Source: Neoechinorhynchus agilis
Taxonomy: Eukaryota; Animalia; Acanthocephala
Length of the DNA stretch: 64,000 nt
Direction of reading: 5' to 3'
NCBI GenBank assembly: GCA_051530055.1
Contig: CM121342.1
Coordinates: 2,390,797-2,454,796 of the forward strand
Shown: positions 1 to 64,000 of the stretch, piece by piece
Position numbering within the stretch: position 1 is the first letter of the stretch
Layout of the letters: the number at the start of each line of letters is the position of its first letter
Position numbers and translations under genes: made by a program
Notes under the pieces: model-generated
What the model was told of the DNA's origin: nothing
Databases searched by the model: none
What the model saw: only the letters and a program-made list of their open reading frames with translations

Positions 1-2028
1 CGTTTTGTGTCTCCTACCCTAAAGAGATAAATGTTTAGCAGAATGTGCCGCCGGGTTTTATGTATATAATGAAAAAGATGATGTTTTTCGTCTGTAGTAA
101 TGAAAGGAAACATTCTATTGCTCTTTTAATGAACCTTTGCACGTCGCAAGAAGACGAATGAAATACCTCTGATGATTTTCCGCCCTCCCGTTGATGAACT
201 GAACAAAGTCTCGTCAGTCGATGGAAATTATCCTAGCATCGAGGTTTTCGCAAGAAGCGGCATTAATGAAAAGCATGTCTCTATTATAAAAACTCTTCTA
301 TTCGCAGAGGCTTCTGAGATTTGTTGACTTTTCAACCAATGAGAATGTATTGAAAATGCCGAACTTGTGATAGCCGCCGATAAATTTTATAAAGTTTGTC
401 GGCAAAATCTTGGTTTATTAAATCGTTCGAGTCTTAAGGGTTAAAGATTGCTTCGGAATAAACGTCATGTACCAAAAATGGAGTTTCGTTAATACATTAA
501 CCTTTAAATCTTTTCAGCTTTACAAAATGAGATTAAAAATTAACATTTTTTACTTATGGAATACTATGCACGTTTGTTTCGAATTTAAAGAAATTACGCT
601 GTTTCCTACGTATAAAAAAAGTGAAGTCCAATAAAAGTATCCATATTTACCAATCTTGTAATATCAAAGGTTTGTAGGCAAATTTTCGAAACATTTTTTA
701 ACGATTAAAGCATAATTGAGGACCTTCTTAAATTGAACGAGCATTTTGTACGTAGATTTTCCCATTTAGTGAAAATTGCGTTTTAATACAAATAATCAAA
801 CATATGAATTCCAAAACTAAAATCGCACAATGCCATTTAAATTTTTGAAAAAATATATCTGCTGTTAGCTTTTAATGTTTGTCGCTAGTGTATTCAGCGC
901 CGATGGTGCAAAAAAGTGTCACCGTTTAGTACACTAAAAGCTTTCTTGAACATTTTTACGCTATAAAACGAATTGTAAGGATTATTGTGGTAATTTCTTT
1001 TACTATCGCCTAATTATTGATTCGCACAACAAGAGATCGGTAGGCCATGCTCTCTTGCATTAATCCATAAAAAAAATTTATGCAGTACGTCGTCTTCGGT
1101 TAATTTTTCTTTAATTAAACAGATTCGTTTCCTTTGAGGAAGATAAATAAAATGTTAGTCTGATACTCGCATCTATGTTCCGAGTTATTTAAAAAATTAT
1201 TTCCAAAGTTAGCCTGATAAAAAGATAAAAGATTTGGGAGAATTTATGCTCATTTTTGAGAAAATCTGTTCTTGCTTGGTTGTGTATTTTGCCATCTTGA
1301 TTTTTATTAGAAATGAAATGGTCAACCATAAATTCGATTATCAACGTGAATTTTTGTATTATTAAGAGTAATGCTAAAATGACGACCGGAAGCTTGAAAG
1401 AAATATTCATACTTCATATCTCCTTTTTATCTCGATCATCTTGAGAGAACTGAGAATTTAACAGAAATTAACATTTATGCAAGATTTCCACTTTGACATA
1501 TAGACAGAAATTCTATTTAATCAGACTAAAGGTATTACTCTTTCCAATAAAACAAAACAATTATTAATTTTCAGTATTATGATTTTTTATTTAAGATTGC
1601 TTTGATTTGATGAAATCTAAAATTAACTTTCATTGTTTGATATTAATGTGGCATTTAAGTTTCAAAAATTTATTCCGTGTTATTTATTAATTTACACAAA
1701 ATCATCTCAAATTTAAGCAAGTTTCGCTAGAATAAGAAGATCTTTTATTGGCGCTTATAACTGTAAGACTCAACGATAAATATTTAAAAAAAAACCTTAT
1801 TTGCGATTGATAGCAAGAAATTCCGCAAATTTTATAAGTGCACTTTCTGTAAATTTATTCGAGAGTTAATCGGCGTACAAAAGTATCTTACCTATGAAAA
1901 TAAAATACTTAGTTTAAAGACGTTAAGTTGTAAGTCAGGAGAAGAAAAGGTATTCTTACCATCCATGTTGCATACCTTTTACACAGCCATAAACTTAGAC
2001 GGATTGTCGTGAACCTTCAGGTCGACGC

Positions 2029-2650
2029 TTAAAAAGAAATTGTCGCTAATTTTGTCAAATTTTGCGTTAAACTAGACATTATCATATTTTTAAAGCCGTT
2101 ATTCAATTTAAATTTGGTCTGAGGATTTTTCAAAACAAGTTTTTTATTACGCCTTGCAAAGCGTTTGAGATCGTGGAAGGATTTACTTACACAATAAGAT
2201 CTTCCGACTGCTCTATGAGCCATCTTTATGTGTTTTGTGACTTCTTCAAGGAAAACACAGACTGTCGCGAATGCTTCAGATTGTCCAGCTCATTTTTCGC
2301 TGATATTTCTTTTGTTATCAGTCCGCGTTCTGGCGATGTCAGATTTACGATTACTTTGCAAGCTTACACTTTTCCTGTTTTCCTTATCACTGACATACAT
2401 CTCCCTCGATGTCTAAGATAATGCCCTTTTTGATCATGGAAGTGTCTCTTTTGGAGGAATGATTCTGCTTCCAAGTAAGAAAAAATATTCTCGGATATCA
2501 GAGCTGCTAACGATAGCCTTACAATCCGATGTTTGACGCAATGCACTGTCGAGAATTTCGGTATTAATGGCAGCGGAATTTAAAATATGTGTTTTTCCTG
2601 TAATCCCGCATTCCTTCTTCAATATCGTTTCGAAAACATAAATATGATCT
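2029..2650 (-). pseudogene. Possible decayed coding sequence of unknown family
   Basis: ORFs 2434..2622 and 2029..2223 are in the same frame. The ~200-codon stretch has only three internal stops (TGA, TAG, TGA). No family recognised. Confidence 0.3.
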
Positions 2651-3379
2651 TAAAGACTCTTTTGTTGTGCTTTGTAATCTTCTTATGCACATTTTGTTTG
2701 GTTAGTTCTTTTCAAATCGATTGCGGATTATCTAAATCCTAACGGCATCAATGAGATTCGTGCAGTGCACGAGGACATTTTTAATCGAACACGAAGTTTT
2801 CATATTGGTTTAAAGTAGTATAAAGGAATTGATATGGCTTATTAAAAAATTAGTCTTAAAATCTTGGAAACATTAAAAAAAATTGCGATTACACAATGAG
2901 ATTTAAAGTTACGATAAATTTTATCAGACTTGCTGTGGACTATGCGTTGTGGAAATAATTTTAGAATGCCGTGATATTTAAGCATAATTTTACTACCGAA
3001 TATGTAACAAAGATAATAGCTGATGATTCGTCGCAAATTTAAGATTATTAATTGTTTGTTTATTGCGTAAATTTTTTAAAGAATTTATTGGAATCGAAGT
3101 AGCTCACATATTTAAAAGCTTACAAGCAACCTTTATAAAAGCGTTCAAGATTGTGGCGAAATATCGGAATAAATAAAATGCTTTTGTTTTTACGCCATAA
3201 ACAAATGTGAGTAGTTGAATCTTCAAACAGATTATAAATTGTATTCCCTTAATGATTACACGGAATTTTAAATTTAATTTTATCTTTCATTTAGAAAATT
3301 AATAATTTTCATTCCTCCCTCTCAATTCTCCCTCTTTAAGCACTCGCATAACGATTAAATATTATGAAGGATTAACTTG

Positions 3380-3688
3380 CTATTGTTTTCTTTTAAAGAT
3401 TCCAAACACCTTGTTCTTCATCCCATTAATTCTATCAAATATCATTTGTCTCGTCTCGGGAACTTTTGGATTTAAAGTGTAATCGTAGGTCGTTACCTTG
3501 TAATCCTTGTCAGGAAATTCGGATATCAGGAGCACATAACTGTTGATGTCAAATATAAAAAACATCCATGATCGTAATATATTTGCGAATATCAAATAGC
3601 AAGACACTAGTGGGAGTTTTATCATGTTGAATAGCTCTAAGTACGGTACAACCCTTTTTTGTCTAACAGTACTGGAACCTGAACCCAT
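3380..3688 (-). CDS. Small hypothetical protein with an N-myristoylation-like start
   Basis: 102-aa ATG ORF beginning MGSGSS (MGxxxS consensus), with a central hydrophobic stretch and a basic C-terminus. Confidence 0.45.
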   Translation of the reverse strand: MGSGSSTVRQKRVVPYLELFNMIKLPLVSCYLIFANILRSWMFFIFDINSYVLLISEFPDKDYKVTTYDYTLNPKVPETRQMIFDRINGMKNKVFGIFKRKQ

Positions 3689-4894
3689 TTTTTTGCAATT
3701 TGTCTTTTTTCAGCGAACGTAAGTTTCGTTTTTAGATAGAAATATAACTGCGAATATAAGACAAAGAAAGTTTTTATGACTTCACCATCTCCTGCAGGTT
3801 AGAAAATATGGTAACTATTTTATTTGTCATATATCATTGTCACCGGGATGAATTTCATTGCACGTTGGCGAATCCTATCCCCGGTGTTGTCCTTTCAGCG
3901 TTTTGAATGTATCCTTTTGTCTTTTTTCCAAAGAAAAGTGACATTGAGGGGTGTTGATTTTAAAACTCCTTTTCTTCGCTTGCATTTCGGAACAATAAGA
4001 ACGTGGATGTCATCTTTTGTGCTCTAGTTCTTGACATTTTCTAGACAAAAGAGTTACCAGCGTTTTTACCATAAGAACCATTGAAACAGTGAAATTCAAT
4101 TTTACAAAATTTAAATTTTAGCTTTTTAATTCTTTTATTTGTTGAAAGTGGTAAAAATAATGGGTTTCTAACTAATAATGCTGATAGTGTTGATCAATAT
4201 GTCCAAATGCAAATATTCAGGTTTTTGATTGATGTTAACCCTTCTTTATATTTTAGACAATCAACCTCAATTTTAAATGAATCGAACTCATCTTTCATTT
4301 TTGATAGAGTGCATTTTTGGTTGCAGCTCGCCCCTCGGCCGATTTGTTTTATAAAACGGAGAAAAAATTACTGGAACATTTAATTTTTATATTCATCAAA
4401 CACAACAATCCAGCCGAGGAATTCGCTTTAAAGATTCCATTTCGATTTCTCTCAATGTTCGCGCAGCGTTGGAAATTTTAAATTTTTGAAGATCTCTATT
4501 AATGGAGCAAAGATGCCTTTTTTACTTAATGTGAATGTATTGAATTTGAAGTAAACACCTTCTTGCGATTTATAAAAAAATATTTGTGCACCGTAAGGGA
4601 AATGGCGGTAAATATTTGATCACTCAAACTAGACAATGGAACAATCGGTTTATATTAATTGCAAATAATATTTATTGGAAGAATAAGATTTATTCGAGAA
4701 AGCGAACACAAAGATTCAGTAGTAGCTACATTGAATTATCGTACCCGGATGAATTATAAGTCTATCCACTTTACTTAATCGCTACCCGAGAGGGATCCTG
4801 AGAAATTCGTTTGTACTTTCCCTCAAAGGCAATGCCTTTAAAATTTTCCTTCCTCAAACGCCTCCTCCATTTAGGAAATCCTTATCTTACTCCT

Positions 4895-5414
4895 TTACAA
4901 CCTATCAAAATCGAAGTTTTTAGAAAGCCAAAAATTAGCGATGTACGACGATTTTAAATCAAATCTTTTATGAAAAATCGGCATGCAATTAACCGCATCT
5001 AGGGACGCAGGACAACCTTCGGAATGGTGTTGTATGAGGGATTCGATGAATGCATATGAATCAGTTGCGCGAATGATTTCATTGGTCCGCTGATTCGATG
5101 GATCGTTAAAGTCATCAACTAGTACATTCAACCCAGAGTAGTGAGATTCCTCAAAATAAATTTTGTGTTTGGCACCCGTCAGTCTTATTTCCAACTAGAC
5201 AGATTGAAAAAATTACATAGGTCATATAAGACGAAACAACTTCGAAAATTCATTTAGGCTAAAGATGACCTTTGAAAATGGAAAGTATATCTTGTGAGTG
5301 ATTCAGTAATGGTGGGTATACGGAGATTACCTTATCGGTTATTAAAAGACTGAGATTGTGAACTGAGTTTCCTACATCAAAGCAATATCGCCACGCAGTA
5401 AATCTCAGTGCAAT
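4895..5414 (-). CDS. Two in-frame exons of an unidentified gene (partial)
   Basis: Exon 5414-5331 (cctag| ... |gtaatc) splices in phase 0 to 5194 (gtctag|ttg), giving IALRFTAWRYCF...TDK-LEIRLTGAKH...; upstream exons not resolved. Confidence 0.4.
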
Positions 5415-7747
5415 CTAGGAACTCCTAAACGCCCGCCTTTACAGCTACTCTTTCTTATTAAACCATGAATCCAATTTAGAACAAACCGTGGTTCGTTCGT
5501 CTATTACACTTGACAAATGTTTTGTCGTCTTCAATAACGACATATATAATCGAAGATGACACTTTACTTGACTATCGCCATCATCATCAAATCGAAATGA
5601 TTGGATGGACGTTTGGATTTTATCGTTATTGGACTAGGTTATTTTTTAAAATGGAGTTCCAAGTATGGGGATTCATGATTTTTGATTAAATAATATTGGA
5701 TTGCATTGGGATCTATAACTCCTTCTTATCAGCAGATATTGGTGTGTTCAATGTATTAAATTGAGTGTATGCGATTTAAAATAAATAAAAATGTATTAAT
5801 AGCCGGCCGCTTGCCACCATTCGTTGCAACGGTAAGTTTCGCGCGCATGGTTGACCATCGGTTCGGCAACTTAAATCCTAAGTAGGATATTTGTGCTATA
5901 GTTTTTGGCATATATAAAGTTTATTGCAAAGAAACTTCATAAAATTAAAGCTTACATGTTTCGCGACGTGAAGGAGATACTTGCAATCGATTAAGTGAAA
6001 ATAATAATCTATTTTGTTAACAAGTAAAGTTTGTTAATATTTTGGTCCGTCCACTATACCCGAGAGCGATCGTTAAGGTGTTCCCACTCATTGATTCAGT
6101 CATTATCAATTCAAATTGTTAGTTTCACATTTCCCCAATATTCATTAGTCTTTATAGATTGTAATAAATCGTTATCTTGAGCATTTGCCTAAAGAACCGG
6201 TTCGATAATTGTTGTTTATTCCCATGAAAAACTTGACTGAGTTCTTTTTATCGAATCTCAATAAAGCAAAGTTTATAAATTCTGAAAGGATGTGAGCACT
6301 GAGGTGTATTTTTCACAAACTTGCAAGCACTTTTTAATCGAAACTCTTCTTCGCGCCAAAATTTGAACGATTTAATAATGTATTGTAATCCACAGAATCA
6401 CAACCACATACACACAGAATTTAGGGTATTACGATTGTAGTTCAAGTTCATACGCCCTGATCGGCGCATAAATTGATATTTTAAAGATATTCTTAAACAA
6501 TGTCACTGTTTGCATGAAGATGGCTATCGCAGCACCAATTATTCGGCATAGAAGTAAATTTGGCGTAAATATCAACGATAAAAAGTCGACCATTTTTGCA
6601 GTTTAAGGTTGTTCGAAACAGATCTCATTGCTATAGCAGTTCTTTTTAAATTCGGAGAAACATACTAGTCATCGTATACTCATTGACGCCTCCAAAAAAC
6701 AGAACTGCTTGGTAAGCATTGCCGTTTTTATTCTAGTAAATTTTCGAAAAAGGAGGAATTCTAGTCGAAAATTGTTGAAAACTGAGAGTTCCTTGATATT
6801 TTTGGGTTCATCGGTGCGATTTATTCGATGTTCATCTTGGGTTTTCATGTATATAAAATTGTTTTTGAATGGACTTTATTTGTTCATTAAAAAATCGATG
6901 ATATATTTGACAACTTTAGCCGCTGAATGAAGTGATGAGTCCCGTATCCTCGGGGAAGCATCTGAGAGTCCGGAGGGATTCTTACAAACTTATAACTTTA
7001 TACTCATGGGCATTGAACGCAGACCAGCGCTTTCCTAAGCCGGATCGGTGAACTGTGTGTCCATCATAATTTTGCCGTGCATGGTAAAAACCATTATATA
7101 CTTCTCGATGGAAAAAGCAACTGGCTGAGCCACGCATAAAGACGCTAAAATATATATCGGACTCTGATTTTTTGTCTATCGTTATCTATCCAGATAATTG
7201 TCGACTGTAGAAATATCAGCAACTTAATCATCTTGCATATATATTAATAATCGGAAATCGGCATGAATAATTTTTTTAGATTATTGCAAAATTTTTATGA
7301 TCATATATCAACACGTGTCTAATTAAGGATGCATTTGATTAAGACTTTAAATGGTCATTAAGGTCACAATCTCATAATGAAGGTCTTTCATACTTTACTG
7401 CGCTCAAGAAATATCTTATACTGCGGCGAATTGGAAAGTTATTTAATATTTTCGAATGACATGTTTATTTTTTTAAGAGTCGTTTTATTTTCAATTTTTT
7501 CCATTCGTTTTTTACTCCTCTTCGCTCTAATTGGTCCGTTTCAAGATAATTTTAGTGCCTTTTCTATCTTCGCCGGTTTTACACACGCGCGAGCACAAAA
7601 TTCAACCAATAAAAATGCAGCTATTTTTTATGTGTTTGCAAAATCTGGGCGTAACAATACGGAACCCCCTTATTCTGTTTCTTCGCTATACCTCAGATTT
7701 TTACTTCAAAAACATAAAATAAGAAACTAGTGAGAAACATTACGAAA

Positions 7748-8461
7748 ATGCAGACTCAGGCACTGAATAATTGGTTAAAATATTTGATAGCCGCATTGGC
7801 CGTGATTATTATTTTTATATCAATAACCATCTACTCAGATCCTCCAAAATCATTTCGAACATTTGACTGTAATGTAATTTAATTTCAATTAGACGCGTAA
7901 ATCTTTATCGTACAGATAAACCAATCATTGGAGTCGCAATAGCCAGCGTATTATTTTCTCGAAATTACTACAACGCAAACCGATCAAAGAGTCTAATGAG
8001 GGTGGCCACTGAATTATCACTCATCTTTATAACATTATCAGGTTCGATTTTTCTTTTCTTCAAAAAGTATTCATCGTTTAGTATTTCCTCAAATTACGTT
8101 ACTGCCGGTGTTTATTTACACGGAAAGACGGATCTCAATCCGCAGTTTCTCGCTTGCAGTAAGCCTTTCTGTGTCATCGTTCGCTGCATTGGCAGCAGTG
8201 GTTGCTATTTATCTTCAAATTGAAGCTGAGATCCCTTATCCACGACAAAGAACAATCAGACAAAGGTAAATGTATACATTTTGAATCGTTATTCTTTACT
8301 TTTAAAACCTAAGAATAACAATTACCCGCGTAAGACGTTATCAGGCGCCACCGCCACCATCTCAAACGGAGATTGAGGAGGGCCGTAGACGGGACAATTT
8401 TGCGGATTTTAACGATCTCCCAAGACGGTATCGACGGATAATGATGCAACTTGCAGAGTGA
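7748..8461 (+). CDS. Four-exon orphan multi-pass membrane protein, 192 aa
   Basis: Exons 7748-7868, 7916-8041, 8082-8265, 8314-8461 join in frame via GT-AG introns of 47, 40 and 48 nt. It has 3-4 hydrophobic segments and a proline-rich C-terminal tail (YQAPPPPSQ). Confidence 0.65.
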
Positions 8462-8740
8462 TGAGAATGCGAGAATTCATGTAATAATTTGTTTGTGTTT
8501 AAAAAATTAAGTTTTATAACTTAAAAATACCCTGAACTTTAAGAACGAAAAAGTGTCATTTTTACCTAATATTTATACTTTTGTAAACAAATCCATTAGA
8601 ATCTTTTGCAAAACCTGGATGTAAAGAGCATAAAGTGGGTTCCAATCAAAAAAGAAGAAATGCCAATTAGTGTTTGTTATAAAATAAAACAAAGTAAAAA
8701 ACATAGTGTCATATATCATTGTCCTCGGGTTGAATTTGAT

Positions 8741-8922
8741 TGTACGTTGGAGATTCCTGTCCCCGGTGTTGTCGTTACTCATTTATTTATTTGAGAAATA
8801 TTTCGCAAGGTTTTCCTTGCCTCTTCTGTCTCTAAAATGGAGATGACATTAACAGCTTTCTATAATAAATAAATAAATAAATGAGTAACGACAACACCGG
8901 GGACAGGATTCGCCAACGTACA
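8741..8922. mobile_element. MITE-like fold-back element
   Basis: ~52-bp inverted arms at 8741-8792 and 8871-8922 (2 mismatches). A related sequence lies at 3826-3895. Confidence 0.65.
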
Positions 8923-9189
8923 ATAAAAAAACATAGTGACGAAAGATTATGCAAATTCCTTTGAAATATATAGACTGAACAGTACTTGGGTAACATTCTT
9001 CGAATTGAGAGACAAGAAGTGATATTAGGCAGAATAAAATAAACTTTGATTTTTTATTTTAGTTCATTTTGCATTGATACACTTACTCTACTAAAGAACC
9101 TCAAATAGGATTTGTATAATTTTTCCCTAATCCATGCAAATCGAGTAGAGGAAATAAGAAAAGCTCTTCGTAAATAGGACATGACAGCC

Positions 9190-10670
9190 GAGTTTTTATA
9201 CCTCATCGGTTGGTGACTTGACCATTGTGGTGGTCCCCATGGTAGATTCTCCTTGCGATAAAGTGAAGTAGTAACTTTGCCTTGTGCAGATGCTTGACAA
9301 GGACGTCCAGAAACGAAACCTCACCGTTGATGTTCTCTTCATTGACTGTCCACTGGATGTAAAGATCTTGAGTGTTAAGTTCAGCATTTGGAGAATCTCT
9401 GTTGTTGTTTGAATCAGTCAGAATGAATACATCGTCCACATAACGCCGCCAACTATTTACATAACTATGAAGCTCCAAGAAAGTGGACTCCCAATCCCGC
9501 ATGTAGATGTCGGCCGAGGTCGGGGCTAATGGCGATCCCATGGCTACACCATCTTTTTGATCGTACAAAGCACCCTCAAAATTCAAAGGCAGTCATACTC
9601 GTGCATCATTGAATTAGGGACTGCCACGTACCAAGGTCCAAACGTGGTTCACTACAATTCTTCGATAGTAACATAGCCGATAATTCGATCGTTTTAGTCG
9701 ACGGGACGTTGGTGAACAGAGCATTCACCACGGGCCATAAACATTCTGTAGAGCTTAACGTTAATTTTCCTGATCTCAATCGCAAACGTGGGTCCATCTT
9801 TGATGTGCAAGGAAAATGTGCTTAAAATCAATCATAATAAAGCATTCATCCTTTTGGATAGGCGATGATTGAAAGATATAATTGGCTATAATCGGACGGT
9901 ACTGCAGGATGGGTTGTGTATCTTCGGGAGGAGATAGAGAAACGCACATTTAGCCGATGATGATCGCTTCATGTTGTAAAATTGAGGACTAATCACAGAC
10001 CGGTTCAACAAATTCCTGAGAAAACCGTTAAATCTAGTTTCTGTGCTTCTCGTGGGATCTCAAGCCAGCCTCTCAAATTTGTCCGAAGATCCAAAGCCTC
10101 GTTCTGATAACTTTCCATGTCCACAGCTACGAAAGCACGTCCTTTGTCGGATTTGCAAATCACTATTGATGGCACTTCCTTCAGAGACTTCGCAATTACC
10201 ATCTCACCATTATCGTTGCGAACGTTACGACTACGAGCTTTCCTGTCGTAGGCCACTATTGAACTAATCAGCTCTGGATGTGAGTTTATAAGAAGCTCTG
10301 TATCACATCGTATTTTGGTAGATCGAATCTGATGCTTCATAATATAGTCCGGTCCCTTGTTCAGCAAATGCAGTTCCCTTGGGGAAAAGGTGTGTTTTGA
10401 TCTATTCACAAAGTACCCGCGCTCTTCGAATGTTCTTGGTCTTAATTCTTCAAGCCTCCGTAAGTGGTTCATGGTTATATGTTGTTCAGCGATTGATACT
10501 CTTAGATGAGTTAAGGTTTACCTCGCGAAATATTTCCAATAAATCAAAATCAAATAGGTTCCCGAAGGATTTCCTATCGAGGATAAATAAGATTTAATTT
10601 GAGAAATGACCTTGTGGATGAGTGATGATTGCTGCGGAACCCGCCCAAAGAAATCATCATGAAAAACATG
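9190..10670 (-). mobile_element. Penelope-like element, decayed RT region
   Basis: PLE motifs LLNKGPDY, KSDKGRAFVAVD, LPKIH..RPII, ALFTNVP, YDQKDGVAMGSPLAP and WRRYVDDVF are spread over several frames. No GIY-YIG domain seen. Confidence 0.88.
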
Positions 10671-11652
10671 CAAATTAAAAACTTATTTAAAAAAATCTAC
10701 GTTACTGACTACACTTTTTACTTGATCGTTCTCATTTTAGGTTCAATAAGAGCAGGTTAAAGTGAAATATTATCCTAGAGCTTCAGAGAGTGTAGAAAAG
10801 AGTTAATAAACACTAACTGTTTTGATTTACATATGTCAAAATCCAATTTGCCGACCTTTCGAAGCGAAATCAGCTTAATTTTCATTTAAGATCATAAAAT
10901 TATCCGTATTGACGAAATTTAAATTTTCACTCCCGGAAAATATTTGCTAGAACGCAGTATGCTTTAAAAGAATATTGTATAATTTTTTAGAATGGCATAT
11001 TTTCGACAGTAACCTTCATCGTTTTTGATGTTTAATTATTAGGAGATATAAAAAGGGACTTCAAAAATCTTAGAGCGATTGTGCGTTCGCGACTTGTACA
11101 ATAGCCGTGAGATTACCACTTGTTTTTATATGGCGGAAAATTTGATAGGCTTAATAAATTCTTTCAATTTTTTGCCATAAAAAACATGAACATTTCAATC
11201 TTCAAAAAATTAACACTTGCTTTGACACTAGTATTTAAGTTTGAAGAGGAATTTAAGAATTCAAATTGTTGACTTTTGAGATATGGAACGAGTAAAAAAT
11301 GCGATAAAATTGAGAGTTTTTTGACAATTTTATCCGAAATGTGTGAGTAACTCGCAGTATTCCTTTATTAGCGACTTTTTAAAATGCTAATGACTAAAAA
11401 ATGTACAATAAAGTAATGGCGGATGTAGTTATTAGCCTGGAGAAAATTAACGAAAAAGAGAATGTGACGATTGTTAATCAAGAAAATCAAGAACGCCGAG
11501 ACTAGTAAATGTAAGTATTAGAATTAAAACTAATTACCTTCACTTACGATCTACACTATACTTCCATGGAATTTCCAATTAAATGTTTAAAAATTAGGTA
11601 GCGCAAAGGATTTAGGTCTATTGGTCACGATGGATAAATAAAATCGAGATCG

Positions 11653-11712
11653 TCGGTATGTGAGGTACCGGGGTATATGATTGGAATTATTGTTTACAAA
11701 AGTCTTCACAAA
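11653..11712 (-). repeat. 3' portion of the hammerhead-bearing dispersed repeat
   Basis: Reverse complement matches 29213-29262 and 15090-15143 (gtgaagacttttgtaaacaataattccaatcatatacc.ggtacctcacat). Confidence 0.7.
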
Positions 11713-11954
11713 CAGTGAATGAGCCTTATTTCCTTGTCGATCTTCCAGTAACATCTTCATCAGTTGCTGTTGGTTGACCAGAACCTCCTCAATCGTAGCC
11801 AGTCTATTCTGAAGTTCCCCGTCGCCAAATGACATGAGTAACCTTTTTAGTAAAACCTTCGAACAAAACACAAACACCCGGTTTGCTCTCTCGCATTAAT
11901 GGCACGTTGCGCATTAATATCGCTTAGCGCATTGTGCGCTATATCAATCATCCA

Positions 11955-14200
11955 TGACATGGAGGAGCAAGTGGCAGGGAAGGAGTGGGTGTCATAGTAT
12001 CAAAGGATCTAGCGGGCAACGTCGTAGAGGTGACACGAACAAGCGATCGGGTAATGGCGCTGAACGTAAGCGTTGACGGCGAAGCCACAACAATAGTTTC
12101 TGCGTACGCCCCACAAGTCGGTTGTAGTTAAGAATTCATGGAGGACACAGTGTAGGATCGCGGAACGCCGAGGATTTTAGACTATTGGATTACGCAGCAG
12201 CGTTAGAGTTGCGTATTTCCAATACTTCAAAAAAGACCCACGACACCTTTACACATACTCGAGCGGTGGAAGATCAAGTCAAATCGATTTCATTTTGTAT
12301 CCGATAGCGAAGTGGAGTGAAGTTCAGAATGTTAAGATATTACTAGGAGAGGAGTGTGCGATGCAACATAGAGTGCTCGTGATGGACCTCAATATTCGAG
12401 GGAAAGCCAAACAGCCGACAACGAGCATTGCACCTAAAATCAAGTGGTGGAGGCTAAAGGATCCTATACTCAGGGAAAGGATGAAAATGGTGCTTATCCC
12501 GAAATTGAGCGAGAATGTGGCTGAACTGAAACGCTGGTGGAATGAGAGCGTCAAAGCCAAGAGGGAAGCCGACTACAACGAGGGAGTTGTAGAGACATGG
12601 TCTTCAGGTTGGCCAAAGTCAGGGATAAAAAATCGCGGGATATCGTGCACCTCAAAATGATCAGTGATAGTCACGGAACGACGCTGGACCAAAGCAAGGA
12701 CATCTTCGATAGGTGGAAGGAATATTTCAGCACTCTGCTGAACACTGAGAATGACAGACTGCTTCTAGAGGACGTACACCCGAATGTCAATATGACGAGG
12801 CCGTACTCGTACGATGAGGTGGCTACACAGCTCAGGAAAATGAAGACTGGTAGGAGCGGCGGTCCAGAGAACATGCCGATCGAGCTGTGGCGATCCCTGG
12901 GAATCTTCAGAATGAAGTTGCTCACGAGACTTTTAGAAGATAGATTTGGAGGAAAAGAACCCCTCGGAATGGCAGGGAAGCATATTGATACCGATCTTCA
13001 AAGGTAAAGGAGATGTTTTGCAGTGTTGGAGCAACCGCGGCATCAAACTCATGTCTCACACAATGAAACTGTGGGAACGAATGATCGATCACAGGATTAG
13101 CGAGGAGATCCGAATCAGCGAGGATCAGCGGGGATTCATGCCCGACAGAAGCACAATCGATGCAATATTCGTGCTAAGGCAGCCGAGAGGTTCAGTGAAA
13201 TGCAGCGCCCGTTGCACCGTATGTTCGTCGATTTGGAAAGGGCGTACGACACGGTCCCTCGAGATTTGGTGTGGGCATGTCTCAGAAAAAGGAATTGTCA
13301 CGAACACTATGTCGCGGCGATCCAAGCGATGTATCGAGAGTGCTACACCTGCGTGCGATGCCACAGCGGAACCATCGACTATTTCCGAGTCTCCGTGGGT
13401 CTGCAACAGGGTTCGGCCCTGAGCCCATTCTTGTTCCCGGTCGTGATGGACGTCGTAGGAAATGCGGAAAGAGAAATGAACCCACCATGGACGATACAAT
13501 TTGCGGACGCTTTGGTGCTTACGGCTAGGGACGTGGACACGCTCAAGAATTTGCTGAAGAGTTGGCGACAACGATTGGAGAGCAAAGGATTGAGAGTGAG
13601 CAGGCGCAAAACGAAATAAATGGGGCCGGGTAACCTCGATATGCAAGGAACTCAGATCGAAAAGATGAACACATTCAAATATTTGGGCAGCCTGTTGAAC
13701 ATGCATTGTGAGCTCGAACCAGAGATTGGACAAAGAGTTCAATGCGTGTGGAACAACTGGAGGAAGACAACAGGCATCCTTTGCGATAAGCGTCTCCCGA
13801 AACGGCGGGTGTACAAGGCAGTAGTGCGACCCGCCATGCTTTACGGAGCAGAGAAGTGGGCTGCGAAGAAGGAAGACGTTCAACGATTAGCCGTCAACGA
13901 AATGCGGATGCCTAGAAGATCCGCAGGATTGACACGCAAGGATCGAGTGCTCAATGAGGAGGTTCTAAAGCTGTTTGCTGCCGAGCCGATCGAGGAGACA
14001 ATCGCTAAGAGGCGGATGCGATGGTACCTGCAGGTGACAGAAGCAAACGAAGACGCCTGGGTTAAGAGCACACGGAGAATCGAACTCGAGGGGAAAACGA
14101 GAAGAGGGAGGCCCAAGAAGAGGTGGGAGGACAGTAGGAGCGGAGTTTTTCAAGACGCTGGGAACGGAGAACAAAGACGAAAACCGACAATGCTGAAAAG
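11955..14200 (+). mobile_element. RTE-clade LINE with frameshifts and stops
   Basis: APE endonuclease remnants (GVGVIVSKDL, SAYAPQVGC, GRSSQIDFIL, MQHRVLVMD); RT motifs RGIKLMSHTMKLWERMI, DQRGFMP.RST.DAIF, FVDLERAYDTVPR, GLQQGSALSPFLF and QFAD; RTE tail FKYLGS, RMRWY, RGRPKKRW. Confidence 0.92.
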
Positions 14201-14947
14201 AACGACCTCTCAGGTGAGAGAACAGTTTAGAGAAATGTTGTAGTTATATTATCAATAGGGAAATCTTTAGTAGGGTACTTCAACTTTCTATGATCCTTAA
14301 CAATGTTAAAAAACATGGAATTACAATAGAAAGGAGCTTTAACCACAATGTAAAATATTCTTTTAGCAATCTCGGTAACGGTTGCTTTAGTCTACCATTC
14401 ACCCTCATTCCTTTTTTACTTTTTGAACAACCGAAACATGAATTCGTATTTAAGCGATGATGGGATGTCCTGATTAGCCCGTAACTTCTAGAAATCGTCA
14501 AAAATTAAACGAATATTAACTTGTTTAAGCCACTTCGAGTCAGCGGATTGTTCAACCATCCTCAATTTTTGTAAAAAATGATTTTAGATGCGGTCAACAC
14601 TGTTTTATTAATGATGCTGCCAAAGAGTGAATATTAAAATGTGCATTTTTATATTTCAGAATGATTAGAAAAAAGCATATTTTCATAAGTTAAACATAAA
14701 AAAATTACCTGTACAAGAATGCAAAAAATGGAAATAATTTTATGCTCTACAATTTTGCCTCTTGTAGAAAAGAAAATGCGCCATTAAAGTTGTAGATTTA
14801 ACACTATATTTTGCGCATAGAAACAATAAAAACAAATAGGCTTGAGATTTTGGTTTGATTTGAGAACTTTAGATACAAAAGCTCGGTTTTAAAAGTGCCA
14901 ACGAGCTTTAAATTAATTCTTGATTGTAGTTTGCTGAAAACAATAGA

Positions 14948-15143
14948 TTTTATTAAAGACGTTTCGAACCTCGACGGGCTCATCATCAGTTTGTTTGTTA
15001 GTAATAAAACAATAATTCCAAAAAACAAAATTATGATGAATCCGACGAGGTTCGAAACGTTTTTAATAAATAATCATTTACTGCGGGTGTAGACCTAAAC
15101 GATAATTCCAATCACATTCCCCTGTACCTCACATATCGACATT
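14948..15143. ncRNA. Divergent pair of type I hammerhead-like motifs (intact copy on minus strand, 14948-15009)
   Basis: Minus strand reads ttttatt..aaa CTGATGA T GAGCC cgtcga GGTTC GAAAC GTC ttt aataaaa, giving core, stem II and a bulged stem I. The plus copy from ~15030 has a degenerate core. Confidence 0.7.
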
Positions 15144-15659
15144 TTAACAGATTTTAGTTGCTATCGTTTTTTATCGTTTAGTTGTTTCAAAACTATACGA
15201 CAATGCTATCACCATAACCAATTTTAAAACAAGAAATTTTTGGCGACAAATAGTAACTTTTGTTAAAGACGAATTCTTAAACATTTCTGAATTTAGTACT
15301 TTAATTTTTGAGACATGCCTTCGCCTACGGAGTCGACGATTCCTGGTTTCCGAATCATAACGAAAAAATCATTTGGTGTGCGATGTGACAAATTTTGTAT
15401 GAATTTTTAGATAGAATTGATAAAATGACTCTGATTCAATCAGTCGAAATATTGTCTTTAACGCGATCCCCCTCTCCGGTTTTTGACAACCGACCCAAAC
15501 AACAATATCCCTAACCATCCGAATGCAATGCTCAATAACGTTGTATGTGGTCATTGGTTCCAACATTCATTTCATATACATTTCTTCGCTTTTCTGATCG
15601 TCTCAAAGAAATTCGTCCTTCTTTTGTCCGTTCCATTTACCAGTCTACTAGGATAATTT

Positions 15660-15990
15660 CGAGCATAAATAACTATCGAGTTTCGTGAAACGACTAAGAA
15701 TTACGTTCTGATTGCCAACAGACGAGACCATGGCGTCCTGGCTCCGCAATGGCAACGACCAACAGAAGCAATTGGGATAGCGTTGAGCCGAGTATCCGTT
15801 TCTATTGCCGAGATTGAAGCCAATCGAGTTCATTTCACCAAGTCACGAGAATCTGAAATTAAAGAGTTTTAAATTCTCGCTACCACGAGTGAATCCGAAA
15901 CTGATTGTTTGCAACCATTTAAGGGTACTTGTTCGCTACCGGAATCTCCACATGAAAGATTAACATCATCCAATTATTCGTAATCCGCTC
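15660..15990 (-). mobile_element. CRE-clade retrotransposon remnant, internally deleted
   Basis: Translates to SGSEQVPLNGCKQ..., RLNAIPIASVG fused directly to RCHCGA..GRHGLVC; homologous to 46360-46800 and 58035-59255. Confidence 0.75.
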
Positions 15991-16291
15991 AATTTCTTAA
16001 AAACTTCATACTCTCGTTTTAGATTAGCGATGAGGAAATCAACGAAATGAGTTGAAATATGAAAATCTGCTGAACAAAAAGAGACAAAGAAAAGAAAGAC
16101 CTCTCAATGTAAACCTAGTGAGCTCGAGAAAGGTTTTAGTTCTTACAACTTTGACCTTCGGGACAAAAGCCACAAACGGCGCGTTTTAACTTTTATTAAA
16201 GCAAATCGACGGCCCAAATCGATTTAGTTTCTTAATTTAACCAAAACTTTATTGACTTTTAAACTAGTTTTAAAGCTATCGTGTAACAGCA

Positions 16292-17263
16292 TCATGCTAC
16301 GATGGAAAATCTGACACCAATTGATGCTTTTAAGCCATTGTCATGTACGAAATTACGATACGGGAATTGCTTTCGATTGGAGTATTTTGCTTTCGTTTCC
16401 TCAACATTCACATTTCCTTTAGTTTGAATCAAGGTAACCATTACGTACTCACGAGATCCCGTCAAATGAGTTGGTCCAATATAAGGCAACACAACTTGCC
16501 CTCCATTTTCCCGAATATTCATTATCAGAAAGTTCACAAAAGGAATATCTCCATTATTGCCGTCCTCTGAACCAGTATCAATCATTATGAACGTTGTGAT
16601 TTGAGACGAAGATTGAGTTCCTGGAGAAGGCTGCGTGGATGCTTGTTCTATTGAAATCTTAATCTCAGAATTTACGTATATTTCATCGAATTTCGCCATT
16701 GATCCAAAAGCTGCAGTTTGGCAGCTGTGTTCTAAAATCATCTCTAGATCAAATTCCTTCTGAGATGCATTGTTTGCACTTGCCAGCTCATGAACCAAAT
16801 TTTCTATCTTATTAATTGCCATTCCTGATTCATCAGCCATATCATCTTCGTCATTAACTGGCATTATGGCTCCCGGCGAAAGCTCTAACTTTTTAAACTC
16901 TATCTTAGGTTCTCCTAGTCCAGATTCCATCTTTTTGACACCGGGCATAGCTTTATCATTTGGTACGACCACAATTATTGGTTTCTCACTATTCTCCGGT
17001 TTATGGATCATTAACCTAAGCAGTGATAAATTATCCTCATCCTTTATTTCGCTAAGTCCTTCCGCTTGTCTTTGCGCTCTCAAGAACTTTTGTCTCTCGA
17101 CTCGGTCCCCAACTATCTGGTGGTAACGTTTACTACTGATCGCCATCGAGACTTTATACCCAATGTAAAAAGGCCCGGAAATTAACAGTAATAAAAAATC
17201 CATTCGACTAGACTGCTTTACGGGCGATTGGGGAAAGACGAGTTGGAAACATGAGCCGAACAC
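16292..17263 (-). CDS. Divergent PEBP/RKIP-like protein with an N-terminal extension
   Basis: The C-terminal ~120 aa follow the PEBP pattern (FIMID..., NFLIMNI, YIGP...G.REYV...LIQ), but the DPDxP and GxHR motifs are altered. The likely start is the internal MDFLLLL. Confidence 0.6.
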   Translation of the reverse strand: MFGSCFQLVFPQSPVKQSSRMDFLLLLISGPFYIGYKVSMAISSKRYHQIVGDRVERQKFLRAQRQAEGLSEIKDEDNLSLLRLMIHKPENSEKPIIVVVPNDKAMPGVKKMESGLGEPKIEFKKLELSPGAIMPVNDEDDMADESGMAINKIENLVHELASANNASQKEFDLEMILEHSCQTAAFGSMAKFDEIYVNSEIKISIEQASTQPSPGTQSSSQITTFIMIDTGSEDGNNGDIPFVNFLIMNIRENGGQVVLPYIGPTHLTGSREYVMVTLIQTKGNVNVEETKAKYSNRKQFPYRNFVHDNGLKASIGVRFSIVA

Positions 17264-17565
17264 AATTTAAACACCAATGGAACCGTGACTGCTAAAACAA
17301 TGGCAGTTGTTGAACCATCTCGTCAAAATGCTTCTTGCTTTCATTTGAACGAATCAGATGCAGTAAATGAACTATTACTCATCGTGATTTCTTCTTTGAT
17401 ATAATTTTTGAAGAACATTGGTTGTTTTCAAGCTGGACGTAACAAAAAACCGACCTATACGGCGATCATTGATTTCGATTTTTAATAACACTCATTTTGA
17501 ACTAAGCAAAATGATCAAACCTAAAACTAAAATTATGGAAAGCCTCTTTTCCCAACACCCTCATG

Positions 17566-18111
17566 TTTATTCCAGATTTATTATCGAACGGAAAATGGGT
17601 GTTTTATTTGTTTATTGCTTAAAGCAAAGATGATCGCAGTCGAAATTCCCGCTGGAACTTTGACATCTGCCCAGAAGGATGTCCTGTCGAGAGGACCGGC
17701 ATTTGTTCCAAGACGTAAGTTCGCGGAACGAGAAACCTTTCAGCTTCAGATTGACGTTGCGAGGCTAGCCTATCAACTATGTTGGAAATCAAACAAGGAG
17801 AGATATGAACGATCGCTTCCTACTGCAACTGGGATGTCCGATCCGGTGGATCTCTCGATTGCCGAAGCGCTATGCATTAATCGTGAGAAAGTTGTGGGAT
17901 TGAGCGGGGTTACGAGCAGCAAGGACGGACACAACGAGGCAGAGGGGATGCTCAATAAGAGGGATGAGCTGACGGACAGCGTTGCCCTCCTCTGATTCCC
18001 TTTTCAGATAACCGAAGGAAAGCTTCCTGACGAAGACGCAAGGCGTCGAAAATTTGAAGCAATAAACAAATAAAACACCCATTTTCCGTTCGATAATAAA
18101 TCTGGAATAAA
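17566..18111. mobile_element. Penelope-like N-terminal fragment enclosed by 55-bp inverted repeats
   Basis: Perfect IR at 17566-17620 and 18057-18111. The interior encodes LTSAQKDVLSRGPAFVP, resembling a PLE N-terminal motif. Confidence 0.6.
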
Positions 18112-19517
18112 ACCTAAAACAAAAAGACGTTTTTAATATTAGAAATAAATTCTATTAGAATAAAGCTTCTCTGCTGTAAACTACGAAATATTAAAAAGCT
18201 CAGAAATTATTCTTAATGGAAATGGACCAATACGGCGATCATTGATTTCGATTTTTTAAATAAACTGCATTGATTGTAGAGCAAAAACGTTAATAGCGAA
18301 CTTAATTAAACGATTTCGAACAATGCAAAAGGTAAAAAAGTTTTCTTTTAAAGCTACTGAATTTTCGATTTGATGTACCATCCCAGTTCTGATTTTGGTA
18401 TTAAAGTATTCTTCGATTTAAAAAAAGTCCATTTAAAAGTTGTTACGATTGAGTTTTTTAATGGGTGCAAAAAAACTGAGTCCATTCGTTCAATGAAAAC
18501 AATTTTTTTAATTCTTTTTGAAGTCATTAAATAAAAAAAGCCAGAAATAAACCGATTTACAATCAATCACATAAAATAATGAAAATTCTCGAAAGAATTA
18601 CTTTCTTCGTCTTTGTACCTGTGATAATTTATAAAATTCATCTTTTGAATATTGAAACAGTTTGCGCACGATTTCTTGTGTAATTAAACTCTTGTAAATT
18701 GTTGTTATATCACTTCGTTTTGTTTTTTTTATTAAAAAGCTCCATAATAACTTAATTTATTTTGAGTTGGAAAAATGTTCCCTAAAAATCCTTTATCCGT
18801 TTGATTTGTTCGTTTTAAAATCATATAATCGATAATTATTTAATTGTTCTGCGATTTCGTCTTCTGTCATTAAAATGCTTAATAAAATGATTTTTTGCAA
18901 TTTCTTCAAATTTAATTCGTCATTTTTCGCTTTGAACACCCAAAAGAGTTTTCGCTGGCAATAAATCAGTCAAAATTTATTGTTTTAAGGCTTTAAAGCG
19001 CTCCATCATCCACCGGGCCGACTCTTTTTATGCCGTTTTGTGGACCAAAGACCGATTGAAATCAAAAAAATCGTTCAAATAATTTCTTGTTCAACGAATT
19101 TAGAAGAACACGAATGAAATCGTTAAACATTTAATTATTTTCCATTATGTTCAATCGATATTGTTTTTTCTTTGAAATTAAATTGTGAGACGTATTGATA
19201 TTTCAAAAACAAACAATACGGAATTTCCGTATTTCCACCCAAATGAAATTTTATTCTTCAAAGATTTTGGTCTCGCAATTCTTAGTAATTACACTGATCA
19301 ACTCCCGCTCGTTCACGCATCAGCTAAGTTTTCCGATTTGTTAGAAATTCTAAAGGAAGTATTCATGGAAATACGAATCTCACAATCTAATTCTGGATAC
19401 GATTAAGTCTATGGCCAATGGAACAATATCGAAATTGACCACCTTAACGTTCATGGATGTTCAATTCAAAAATACAGTTTATTTCAAAAGGCGACCGTAG
19501 TCTTTTAAGTTTCAGAT

Positions 19518-19919
19518 ATGTCTAATCAACTGTTTCAATTGATGTCCCGATCATTTGGAACACTTGGACCGCTTACATTAAAAACTCGGCTTTTAAGTGG
19601 TTTGGCAGGCGAAAAACCACTTCCACTCGACGATTGGAAAACTAAAGAGGACGTAGTAGAGAAAGTAGTTTCCGTTTGCAATGAGTTTGACAGAATTAAG
19701 GAATGTGAGCGTTTCGGTCAAGTGAAAATAACAGGCGAAACTGATTTGCAGTCAGAGCTGAGAATGGATTCTTTGGACCATATAGAGCTGATTGTTAAGA
19801 TTGAAGATGCTTTTGGAATCGATATTAAGGATGAAAAATTCGATACCCTTAGAAGACCCGTCGATTTCGCTAGTGAGGTATGGAGTGCCCGTGAAAAACT
19901 GCTTAGACAACCGAGATGA
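19518..19919 (+). CDS. NDUFAB1: Mitochondrial acyl carrier protein
   Basis: Presequence-like N-terminus; DL.MDSLDHIELIVKIEDAFGIDI contains the phosphopantetheine Ser (DSL). Confidence 0.88.
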   Translation: MSNQLFQLMSRSFGTLGPLTLKTRLLSGLAGEKPLPLDDWKTKEDVVEKVVSVCNEFDRIKECERFGQVKITGETDLQSELRMDSLDHIELIVKIEDAFGIDIKDEKFDTLRRPVDFASEVWSAREKLLRQPR

Positions 19920-20353
19920 TTAAATTTAATTTTATGAAGGATTTAAAATCATTGCAAATGATACCGCAAATACGCTTAAATTCTGAAATATTAGCTAGTC
20001 ATTTTCGTAATCAATCAAATGGTCAAAAACTTTCACGATCTCGGCCGATTGATCTTTTGAGATATCGTCTTTCTTTTCATTTTAAATCGAGTCTATTATA
20101 GAACGAGATTCTCTGCATTCGAATTAATGGTTAATTTTTGAATATGAAACAAAATAAATGTTCATTTTATCAAAGAAATTAAAGGATGTGCACAATGCTA
20201 TAATTTAAATTGAGTGCGTAGCTTTCATTTAAAAGTTAACTAAAACGGAGAATTTGAGGAAAATTGAATTTTTGTAATAACTTTAATATATTTTCAGAAC
20301 TTGGAATCTAATTAATTTTACATATCAAGAAGATTCTTCGGTATGGTAAGTAC

Positions 20354-20540
20354 TGAATGGTTTTTCAACATAATCCCAAGTTTCAAGATTCCTTTATTAT
20401 TATGAAATATTTCGAAAGAAGAAACCTCGCCTCATCAGTCATTCTTAGCCATTAAAAGACGCTGCGAGGTTTCCTCTTTCGAAATATTTCATAATAATAA
20501 AGGAATCTTGAACCTGGGGATTATGTTGAAAAACCATTCA
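20354..20540. repeat. Long near-perfect inverted repeat (77-bp arms, 33-nt spacer)
   Basis: 20354-20430 is the reverse complement of 20464-20540 with few mismatches. A single arm recurs at ~38710-38772. Confidence 0.85.
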
Positions 20541-20639
20541 ATAATTTTTACATTGTTTTTAAGGCAGTCAAAAAACCTGAGTTTCTAAAATCAAAGGACC
20601 AAAAGTTCACATTATTCACTATGAAATCGTTTGAACTCT

Positions 20640-20730
20640 TAATTTGTCGATATGTGAGGTGCCGGGAATGTGACTGAAATTATTGTTTAGGTCTATCCGA
20701 CGAGGTTCGCAAAACAATAATTCCGAAGCG
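20640..20730. repeat. Rearranged member of the hammerhead-bearing repeat family
   Basis: The inverted 3' region is joined to the forward ccgacgaggttcgcaaaacaataattcc segment. Confidence 0.6.
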
Positions 20731-21229
20731 TATTCTATAAAGATTTATAGCTCAGGTTGAAGATTGAAGAAAAACCTTTTTTAATATATTATTTAATTTC
20801 TTTACTTCTCGAGCATCCAATTTCAACTAGATTTATGCTATCGGTTTTATTTTAAATGAAGAAAATCTATAACTATCGGAAATTTATACATCATAGCACT
20901 ACTGATTATTTTCTTGTTTTTTATATCCATACTTGTCGATTTCCAGTACATTCTTCATTGTTTCCTTGTTGGCAACTTAAGCTACAATCGAGTAACGCTT
21001 GTTTCTTTGTTAGTGTTTGCATTTATAGTAAATATCTTTTTTTGCGGTTGGATTTAACGCCTTCAATGCAAGATCTTTTGGAATTTCTATATAGCAATCG
21101 CTTCAATAAAAACTTTTCACTCGATGCGTTTAAAAAAGCGAGATCAAAGACTAAAAATCAATTAAAAAAGAATCATTGAAAATATCTTGACTTTATAAAT
21201 TCTCACTGCGTTTAACTCAGATACAGCAA

Positions 21230-21997
21230 TCACAATTGAGAACAATCAGTTTCAACGTAACTTGAATTTTGATCATTTACCTCACCCGAGTCTACTTCGA
21301 GGGGCATTCGTGACATTTTCTCAATCTTATCAGTGTCATCAACGGTCTCAATGGTTTTGCTATTTGTAGATTGAAGTCCAAGTAAAGTCTGCACAGGTTC
21401 CTCAATGCTTGATCTACATGATTCTCGTGATTTTTTCCGCTGTATGGTCAATCGATTCATGAGCTTAACAAACTCATCGAAATCAATAAGTCGGTCGTTG
21501 TTTGTATCGGCCATATCGATCATTTTATCAATCTGTTCGTCACTAAGAAGCGTCCCAGTCTGCGCCATTCGATCTCTCATTTCCTTAGCAGTAACGGTTC
21601 CGTCGCCGTTAGCATCCAAGTAGCTAAAAATTTCTTTATAGTGCTCAATTTTGTTGATTTGTGAACGCGTTCGATTGACGGGCTGACGCTTTTTCTTGTC
21701 TTCGACGGTAGAGGGCGGCATTCTTATTGATTTTGACTCAATTTCAGAACAGAACTGCTCGAAGGTCAATTTTCGTGGGCGAAATTTAGAAATCAACGAC
21801 TTTGTACGGGGAATCTTAACTCCTCGTTCCTTGAGAAACTTTAGCATTTCTTTTTGACTCACATATCCGTCCTTGTTTATATCGGCGCTGTCGAAGGTTT
21901 CCTTTAGCATACGACGACTCGGCGTCAATGCTTCATGAACCTCTTGATCGCTGCACTCGTCTTCCAATTGTGAACCCGACGGAACTTCTAGATTCAT
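21230..21997 (-). CDS. Calmodulin-like EF-hand protein
   Basis: EF loops DINKDGYVSQKE, DANGDGTVTAKE and DTNNDRLIDFDE; the second hand is degenerate; low-complexity tails. Confidence 0.88.
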   Translation of the reverse strand: MNLEVPSGSQLEDECSDQEVHEALTPSRRMLKETFDSADINKDGYVSQKEMLKFLKERGVKIPRTKSLISKFRPRKLTFEQFCSEIESKSIRMPPSTVEDKKKRQPVNRTRSQINKIEHYKEIFSYLDANGDGTVTAKEMRDRMAQTGTLLSDEQIDKMIDMADTNNDRLIDFDEFVKLMNRLTIQRKKSRESCRSSIEEPVQTLLGLQSTNSKTIETVDDTDKIEKMSRMPLEVDSGEVNDQNSSYVETDCSQL

Positions 21998-22502
21998 CTA
22001 ATAAAAGCAGTGGCTAACCGCACGTTTAAAGGAACAACATAGTAAGACTCGATGAAATCGCCCCCGATTGGCTTATTTTTGAAATTTCGATTTTAACGAG
22101 ATCTTTTCTTTGGATAACGGACTGTTTAAAGTGTCACGAAGCAGTGTATTTCTCAAGTTCCCTCTCGATGATTCACATTTGTGCACGCCGCATTTCGAAT
22201 ATAAAATACGTCTTTTCGTTAAAGTTTAACTACCGCCGCCCCCCTTCATTTTCTAGAAACGCACAAGAGTTTTAGAGGTGTGAGCAACGTTGGCTTTTCT
22301 CGCTAGAGAAACGTAAACACATTTAGCGTGTAATTAAAAGTCCAATATATTGAAATCTCACGATTTAAGAAACATCTTAACAAAATTAATTTAAGAGCAG
22401 GATAACAAAATTCAAAGTCGGTTATACATGATTTATCGTCTTTAAACACACGCACAAGAACGACACTAATAGATGGACGCAGATACACTAATCGATTAAT
22501 GT

Positions 22503-24633
22503 TCAATCACGGCTACACTTAATACAAGACTCGTATACTGTCCCATTCGCAAGGGAATTTGAGGTCGCTGTAGTCTCATCCACAAAGTCAGAATCGTCAA
22601 CGGAACCAACTGGAAGTTGTGCCAGTGGGCTTACTCCGGTCCCGACGGTCTCCTCCGTCGTCGAAGCATCCCTAAACAGAAATAGTTGCACAAAGTCTTT
22701 ATTGTGAGTAGTACTCACTTTACATCCAGCTTTAATGAGTGTATTTGCTCAAGTTTACACGATCTTTCAACGCTATTGAACTCGTTCAAATACTCGATTA
22801 CGTCTTCAGCGGCAAGATCGTCTGAGGAATTCGAGTTTGATGGGCCGCCATTCTCTGAAGATCTTCTTAGCAGCAGAATTGGAATTATTCCATAGGTGTA
22901 AGTCAACATTAAAGGAATGCAGACGGCTAAAAGAGAAGACGAGTTCAGCTTTTGATTAGATTGGGTTTTTTCATAATGCTTCTAGCGAACATTTTAACGT
23001 GTCTGTCTGAAAAGCAAGTCTTTAAAGTCACGTAGATTTCTATGATTGTCTTCAAAATTCCGCGTAAATAAAAACTTGGGAAATTTTACAACGTTTTAAT
23101 TTGACCGTCGCTGCTTCCAGCAATTCGCTTTTTGAAACAATGGCAAAAAGTCCTAATATTTAAATGTCGATATGTTAGGAAGTTTCGAACCTCGTCGTCG
23201 GGGGGGTGTTCATCATCAGTTTGTTAGTTAGTAACAGAGGCTGATGAACTCCTTAAGAGGTTCGCAGAACGTCTTGAATAAGAAATCATTTACCGGTGTG
23301 TAAACTTTTGTAAACAACAATTCCTAGTATTTAAAAATTGATATGGTAAACTATAATTCAGGAGCGGAAGATTCAAACTCACCAACAGCAACCGCCGCGA
23401 TTGCAGGTGATGCCAGTGCAGCTCCACAGGCTGTCGCAGTCACAATACAAGATCTGAATCGGTTCTTTTTAAGTTTCTTATATACCTTTAAAGTCAAAAG
23501 ATGATTAAAAAGCTGGGCCATAAAGTGGCTCTCACCTTTCTAGCCGTGAAAAAGGGCAGTCCAACGATAATGGTCGGAATTGAGACACAAGCAAGGACAA
23601 CAAACGCGACAGGTGCTCCCAACAGAGCCATACACTGCCAAATAATCTTCTTTCTTCGGCTCCATCGTTTCCTTCCCCAGAAAGTGCAACCAGTAGGACT
23701 GAGGAAATGAAGATCACTAATGACTTTATTACAAAGCCAACAGAATTCAGTGTTGCACATTGAGCAGGTCATGTGATTGCATGAGCCATCTTCCATTTTC
23801 ATGATAGGAACCGAACAGTTAGGACATCGTTTCATCAACATAAATCCGGGTTTTATAGTCTTTTTACCATTGCTGCCGTCGTGTCTCCTCCGTTTTGATC
23901 GGTTTTCATACATTTCCTGCTGATGGCAGATCTTATTTGGATGCCAGTGCTTCTTACAGAAGTAGCAGAACGAAGTGTTACAATAGGGTCGAAGGCAATG
24001 GATGATTGGACAACTTGGCGATCCAATGACAGCGTAATGGCAGTCTGGAGCTGGACACCATCGAGTATCCTGGATACTTTGAAGCACTCGCCGAACCATA
24101 AATTGCTCATACTTATTCACAAACTCTTTACCGTCGCCATAAACACCGCCAACCAGTTCGATGTTGCTATCGTCGGAATTGGTGAGTAGAATTCGGTAAA
24201 TGTCACTTGGATGAATCTGTTGGTCGCATTCAGGAAGTGGGCATTCCATCAGAACTCGACTTTCTGAAATGGACATCTTCATCATCGTGAATAGGCATTC
24301 TTTACAGAACTTATGCCCACATGAGTGCCGAAGACATTCTACGTTAGAGCTTTTGCTCAAGCACAATCGACATGTGATGTAGTTTTTGTGTTGATTTGAC
24401 TTGGAAATCGCCGGCTTTGTTTGTTGGGGTCGCGAAAGTAGTGGTTCACCTTCATTGGTACCGGTGGTCGTCGCTGAGCTCATGTGGTGGTGATGGTGGT
24501 GGTGAAGGCGATGCCGGCGTTTGGACAAACGTTGACGCCGATTTAAACGAGGACTTGTCCGTCGCATCGACAATGGTGAATCCAAAGATCGATTACTTGA
24601 TGATCCACACACTAGCTCAAATATAGAGGACAT
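22503..24633 (-). CDS. RNF19: RBR E3 ubiquitin ligase, RNF19/Dorfin type, 4 exons
   Basis: RING1 (CRLC..CGHKFCKEC), IBR (WCPAPDC) and RING2 (KRCPNC..IMKMEDGSCNHMTCSMCNTEFCWLC), SPTGCTFWGRKRWSR, two TM helices. Exons 24633-23536, 23485-23383, 22926-22719, 22671-22503 with GT-AG introns of 50, 456 and 47 nt. Confidence 0.92.
23161..23325. ncRNA. Divergent pair of hammerhead-like motifs inside RNF19 intron 2
   Basis: Minus copy CTGATGATGAAC..GAGGTTCGAAAC (23180-23233). Plus copy CTGATGAACTCC..GAGGTTCGCAGAACGTC (from 23241). Confidence 0.55.
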
Positions 24634-25924
24634 GTGCACGTGTGAAGCTTCTCGATATCCGGTGATTGGCTTTATCGATCTAATATCACGAGATAGATAT
24701 CTACAACTTTACGGAGGTAAAAAGAAGACGAACGGCATTTGACGCTCATAATTCTTTTATTTAGGATTATTTATTGTACATTGACAAAAAACACACCGCG
24801 CTTACGAGGTTCAAAAGCAGTCGCGACTTTTTCTTTGTAAGAGATTCGCGACTTTTTTAAGCTGGTTGTCAGGCTCGTCAATGTGGCACCCTCCTATCAA
24901 GTCTGCTTAAGCTCACGAATGTGAACAAGACTGCCGAAAAAGCGGCGAAGACGAAAATAATCTTAATGTGGTAAAACACCGAGTTTAAAAAAAGAGAGAT
25001 TAGATAACAAATTTGAAAGCTTAACTGTCGATTAAATAAAAGCAGAAAATAGATCAGACTGAAAATATTCTTTAAATTTTGTTCATGTCAAACGGTTAAA
25101 ATAGGATGACTTTTATTTTTTATTTATCAAAATTTTTTAGGGTATAAATTTAAAATTGTGACTACCTCGCCTTATCAATCATTGTAAAATCTAATTGAAG
25201 TACCACCTCGATGGATTTTCTCGATATGAATAACTTCAAAAAAGCGGTTGTTAAAAGATATAAAAAAAGTTTATAAAAAGAAATTTTTTGGGAGCATAAT
25301 AACTCCAAAAAATCCGCCACTGATTTTTACAGATATGTATATTGCAAGAATGCAAAATATTGAAGAAAATAATTCTTCATATTAATAATAAAGGACGTTT
25401 CACCCGCAGTTTTCACTTACTGGTAAATAAGCGAAATTCAAAACAGCAAAAATCTTTTGATTTGTTCAGTAAAAAGCCACAAAACCCCGTCGCCACTGAC
25501 TCACAATCTCCGCTCCGTCAGCTTGCACGTCTGAAATGTAAATTAGAGCACGGTGACGAATAAACTGGAGAATGTGAGTCACATGAAATAGCGCCGAAAA
25601 GATACACGGGATAATTCATGTGAGCTTATTTTTTGCGTAGTTGGTTCTTCACACAGTTATAAAACAAAAAAATAGGCAGTTTCATTGTAAGAAGTTTATA
25701 ACAATTGGTAGACAAACGCTGTGTCGAATAACCATGCACAAATCAACTAAAAACGTTATGAATTTCGACAAGATACCTGGTGAAGTCTTAAAAAACTATT
25801 AACTCGTTCCTTTACGGTACAAATTTAGAATGTTTTATATTACCAAATAAGCGTAGACAAAATAGAAACGATTATCGTTGCGGCAAATGACTTTTTGGGC
25901 TATTAATACATTATAGTTGCCGTA

Positions 25925-28225
25925 AAAAACGATGATGAAATAATCTTCGATTTGAAAATGACAAAAAGAGCAGAATTTTGAGTGCAATCTCAAGGAAACA
26001 AGAAGCTAAAGAAATGAACACTAACGAAAAAGAGTAAAAACAAAAATGCTTTTGAATTATCACTTTCTTAGTCGAACTTTAAATAATGAGATGAAAGGAA
26101 TATTGTTTTCAACATTTACGTTGTAGTAAGCAGTTACGAAGATGAAATAATCTTCGATTTCAAAATGGAAAAAGAGTAAAAATTTTGACGAAAAAGAGTA
26201 AAAACAAAAATGATTTTGCATTATTCACTTTCTTAGTCGAAATTTAAATAATGAGATGAAAGGAATTTTGTTTTCAACATTTACGTTGTAGTTGGCATTT
26301 ACGAAGATAAAATAATCTTCGAATTAAAAATGACAGAAAAGAGCACAATTTTGATCAGAATCTCAAGGAAACAAGAAGCTAAAGAAAAACCTGAAAACTA
26401 AAGAGGAAGAGCAACAAAGATGATGTTTTTGAATAATTTTTTTGGTTGAGCTTTAAATAATGAGATGAAAGGAATTTTGTTTTCAACATTTACGTTGTAG
26501 TAAGCAGTTACGATGATGAAATAATCTTCGATTTAAAAATGTCAGAAAAGAGCAGAATTTTTATCAGAATCTCAAGGAAACAAGAAGCTAAAGAAAAACC
26601 TGAAAACTAAAGAGGAAGAGCAACAAGGAAGATGTTTTTGAATAATTGTTTTGGTTGAGCTTTAAATAATGAGATGAAAGGAATTTTGTTTTCAACATTT
26701 ACGTTGTAATAAGCAGTTTCGAAGATGAAATAATTTTCGATTTAAAAATGACAGAGAAGAGCAGAATTTTGATCAGAATCTCAAGGAAAAAAGAAGCTAG
26801 AAAATTGAATACTAACGAAAAAGAGTAAAAACAAAAATGCTTTTGCATTATTCACTTTCTTAGTCGAAATTTAAATAATGAGATGAAAGGAATTTTGTTT
26901 TCAACATTTACGTTCTAGTTAGCAGTTACGAAGATGAAATAATCTTCGATTTCAAAATGGAAAAAGAGTAAAAATAAAAATGCTTTTGAATTATCACTTT
27001 CTTAGTCGAACTTTAAATAATGAGATGAAAGGAGTTTTGTTTTCAACATTTACGTTGTAGTAAGCAGTTACGAAGATGAAATAATTTTCGATTTCAAAAT
27101 GACAGAAAAGAGCAGAATTTTGATCAGAATCTCAAGGAAACAAGAAGCTAAAAAAAGAAACTAAGAAAGAGAAAAATGTTTGATATTTTTTGTGACTTTA
27201 AAAATGAGATGAAAGGAGTTTTGTTTTCAACATTTACGTTGTAGTAAGCAGTTCGAAGATGAAATAATTTGATTTAAAATGACAGAAAAGAGCAGAATTT
27301 TGATCGTTGGGGTAAAATGAATACTAACGAAAAAGAGTAAAAACAAAAATGCTTTTGCATTATTCACTTTCTTAGTCGAACTTTAAACAATGAGATGAAA
27401 GGAGTTTTGTTTTCAACATTTACGTTGTAGTCATTCGAAGATGAAATAATTTTCGATTAAATGACAGAAAGAGCAAATTTTGATCAGAATCTCAAGAAAC
27501 AAGAAGCTAAAAAAATGAAAACTAAAGAAAGAGCACAAAGAATGTTTTTGAATATTTTTTGGTTGAGCTTTAAAAATGAGATGAAAGGAGTTTTGTTTTC
27601 AACATTTACGTTGTAGTAAGCAGTTTCGAAGATGAAATAATTTTCGAATTAAAAATGACAGAAAAGAGCACAATTTTGATCAGAATCTCAAGGAAACAAG
27701 AAGCTAAAGGAAAACCTGAAAACTAAAGATGAAGAACAACAAAGATGTTTTTGAATAATTGTTTTGGTTGAGCTTTAAATAATGAGATGAAAGGAGTTTT
27801 GTTTTCAACATTTACGTTGTAGTAAGCAGTTTCGAAGATGAAATAATTTTCGATTTAAAAATGACAGAAAAGAGCAGAATTTTGATCAGAATCTCAAGGA
27901 AACAAGAAGCTAAAAAAATGAATACTAACGAAAAAGAGTAAAAACAAAAATGCTTTTGCATTATTCACTTTCTTAGTCGAAATTTAAATAATGAGATGAA
28001 AGGAGTTTTGTTTTCAACATTTACGTTGTAGTTGGCATTTACGAAGATAAAATAATCTTCGAATTAAAAATGACAGAAAAGAGCACAATTTTGATCAGAA
28101 TCTCAAGGAAAAAGAAGCTAAAGAAAAACCTGCAAACTCAAGAGGAAGAGTAAAAACAAAGATGCTTTTGAATTTCCTACTTTCTTGGTTGAAATTTTAC
28201 ACAAGGAATGAAAGGAGCATTTTTG
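25925..28225. repeat. Tandem satellite, ~11 units, full unit ~207-211 bp
   Basis: The anchor aacatttacgtt recurs 11 times with spacings of ~140-211 bp. Two alternative distal modules; strong A-rich strand bias. Confidence 0.95.
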
Positions 28226-29127
28226 AGACGACCTTTTGTGAGGCTATTTTTTCTTTTAACCTTTACATGAGTCCTGGACGAGTATGTAATTGTGGAAAAG
28301 GATATTATTCTCGTTCCTAAAAAGTTTTAAAGAGGTTCTTCGGAGTTCGTAAGCGACAAGATCCCACTCACATAGACATTTTCGAGTATGCCGTAAGCGG
28401 CTTGCTCTCGCGCGTTATATCCACAGATTCGCGCAAAAGAGCGGAGGAATAAAAAGACGAACACGATAAAAAAAGGAGCGATTGCTTCACAAATATTGGT
28501 CATTGTTCGATTTCTTGAGTGAAAAAAGAATTGACACCACTTGAGTTGACATTACCTCTTGGTTGTCCAAATATATCGTCCGGGATGACGCAACCAATTG
28601 GAATTCTGAAATTTCTGTCGATTCATCCAAAAAAGGCTTTATAGAAGAAAATCTGTCGGACGTCCGAACAAAAACGCTTTAATCAGAGACAAATCTAATT
28701 TTACAGTTCATTAATTGTGGAAATTTTGCAGTTTTATTTTTAACAACAATGTCAGAAAATTAAAATATCTTCTATGGACGCTCTTGGATTCGTATCGATA
28801 TCCCATTGGCGTTTAAAATTCATTATTTCGATACACTTAGATGCGCTTCGAGACACGCCAAAGGAATAAAGGACGCTTATTTCGCTTGATTAACCATGTA
28901 GACGGAAACCAATTTAAGCATTTGCCAAATCGAATTGTAGTCAATTGCTTTGTGAGCGTCAATTATCATGGGCAAAAACAATGAATACAATGGGTCAATG
29001 GTATTTAATTAGATTTAATTGATGCAAAATTCATGATTTGTGAGAATAGTTAGGAGCTTTTATGCTCCATTTTTAAATTATTATGTTCAGTTGGTCAATA
29101 TTTTAAATTAGGATTATTTTTTAGGAC

Positions 29128-29262
29128 ACTTAGCGTCTATTAATAACTAACAAACTAATCATGAACCCCTTAAGAGGTTCGCAGAACGTCTTTAATAAAT
29201 AATCATTTACTAGGTGTGAAGACTTTTGTAAACAATAATTCCAATCATATACCCCGGTACCT
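29128..29262 (+). repeat. Hammerhead-bearing dispersed repeat (GCAGAA variant)
   Basis: actaacaaactaatcatgaacccc ttaa gaggttcgcagaacgtctttaataaataatcatttac... matches the family consensus; the core is decayed. Confidence 0.7.
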
Positions 29263-29325
29263 TCTTCTCACATAGCGGCAATATTTTAAATTATTTTTCG
29301 ACCGGACTATTTTTAAGCTTTCAAA

Positions 29326-29411
29326 CATTCAGTATTTTAGGTGTAAAGAATTGAAATACTCAACTTTTCATTCAGTATTTTAGGTGTAAAGAATTGAAAT
29401 ACTCAACTTTT
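29326..29411. repeat. Perfect 43-bp tandem duplication
   Basis: cattcagtattttaggtgtaaagaattgaaatactcaactttt occurs twice. Confidence 0.9.
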
Positions 29412-29619
29412 GGATGGTGCACAGAAAGGCAATGAACCGCAATCTGACAAAACCTCAAGAATTTCCGCATAAAAGTAGTCATTCTTGAAAATCAAATCCA
29501 AAATTCTATATTTCGCAATATTTCTGCATACTTTTGTGCGAACTAACCGATATGGAGAATTTAAACGTTAAACCATCTACCTGGTTCGAAATCATTATTT
29601 CATTCCCTTTAGCGTCGAG

Positions 29620-29790
29620 ACACTCTGGAGCAATTGTCGAAGAGACTGAGACGAATCACTGGTGATCCGAGGACATTCCTCCTAGAAAACATAAGTCTGG
29701 CTCGGCAACAGGAAGGGACGTTGCATCCGTCCTTTCGACCATTACACAACGAAGGCAACAGAGTGATCCAGAGCAGTGGTTTGAATGCTT
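29620..29790 (+). mobile_element. CRE-clade 3' end remnant
   Basis: SKRLRRITGDPRTFLLENISLARQQ resembles SKKLRGTTGDARA..LRQNISLSVQRG at 59.1 kb. It is also the reverse complement of 42061-42185. Confidence 0.75.
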
Positions 29791-30536
29791 TAAAAGCTAG
29801 AAATCGATACATCTCTTTATTAGTCCGAAAATTTAATTAAAAAAACACATTTAGATTGTTTAAAACAATATGAGTTTTATAACTCCCGTTTAATCTGAAA
29901 AATGAGTGCTTAAAGCGGATCTTTTCCGGAGAAATCGTTTTACCTCAATAAATACTGGATATCTTTAAAGACTTGCTCAATTATTTCTCATAAAATATAA
30001 ACATATGGATGAGAAAGTAGCACTTCTTCAAAGTGTACTTAGACGGTTCTTGATAAATTGTGGTTTGAAGATAAAGCATGTAAAATGCCAAATTATTCAA
30101 ATTCGTTAAATGCATCTTCAATTTTGTCCAAATCAATGATTCAAACTTGGCTAATAGCACTTGAGTGGGAAACAGCGATATTAATTTCAATTTTTTATGC
30201 TGAAAATCACGAATTTTCACTGAAAAGTACTTTGAAAAGTTTGATTATTAGTGATAATTGTTTTAAAATCAGAAATTAAAGTTTCTTTACGAAGAAATCA
30301 AGTGAGCAAATTACAAATATGTCAAATCTCTGGTTAGAAAATTCGGTTTGATCTAATAACTTTCTACAAAATCTTAAATTTTATCCGATAAGAGGTTTAC
30401 TCAACTGTTTCGTTGTTGTCCTTGACAAAGGTTTCGTATACTTCTTATAGCATATAACACAATGCTTGTTCATTAAGATTTTAAATATCAGATACAGTCT
30501 CGACTTAACACGATGACCACTAAGACACAGGGACTG

Positions 30537-31491
30537 TTAGAATGTCAAGCCAGTCATTTGTGTAAATGTCGCATTTTTCGATTGACACATATACGATCGA
30601 ATATCGAAAGTCGGCGCCGGTCGTTTACACGCTTTGACCTTCTTTGGTTCATTGGGCCAGCGAACTTTGTAACACCGTAAATCCATGATTTTTTCACTGG
30701 TCGACCAACTGAATCGCACAACACACGTATCGAAGCCAAACACTGGATGTAAGTGAGCTTTTAGAAAATCAGTGGTTTTAGGATCTCCTGGATAGCCCGA
30801 TGGATCATTATCTAGATTTGATATAAGAGCATCTCTACACACTTTCGCTACAATACTCGCTGCCGATACACAAGCAAACTTAGAATCAGCTTTCTCACTT
30901 ACAACAAATCGCATCTTTGGATACAAGAACGTCTTTAGATCTAAAGTGCCATTAAAAACGTTAATGAAGTTTACGTTTACGTTTTAAACGTGCTTCGTAT
31001 GTTCGCCACGGACCCACAGTATCCACAAAAACAGCACTTCCATCATGGAACTTGGTTAGCATAAGCTCAACTGTTCGATGAGAGAGTTCGTTTAAATTGA
31101 CTTGGTTGCACTGTCGTCGAAGCATTGATTGAGAAATCATACTGGGACTGATACAAGCGACGACTATAACAAATCCTTGTGATTGAATGTCAATTCTAAG
31201 ACGATTGTGAACACTTTCACGGTCTTCAGCTGTCAATGCTTTTTAGTTTTGATTCTTTTTCGAAGTTACGCAAAGATTCAATACTTTAGAATCGCGACAA
31301 TCACTCAAATCCGCTGATTTTGTATGTCCAAAAGCGCAATAGATCAGTGGACCGAGCACGGGACCGCGACCGGCTTCATCAATTCCAATCACGTATTCCC
31401 GTTCTTTTGATATTTGACCGAAAACATGCAACTGAATCTCATCCTTTAATGGATTAAATATATTTTCCCAACTTTCAAGGTTAGTTGCCAT
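30537..31491 (-). CDS. RNASEH2A: Ribonuclease H2 catalytic subunit A, 3 exons
   Basis: GIDEAGRGPVLGP, DSK, NLNELSH, FVDTVG, KADSKFACVSAASIVAKVCRD, SGYPGDPKT and VRFSWST motifs. Intron 2 (30941-30980) can be GT-AG; intron 1 (~31240-31284) cannot. Confidence 0.93.
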
Positions 31492-31527
31492 TTCTCTGAA
31501 GCAGCGTTCGGGTTACAATTGAACCAT

Positions 31528-31800
31528 ATGATGAGTATTTTGCTAAAAGTGCGATGCCACATAAAGCAGCAGTTGTGTGTTTTGCCGCGTCGCATCTACG
31601 CTCAAATCGATAGTAGCGAAAAGAATATACTTGAGCTCGAAAAGAGCTCCCGAAAAAAGTGACGGTAATTTGATGGATTCAAAAAAACCAGAACGACATT
31701 CATACGCTGAAATTGTGTTTTTATTAATACAAAAAATGGGTTTTTTTAATTTTCAGGCAAAATTTTTCTAGTAAAGTCGTCTTTGTGCACCTCTTTCCAT
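31528..31800 (+). CDS. Possible first exon(s) of a gene divergent from RNASEH2A
   Basis: The ATG at 31528 gives MMSILLKVRCHIKQQLCVLPRRIYAQ..., which is presequence-like. A donor-like site lies at 31659 and a tttcag acceptor near 31757. Continuation not resolved. Confidence 0.3.
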
Positions 31801-31856
31801 CCGCTAATTTATAAAAGCTTTAAACCACTTTTACAGACATTTACAAACATTGACGA

Positions 31857-31945
31857 CACCGCTATCATCCTGGTGTAATGGTCGAACTCATAGATGCAGC
31901 GGAGCTTTTTTGTCGCGCGAAGATTTCAACGTGGTATTAAAAAAG
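31857..31945 (-). mobile_element. Short CRE 3'-end relic
   Basis: Shares tcgaccattacaccagga (minus strand) with the 3' ends at 29.7 and 42.1 kb. Confidence 0.5.
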
Positions 31946-32216
31946 AATTAAACTTGAGATATAACAAAAAAATTCTATTAAAAATTAAGAGAGACATCAC
32001 TAAACGATGAGTCACCCTGCATTTTTGTAGTATCTGAAAAGTTAAAATTTCATACAATTCAGCAAATTTTTCCCCAATGGTAAAATTTAAACGAAAAAAA
32101 ATCAATTTTTGTTTCCATAGAAATACGAAATTTGGATGCGAACATGATATCGTGCCTTCAAATAGTTGTAAATCTTACATAGTTTGAAATTCTGCGAAGT
32201 GAGGTAACTTTTAAAG

Positions 32217-32667
32217 CAAAATAGTAAGCTAATTTGAAAACGAGGTGTTATTTAGGTCTTCACGAGGCGAAGAATTTTTTATTGAAGACGTTCTGGGAAC
32301 CTCGTCAGATTTAACATTAGTTTGTTAATTATTAAAAGACACTTAAGACCAACTAACAAACATCTCTATCAATACATTTTTCTAAGATCAAATTTAAAAA
32401 AGACTACAAGGGACTTTATGGTGAAGATTTAAATGTATGAGGCTGTTTTTGTAAATCTTCACGCCTTCCAGTAAATAATTTTTTTATTAAAAACGTTCTG
32501 CGAACCTCTTTGGGTTTATCATCAGTTTGTTAGTTATTAAAAGACGCTTAAGACCAACTTACAAACCGATGATGAACCCAACGAGGTTCGCAGAACGTCT
32601 TCAATAAAATTCTTTGCCTCGTGAAGACCTAAATAACACTTCGTTTCCAAATTAGCTTACTATTTTG
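32217..32667. repeat. 450-bp palindromic structure with three hammerhead-family units
   Basis: Outer arms of ~85 bp are reverse complements. There are two tandem minus-strand units (~32261-32350, ~32460-32555) and one plus unit (~32560-32660). Confidence 0.8.
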
Positions 32668-34582
32668 TTTTAAAATAGTTTTTTCATGCAAATTTGAGAT
32701 TTATGATTGGTACTGGCACTTTTAGTTGGTCCGAAACCGAGGTTCTGTCTAATGGAAGTTATTAATTTTTCTTTTAAACGTGAAACATTTGGTTGCGTAA
32801 AAAATTACGCGGATAAAAACGGAGCCACAGGTTGAAATATCCGTTTTTGATTCAATTATAGACATTGAGAGCATTTTTACTGCACTCTCAAAAAGCTCTT
32901 TTTTTCCTGTGAATCTGTTCACCTGTGTACAAACAGGCTTAAAATTTATTTCTGATCGACGAGAATATCACTTCTTAAGACTTAAATGGAATTAAAAAAT
33001 TTACTCACTGATCCAGCAAATCAATATTCGTTCAATCCTCCCTTTTTTTTATTGATTTCGCTAACATTATAAAACTCGAACATCAACCTGACAAGTTTAA
33101 ATTTCAAAATTCGGCCATGAAAGCGCAGGTATTTTCAGAAGAGAAAACTACGCTATTTCTATATATTCCAAGGAAAAAGAGTGATAAAGTCTTAGCTCAG
33201 TAAGAAGCGAATAAGGTAAGATAACGCAATATTTTATCGGTTTTGGGCGCCTAAGGAAAAGAAATTGTAGTCATGCGTGTTTTTGTTAAAATCCTCAAAG
33301 AGAAGAATAGAGACTTAAGGACGGAATATAGATCATAAATCCATTGTAAGTTTAATCGGGGAGAAGGTGTGATTAATTGCACTTTCGTGCTGAAAAAAGC
33401 ACAGTGATTCTGATTTTAAGATTTCGGAAATTGGTTAACATTGATTTTCGTAACCGTTCAAATCCCTCACCACTAACGGATTTGACTTTTAGATGAAATG
33501 TTAATTAAAGAGATTTAATGTGCATTTGAAAAAAAGTGTGAATACCCGATTAAATCGAAATAAATACAATCTGAATTTTCAGTTAAACAATCACCATTTT
33601 ATTTTGTTGTTTAATCGAAAATCAACGTCGAATGTGTCTTTGTACGAGCTTTTTAAAATAAAAGAGAGTGAGCAACTGTTAGAGCCTCGTAAAAAAAGCT
33701 TTTAGCTTGAATGTTGCCAGGAGATCATGGCAGGCATGATGAATCTACCCGTTTCGCCCAGCAAATGTTCCACTATTTGCGATAAGGAAACGGAGCGTGT
33801 TTGTGATATCACAAAAAAGACATTGCATAATTCATAAATGGTCACTCTGGGCAAATATACACTCATTTCATCATTCTTTCAATCATGAAGCTCTCAAATT
33901 GTGCACAAGTATCGTTATAAAAGAAGAGGAAACAAAGTAGAAAACAAAGGATTCCATGTGCCGACAGGTTCAAGAAAACTCGAAACTGATACATCCATTT
34001 TTAATGAAGTTTTATTATAGCGTTTACGGCCGTCCATAATAAGCATTCTTTTTATTGCGTCAACTAATGGACTACAGAATTCGGTGGATTTACTATTTTA
34101 GACTTGGAAACTGAATCAATAGGAAACTTCTTGCATGTTCCATCAATAATTCCATTATAATTAAAAGAATAAGAGCAATGCGATATTCCCCAAAATGGAG
34201 TCCACCAATAGAACCAACGAATGGCCGTTTTGTTCTCTAATACTGAATCTATACTACTAATTTTTTTAATTTTCCACAAAATATCGCCTTAAAAATGCAC
34301 ACTGTGGTGATCTTACCCGAAATCCTTTTCATTGAACGAGCTCGTTCAATTAAATCCAGTTGAATAAAATTCACCGGAGCATTTCAATGGCGATTATCTA
34401 AAACGAAAATTTGACATCTTTTAAAAAATTGATGGGTTTCGTCTTCTATAAATGCACCCGGATTTCTTATCTTTCGTTCCCTTTTCACAGAAAGCAGTAA
34501 ATAAGTTTAATGAGGACCGTGTTTTGAGAACGCGATATCTTAAACACTTAATTTTGAGTATACAACTCACGCTTCCTTAAAT

Positions 34583-35947
34583 CTACTTGCGTCGTCTTTT
34601 AGGAACTACATTGTCCGTTGATGAAGTCCATCTCGACTCTCCTCTGCGTGAATAAGGATTATTTCTTGACGACGTCTGATGTCGTCCGCCGCCGCCTCCA
34701 TTTCTGCCATTGACTACTGAGACGTGTGAAGTAGGCCTGGAGGACGATTGATTGGTGCCATTAAGAATTGATCTCCCATTCCGCTTCTCAGAAACCTTTT
34801 GTCCATCCTGTTCAGTAATCTCAGTCACCTCACCGTTGTCAAAGATCTTTGTCGTAGTCACCCGATGACCGTTCACAATTCTAGTTGTCTTCTGAACTCC
34901 TTGTCTCATCTCAGGACCCCCCTTCCCTCCACTCATGTAAGAACTAATGCTCGTAGCGAAACCTCCATTCGTCTGAGCTCTTTGAGGTTCAGCTGCGTCG
35001 AACAACAAACTATTGAACATTCCAAAGCCAGGCATCGAACCCAATGGGTTCATTAGAATATTGATTGGGTTGAGTTGTTGACGACCGAAGTTGAAAAACC
35101 CACGTGGACTGGGATCCATAAAATCATCGAAGTTAAAGAGTCCGCCGCCATTACCACCGGATCGTTGCCCAAGTTCTCCGAACATTTCTTCAAACAGCTG
35201 AAACGGGTTTCGAGACATGAACTCATCGAATATGTCGAAAATGTCCGCATGTCTACGAGCTGAAAACCTATTAGTAGTGTGGTCAGATGAACCCGTGCCG
35301 CCGTTAGAGCTCGCCCGAAGTCCATCTAAACCATACTGATCGTAAATTCGTCTTTTTGAAGGATCTGACAAAACTTCGTATGCAGCAGTAATCTGCTTAA
35401 ATTTAACTTCCGCTATGTGTTTATTGTCCGGATTCTTGTCTGGATGCCAGCGTAAAACGATGAAGATGATGTCGCGCAAAATTTAGAGAAAATAGTAGAG
35501 TTCTTTAAAATAAAACAAAAATAAAATCATGTATTTTCGAACAGACTTTTCTTGGTTTTTATGTTTGAGACTAACACGAAAAAAAACACAAAGCACGTTG
35601 AAAATAAGATTTCAATCAAATTTTACATTTTCATCTTTTTTTCAGTAGTACAAACGAAGAGAAAATAATATATTTTCGGATTTTGATCAATCGGTTAAAA
35701 TAACGGAAAAATCATTATTTGTTAACGAGAAGCAAATCGCCAAGGAGGATTTCAAGAGAGAGAAAAAATGTTATAATTAAGTCTATAATTTGGTTTGTTT
35801 ATGAAAGAAGAAATGACTCATCTTCATCGATAGAGCCAATTTTCTGTACGCTTTCTTGATATCATCACCATTTGCAGACCTCGTGATTTCAAGAATCTTA
35901 TAAAAATCGGTTTCCTCCACGTTGTTTGGATGGGGTGACGACGGCAT
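34583..35947 (-). CDS. DnaJ class B co-chaperone (DNAJB6/B2-like)
   Basis: The J-domain FYKILEI...[11 protein letters not shown] (35947-35831) continues as [11 protein letters not shown]...[15 protein letters not shown] (35452-34583). A G/F-rich region and a TTRIVNG..VTT C-terminal domain follow. Confidence 0.9.
35453..35830 (-). other. 378-bp interruption of the J-domain bounded by 12-bp inverted repeats (non-canonical intron or MITE insertion)
   Basis: CGATGAAGATGA at 35458-35469 and TCATCTTCATCG at 35818-35829, with TA on both flanks. It contains in-frame stops, and no usable GT-AG solution was found. Confidence 0.75.
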
Positions 35948-35955
35948 CGACGACT

Positions 35956-38900
35956 CTAATCTGAAACGAAAAAGCGTAGCTGTGAAGCAACAAAAAAGGC
36001 ACAAATCGTTCGTTGGTACAACAACAACTCGTGATTGGCTGAATGTTAAAAAGAACAGAGCGCCAATAATATCGACTAAAGAGGCGATTACGAAGACGGG
36101 CATCCAATTATATTGCCGGGAAGTTACGAGATGTGCCGAAAGTGGTCCAACTAAAATACCCGGAACGGTAGCGATCGTGTTTGATATTGCGAATGTAACT
36201 GCAGAGCTGCTCGGTGCCACGTCAACGTGGTTTATAAGGTGTCCGGCACTGTTGAACGCTAAAAGTCCCATCGAAGTTGTGACGAGGCTGAAACGTGAGG
36301 TTTTAAGCGTTAGCAATGGAGGAAACGCTTACGTTATAGCGTACAAAACGCTCGTCTTCACAAAAGCGAACGCCAAAATCAATAGACCAGGAATAAAAAG
36401 ACCCAATATCGTCATTAATCGCCGAGTTGATATAATCGATAGTCGGTAACGTCGAACGAGCACATCCGCGAGATGACCGGCACCTTAAAGCAAATGCGCG
36501 AGAGAGCGGAGAAACGAGATCTTTAAGAAATGAGGATTTCTTCCGTGTCGTCGGCTCGACGTCAAATGGTTTCCGAATTAAAACATACTGATTCGCTTCA
36601 ACATTTCCCAAATTACGAGAAAACTAGAAAAAACCTCGACTCGCTCGTGCTCTGAAGCTTAAAATATATACGGTTTCCATGACAACCTTGTACGATTTAA
36701 TAAAAGGACTTCATTTACGCCTTGAGCAAATATTAAGGAATCAAATTTAAATCTTCCACAACTACAAGTTCTCAGGCAATCCCGGATACTCGAGCCATAC
36801 AAAACGCTCAAAAACCTTTTTAGGCGAAAAATCTAAGTAAAATTTGTGTTTTATCGGCGAAAAAAAGGAAAGTGATGACATTGTAAAGGAGGAATCGCTA
36901 TCTTAAATGGCTAAAATTTTATTTTCTAAAATAATGACTGACCAGTGAATCGTAGAATGATTTATGGATAAATTTTGATTTACTCATCATGGTTTCGACA
37001 TTTCATTTTTTTATCACAGAAAATCCTTCGAGAGAATTGGAGGTGTGGTTATTGAGATGTTTCAAAAAAATAAAGGTAACAAACTTCGAGAATGGCGATC
37101 CCGAGTACCCGAGCCACAGAAAACAACCAAATACCCTTTTTTGTTGGACAAAAAATCTAAGTAAAATAAATTTTGAAAGCACCGAAATTATTTTTATTCG
37201 AGGGCCACTAACAATTTTTTAAAAAAAATACAACATACGAGAAAATCGATCTTCAGCATCCTGTGTTCGATGATTTCATGTTTGTAAAAATTTGTCGAAA
37301 TGTATAAATTAAGTTTTTTGCTTGCCGTTTTTTATAGTAAGAGATGCAATCTATTTTATTGAAAAAAAATCCAAATTGTATATTTTTTAGTGAGATTTAC
37401 ATTGTTCTCAGAATTTGAAACATTTTCAACGTTTTCTACACTATACAGGCCACTAAGATTTAGCGAAGAAAGATAAACTCATGAGAAGGTGAGGTGCTTA
37501 CATTGATTTCGGGCGAATGGAAACGACACGATAAAAATCCGATTTTCCGTGAACGCTCAAGAGAAACCCCGAGGCTTGTTAGCGATAAACGGCACTGTTA
37601 CGTCTTGGACTTAATATTTTTTGTGGAAAAGTGAACCCCAGTGCTTTAAATATGATATAGAGATACAGGTAATTCGAGTAGCACTCCTATCGCACATTAG
37701 AAAGCTCGATAAAGACTGAGAATATTGCCGTTTCGTTTTCCGGCAATAGATCCTTACAGAGCGAAAAATATCATGAGAGTAAGGCATCATTGTCGCATTT
37801 GTTAAAGAAGTAGTGCGATTAACGCGAAGCTGCATATTTACAGGAAAACGATGACTCCCGAACGCTTTGTTGGAAGCTAAAGTCATCGAAATCGTTCAAA
37901 TTTGAGTATAAGTCGCAAAATCGGGGAAAATCTTAATCGGATTCGACAAGACCGTTGTCCTCTACACAGAAAAGAGAAAATTCCAACTACTGAGAAAAGA
38001 GTCGATATACGCATATTGAAATGGCCAACACGATGGAACAGAAAACAATGGAAAAGTTTCCCTCCAATCACTTCTTTAGTTGACCTAAACACAGTCAGGG
38101 AGGCTGGGTTGACGATCCCAGGTCCCGAGTCAAAACGGAAACAATCATGGGTGTGTTGTGATGAATCCCTCTGTTATTTTAGATTCAATTGATAAAATAA
38201 CCGATTCAATCAGGAGAAATATCGTCTTTAATGCGATCTCCCTCGGATGTCGACGAGCGACCTAAACAATAACAAAGAAAAGATCCTTTGAATCATGGAG
38301 CAATTCGCGCCTAAAGCGTTTACCACAACGCGGTCCATCAAAAAAGAGAGAGAGAAATCAATAAACTATATTGATATTTGAAAAGTGTTATTTAATTAAG
38401 TCTTCACCCGGCCCGACAAGGTTCGAAAAGTCTTTAATAAAAAACTATTTACCGGGTGAAGACATTTGTAAACAATAATTCTCTAATCAATAAACTATAT
38501 TATTGATGGACAAAATAGCAATCTTCAATACAATATTTTGATCAATTGTAATTTAAGAAATTAATTACTGGTACACAGTTAATTAAATACGAAATCTAAA
38601 ATTTACAGCTGAAAAATCAAGATTGAACGAGGATCCATAGGTGATTTATCAAAAAAATACGTGTGATTAGTAATAAAAAAATCAGTGGTTTGTGAGCATA
38701 ATTCTCCGATTCAAGATTCATTTATTATTATGAAATATTTCGAAAAATTAAACCTCGCCTCATCAGTCATTGCTTGTAAGTTTTCATCCACGACAATCGA
38801 ATATTTACCATAACCGAAAAATCTTTTTGATATAATCCAAAAAGTTTGCTGTGAAATTCTTGAGCCGTTTGATCAACCAGAAAAAATCTTTAAAAAACAC

Positions 38901-41684
38901 AAGAGGGTGATATAAATTTGAACTAAATTTTTAGCAATATTTGGTAAGCACGAGTACGGTTGCCGTCAATATTACGAAGCCTAAAAACGTATTCGATCGC
39001 AGGACGGAAATGAAAACATCTGATGAATCTCTAAGATAAAAGACGTTTTACTTTGAGGGAAATGCGAAGTTTGAACGAAAACAAGACGCGCAGAATATAA
39101 TTTAGCTAAATATTAAGCACACACCAAGCTTAAAAACTAAATTTCGATATATTTTTTTGATTTCTATAATGTGATTTAACTTCAGTTTCAATTAGCGATT
39201 TTTGATTCAGAAATATATTTATATTGAAACTTTTCGGCCTTTTCGTTGGCCTTCACTCGGATATTTAAAAACTTACAATCAATTGACTGAAAAAGGTCAA
39301 CGAAAAGGCTGAAAAATTTCAATGTGATTTAACTTTCAGAGAAATGCGTCATATTTAAGAATTGTTCCTATTTAACAAAATTAAAAAAATCATACCGATA
39401 GCTCCGACGACATTGCTTATATAAGGAAGCGCCGTGAAGGATATATGTTTGTCACGAGCATTCAACACCAAGTGAAGGTAAGTTGGAAGCCAGTTTAAGA
39501 TTACATAACTTGACCAATTCATCGCGAAATGAGCAACATAAATCGCCCAAAGTGCAGTTGGTTCCAAATATTTCTTCAGAAATTGCCTGATTGTTATAGT
39601 CTGTAAAATGTTTCTAAAATACTAACGAGGTGCAATCAAATCTGACTTGATGTTGTGATTTTTGATCGACCGATTCAATAAGCGATGAGGATCTCGAGTA
39701 CCATGAAACACACCATATAAGTCCTAGTAGACCGAAAGTTCCGAATGACAAACGCCAATCAATATGAGGACATACCTAAATTCAATCATCAAATATTTTT
39801 TTAGAAACTGAAGTGTACATTCGAGGGAAAATATACTTTTTTCTTAGTTTTGCCACCCCAATATTTCTCCTCTCGGAACATTCTCCGGCATTTCCTCTCA
39901 AGGTTTGTGATGGCTATTTAGAAAAACTTAAAAGCAATCACAAGCCTTGCGAGTAAGTGTCGGAGAATTATCCGAGAGGTGAAATATCTGGGAAAATATA
40001 GATTAGTAAATCCGGCAGGGTGGCAAAACTACCAAAAAAGAAAGGAAATAAATATATTATTCACCATTAGAAAAAAATTCAGAATTGTCTCTGAAATAAA
40101 GTGTCATAATTGTGGGTTATATCTTTTAAGAGAGAGAATCATGTTGCTGTTTGATATTTGTCTGAAATCGAGAGAGATTGCAGAAACTCTTTTCCAGCTG
40201 AAAAAAGCCGATTCTTTGAAATAGCAATTTTTCTAAATTTCTTGTCCAAGATGAGGGACATTGCTTATGAACGAGCAATTCGGGACTGAGAAGGACGACG
40301 GATTGCGACACTTATGAACTATGAGTTCTCGGTATGATGACAAATACTGCTACGTACTTCAGACAGCCCGATACATACTCTCTCTCTTCAGGACGACGTT
40401 GAACGAGAATGCGGAAAACTTTGGTTGACGGTACACGAAACTACACTGTGGAGAGTTTTCTAGTGACAGGATGATTTATGGCTGTTTTCGGTGTTCAAAA
40501 ACTTTGATAGTGACTCTCTCTCTGCAGTGAAAAATTTAAATCGAAACAATATTCGAGCTCTGTAACCAAAATGCAAGCTGAAAAGTTGTAGTTTTGCAGA
40601 AAAACAATAGAATTAAGAAATTTTATTGCTTTAGAGTCGAACAAAGAATTTCAATGACCACCTGATGGTTTGACACGGAACAAATATTTAAAATTCATGA
40701 TCCTTTCAGCTGATATGCCACGATCCTTCACATATTAAAACTCAGCACCTGAGGAAGTCTGACAAGAGACGAATGAAGTATTGAGAATTAATAAATCAAT
40801 ATTTATTATTCTCATCACTGAAAAAAACCACATATATAAATGAACAACTTCTTTATTCGAATATTTCGTAATCCCAAATTTATTTCTCTAATAATAGCAG
40901 AAAATAAAACAAAAGTATTAGCTCAATTAAAACCAGATAAAAATTATTTTGATTCTTAAAACAGACGAATATTATAAGCATAAAAGATGCAAGTACATTT
41001 TGCGTATAGAAAAAAATCCTTTTACTTTTTATCTCGGAAAATAGTGTCATAATTTTTTTAAACTATTTTAAAGCTACTTGAGCAAAAAAATCAAGACGGA
41101 AAATAACTTTTCCGGTAAAATTCTTTGTAGATTAAATTGCTTTCCGGCGAATGACGTATTAATTGGAAGTAATTTAAAGTCAATACTTACTAGAGCCGCC
41201 AAGGTCTGTCCAATCGCAGCACTCGCCGTCAAATAAGCGAAAGCTTTTGAACGTTGGCTCGATTGAGTGTTCGTTGCAAGGATGTGATATATTGTAGGAA
41301 GTCCTATAATAAAAGAAATAGTTCAAATAACTGACGAATGAGCTCACCGACTCCTTCAGCGAGTCCAAGATTGATTCTTACCAAACAAACGAGACTCGTT
41401 CTTCCTTGAGAGAATTCAGGAACTATCCAAGTGAGCAAAGTGAACAAACTCCACACGAAGACACACCATCCCAGGGTTCGCCGAGATCCAAATTTCTTAA
41501 TTAAATAATGAGAAAACAATTGGGATGATATATATCCACAAGAAAATGCAGAAAGCATAAGACCCTGCTCGTGAAGACTCCATTTGTAAATAGAGGCCAT
41601 TTTCACTATTGCGACCGGAAAAATTGCTCGATCCGCTGAATTTATAAAATTTGCCAATGAGCACATTGTCACAATCGATTCCAT
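35956..41684 (-). CDS. SLC17A9: SLC17A9/VNUT-like MFS anion transporter
   Basis: Exons 41684-41348, 41303-41191, 39775-39647, 39600-39396, 36483-36333 and 36287 onward join in frame via GT-AG introns (44, 1415, 46, 2912, 45 nt). Motifs ADR, WLPTY, GHLAD, NHVDVAP, AISNT. The 3' end is ambiguous. Confidence 0.85.
38400..38480 (+). repeat. Truncated hammerhead-family unit closed by a 12-bp hairpin
   Basis: GTCTTCACCCGG...CCGGGTGAAGAC encloses ccgacaaggttcgaaaagtctttaataaa. Confidence 0.6.
39223..39323. repeat. Imperfect ~32-bp inverted repeat in an SLC17A9 intron
   Basis: attgaaacttttcggccttttcgttggcctt pairs with aaggtcaacgaaaaggctgaaaaatttcaat. Confidence 0.65.
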
Positions 41685-42060
41685 CTCACTTGAAAAGCAT
41701 CCATAAAATGCATCTTGTGCTTATAATCGTAAAAATAAAGGACTTTCGTGGAGATTGTCGCCCTTTCTCGAGAACGAGAGAAGTATCGATTGGTACTTAA
41801 CTCTAGCATTGATATTCTTTTTTATAAAAATTTTAATATATACGAAAGTGATATACGTATTCGAGAATTTTAGAGTTCAAGCAAAAACTAAATGGTCAGG
41901 TAATTGATTTTATTCGGAAGTCGAATCTTTAATCACATGATCTGAATAGCGAACAATGCTAGAAAACATCTCAGGACGGAATCAATTGGTTTTAAAAATA
42001 AAAAGCAATAACACCAAAGGAAAGAATTTTTTGAGGCAGTAAATGGAATAACACTTTAGA

Positions 42061-42785
42061 TCACCATTCACACCACTGCTCTGGATCACTCAGCTGCCGT
42101 CCTGGTGTAATGGTCGAAAAGACGGATGCAACGTCCCTTCCTGTTGCCAAGCCAGACTTACGCTTTGTAGGAGGAATGTCTTCGGTTCGAACGTGGTGTC
42201 ATAAAGAAGGCATTTGCCTCCCCTCGCCACGAGAATACTGTGACACCGCCCGGTCTACTACCATCGAGTCGGCAAAGATTGCTCGGCTCTCAGATGTTGG
42301 GCGCATTCACAGTGTTCAGGGCATGACTAAGAGCATTGCGTTCATTTCGACGTTTCGTGAGTACCGTCCGCCTGATTGCCGACAGACGAGACCATGGTGT
42401 CCCGGTGGTTCCACGGTCGCTCCAAAATGGAAAATTTTCACCGTCTCCTTCTCGAGTGTCTCCAAATCGCGCAGTACTACGGAGGGGTTACCTCCGATCG
42501 TGGCATCGTCCAGTTACCAGCCATTAAAAATGGACTGGAGAGAGTGCACGACGGAATTGACTGCGAGATAGAAGGCTGCTGGGCCCAAAGGATTCCCTTC
42601 CTACACCACTCTTTCTGACCATAAAACGTGATTATTGAACAACAAGGGAGTTGCAGTCCCTTGAAGCATTAACGAAATAGCGAAATACTTCTGGTGCGTG
42701 TTCTCCAACTACTTCAAGCAAATCTGCTCAGTGAACTGTGTTGAATGCATTTTTGAAATCACATTTCAAGATCGCGCAGCCCCAG
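42061..42785 (-). mobile_element. CRE-clade retrotransposon, internally deleted, 3' end intact
   Basis: Minus strand: KCDFKNAFNTV, EGNPLGPAAF, W*LDDATIGG (RT), then a jump to GHHGLVCRQSGG...DGSRP (Zn finger/RLE) and the 3' UTR. Confidence 0.85.
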
Positions 42786-42908
42786 GGATTTTTTCTTGAT
42801 TTTAAGTGAGAAAATGCACAATTAAACAATTATCATACGACTAAAACACTAGTTTAATCTATTAATAACATGATTTTTATAGCTAAAATCTGGAATGTTT
42901 CGTAGATC

Positions 42909-43459
42909 CTAAATTTTACGATTTACGACATTTTTGAACCGGTCAAACATCATCATCATAAACTGAAATCCCATGCGATCCATTTTGGCAAGGCACTCAA
43001 TGTATGGATCGAAGCATTTGGCTATTTCGAGAACATGTTTATCCGGTAGATGCTTTGGCGGCTTTCCTATTTTCGTATATTTTTCGTATAGTTTATCCCT
43101 TGTTTTTAGAAGCTTAATGATGTCTCCATCCTGATATCGTTGCAATAACATCCTTCGTTTAACTTTATCAGATTAAGAAGGTTTCCAAAAATCCCATTGA
43201 AATATCGGAGCACATCATCGCGAACTGGAACGTCCTCTACAGCCGTCGTATTTATTATACTTTGAAGGTACGAGGACGGATCTGTTGCCATTGTAGTTTT
43301 AGAATTTGCCCCTGGGATTTCCTGGTTCGAATGCTTTTTTAAGTATTCCATTTTCAGTTCCGTTTTCAAAGCATTTTGGTTTGAGGCTCGACCACAAGTG
43401 ACTGTGAATGGATAGAGTAGAAAAGAAAGGAGCACGGTGAAGATAGAATAATACATCAA
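42909..43459 (-). CDS. Putative secreted orphan protein split by one frameshift
   Basis: A signal-peptide-like N-terminus in ORF 43106..43459 overlaps ORF 42909..43151 in another frame. No intron of normal size explains the shift. Confidence 0.4.
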
Positions 43460-44939
43460 TAAATACCTTAGTATAATACTTCCTAGTATATAATTTGGAG
43501 ATGTTAAATAGTTCGAAGATTGTGTACTAGCAACTAAAAGATATATTGACTATAAACAAACTTAGTTTCCTATGGCAAATATAATTCTGTAAACATCGAG
43601 TGAACGAAAATACACCGTGAATAAATAAAAATGTGAAATCTCAAAAGTGAAAATTATATTAGCGGGATGAAAAGCATTGAGTAAAATTTTCGTCAAAAGA
43701 ACTTATTCGCTCTTTTATTTATGTGGTCAGAGATAATTCAGAAACATAACCAGTGGAAAACACTAGTCTAGGAAACAGAAGAGAGAATCCCTATCTTTAC
43801 TAATTTGGTCATAAAATTCAGTTGTTAAATTTTTTTCCATTTATGTATTAAAAAGAGAACATTTTGGGGTTTCTTGATAAGTTTTGCCACAAGTAGAGTT
43901 TGTTTCGCCGATTGGGAAATCATATGATTAAAATAAACTAATGACATATTCCAAAATGCACCTAATTCAGCTAGATTAGAATTATTAAGTTTAAGTAACT
44001 TTGATTGATTCAAAATAAATAAGTCCTCTAGAGTCAGGCCCGATGTAGGAAACATTATAAGATCATGTCTCAAAAAGTGGTTGAGACTAAATTTTTTATA
44101 TGGGCGTGAAATCCATCGATATATTGTTTTTTTATAACAGCACCGTCAATAAATGTCTCCTTCGTAATTATTGAAAAAATGGTCTTAACGCTGATAGAAA
44201 ATTAGAGCTAAAGTGCTCAATAATAAAGTATAAGTTCCAAAATGACAAGAACGAAGAAAATTGTCTTGTGAATTTGGTCATGTTGCGAGGATGGATTGAA
44301 ATATTCTCCTTTAAAAAGTGGGGTTGCAGTGATGAAGTTTGATCATGAAACGAGCTTAGTGTGATAATAATTTGCATAGAGAAAAGTTCGTTGTTGGCTG
44401 ATGACTGATGTTTCGGTTTAAATGACTTGTTAGTGAAAATTTGCAATCGACCTGAAAAGCCAATGAAAGCGTTGGTGTGTGAAGTTGAGGGATTAATAAA
44501 GAAACCTTCATAGATGTGCGAAAAAATTTACGGTAGAGAACCCTTCTTGAGAACAAACGATCTCCGGCGTTTTCTTAGATATACTATTAAGAATGGAAGT
44601 CGGCAATTTATATGCCCGCGACGCATTGTAAGTGGATCAAGAAAATTGTTTTAGAGGTAAAGTATTAATAGCCATTTAAGGTCTGATTTGAAACAAGAGC
44701 CCCTCGAATTAGAATTAGACGAGTGTTTTCTCTTCCCTCTTTCGGAATCGACTATTTGGAAGGTTCGGGAGATATCCTAATAATCTTTTAGTTAGGGAAA
44801 CATTATAAATTTGGGCAATGATCCAATTAATTATCTTCTTTAGGATAGGGATATCTTGCATGGGATAACGCGAGATTTCGATCTCGTTATGAGTTTGCGG
44901 CCAGAAGATCATCACTTTATCCCAAAACGAGAACTTGCT

Positions 44940-45560
44940 CCAAAGATTCTGTACAAGGTCATATTTACATCAATTCTTGTTGGGCAATGTTAACATCCCA
45001 TTTTTTCAAAACTGTTTTCAAGGTTGAAAAAAGCGGATTTCTAGTTTCCATTCCTTACATCTTCTACTGGCTAATGACTCTGATCAGCGGAGTAATGTGT
45101 AATAAACTTATTAGCACCGGAACAATGGATCGTACAATGGCACGAAAAGTCTTTACAGCACTCGGGAACTTTCTACCTAGAATTTTCATATTCCTTGCAG
45201 GATTTGTGACCTCCAAAACAGCTTGGGCCGGTACCTTGCTGTTTACGCTGGTCTTGGCAACGATAGGATTTAGTACAGGAGGTGGGATTAGCAGCGACAT
45301 GGTACCAAGATTTGCTGGCATTATCTGGGGCATTTCTAACTAGTTTGAATCCTGCCTGGAGTATTGTGCCCGACAATGGTCGGGGTGATAGTGAAAGATG
45401 GATTGGCAAGTCAGTTTGTGCTGTTTGCTCTTTCATTTCGGGATTATTCTTTATATTGACGGGAACCGCTGAGGTGCAGATATGGACTCTCGATAAGGGC
45501 GAAATCGAGATAGATGAATTGAAAGAGGATGATGAAAGAATGAATGATGTTTGTTTTCAA
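44940..45560 (+). pseudogene. SLC17 (sialin-like) transporter pseudogene, C-terminal half
   Basis: SGFLVSIPY, RKVFTALG, DMVPRFAGIIWGISN, then a TAG stop and frameshifts (ILPGVLCPTMVG, TAEVQIW in other frames). No introns. Confidence 0.75.
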
Positions 45561-45719
45561 ATGTTCAACTATGGCTTTTTTAAACCATCCGCGGTTCCAA
45601 ACGACCCGAGCGTATCGACGTCAAAGGGAACAAAATAATGATTTCGACTCAGGTCCCTGTATTTTGTCTTTTTGCGTTCCTAATTGGCGGTTGCTGCTCC
45701 CCCGGTTTAATAGCGGCGA

Positions 45720-46200
45720 ATTTTATGTTGCTGTCCGCGAATGGCGTCCCAGAAAAGACATTTTACCCTAGCCACGGGAATCCCGGTCTACTACCATCGA
45801 GTCGGCAAAGATTGCTCGGCTCTCAGATGGTGGGCGCATTCACAGTATTCAGGGCATGACTAAGAGCATTGCGTTCATTTCGACGTTTCGTGAGTACCGT
45901 CCGCCTGATTGCCGACAGACGAGACCATGGTGTCCCGGTGGTTCCACGGTCGCTCCAAAACGGCAGCGAATTGCACATCGGCACCCCAAGTCTCAGTAGG
46001 ACACTGCAATCCTTACTGTCTCGTCGGAAAGAAGGCTACTCCCAGAAAAACCGAGTTAAGTGGTTCGAATCCGTTACCACCAATGACGCACAGCCAAAGG
46101 GGACGAAATACCGCTGAAGGGAGAAAACTCACTGATGAGTCCCGCCTCCTGGAGGTATCTGAGGATCCGGAGGAATGTACAAACTCTTAACCGACATTAG
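45720..46200 (-). mobile_element. CRE-clade remnant, internally deleted
   Basis: Minus strand: SLLSDETVRIAVS, GATVEPPGHHGLVCR. 45775-45960 is near-identical to 42230-42425. Confidence 0.8.
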
Positions 46201-46359
46201 AGACTATGTGATTATATCACTTCTCTGATGTAATTGGTTTGGCTTTATGCCTAAATAAATAAGCCGGACAAGAAAGGGATTGTCTAAAATTGAATGAACA
46301 CTTTAGAACGTTAAAGGGTCAGTTAAGGTGTGCGATCTTCTTATTCTGAGAGAAAATGA

Positions 46360-46800
46360 ACGTGAGGCCAGTCGCCAATCGAGTTCGGGTCAACAGGCCA
46401 CGATAATCTGAAATTAAAGAGTTACGAATTCTCGCTACCATGGGTTAGTCCCAGACTTATTGTTTGCAAGCATTGACGGGGACCTGCTCGCTGCCTGAAT
46501 ATCCACACCAAAGATTAAGCGCCTCCACGAAATCTTCATCCAAAGTGTAATTCTCGCCAAGAATGGATTTAACCACTTTGCGGCTTGCTTCATACGATCC
46601 CAAATAAACTGGCAGAGAAATATCGGCTGCTTTTCGGATACCCAAACCGCCTAATGAAACAGGCAAGGACGCGCGACGTCAGGCCTTGTCCGACAGCTGA
46701 GTATTTAAAATTTTCTCGAGAGAGGCTTTCACCTTCTGGTCTAGGGATCCCCTTCTTGAACTCCTCTTTCTCAGCACAAAACGTGATTATTGAACAGCAA
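46360..46800 (-). mobile_element. CRE-clade remnant (post-RT region)
   Basis: SLEKILNTQLSDKA*RRASLPVSLGGLGIRKAADISLPVYLGSY matches 58.2-58.3 kb. Confidence 0.85.
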
Positions 46801-47136
46801 CTTTTTTAAATTCCAAATAAATAATTCGTTATCAATTATGCAACAATCACATCCCATTTACTTTTCTATGCAAAAACGAAGAAGAGTGTCACTTTTTATT
46901 TTTCGATGATGTGCTTAATGTTTTAAGACTTGTAAATTATCTTGCAAATTTTTATAGAGGAAATGTGCATTTGGCTCCAGATTTGCTGACGATAACTCGT
47001 TGATAAATTTTTCACTAAATTAACGCTACAGCTTCTTCTATTATATTGAAGCAATTCGTAATTTTCGAAATAAAAGCGACTAGAATTTACTTCCACTGGT
47101 GCATGTTCTAAACTATTTTTTATATCTTCTTTGAAA

Positions 47137-47422
47137 GTTTGCTATATTTGAAGCAAGATTTAATATTATGGTTGCAAAATGGTTTTTATATGTCGGAAAA
47201 TTTAAAGGAATTTATTGATTCCGATATGTCGGCGCAATATTGTGCTTTTGTCAAGGTTTTCAAAGAGTTTTAGTCGCTGACATTCAAGTGCGAATAAAAC
47301 ATTTTAACAACCTTGATAAAGGCACAATATAATGCTGAAATATTGGAATCAATAAATCCTTTTAGTTTTGCACCGGCATACAAAAAACATTAATGGTTGT
47401 AAAATTGTTAAAGTATAGCAAA
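47137..47422. mobile_element. Degenerate fold-back/MITE-like element
   Basis: Long imperfect inverted arms, e.g. aaaggaatttattgattcc/ggaatcaataaatccttt and gtttgctata/tatagcaaac. Confidence 0.6.
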
Positions 47423-47607
47423 CAAGTATCAAAAAGGTTTTATTGCCTTTTATACGATTTCCTATACTTTTTATCCCTTTATGACGTGAAAAATATTATT
47501 AAGGAGATCTTTATGATAGATTATGCAAATTACGAATCAGCGAAAATGCGATAAATAAATTTTACGAACATAATTAACGTTCAATAATTAAGATAAACTT
47601 TTAAAGC

Positions 47608-47690
47608 ATTCACACCACCGCTCTTGATCACTCAGCTGCCGTCCGGGTTTAATATTTTAAAGGACGGATACAACGTTCCACCGTGTCACT
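47608..47690 (-). mobile_element. CRE 3' UTR relic
   Basis: Matches 42067-42135 (attcacaccac.gctct.gatcactcagctgccgtcc). Confidence 0.65.
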
Positions 47691-48198
47691 TGCTCAATCA
47701 ATTTTTTAATCGCGTCTCATTGATTACGAGATTAATCATGTCGAGAAATCATTCCCTAAACCGACTTTTCGAATAATTTTTACACAGAATGATAAAAGAT
47801 AAAATAATTATGCTTTAATTAAGACTAAATTAATTGTTCTTAATAAGGAATTGCGTAAGTTTTAACTTCAGTGTTACCTAATCAGTTTTTTTTATCATAA
47901 CATGGAACGCAATTTTATTGGCTGTACTAATTGCTCGAGGCTAGAAGCGTTTCTCATAATTTTTTCGTTTACTTAGCTTTCGCGAAACACCGGTCATCAA
48001 TTAGCTTCACATATCGTGAGTACATTGCAACAATTTTACTGTCGTATTTGTCACAATATTTTACTTTGGTTTCGGTTACATCTTTCCTCGATATAATCAT
48101 AAAATATTCTTTGCGGTTTTTCGAATTTCAATATTATTGATAGTTTTTCTTGGAAGCTTCAAATTTTCATCTTTGTATCATTTCTGTTTATTACACAA

Positions 48199-48831
48199 AT
48201 GAACGACACTTACTTCAAATCCTTCATGAATATGGACAACCGCAAAAGATCCCTAACGGTTAAGTCACTTATTCCACCAATGAAAAAGCTGCGGTTAAAC
48301 GACGATGATACAGAGCCTCCCGAAAGTGAAAAACAAAGAATAATAAACGAAGCAGGTGGACCAAAATCTCATCCAAGCGACACAAATGCATCGCCTTTAC
48401 TCGTATTGCTGCTCAGACAACGATTTTGGAAAAGCGTATCGTCAAAATCAAAACCGACATACAAAGCACCACAGAAAACTTATTCTGAGATATCGTCAAT
48501 GTCGATAGAGTCCTTAAAAAATTATGTCGAGCACATAAGTGAAATGGATCGTTATAACCGGATAATTAAAAAACCTCATCCCATGGAACTATTGTCGTAT
48601 ATTTATCGAGTGGCACTGTACGTAGCCATTAAAAAGACAAGAGAGGTGTATATGCATGAATTACTCGCGTTCAAAGCAGTTCTACCATCGGCGAGGGGTA
48701 AAGGTCTCGCTGAATGGGTGCCCACCACGAGAAGTTTCTTGAAGAGAAAATGCGTTCCCGATCCTTTAATAGATAGAATCATGTTAAAGGTTTATGAATA
48801 TAGAGATGTCTATATTCAGGATCACGTTTAA
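48199..48831 (+). CDS. Intronless orphan protein, paralogue of 53109..53702
   Basis: 210-aa ATG ORF. A gapless 52-aa C-terminal block has 23 identities with the 53109 protein. NES-like motif VKSLIPPMKKLRL. Confidence 0.8.
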   Translation: MNDTYFKSFMNMDNRKRSLTVKSLIPPMKKLRLNDDDTEPPESEKQRIINEAGGPKSHPSDTNASPLLVLLLRQRFWKSVSSKSKPTYKAPQKTYSEISSMSIESLKNYVEHISEMDRYNRIIKKPHPMELLSYIYRVALYVAIKKTREVYMHELLAFKAVLPSARGKGLAEWVPTTRSFLKRKCVPDPLIDRIMLKVYEYRDVYIQDHV

Positions 48832-49013
48832 CGACAGCGCAAATGTCTTATAATATGTTTTTGTAAGAATGAGTGTAGAATCATTTATGTTACCGATTTT
48901 TTTATAAGTAAAAAATATATATTGATTAGTTTATGTGCTTGATCTCGATATTGCATGTGGGCAAAGCGCTATCAAAATATTGCACCACCCTAATTCCAAA
49001 TTTAACTGATTAA

Positions 49014-49093
49014 AGATGGACTTTTTTCCAAAATATTTTATTCGATCATTGATGTGTCCAATCGAATAAAATATTTTGGAAAAAAGTCTATCT
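49014..49093. repeat. 33-bp stem, 14-nt loop hairpin
   Basis: 49014-49046 pairs with 49061-49093 with a single G-T wobble. Confidence 0.85.
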
Positions 49094-49100
49094 TATACAA

Positions 49101-49193
49101 AACTAAATATGACGGCGGTGCCGATAGCGAAGAAGTACCGTGAGGGAAAGTTGAAAAGGATTTTGAAAAGAGTGTTAAATAGTACGTGAAACT
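49101..49193 (+). rRNA. Orphan fragment of 28S (LSU) rRNA 5' region, non-functional
   Basis: ctaaata...ccgatagcgaagaagtaccgtgagggaaagttgaaaag..tttgaa.agag.gttaaa.agtacgtgaaac matches the conserved LSU segment just upstream of D2. Confidence 0.85.
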
Positions 49194-49478
49194 GCACATT
49201 GGATCTTTTATTGAACCTAAACCTAATGAAGATCGACTTTAATGGTCATAATTCGCGTAAGATAAAAGTCTATAAGTTTTAATTAAAAATTGTATGCTTA
49301 AAATGCATTATGTATTTTTCGAGACACGCACGATTAAGTGCCTTTTTGTTAATCCTTGCACTTCCCTTGATAATTTGCAAAATTAAACTTTTTTCATTTT
49401 ATTTAGCACAAATAGCAAACATATATATAAACGTTCGAATCTTCATTTTCACTGAGTAGAACTTCCATTATTTCCAAT

Positions 49479-50732
49479 TTATCTTGGTCCTCCTGTTCTT
49501 CGATTAACGCCTTTCATATAGGCACAATAACTCATATAAGTTTCCTTCCATGTAGTACCACCGATAATCTTCTCGGCATCAAAATCAAGTTTGCATTTTC
49601 GTCTCCAAGCATGTTCTATAGAGCTTTTCACCGTTGGATTTAATCTCTCAAAGGTTGAAATTTCCTTTTCATCGCAGAAATCAACCATATAATCCACAAC
49701 TCTCATAATAGGGAACTGCGAGTTGAATCTGTACGTGCCAACATCATTGGTGAACTTCTCAAATTGCTCTCTTTCATAAGCTACGACTGGATTACTCTCG
49801 GGTTCCGGCTGGACCTCATTTCCGTATTTCCGAAGCGAATGTGCGACAATGAATGCTTCTTCTTCTTCACGTTTCTTTTTCTCCTCTTCCTCCTTCAGTC
49901 TCTCTTCGTATTTTCGAATGTAAACCTTATCTCCGAACGCTAGGTCCTTCTTTTCTCTAAGCAAATCGATCAATTTGAATGGTTGGATATTATCCATCGA
50001 TATCTTTTCTAATTTCCTATGTATCATATCCACATATTCTGGGGGGAATCGTCGTTTAGCAGGTTGTGTAATACATCGAGGAGGGTCCATATCTGCATAA
50101 AGATCTTTGGACGAACGTGAACGGTGGTACTTTTTGTACCGTCGATACTTCCCAGTTTCTCGAAGATAGTCCATAAAATCCCGAGCGGATATCCTTCGTA
50201 TAGGACTCTTTCTTTTTCCACGTCTCCAAGGGTTGCCACAAACTGTTTGTGCCACACCGCCTGTAGTGCCTGTAGGATCTATTTTAGCGAACGTATACCC
50301 AGGCTTCAAAAAGAAGGGTGTTTCATCATAATCTGAGAAAATGTATGTTTCATACTGTTCTTTAAGCCATTCCAAACCATACATATTTATAACTCTATCA
50401 TATATCTTAAAATTCTCACCTATAAGATTGAGGTAATACACCATTTTTTTCTTATTCTTTGTGATCGAATTTTTGTGAAGATTTCGAATAATATCTCGCA
50501 TTTCATAATGGTTGTAATTTTTTCTAGTTTTTCCACCATGAAGCCATTGTCGCCTGGTTTCCTCTTGCTTATTGTAACTAAATTGTTGTCGACGTTCATC
50601 ATGCTCACGTTTTTCTCTTTCAAGCTTTGCTTTTATAGCTTCTTCACCTAGTTTCATTCTTTTCGCCGTTTCCTTTTCCACGAGGAGATCAAAGTAGTTC
50701 TTCACTTTGTTCTTATAATCTTTTACGTCCAT
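49479..50732 (-). CDS. Intronless protein with a C-terminal Elongin-A-like domain
   Basis: 417-aa ORF. CDEKEISTFERLNP..AWRRKCKLDF..TWKETY aligns without gaps to Elongin A CTPDQLYRIEEYN..LWKVHCHRDF..SWREMY. Confidence 0.78.
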   Translation of the reverse strand: MDVKDYKNKVKNYFDLLVEKETAKRMKLGEEAIKAKLEREKREHDERRQQFSYNKQEETRRQWLHGGKTRKNYNHYEMRDIIRNLHKNSITKNKKKMVYYLNLIGENFKIYDRVINMYGLEWLKEQYETYIFSDYDETPFFLKPGYTFAKIDPTGTTGGVAQTVCGNPWRRGKRKSPIRRISARDFMDYLRETGKYRRYKKYHRSRSSKDLYADMDPPRCITQPAKRRFPPEYVDMIHRKLEKISMDNIQPFKLIDLLREKKDLAFGDKVYIRKYEERLKEEEEKKKREEEEAFIVAHSLRKYGNEVQPEPESNPVVAYEREQFEKFTNDVGTYRFNSQFPIMRVVDYMVDFCDEKEISTFERLNPTVKSSIEHAWRRKCKLDFDAEKIIGGTTWKETYMSYCAYMKGVNRRTGGPR

Positions 50733-51053
50733 CTTTAATGATTAGTATTGAAAGAAATACAGTAAGTCGTCCACAGATTGTGTTTGTACAAGTTCTCAAT
50801 ACTATCAGTATTAGTCAAAGTAAGTGCAGAAAGTGAACGCGTAGAACGATCACACAAAGAGCTCGTATACATACTACGGTTAGAATCGTGAACGCTGATT
50901 GGTTGGACGCAAATTTTCCATCATTATCTATGACATTATTAAGCACCTCTAATGCCAATACTGCGGGTCATTAAAAAATCGTTTGATCTTTATTTTTTAC
51001 ATATGCGGGAGACTAATTGCATCTTTGATCGGCCGCGAAATTGTGCAACTTTC

Positions 51054-52466
51054 CTAGCTCGCTATAGCATCATATATTACGTTCGTTATCGATAAAATCG
51101 ATTCCACAATTTTAGTTGCTCTAAAAATTCTTTGGAAACAGCTGAGAATGTTGCTTTTTGCTCTTGAAAAAAATGTTTGTTGAAGCGGAGCGAATTTACG
51201 AGGTTGAACTTTTCGATCTTCTGTGGTACAAAACCCTTTCGTGTAGGGCCTAACTTTAACTTTGCGTTCATACCTCGGAGACTGTAAGTCATAAATTTCG
51301 ATCCCTTCTCCTTTTTTGAGACGTCGTCTAACCATATTTTCATTTGGTTCCTTTTCACGTGTAAAATCCCGCTTTTTGGCCGGGACCTTTACATTATTTC
51401 TTTCCTTTCTCCTACTTAAATAAGCCAAATATTCGTTGACCTTTTCTCGAATCAACAGACGAGCACATCGATCGCTTATACCTTCTACGGGAATTACGCT
51501 AACCACATTGACCGCCTCCACTTGAGGTTTTGCATTGACAATTTTTCGATTTTGTCTTAATTTAGCGATAACGTCGAAGAATCTTTTTCTGAGAGCGTAT
51601 CTCGGTCCAATTGTCATATGATTTAAATGATCAATAAGACTGCTAATGCTACTTTGTGAAGCTCTTTTTGGTATAACTTCAAGTCTCCTAAATTGATTGA
51701 CTAGAGAGCGAACTTCACTTCTTGCGCTGTCTCCATTTTCAAACGTAAGTAAATCGAATTGATTTGCGAGCTTATTAACTGATCTCGAAAAATTTGAACT
51801 TGTTTTATTGTATCCGTTATCCATGCCTTTACAATTAACTTTATCGCCCCTCAAAACATTCTTTTGTGTAGGAGAAAAACCGCCAGATATTTTTCTTATA
51901 TGTTCTGATTGATTTTTTATTGCACTTTTGAGCTGCGCTGACTTTTGTTGATTTTTTTGCAATTTACTGGAAAGCACATTTGGGTCATTTCTAAGCGATT
52001 GCCTTTGATCTAAGCGTAGACTTCTAAATTGATCACAGAACTGCTCAAATTGATTTTTATATGCATCCACATGATTTATGAAGCACGGTTCAGTGGTTTG
52101 TCCGACTATTTTTATTGGCGATATTGTTAATTTTCCCAATTTTTCATCAATTTCTTCAATCGGATTTTTTTGTGCATGTGTATGATTAGATGGATTAATT
52201 GAAAGGCGATTAAGTCTATCAATAAGTTTTCCAATTTTACTAGTTGCATTGAGCGCGAGTCCTTGGAATGAATCTATTAAACGATCAATTTTTCCCATGT
52301 TTTTGTAATCATTAAATAATTGGTTGAATCGAAGAGCAAAACCATCAATTTGGCTTAGATTCTTAAGATCGGCCATTTCAGTGAATAAATCGAGATGGGA
52401 AAAATATCGGGGTTTCTGTACAAAGTGATCTCCAAAATTATTGTAGTGTGAAAAATCAGCAAACAA
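51054..52466 (-). CDS. Intronless orphan protein with seven NES-like helical repeats
   Basis: 470-codon ORF (first ATG at MADLKN); repeated hydrophobic pattern h-xx-h-xxx-h-xx-h-x-h; basic C-terminal third. Confidence 0.8.
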   Translation of the reverse strand: MFADFSHYNNFGDHFVQKPRYFSHLDLFTEMADLKNLSQIDGFALRFNQLFNDYKNMGKIDRLIDSFQGLALNATSKIGKLIDRLNRLSINPSNHTHAQKNPIEEIDEKLGKLTISPIKIVGQTTEPCFINHVDAYKNQFEQFCDQFRSLRLDQRQSLRNDPNVLSSKLQKNQQKSAQLKSAIKNQSEHIRKISGGFSPTQKNVLRGDKVNCKGMDNGYNKTSSNFSRSVNKLANQFDLLTFENGDSARSEVRSLVNQFRRLEVIPKRASQSSISSLIDHLNHMTIGPRYALRKRFFDVIAKLRQNRKIVNAKPQVEAVNVVSVIPVEGISDRCARLLIREKVNEYLAYLSRRKERNNVKVPAKKRDFTREKEPNENMVRRRLKKGEGIEIYDLQSPRYERKVKVRPYTKGFCTTEDRKVQPRKFAPLQQTFFSRAKSNILSCFQRIFRATKIVESILSITNVIYDAIAS

Positions 52467-53108
52467 TACTTATCTAGTGATAAGCGTGTCGAAATGATCA
52501 GATATTATCGAGATAATCGTTGATAATTGGTGCAGGAATGCATCATTATTTCGATCCCTCGTTCAAATTTTACGTCTATTCTGAAAGCTTTAGATATTTA
52601 GTTTTTGGTCAAGCGAAATAAAGAAAAGATTTTACTGTATTAATATTTCGTCCTCTACGTAAGGTGTCAAATATTATCCATTATCTGCAATAAAAATGTC
52701 ACATTTGGTTAAATGAATACCACAATAAAAATGTCAGTGTTCAATAACGATTATAAGTTCTTGCTTGAATATTTATTACTCGCTTAAATGCGCCAAATTA
52801 TTTCAAATTAATTTATGTAACCAATAGAAATTTGGAGTAGTATGCGTTGATGCAAACGCGTTAACTTAAAATTGTTATCTTTATTGTTGTGATTACGCTT
52901 TCGGTTACTTCAAGTGCAATTATCAATCTCATTAACTTTTTGTGGATAACATCTGCGATTAACCTTTCAGTGTTCAGAGTTTTATATTAAGAAATAAAAA
53001 ACCCGCTGGGAATATGAACCCCCCTCGTTGTGTGATAATAGCCTTCTTGACAAGGAAATATTACTCTGACGTACACTTCCCAAATTTCAGATCTTATTTG
53101 CTATAACA

Positions 53109-53702
53109 ATGTATAATGACTCAAACAAAAATCAAGAAGGCGAATTATCAGAGCATTCCCCTAAAACTGCACATGAGAATTTAACTATTTCTCACTTATT
53201 CAGTGATCTTCAACTCCAGGAACAATCCTCTTCTGATACTACAACGAAGGCAGTTGATTTAAATCCAGAAATCCCGCTGGATTATAGTGATGACGACGAA
53301 AAGAGCGATCCATTTCCTTTCAAAAACAGCGATCAATCATTAATGTCACCGATTTCACTTCGTTTTCGAAAATCACAGTCCCCAAATTCTCAACCAGAGA
53401 AAGATTCTCAATTATCTACCTCAACAATCGCTGCTTGTGCCACGGCAAGAGTACGGTTAGCTCCGATTGCTCTTTATCGAGCGATTTTCACCATAAGACG
53501 AATGTATGCAAGCGAACTTCGAAATGTGAACGCAACTGTTCCTTTCGCTTTGGGAAAGTCTTATAATGAATGGAAAAGAACTACACAGCGATACTTTAAT
53601 CGCCGATGCGTTCCAGAACGTCTCGCTGCAACTTTGCTGGCACGCATTGATCGTCTGTATGAAAATTATTTTGTGGAACATTCACAAAATTTAGTTAATT
53701 GA
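53109..53702 (+). CDS. Intronless orphan protein, paralogue of 48199..48831
   Basis: 197-aa ATG ORF; acidic Ser/Pro-rich N-terminus, ISHLFSDLQL motif and the shared C-terminal domain. Confidence 0.8.
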   Translation: MYNDSNKNQEGELSEHSPKTAHENLTISHLFSDLQLQEQSSSDTTTKAVDLNPEIPLDYSDDDEKSDPFPFKNSDQSLMSPISLRFRKSQSPNSQPEKDSQLSTSTIAACATARVRLAPIALYRAIFTIRRMYASELRNVNATVPFALGKSYNEWKRTTQRYFNRRCVPERLAATLLARIDRLYENYFVEHSQNLVN

Positions 53703-54423
53703 ATATAGTTTGTAAATTGAATTATTTGTAAACGCTGTTTAGCTAGCTTTTCGTAGTCTTTGGTTGAAATGAACGCAAAGAGTATAAGAGAAAAAACATT
53801 AGTTTTAGGGTGCTCGGAACGGAAAAATTGTTAACTACAAAATCAATCTACTATCCGTACCAATCGGTCCAATGCATATCTTTGGCAAGAATACAAAAAG
53901 ACAGGTTTATTTCTTTTACCAACACAACTTTTCACTGTTGACCTTTTTTGAATTTAAAACACACAATGAAAATCCTCAATTTGAAAAATAGAGTCAAGCA
54001 GTGCGATAAGCTAAATCCGGTAAACTTGAATTTATGCACTCGAAAACAAGCTAAATTTGGTTTTAATTCTTGATTTTCTTAAAGACATAAAGACCACAGA
54101 TCATTTAACATTTCATTGTTTAAAAATATATAAAATGATAATACAAAGTTTTCTTAGCAAACTCAGCAACGCAGTTTAATGTATTTAATCGCTAATTTCA
54201 ACATCCTTTGAGTATAACTCAAAACCTGGAATATATAATTAAGATCAATTATTTACATTGACGTTCCTTATTCTTAGATCTTATTTGAATCTCCGGATCA
54301 TGGAGCTTAGCCTATTTACTTAGGTGATTCGCTTTCTTTTAAATGACGACGAACCGAGACTTTGAAGTGAATCATTTTCGCAACTTGTTTTTAAAGGGTA
54401 TTGAACTTTCGTTAAAAACATAA

Positions 54424-54822
54424 ATGTTCTCAGCCTTCGAGCGTCTCGCTTTTCTGGTAATACTGGTATTCAACCCCGTCAACAACCTTCTCTGTTACGA
54501 ATGCTTTTCCACTCGACCGTCGGATTGCAAAGTAATTGAAGATTTTTTTATCGTTGAGTGCCTTAATAACATTACTCAATACTGCTGGACCGGGGTAATA
54601 GGCGAGTTAACTTATCGGACTTGCGCCAGTGGTCTATGTCAGGGACGTGTTCCTCTTCACGATAATTTTTTGGAACTCATATTTGATGGAATACCCACCC
54701 GATACATTATGGAGAATCGCTGCTGTGCAACAGACCTTTGCAACGGTGTTGTGTCGCTCCAAACAATTGGAGCTTTAATAATTCCATTCATTGCCATTAT
54801 TATTGGTAACCGACATTTTTGA
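54424..54822 (+). CDS. Ly6/uPAR three-finger protein, probably GPI-anchored
   Basis: Signal peptide, CYEC...CCxxDLCN with 10 Cys, hydrophobic C-terminal tail. Confidence 0.9.
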   Translation: MFSAFERLAFLVILVFNPVNNLLCYECFSTRPSDCKVIEDFFIVECLNNITQYCWTGVIGELTYRTCASGLCQGRVPLHDNFLELIFDGIPTRYIMENRCCATDLCNGVVSLQTIGALIIPFIAIIIGNRHF

Positions 54823-55231
54823 CTCTTCGATAGAGAAATAAATTTTCATGAGTTGGTGATCATTTCTTCGCGATTGACGATGCTAAGAAAATACGGGTTT
54901 CACTCTTTCAAATTCTCGTTTTTGGCCACCAGTAAATTCTAAAAGGAGAAACAGAATTAACGTTTTCCGTTTTTTAATTGAACAAAAGCAATAACACGCA
55001 ATCGGTTCATTAAAAAATGACCACTTGTCGAATTTGCGCAAACCTTGGTTCTGATTAAAACTTCGCACTCACAATGATTGCATTATCGAGTAGGCTCAAA
55101 TGGAACACAATATTTTTTATTCTTACTAAAATTTTAGGAAATAAAAAATTAAATAACGTCTTCAGTTTTTAATTTTTTTTATTTTTTTAAGAAAACATTT
55201 TTTTAATTATAACATGACAAAGCATAAAACG

Positions 55232-55572
55232 TGCAATCACCAACGTCCGCAAAATTGGAGCTTCTCTCCTTCCTCGGCTGTCGCTATCGCGCTTGCAGCA
55301 TTGCCTCGTTGTACTGCGAGCGAGACACCTTCTCGTGCGTAGGCGGTCTCTCAATTTATTCGAGAGATCCTTGAGCAGAGAGAGTGCCGAGCTGCCAAGC
55401 GCTCCATTCGTCTCTACTCCGAATGGGGCAAAATAGTGACCCCTTGCTAAATCCCTATATTTTCGTACCTTCCTCCCTTCCGCTGCACTGGCTGCAACTA
55501 CAGGGATTTCGAGAGGGAATGTTGTTTACTGCGAGGGTATCCGCATTTGCCCTCCCGCCAAGGAAAGACCGA
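55232..55572 (-). mobile_element. CRE 3' fragment with small internal deletions
   Basis: Reverse complement closely matches 58880-59255. Confidence 0.85.
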
Positions 55573-55939
55573 ATATCTGATAGCTTAATACTTAATATGG
55601 AAAAACTTATTTTTGTGTTATTCCTTCAACTTAAGCTTTCGCAATTTTCTAACAAAATAAAATTTTAAATGTTATAGCATCCAAAGCGACTAAAAAGTGT
55701 GCTTATTACGTCATGTGAGAAAAGTGATCCATGAAGAACTTCACCAATTCCCACCAGAACGGACCTTCCAACCTAACCGGATATTTTCAAACGAGCGGAC
55801 ATCCCCAAACCGGACAGTCCTACCCGAAAGGACATACAAAAAACCGGAATAACTGTATGTTTATGAGGACCCAAAGGTACATGGGTATAAGTTTTTAAAC
55901 GCAAAAATTAATAAAACGTGTTATTATTATTTATAATGT

Positions 55940-56310
55940 TGCCTCTGTCAAACACTTTACCAAGAACTTTCCCAAATCGTAATTGAAACTGCCATTCATT
56001 GATACGATTCGACTCAGAGGACATCTTTCTTTTTGTATTTTTGGCATTGCATACATCTTTGGAATTATTGGGTCACTTGGATATATCTGTTTATATATTT
56101 CCTGGCTTAGCTATCCCTTTTCTTTGCCCGGCTTCAAAAATTTTATAAGCTTGTTCGTCAGCTTATTCACAAACGGTTTATGTTCTTCAGCGAAGGTATC
56201 TGTGTCCGATAGAATTACACCCATTTTCTGATTGTAGTCCTCTTCCTCCACAGCTACCGTTATATTTTCCTTGTCCGTTTTTAAGAAAACAATTTCTTTT
56301 TTCCATTTGT
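55940..56310 (-). mobile_element. Penelope-like RT N-terminal fragment
   Basis: IVFLKTDKENITVAVEEEDY, then (shifted frame) IYPSDPIIPKMYAMPKIQK..PLSRIVSMNGSFNYDLGKFL. Confidence 0.8.
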
Positions 56311-56672
56311 TAAAGCTCGACTTTGTTGCGCCAATAGAACAGCAATTACATTGGACAAACAGGCCGGAATCTGAAGACGAGATTAGCGGAACATAAACTG
56401 TCCAAGACCCAGAAGGTGATATCTTCGAATACCGCACTACACGAGGTACAAACTAACCAGTGGTCAATTACGAGCAAACAATGGCTTTAGCAAACGAACG
56501 CAATAACAATCGACGCTTAATAGTAGAATGACCATTTAACCACTTGTATTTTAAGTTTTTTAAAAATACTTTACGGGTGAAAACTGTTTAGAAAAACAAA
56601 AATTCGATTCCCTTGCCAGTGGTAATTTTCGTTAAAATACCATTACAATTTATTTAAAAAATCGAAAATTTA

Positions 56673-57080
56673 TTAGTTTAAAAATAGTAAAAAACCCACA
56701 ATCAAAAGCAGTGTGAATAACAGAATTCCAACAGAGCGAGAGTTTACTCCGGCTCCATTACACAGATCGGTTTTACAGCAGTAGTTTTCCATAATATATC
56801 GACTTGGGATTCCATCGTAAATACGGGTGAAAGTCGCATCGTGCAGTGGTACACGTCCTTGGCACAATCCGGACGCACAACCACGGTAAAGTATTGTCCC
56901 AATGACTCCCTTCCAGCAATGTTGAGTTATGTTTGGTAAACATTCAACCTCGTCGAAATCTGCCGTATTTTTACAATTCGTGTTAGGTTCAGTGTAACAT
57001 TCATAACATGTCAAAGTGTTCGTGGAAGCCAAAAACACCACTATTAGAAGAAGAGTAATGAGTTGGATTTGTTGAAGCAT
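56673..57080 (-). CDS. Ly6/uPAR three-finger protein, paralogue of 54424..54822
   Basis: Same 10-Cys pattern; 57 of 85 residues identical across the LU domain. Confidence 0.9.
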   Translation of the reverse strand: MLQQIQLITLLLIVVFLASTNTLTCYECYTEPNTNCKNTADFDEVECLPNITQHCWKGVIGTILYRGCASGLCQGRVPLHDATFTRIYDGIPSRYIMENYCCKTDLCNGAGVNSRSVGILLFTLLLIVGFLLFLN

Positions 57081-57404
57081 TTTCGTTTCACTAGTAAAGA
57101 TTGTCGTATGTACAACAATTCAACGGTATGAGTGAATGGGTTAGTCATTGATGAGAAATATTCTCAAGAAAAGGTACTTTGTTCGGCATTGTTTTAACGT
57201 TTAACTCATTGCGACATTAGAAGATTTTAAAAACTTTACGTAACTGCATTGGCCCTCAAGGGTATTGTTATTCTCATGATGGATGATTGCCCGAAATGCG
57301 GATCAGTTTCTATTCACGTTTTTAGTGACTTTCAAACGTAAAAAAATCACGATCGCTGTCACTTTTCGCGTCTTTATTCAAATCTCGCAAAGGATTTTAT
57401 CGGA

Positions 57405-57680
57405 TCACCAGAATCTAAGGACGAAATTATAAGCAATTTCAGGCGACACCATTTGGTAGAACTTTCGAATAGCATCTTCATTCAACCCGTTTAAAAATGG
57501 AGGAAAATCGGCGACAGTTCTGTATGGAACTCGAATATATGAACCGGGCAACATAACAATTATCGCATCCAGATCACTACGTTGAACGCTCTCAATCACA
57601 TTAGTCGTTTGAGAATCCTTTGATACCACTTTGCAAATCGATTTCTCTCCATTGAAATGCATCGAGACTTTCTTTGCCAT
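57405..57680 (-). CDS. Hypothetical protein
   Basis: 91-aa ATG ORF with globular-like composition; no family recognised. Confidence 0.35.
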   Translation of the reverse strand: MAKKVSMHFNGEKSICKVVSKDSQTTNVIESVQRSDLDAIIVMLPGSYIRVPYRTVADFPPFLNGLNEDAIRKFYQMVSPEIAYNFVLRFW

Positions 57681-58034
57681 TATTTTAAACCTGTTGGGTG
57701 GGTATTTCCTTCTTTATATAACATTAAGGTGTTTATCTTTAGTAAGCGTCACTCGATTTGTCTTCGAAAATTGTTATTTCTATAAAGTGATAAAGATGTA
57801 GGATGATTTTTAACGTCCAGTTCTGGTTTTGCTTCTTACAAAGTTGAAAAAAGAATTTTTTTGAATTGAGAAATTCTTTATTGACACATTGCGATCGCGT
57901 ATATCGATTGAAATCATTCACACTTAAATTCCTGACTGAACAAACGGATTGGGAGACTTATGTTTTATAAATAAATAAAATGGGTTTTTTGGTCTTTCCA
58001 AAATTTTGAAGACTTCAGTGTTTTATTAAAGATT

Positions 58035-59255
58035 GACTATGGACCGCGAGTGCGATAGGGTGAGCGCTCTCTCGGCCCACGAAGCGTTATTTCTGATAAA
58101 GAACGCACTCTTTATCCAGAAATTGTTATATAAGGTCCGCACAACAACATTCTTCAAACATAAGGAAGGATTGGCTAAGCTCGACGGCAAGGTGAGGGCA
58201 TGCCTCGAGCGTATTTTAAATGTCCAACTCTCAGATGAGGCGTGGCGACAAGCTTCTTTGCCTATGTCATCTGGGGGATTGGGCATTCGGGCGCGAGTAG
58301 ACCTTGCCTTGCCAGTCTTTCTTGGATCGTATGAACGGATTCAATTGATAGCGAAATCATTCTGAGGGGAAAGTTTTGTCTTGACCAAGACTTTGTGGTG
58401 GCAGTTGAAGAATGGCGCCAGCAGACAGCCGTTAACCATGTTCCCGTGAATGGCCTCAGACAGTCGATCAGGGACAGACCTCTCGTCGCGAGAGCTCACA
58501 GCTCTCTACTTTCAGGTTCTCGCGATGGGTAATCCGAGCTAGATTGTTGTCAGTTTCGACACGAAAATCAGGGGCGTGGTTGGAGGCTGTTCCTCTGGCA
58601 TCTGTGGGAACTCTTCTCAATGATGAGGTAACGATGATCGCAGTGTCCTTAAGGCTTGGTCTGCCGATATGCACGCCCCATCGCTGTCGATGTGGGTCTT
58701 TGGTTGATGCTTTCGGGCGACACGGTCTCGTCTGCAGAAGGTCAGGAGGAACGTTCTCACGCCATTCTGAAATCAATAACGCAATTTCTCCGGCGTTGAG
58801 AACGGCGAACTTCCCCAACATCTTGGAACCCGCCCATCTTTGTCGACTAGACGGTCGTCGACCTGACGGAATTTCGCTCTTTCCGTGGTGAGGGCAAATG
58901 CCTTCTCTAGGACGTCACGTGTGTGGACACCCTCGCAGTGAGCAACATTCGGTACTTTCTCAAAATCGCTGGAGTTGCAGCTAGTGCAGCGGAACGGAGG
59001 AAGGTACGAAAATATAGAGAATTAGCAAGGGCCCAACATCTTGTCCCCTTCGGAGTAGAGACGTATGGAGCGCTTGGCAGCTCGGAACTCACTCTGCTGC
59101 AGGATATCTCGAAGAAATTGAGAGGAACGACCGGCGACGCACGAGCAGGTGTATCCCTGCGACAAAATATCTCACTTTCAGTACAACGAGGCAATGCTGC
59201 TAGCGACATCCGAGGAAAGAGAGAAGCTCCAATTTTGCGGACGGTGGTGATTGTA
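58035..59255 (+). mobile_element. CRE-clade non-LTR retrotransposon, 3' half
   Basis: LSAHEALFLIK, WRQASLP...GGLGIR, SGAWLEAVP, CRCG...HGLVC Zn finger, RH..IN and RPDG...DVT restriction-like endonuclease, PFGVETYG, SLSVQRGNA. Confidence 0.92.
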
Positions 59256-59539
59256 TCAGAACTAACAAATAAACGTATTCTTATAACGAAAAAAATCATA
59301 CCGGGTAATCGCCATCTTTATGAAATTAAGAAGCGTCACATTTGGGAAAAGCGGATCGATTCAATAGAGGATGCACATTGATGGCCTTTTTGATTAAACT
59401 AAAGCTAATTTTGGTAAACAGAGACGACGACTAGAGGATCGAATGTGTCATTTCTCCGCAGGAATGGTGGATGCATCTGAACAAGATATGAATCTGATTC
59501 TCCAAGATTTCATCGGATGATTTGCAACGAAGAAGAGTT

Positions 59540-60290
59540 CATCATACGTAAACGGCATTATGGAAAATTAGTGGCACTAACAAATAGGACGACAAGTGTT
59601 GTAAGTGTGAGTAAAAGGAGAAATGTGTTGTAGAAATTAAAGAGGAGGTAGAGAATGAAGGCGTTTTGAGTGCTTTTAAAAGATTAGCGAGAAGTGTTCT
59701 TCCAAGGGCACAAGTTCGGAGGAGCAGATTAGAACGCACCTCTTGTGAAATTGCCGAAAGTTGAATATGCGTCGGTGAGTGTTGGTAGGATGGTGGGCAT
59801 ATAGAAGAAGTACTTAAAGTGATTGGATGATAATGCAAGGAATCGGAGGCGTTTAAGAAAATAGAGCTTAACAGAAGCTTCGGGCCGCGTAATTGATATT
59901 TGCTTGTCCCACTTAAGATTTTTCTAAAAATAGATACCAAGGATACGAACAGAGGAGACACAGTTGATAGAAAAATCAAGAGATTGAGGGAACGATTTAA
60001 AAGCACTTGGTTAAGGGTAAGACATTTAGAGGAACAAAATGTTTGAACATGAGAAATCTCGTTAGAAGTAATTGGGAGTGAGAGGGGAGCCGGTGCATGC
60101 GTAATGATTGTTAGATTATCAGCATACAAGAAGTATTTAGAATAAGAGGACGGAATAAGATACGGCTCGCTTTCTACTCTCAATTGCTTAAGATTTGTGC
60201 GAACCTTAGTTAAGTGCCCTGCATAATCGACCATTTCGTTTTGTGGTGATTTGTGCGCACGAGAGTGAAATGTCACTGGTTTTTTTGGCA
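59540..60290 (-). mobile_element. CR1/L2-like LINE 3' remnant
   Basis: FLYADNLTI RT motif and downstream sequence; 59990-60140 is similar to 62222-62360. Confidence 0.7.
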
Positions 60291-60558
60291 TAAATTCTAA
60301 TATCCGTCATCGATACGTACGAAAATCAATTTTATTCTATTGTCCAGCCCGCTTCTAATATCGTCGCTGTACTTTTCCTATAGTTTTTGATGAGTTTGTG
60401 TGGTGATATTGATTATTCACTAAAATGTGCCACTATTAATTTTTCCATTCGCACATAGTGGTGCATTAATGTTTGGTACACTGCGTTTTTGTGTGAATAA
60501 AAAGCTTCTATATTGGTCACAAAAATTTTATTCACACAAAGAGAAAACCGGACATATC

Positions 60559-62190
60559 ATGGATTCGAAGCATTCCGACGTTCAATTGATCTCAGGAAAA
60601 TTCTTCAAACCGGAGCTGCTTATTCTGACACCTGATAACCCTGATGCCGAATAATGTTGGAATCACTGGCGGTACAAATTCGAATTATTTCTGAAGTGGT
60701 CAAACATGTTTAGTGTGGAAGACAAGTTGGATCTCGTAAGAATATCAGTTTCTGCGCAGTTGTTCGACACCATACATTCGTGTTCATCCTACGGTGAAGT
60801 GATGGAAATGCTTTCCAAGATGTTTCTGAAGCCCAAAAATGAGATTTTCTGCAGATACAAGGTGTATTCAGCGAAACAGGGAAATGGGCAGTCCGTGGCA
60901 CAGTACATCGAGAATTTGGAAAACCTAGCCAGGAGATGCTCTTTTGCGAAACCTAACTGCCAGCCAAGCCAAGGATAGTCTCTTATGTGACGCCTTTATT
61001 TCTGGAGTTCGTTCTGACGTAATTCGTCAGCGAATCCTAGAAACGTTGTCAATGGATAAGGCTAAAGCGTTCGATACGGCCCTCACACTAGAAGCCTCTC
61101 ATGAACAGGTCAATGACTACGTCGTCCAGAATAATGATGTGGTTGTGAACGTGGCAAAAATTGAAAAGGAGATCGAGTCTCACTTCTCTGATCCAAGGAT
61201 CGAAACACTGTCGGTGTTGCACCACTCACGCAATAGCTCTCGTTTTTGTGGGGGAAGATTCACTCAAGAGAGAGATGTCCAGCTCGTAGCGTACAGTGCC
61301 ATTTTTGCCATAAGTTGGGGCATTTCCAATCTGTTTGTGAGACTAAAAGAAGAAGCAAACTGCTCACTTCGAGCTGATATAATAAAAGGCTGACAGGCTC
61401 TGCGATACTTTCAAGTCTTCTGACTGAATCTAAAAGCCCTCTCAACGATTCCATTGTAAGAGCTAACATCCTGGGCATTGAGATCGAAGCACTACTTGGT
61501 AGTGGAAGTTCGAGTAATTTTATCAGCGCTGAACTTATTAACACTTTGAATGTGAAAACTGAGCACTGTCCTGTCAAAGTTGTTATGGCTAACGTCGACC
61601 ACTCCACTGGAAGCAGTTCGCGGTGTTTCCTAGACATCAAGTTATTTGATAGGGACTATTGGAAGATCGAGTTCCACGTCTTGTCGAAGATTTGTTGTCC
61701 TGTAATTCTAGGGATACCTTTCCTGCGACTTGATTCAATGGTTTCTTTCAAACCAAATGAGATGGCAAGAAAGATCGAATTTGTCAATCAGCTCGATTGC
61801 ATCGATTGTGAAACTCCTTCGCTTTTTTCTAACGATTCGACATCCTGGAACCCATTGACCACCCACTCGAGGAGACATCCGCAGCGGATTCGTAGCTTAA
61901 TCAACAAAGAAGTAAAGCGCATGCTAGACGAATAAATAATCGAACAAAGTCGGTATCCTTGGAGAGCAGCGTTTGGTGGTTGATTATTCGAGGACTGTTA
62001 ATAGATACACTACCTTGGATGCCTATCCTCTGCCCCGAATAGATGAGATGATCGACATTATATCCAGTTACAAATCTTCAGTCACGTCGACATGAAGTCC
62101 ACATATCATCAGCTACGTTTAAAGGAAGAGGAGGAAGTCTTTACAGCTTTCAAAGCGAATGGACGACTTTACCAGTTTCGAAGAATCCCG
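60559..62190 (+). mobile_element. Ty3/gypsy LTR retrotransposon remnant (gag-PR-RT start)
   Basis: Gag (QGNGQSVAQYIENLENLARRC, CDAFISG), tandem Zn knuckles, protease ALLGSGSSSNFI (Asp lost), RT DAYPLPRIDE..DMKSTYHQ..TAF...GRLYQFRRIP; truncated by the LINE. Confidence 0.9.
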
Positions 62191-62194
62191 CGGA

Positions 62195-64000
62195 GGAATC
62201 GGGGTACAATTTCGAAGTTCTTGGTTAGGTTAAGGGTAAGACATTTAGGGGAGCAAAATGCTTGAACGTGACAAATCTCGTTAGAAGTATTTGAGAGTGA
62301 GAGGGGAGCCGGTGCATGCGTAATGATTGTAAGATCATCAGCATACAAGAAGTATTCTGATTTATGGCATACCTTCCTCGGCGTTTTAGTTTTCCTTCTT
62401 GGCATGAAGCCACACCGATCTCTTACATAAAAATGTTGAAAAGAACGTGGGAGAGAACAGCAACTTACGGGACTCAATTGTTGATTGCTAAGGTGTTCGA
62501 GGCGGTGCTTCCTATATCGATAATTTAAAATCAACTGTTTAGGAAGGATTTCAATCTTTTGATTTGCTGGGCAACAACACCAAATTTTGAGCATTTATCA
62601 GTTAGAAGATTGTGATCGACGGAATCAAAAGCTTTCTAAACGTCGATTTGGATGAGTCGAGAGATAAATAAAGGTTGTAAGTCGAACTCACCAATTTATG
62701 TGCAAGAAAGGTCTTCTGCAGGTTGAGAACGCGATAAGTAAAAGAGGATTGAAGGAGGGGGGAAATCCGGATTGCTTGTGTGGCATACTTTATTCACCCT
62801 TATTTTGAACATTTTCAAGAAAGGGAACATTCAAGGTGAGTCTCGATTGGAAAGGCGACTGGTTTTGCCAGATAAGAGTATATTAGTTAGAGAAAGCATA
62901 ACCTCGGAGGGGTTCGGGTGAAAATAGATTTTCTGTGTGAAGAGAGATTACGCGAGACCAATTTGGTAAATGCGAATGTGTTGAACTCCCTTAGCCCAGA
63001 CCGTAAAGTGGGATAACCGGAAACTGAGGAGGAGCGGAGGGAGAGGATTATTGCGCAATGGTCTGAGGATGAGATTGGAGGTACTTTTTTAGCAGCCTTA
63101 TATCTGTGGATTTTAGTAAAGATTTTATCTAGATGTGAGTTGTGGCGGGTAGAAAATTTTACTAACTGGGCGCAGTCACGGTGTTATATAGGTGGAATCG
63201 GAGGAAGGAACGAAATACAACAGCAACAAATTAAACCAACCAAAATCAAATAAATAAAAATCAACTAACGGACCAGAAACAATTCTACCACGGAAACGAA
63301 ACAACGTTCAAGATCTATTTGGTCATCAAAATTCAAATTATCGTGAACTGGAGCAAAGACTAAACCTCATAACCTAACAATCTCTCCTGCGCATTAGTGC
63401 TCGGAGGACCCAAAGATACATGAGTCCTTTGCTTTGTTAACTAACAAATAAACGTGTTATTATTGACATCACCAAGAATGATTAGATATTAAAGACCAAG
63501 AGAGTAATTATCCGTTATCAGTGCATCAATCTCCTGCGATGCCATTTGTAGATTGGGTGAGGGAGGACGATAGTTACTGATAATAGTAAAATTTCGGCTG
63601 CTTGAGCGCGTTATGTAGATGTGCTCTAATTATGGTGATTGGTATGGAGCTGAGTGGGAGAGGGAGTAAGGGATTTTTCCGGGCGATAACTATTTATCCA
63701 TGGTTAGTCCGGGTTGAAGGTCCTAATGAATTTCTTGGGAATAGTCGAAGTTAGGGATGGCCAAAGGAGGGTCATTTGTGTTGTCCGAGTAGAATGTGCG
63801 GATGTTAGAGTTGAATAATTTTATAAAATTTTGGATGTGATGATCACGTTTATCCCGGACGGGTAAATGGGGAGATTTCATACGCTGAGGAGGGTGGAGG
63901 GAGTAATAAGGGCAGAGGAATGGTCAGAGTTCGCGGGCGGAGGGAGTTTAGAGACGGATGAGTAGGCGTCGATATTTGTGGACACTTTGTCAAGGTGAGT
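62195..64000 (-). mobile_element. CR1/L2-like LINE, decayed, running off the window end
   Basis: APE end (TLDKVSTN...PPPANSDH), RT motifs KAFDSVDH and LYADDL; an AT-rich insertion at ~63200-63480. Confidence 0.75.

What the first reader, a model, noticed from the sequence alone, without database searches (positions are those of the whole stretch)
51054..52466. Protein with seven tandem five-position NES consensus motifs
IDRLIDSFQGLAL, IGKLIDRLNRLSI, IEEIDEKLGKLTI, FEQFCDQFRSLRL, VNKLANQFDLLTF, VRSLVNQFRRLEV and ISSLIDHLNHMTI all fit h0-xx-h1-xxx-h2-xx-h3-x-h4. They are separated by polar linkers, with only the hydrophobic positions conserved. One NES suffices for export, so an array suggests multivalent CRM1 binding (a sponge or scaffold). 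A MIT-interacting (MIM1-like) helix is an alternative reading.
Basis: partly seen in the sequence, partly recalled or inferred. Interest (0 to 1): 0.7.

Follow-up and report, generated by a model that had tools for sequence, protein, structure and literature searches.

The report
Orphan protein with seven NES-like repeats
An animal gene with no detectable relatives encodes a basic protein with seven diverged copies of a short helix-then-break module that matches the nuclear export signal consensus; whether any copy binds the export receptor CRM1 is untested.

Summary
The minus-strand ORF 51054-52466 (probable ATG at 52376, 440 aa) has exactly seven matches to Φ0xxΦ1xxxΦ2xxΦ3xΦ4, at aa 30, 48, 73, 110, 200, 222 and 244. 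Shuffles give 0.68 on average, and 0 of 20,000 reach seven.

The seven are diverged copies of one module. Non-hydrophobic positions are conserved too: D/N/E at +5 in 7/7, and Pro two residues after Φ4 in 4/7.

The gene looks real: coding-like codon usage in this frame only, a chance ORF probability of about 1e-12, and AATAAA downstream. It is an orphan, with no Pfam or PDB match and no homologue among 1.84 billion representative proteins.

I re-implemented NESmapper from its published code. All seven score above its threshold (core 3.0-10.5; the template scores 8). A 2026 Xpo1 preference map flags disfavoured flank residues in five of the seven. LD, LRR and NR-box patterns match 0/7; strict MIM1 matches 0/7 and its core 1/7.

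Two AlphaFold2 runs gave pLDDT 36-37, so they do not settle folded versus disordered.

Best reading (confidence about 0.4): a shuttling cargo or adaptor with redundant export signals. A CRM1 sponge is possible but unsupported (about 0.1). A self-packing helical repeat is nearly as likely (about 0.35).

The parts
51054..52376 (-). Intronless CDS of the 440-aa orphan protein (ATG at 52376, stop TAG at 51056-51054). The ORF stays open upstream to 52466.
   Evidence: ORF list and sequence. The public gene model matches exactly. Codon-usage log-odds are positive only in this frame, and the chance of a 470-codon open frame is about 1.4e-12.
52311..52349 (-). Degenerate repeat 0, aa 10-22, IDGFALRFNQLFN (Φ4 lost).
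   Evidence: Ninth-best PSSM window. NESmapper core -5.
52251..52289 (-). Repeat 1, aa 30-42, IDRLIDSFQGLAL.
   Evidence: Regex match. NESmapper class-1a core 7.0.
52197..52235 (-). Repeat 2, aa 48-60, IGKLIDRLNRLSI, followed by N-P.
   Evidence: Regex match. NESmapper core 4.5. The only repeat with the MIM1 core LxxRLxxL.
52122..52160 (-). Repeat 3, aa 73-85, IEEIDEKLGKLTI, followed by S-P.
   Evidence: Regex match. NESmapper core 10.5, the best of the seven. Its spacers beat 98% of random spacers.
52011..52049 (-). Repeat 4, aa 110-122, FEQFCDQFRSLRL.
   Evidence: Regex match. NESmapper core 8.5. Asp at Φ4+1 is disfavoured according to the 2026 Xpo1 preference map.
51741..51779 (-). Repeat 5, aa 200-212, VNKLANQFDLLTF, followed by E-N-G.
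   Evidence: Regex match. NESmapper core 6.0.
51675..51713 (-). Repeat 6, aa 222-234, VRSLVNQFRRLEV, followed by I-P.
   Evidence: Regex match. NESmapper core 4.5.
51609..51647 (-). Repeat 7, aa 244-256, ISSLIDHLNHMTI, followed by G-P.
   Evidence: Regex match. NESmapper core 3.0. Best match to the repeat profile.
51363..51413 (-). Bipartite-NLS-like basic cluster, aa 322-338, RRKERNNVKVPAKKRDF, inside the basic segment aa 257-395 (pI 10.5).
   Evidence: Regex (K/R)(K/R)x10-12(K/R)3of5. There are 4 distinct starts against 1.1 expected in shuffles (p about 0.05).
51057..51191 (-). C-terminal amphipathic helix, aa 396-440.
   Evidence: Modelled as one long helix, at low confidence. High hydrophobic moment at aa 409-410.
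50989..50994 (-). AATAAA polyadenylation-signal-like hexamer, starting 60 nt after the last base of the stop codon.
   Evidence: Sequence and regex.

Best explanation
This is a real, lineage-restricted, intronless animal gene. It encodes a basic (pI about 10) protein that probably has little stable fold.

Anatomy. The N-terminal 256 aa carry seven old, diverged copies (plus one or two decayed ones) of a 15-17-residue module. Each module is a short amphipathic helix, Φ0-x-x-Φ1-Φ-[D/N]-x-Φ2-x-x-Φ3, followed by x-Φ4 and a helix breaker (N, S or G, often then Pro). Polar linkers of 5-77 aa separate the copies. A basic segment with NLS-like clusters and a terminal amphipathic helix follow.

Most likely mechanism. 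Each module is a ligand for a hydrophobic groove, and the known receptor that fits best is exportin CRM1/XPO1. The protein would enter the nucleus through its basic half and be captured by CRM1-RanGTP through any one, or a few non-adjacent, of its redundant PKI-class signals. It would then be exported, either as a mainly cytoplasmic shuttling cargo or as an adaptor carrying whatever the basic half binds. Multiple copies would raise capture probability and tolerance to mutation. They would not hold seven receptors at once.

Shown: the repeat, its conservation pattern, its predicted NES competence, coding potential and orphan status. Inferred: accessibility of the motifs, CRM1 binding, shuttling, and any adaptor role.
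For: - Seven matches against 0.68 expected; 0 of 20,000 shuffles reach seven.
- All seven pass the re-implemented NESmapper. Class-1a cores are 7.0, 4.5, 10.5, 8.5, 6.0, 4.5 and 3.0, against a threshold of 2 and a template score of 8.
- 8 windows score at least 3, against 0.85 in shuffles (0 of 3000). The three conserved control proteins of the window give 0; four other ORFs (three neighbouring orphans and one uncharacterised ORF) give 1 each.
- On tested peptide sets NESmapper reached sensitivity 0.88-0.96 and specificity 0.90 at threshold 2.
- Residues at the Φ positions fit the published pocket preferences: I/V/F at Φ0, Leu at Φ1 in 5/7, Phe at Φ2 in 4/7, Leu at Φ3 in 6/7.
- No Pro lies within any motif, and no Gly lies in the Φ1-Φ2 or Φ3-Φ4 spacers.
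- Φ4 lies at 120 degrees on the helical wheel, while Φ0-Φ3 lie at 280-360 degrees. It is followed by N/S/G and then P, which gives the helix-to-loop ending that separates true NESs from false positives.
- Linkers are 73% polar and only 22% hydrophobic.
- Among helical-motif consensuses tested, only the NES patterns cover all seven copies.
- The hydrophobic pattern is kept although synonymous sites have diverged: identical residues share a codon in only 16 of 54 cases, and unit nucleotide identity is 0.47 against a background of 0.29.
- Bipartite-NLS-like clusters lie in the basic half.
Against: - There is no binding, localisation or expression data, and no homologues with which to test constraint.
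- The 5-Φ consensus is only 9% precise even inside known cargo proteins.
- NESmapper still calls about 1.5 false sites per LMB-insensitive yeast protein.
- Consensus-perfect peptides with five leucines can be inactive.
- The 2026 Xpo1 map disfavours basic residues at PKI positions 1-4 (present in repeats 1, 2, 5 and 6) and acidic or hydrophobic residues at Φ4+1 (repeats 4, 5 and 6).
- Spacers beat random spacers in only 3 of 7 repeats.
- The most conserved non-Φ residue (D/N at +5) is not a known CRM1 determinant, which hints at another constraint.
- Φ0/Φ1/Φ2/Φ3 spacing is also simply two heptads of an a/d stripe.
- The charge-hydropathy plot is borderline.
- AlphaFold2 is uninformative, so burial of the motifs in a fold is not excluded.
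- My ELM-style NES regex, written from memory, matched none of the seven.
Confidence: 0.4

Rival explanations
1. A helical repeat that has nothing to do with CRM1. The short amphipathic helices pack on each other (helix-loop-helix bundles, especially the 22-residue-period trio at aa 200-256), or they oligomerise, or they bind a different groove-bearing partner, possibly a product of the neighbouring orphan genes. The NES match would then be a by-product of a two-heptad hydrophobic stripe plus a hydrophobic residue after the helix cap.
For: - Φ0/Φ1/Φ2/Φ3 at 0, 3, 7 and 10 is the a/d heptad pattern, and position +4 is also mostly hydrophobic.
- The conserved D/N at +5 and Q at +6 are not explained by known CRM1 preferences.
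- Both AlphaFold2 runs model repeats 1 and 2 as one continuous helix, aa 30-58, at low confidence.
- Most consensus matches are not NESs.
- The gene sits in a cluster of lineage-specific orphan genes that could be partners.
Against: - Repeat spacing is irregular (18, 25, 37, 90, 22 and 22 aa), and linkers are polar and of low hydrophobicity.
- Each helix has only about 11-13 residues, bounded by Pro or Gly.
- No confident packing appears in either AlphaFold2 run (pTM 0.20-0.21).
- Φ4 at +12 does not fit the heptad pattern.
- No known helical-repeat or motif family matches.
Confidence: 0.35
2. One reading: a multivalent CRM1 sponge or scaffold. Several CRM1-RanGTP complexes would bind one chain at once, either titrating export capacity or docking the protein by avidity at CRM1-rich sites such as the cytoplasmic face of the nuclear pore.
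For: - Seven predicted-active 5-Φ motifs lie on one chain.
- Precedents for CRM1 used through avidity or docking exist. The Mto1 NES-mimic docks a multimeric complex at nuclear pores (PMC6008054). A viral RNA-bound oligomer of an export adaptor engages a CRM1 dimer (PMC4360530).
- Very high-affinity NES peptides block export in trans (10.64898/2026.07.31.742000, abstract).
Against: - Trans-inhibition in that study needed picomolar single sites that are not released, not many ordinary sites. Scores here are ordinary, at about template level or below.
- By my estimate from the size of the roughly 120-kDa receptor, linkers of 5, 9, 9 and 12 aa between neighbours are too short for adjacent occupancy. 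At most three or four receptors could bind at once.
- There is no evidence of high expression.
- No natural tandem-NES sponge turned up in my literature searches.
Confidence: 0.1
3. The ORF is not a functional protein-coding gene. It could be a young de novo ORF, a decaying gene or an annotation artefact, with the repeat a relic of internal duplication.
For: - There is no homologue anywhere.
- The exact protein occurs on only one contig in the collection, so no assembled transcript supports it.
- GC3 is 0.27, below the 0.37-0.47 of conserved genes in the window.
- No TATA-like element lies within 324 nt upstream.
Against: - A 470-codon open frame has a chance probability of about 1e-12 at the window's stop-codon frequency.
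- Codon usage is coding-like only in this frame, at the level of the conserved control genes.
- AATAAA lies 60 nt after the stop codon.
- The repeats have diverged at synonymous sites while keeping the hydrophobic pattern and D/N at +5, which implies purifying selection on the protein.
Confidence: 0.08
4. The repeats are MIM1-like helices that bind MIT domains (the ESCRT-III / VPS4 type of interaction).
For: Repeat 2 contains LxxRLxxL. Repeats 2 and 3 fit a relaxed Φxx[RK]ΦxxΦ core.
Against: - The strict MIM1 consensus (D/E)xxLxxRLxxL(K/R), written from memory, matches 0 of 7; the core matches 1 of 7.
- MIM1 helices sit at the C-terminal end of ESCRT-III proteins. This protein has no Snf7/ESCRT-III Pfam match, and the array is in its N-terminal half.
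Confidence: 0.02

Closest known systems
PKI-type (class 1a) leucine-rich nuclear export signal with Φ0 (the 5-Φ 'superNES' pattern of Güttler et al. 2010)
   Same: The spacing Φ0xxΦ1xxxΦ2xxΦ3xΦ4 is identical in all seven copies. The pocket-specific residues fit (I/V at Φ0, L at Φ1, F/L at Φ2, L at Φ3). There is no internal Pro, and the helix is followed by a break. All seven score above the NESmapper threshold.
   Different: Known NESs occur singly or as a few unrelated copies, not as seven homologous tandem modules. Five of the seven carry flank residues reported as disfavoured. D/N at +5 is conserved without a known CRM1 reason. Binding is untested.
Paxillin-family LD motifs (arrays of short amphipathic helices in a disordered N-terminal half, binding four-helix-bundle partners such as the FAT domain); from my own knowledge
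   Same: The architecture is shared: several copies of a helical motif roughly 8-13 residues long with a conserved acidic residue, separated by polar linkers of variable length and followed by a different C-terminal half.
   Different: The LD consensus LDxLLxxL and a relaxed version both match 0 of 7. The acidic residue sits one position later. There are no LIM domains and no sequence homology.
Mto1 NES-mimic docking on CRM1 at nuclear pores (S. pombe; PMC6008054)
   Same: It is a precedent for an NES-like helix used for avidity-based docking through multiple copies rather than for export.
   Different: In Mto1 the multiple copies come from a multimeric complex with one motif per chain, not from a tandem array. 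The two proteins are not related in sequence.
Engineered non-NES and high-affinity NES peptides (Rymarenko, Huyton and Görlich 2026 preprint)
   Same: They show that 5-Φ peptides range from export-dead to export-blocking depending on spacers. That is the range within which these seven motifs must fall.
   Different: Those are designed single peptides. The numeric scoring matrix is held only as an image, so I could apply only the rules stated in the text.

Membership tests
CRM1-dependent class 1a (PKI-type) NES | Hydrophobic spacing Φ0-xx-Φ1-xxx-Φ2-xx-Φ3-x-Φ4 | tested here: met
   7 of 7 repeats. 0 of 20,000 shuffles reach seven matches.
CRM1-dependent class 1a (PKI-type) NES | Spacer and flank residues compatible with export activity (activity-based profile score) | tested here: met
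   Re-implemented NESmapper gives class-1a cores of 3.0-10.5, all at or above the threshold of 2. Shuffle control.
CRM1-dependent class 1a (PKI-type) NES | Agreement with the Xpo1 positional preference map (no basic residues at positions 1-4; no acidic or hydrophobic residue at Φ4+1; no Pro; no Gly in the Φ1-Φ2 or Φ3-Φ4 spacers) | tested here: inconclusive
   The Pro and Gly rules are met in 7/7. Basic residues at positions 1-4 occur in repeats 1, 2, 5 and 6. D, E or I at Φ4+1 occurs in repeats 4, 5 and 6. The numeric matrix was not available.
CRM1-dependent class 1a (PKI-type) NES | Accessibility: a disordered or surface-exposed site with a helix-to-loop ending | tested here: inconclusive
   Polar linkers and Pro two residues after Φ4 in 4/7 favour accessibility. 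The charge-hydropathy plot is borderline. AlphaFold2 pLDDT of 36-37.5 is uninformative.
CRM1-dependent class 1a (PKI-type) NES | RanGTP-dependent binding in the CRM1 NES groove and leptomycin-B-sensitive export | not testable with these tools
   Needs a reporter assay, a pull-down or a co-fold model with CRM1. Structure prediction accepts only sequences from this window.
MIM1 (MIT-interacting motif 1) | Consensus (D/E)xxLxxRLxxL(K/R) at the C-terminal end of an ESCRT-III protein (consensus from memory) | tested here: not met
   0/7 strict and 1/7 for the core LxxRLxxL. No ESCRT-III/Snf7 Pfam match. The array is in the N-terminal half.
LD motif (paxillin family) | Consensus LDxLLxxL (from memory) | tested here: not met
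   0/7 for both the strict and the relaxed pattern.
Leucine-rich repeat | LxxLxLxxN core with a regular period of 20-29 residues | tested here: not met
   0 matches. Periods are 18, 25, 37, 90, 22 and 22 aa. No LRR Pfam hit.
Coiled coil | Uninterrupted heptad register over at least 3-4 heptads | tested here: inconclusive
   Each repeat spans only two heptads and ends in N/S/G then P. I counted by hand that the register shifts by one residue between neighbouring repeats. No dedicated coiled-coil predictor was run.
Classical bipartite NLS | (K/R)(K/R)-x10-12-(K/R)3 of 5 | tested here: met
   aa 322-338 plus overlapping matches; 4 starts against 1.1 in shuffles, p about 0.05. This is a pattern match only; import was not tested.

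The most novel reading that the evidence does not exclude
This is a natural tandem-NES protein. All or most of the seven homologous modules bind CRM1-RanGTP. The array works through multivalency, either docking on CRM1 clustered at nuclear pores or other CRM1-rich sites, or loading several exportins onto a large cargo bound by the basic C-terminal half. That would make it the first known export-signal array produced by internal duplication.
Probability: 0.12. Interest if true: 0.75.

Novelty: new variant of a known kind. Interest (0 to 1): 0.4.

Why it matters
Nuclear export signals are normally treated as single, weak, degenerate motifs. If this array is functional, it would be a natural experiment in seven related spacer contexts around one Φ skeleton. 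It would test two questions directly: does multivalency, rather than single-site affinity, tune CRM1 engagement, and can one chain carry several exportins? It would also be a compact benchmark for NES predictors, because each peptide can be synthesised and tested in a standard GFP reporter. If the helices simply pack together, the case shows how a two-heptad amphipathic helix plus a capping hydrophobic residue imitates the strictest NES consensus.

Tried and rejected
Homology searches:
- The word-indexed search of 5.8 billion proteins and the exhaustive phmmer search of 1.84 billion representatives returned only the query itself.
- The neighbouring orphan orf417 is equally alone.
- tblastn-confirmed scans of viral and metagenome contigs found nothing.
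- Pfam gave only a sub-threshold DUF2935 hit, and PDB sequence search nothing below E = 0.48.

Structure:
- AlphaFold2 on the full length and on aa 1-266 gave pLDDT 36.1 and 37.5. I therefore did not run fold searches, which would be meaningless on such models.

Source organism:
- It stayed unidentified. Rfam and tRNA scans of the window were empty.
- A Pfam sweep of 45 ORFs gave only general animal domains.
- A paper search for the assembly accession found nothing.
- The RNF19-like ORF hits insects and nematodes at only about 50% identity. This may reflect a diverged intronless copy rather than an isolated lineage.

Repeat and motif tests:
- Tandem Repeats Finder and self-BLASTP do not see the repeat; it is too diverged.
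- No flanking direct or inverted repeats suggest a mobile element around the gene.
- LD motif, MIM1, NR box, CoRNR, LRR, IQ, BH3 and WH2 patterns were tested and rejected. A MAPK D-motif pattern touches none of the repeats. My from-memory ELM NES regex matched none, because it demands flanking acidic residues.
- The numeric Xpo1 scoring matrix of the 2026 preprint is held only as images.
Full report
**What is there**

Window 51054-52466 (minus strand) is the longest open frame in the 64-kb window. The listed ORF starts at a TTG. The first ATG is at 52376, giving 440 aa, and this is exactly the public gene model on a 16.4-Mb chromosome record of assembly GCA_051530055.1.

The surroundings are animal, not prokaryotic:
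- gene density is low and GC is 31-42% outside a few repeats;
- there are non-LTR reverse-transcriptase fragments, two Ly6/uPAR/CD59-like genes, and EF-hand, DnaJ, MFS, RNase HII and RBR-E3 exons;
- the RBR E3 ORF finds mostly insects and nematodes, at about 50% identity.

I could not name the organism.

**Is it a gene?**

- At the window's stop-codon frequency (0.056 per codon), a 470-codon open frame has probability about 1.4e-12.
- A codon log-odds score trained on five recognisable coding exons or genes of the window (three conserved, two Ly6-like) is positive only in the annotated frame (+0.036, against -0.12 to -0.35 in the other five frames). That matches the controls (+0.02 to +0.09).
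- An AATAAA lies at 50994-50989, 60 nt after the stop codon.
- GC3 is low (0.27), and no transcript-derived copy of the exact protein exists in the protein collection.

Expression is therefore unproven, but coding potential is good.

**The observation**

- Shuffles of the protein give 0.68 matches on average, and 0 of 20,000 reach seven.
- Other open frames of the window carry 3.6 matches per 1000 aa.

The seven copies are versions of one module rather than independent coincidences:
- position +5 is D/N/E in 7/7 (p = 6e-6);
- Q is at +6 in 3/7;
- S/T/A is at +11 in 5/7;
- the residue after Φ4 is N, N, S, D, E, I or G;
- Pro follows at +14 in 4/7 (p = 6e-5).

So the statement that only the hydrophobic positions are conserved is incorrect.

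The copies are old. The 39-nt units are 47% identical, against 29% for random in-frame pieces. Identical residues use the same codon in only 16 of 54 cases. Neither Tandem Repeats Finder nor self-BLASTP detects them. Keeping the pattern through that much divergence implies selection on the protein; this is an inference.

Two decayed copies lie at aa 10 and aa 297.

**Architecture**

- aa 1-256: the array, with linkers of 5, 12, 24, 77, 9 and 9 aa. The linkers are 73% polar and 22% hydrophobic.
- aa 257-395: a basic segment (pI 10.5) with overlapping bipartite-NLS-like matches around aa 322-338 (4 starts against 1.1 expected, p about 0.05).
- aa 396-440: an amphipathic helix.

**Relatives**

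There are none.
- Pfam gives only a sub-threshold hit, and PDB sequence search nothing below E = 0.48.
- The word-indexed search of 5.8 billion proteins and the exhaustive phmmer search of 1.84 billion representatives return only the query.
- Viral and metagenome contig scans are empty.
- The downstream gene on the same strand (orf417) is equally orphan.
- Two paralogous orphans, orf210 and orf197, bracket the pair.

**Testing the NES reading**

*1. Activity-based scoring.* The NESmapper paper's supplement holds the program and its trained profiles. These were derived from export assays of point mutants of PKI-based templates in NIH3T3 cells. I re-implemented it.
- All seven motifs are called class 1a, with core scores 7.0, 4.5, 10.5, 8.5, 6.0, 4.5 and 3.0. 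The template scores 8 and the default threshold is 2.
- They stay above threshold both with the flank factors as published and with the charge term corrected. The published script starts its charge variable at -100, so that factor is always 1.8.
- Windows with core at least 3 number 8 in the protein, against 0.85 in shuffles (0 of 3000).
- The three conserved proteins of the window score none. Three neighbouring orphans and one uncharacterised ORF score one each.
- On tested peptide sets the method had specificity 0.90 at this threshold. In full-length LMB-insensitive yeast proteins it still makes roughly 1.5 calls per protein.

The result therefore predicts that the isolated peptides would export a reporter. 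It does not show that they do so in the native protein.

*2. Spacers.* Keeping each motif's Φ residues and randomising the spacers, the real spacers beat random ones in repeats 3, 4 and 5 (p = 0.02, 0.07, 0.05). They are average in the other four.

*3. The 2026 Görlich-laboratory preprint.* It maps Xpo1 preferences at all 15 PKI positions.
- Fitting its rules: hydrophobic Φ0 (I/V favoured), Leu at Φ1, Phe at Φ2, no Pro anywhere from Φ1 to Φ4+1, no Gly in the Φ1-Φ2 or Φ3-Φ4 spacers, Arg/Lys at position 11 in three repeats, and Cys at position 6 in repeat 4.
- Against its rules: basic residues at positions 1-4 in repeats 1, 2, 5 and 6 (E4R impaired export); Asp, Glu or Ile at Φ4+1 in repeats 4, 5 and 6 (N15E impaired export); and Leu in the Φ2-Φ3 spacer of repeat 5.
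- The same paper shows that peptides with five leucines at the Φ positions can be export-dead.
- The numeric matrix is stored only as an image, so no product score could be computed.

*4. Structural logic.* On a helical wheel, positions 0, 3, 4, 7, 10 and 11 fall within 280-40 degrees, but Φ4 (+12) lies at 120 degrees. A conserved hydrophobic residue there makes sense only if the helix ends before it. That is the helix-then-extended conformation of bound PKI-type NESs, and the helix-to-loop ending is a feature that separates real NESs from false positives in NESdb. It is also what a hydrophobic residue after a helix cap looks like in a folded protein.

*5. Base rate.* The 5-Φ consensus had 9% precision inside known cargo proteins.

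**Testing the alternatives**

- Consensus patterns for LD motifs, NR box, CoRNR, LRR, IQ, BH3 and WH2 match none of the repeats. A MAPK D-motif pattern touches none of them.
- Strict MIM1 matches none. Its LxxRLxxL core matches only repeat 2, and a relaxed core matches repeats 2 and 3. These patterns are from memory.
- The MIM1 alternative is therefore not supported.
- AlphaFold2 without an alignment gave mean pLDDT 36.1 (full length) and 37.5 (aa 1-266), with pTM 0.20-0.21. The models put helices over the repeats but give no confident packing.
- The charge-hydropathy position of aa 1-256 is just on the disordered side. It is no clearer than for an EF-hand protein of the same window.

**Interpretation**

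Shown: a coding-like orphan gene, and seven conserved helix-plus-break modules that meet both the strictest NES spacing and an activity-based NES score.

Inferred: the modules are accessible, bind CRM1 and make the protein a shuttling cargo or adaptor.

I put this at about 0.4. If the array is accessible, at least one of seven predicted-active signals should work. Accessibility itself is roughly an even bet.

- The precedents use avidity through oligomers or picomolar single sites.
- Linkers of 5-12 aa between neighbouring motifs look too short for two roughly 120-kDa exportins to sit side by side. This is my estimate, not a computation.

A CRM1-independent helical repeat, either self-packing or binding another partner, is nearly as likely as the best reading (0.35). 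It is favoured by the conserved D/N at +5 and Q at +6, which no CRM1 rule explains.

A non-functional ORF gets 0.08 and MIM1 gets 0.02.

**Novelty and interest**

My literature searches found no natural protein with a tandem array of homologous NES-consensus modules. This rests on limited searches. I class the finding as a new variant of a known kind, namely arrays of short helical motifs, or NES-like signals.

Interest is moderate at 0.4. The pattern is real, statistically strong and cheap to test. But it sits in an unidentified species, has no relatives and no expression data, and has a mundane explanation that is nearly as likely.

Noticed in passing
window 48199-48831 (+) and 53109-53702 (+): Two intronless orphan ORFs (210 and 197 aa) are paralogues: 35% identity over their C-terminal 72 aa, E about 1e-12. 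They bracket the two minus-strand orphans (orf417 and the 440-aa protein), forming a small cluster of lineage-specific genes. Neither has a Pfam domain.
   Followed up: partly
window 49479-50732 (-): The 417-aa Lys/Glu-rich ORF lies 321 bp downstream of the target on the same strand. It also has no homologue in the 5.8-billion-protein search and no Pfam match. It could be co-expressed with the target or be a functional partner.
   Followed up: partly
window 54424-54822 (+) and 56673-57080 (-): Two Ly6/uPAR/CD59-like three-finger paralogues, 53-56% identical. Each has an N-terminal signal-like segment and a C-terminal hydrophobic tail (GPI-anchor-like).
   Followed up: partly
window 26024-28217: A satellite-like tandem array with a period of about 206-209 bp and 84-94% matches. 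It explains the GC dip to 0.28 and the strong GC/AT skew of that 2-kb bin.
   Followed up: no
window 49013-49094 and 47198-47369: A near-perfect palindrome (34-nt arms, 97% complementary, 14-nt loop) lies between the convergent 3' ends of orf210 and orf417. An 80-nt-arm hairpin (79%) lies 1 kb upstream of orf210. Either could be a MITE-like element or a terminator-like element.
   Followed up: no
window 55234-55514 and 58958-59253: Inverted repeats of 46-167 nt, 83-87% complementary and 3.4-3.9 kb apart, enclose the second Ly6 gene. They are probably two copies of a transposable element in opposite orientation.
   Followed up: no
window 12181-14243: A GC-rich (0.50) block of overlapping ORFs with reverse-transcriptase (RVT_1) matches. 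This is a degraded non-LTR retrotransposon.
   Followed up: no
window 23494-24639 (-): An RNF19-like RBR (IBR) E3 ligase with C-terminal transmembrane segments is encoded as one uninterrupted 381-aa ORF. Its best hits (insects, nematodes, an acanthocephalan) reach only about 50% identity. Either the lineage is isolated or this is a diverged intronless retrocopy.
   Followed up: partly
window 35380-35960 (-): The J-domain of a DnaJ-like gene seems split between two ORFs (..AYRKLAL / RWHPDKN..). I could not find canonical GT-AG boundaries at the expected junction by eye, so the gene model here deserves checking.
   Followed up: no
not in the window: NESmapper.pl (supplement of PMC4168985): The published script initialises $charge to -100. 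The C-terminal-flank charge factor is therefore always 1.8, whatever the sequence. Scores from the released program are inflated relative to the method described in the paper.
   Followed up: yes
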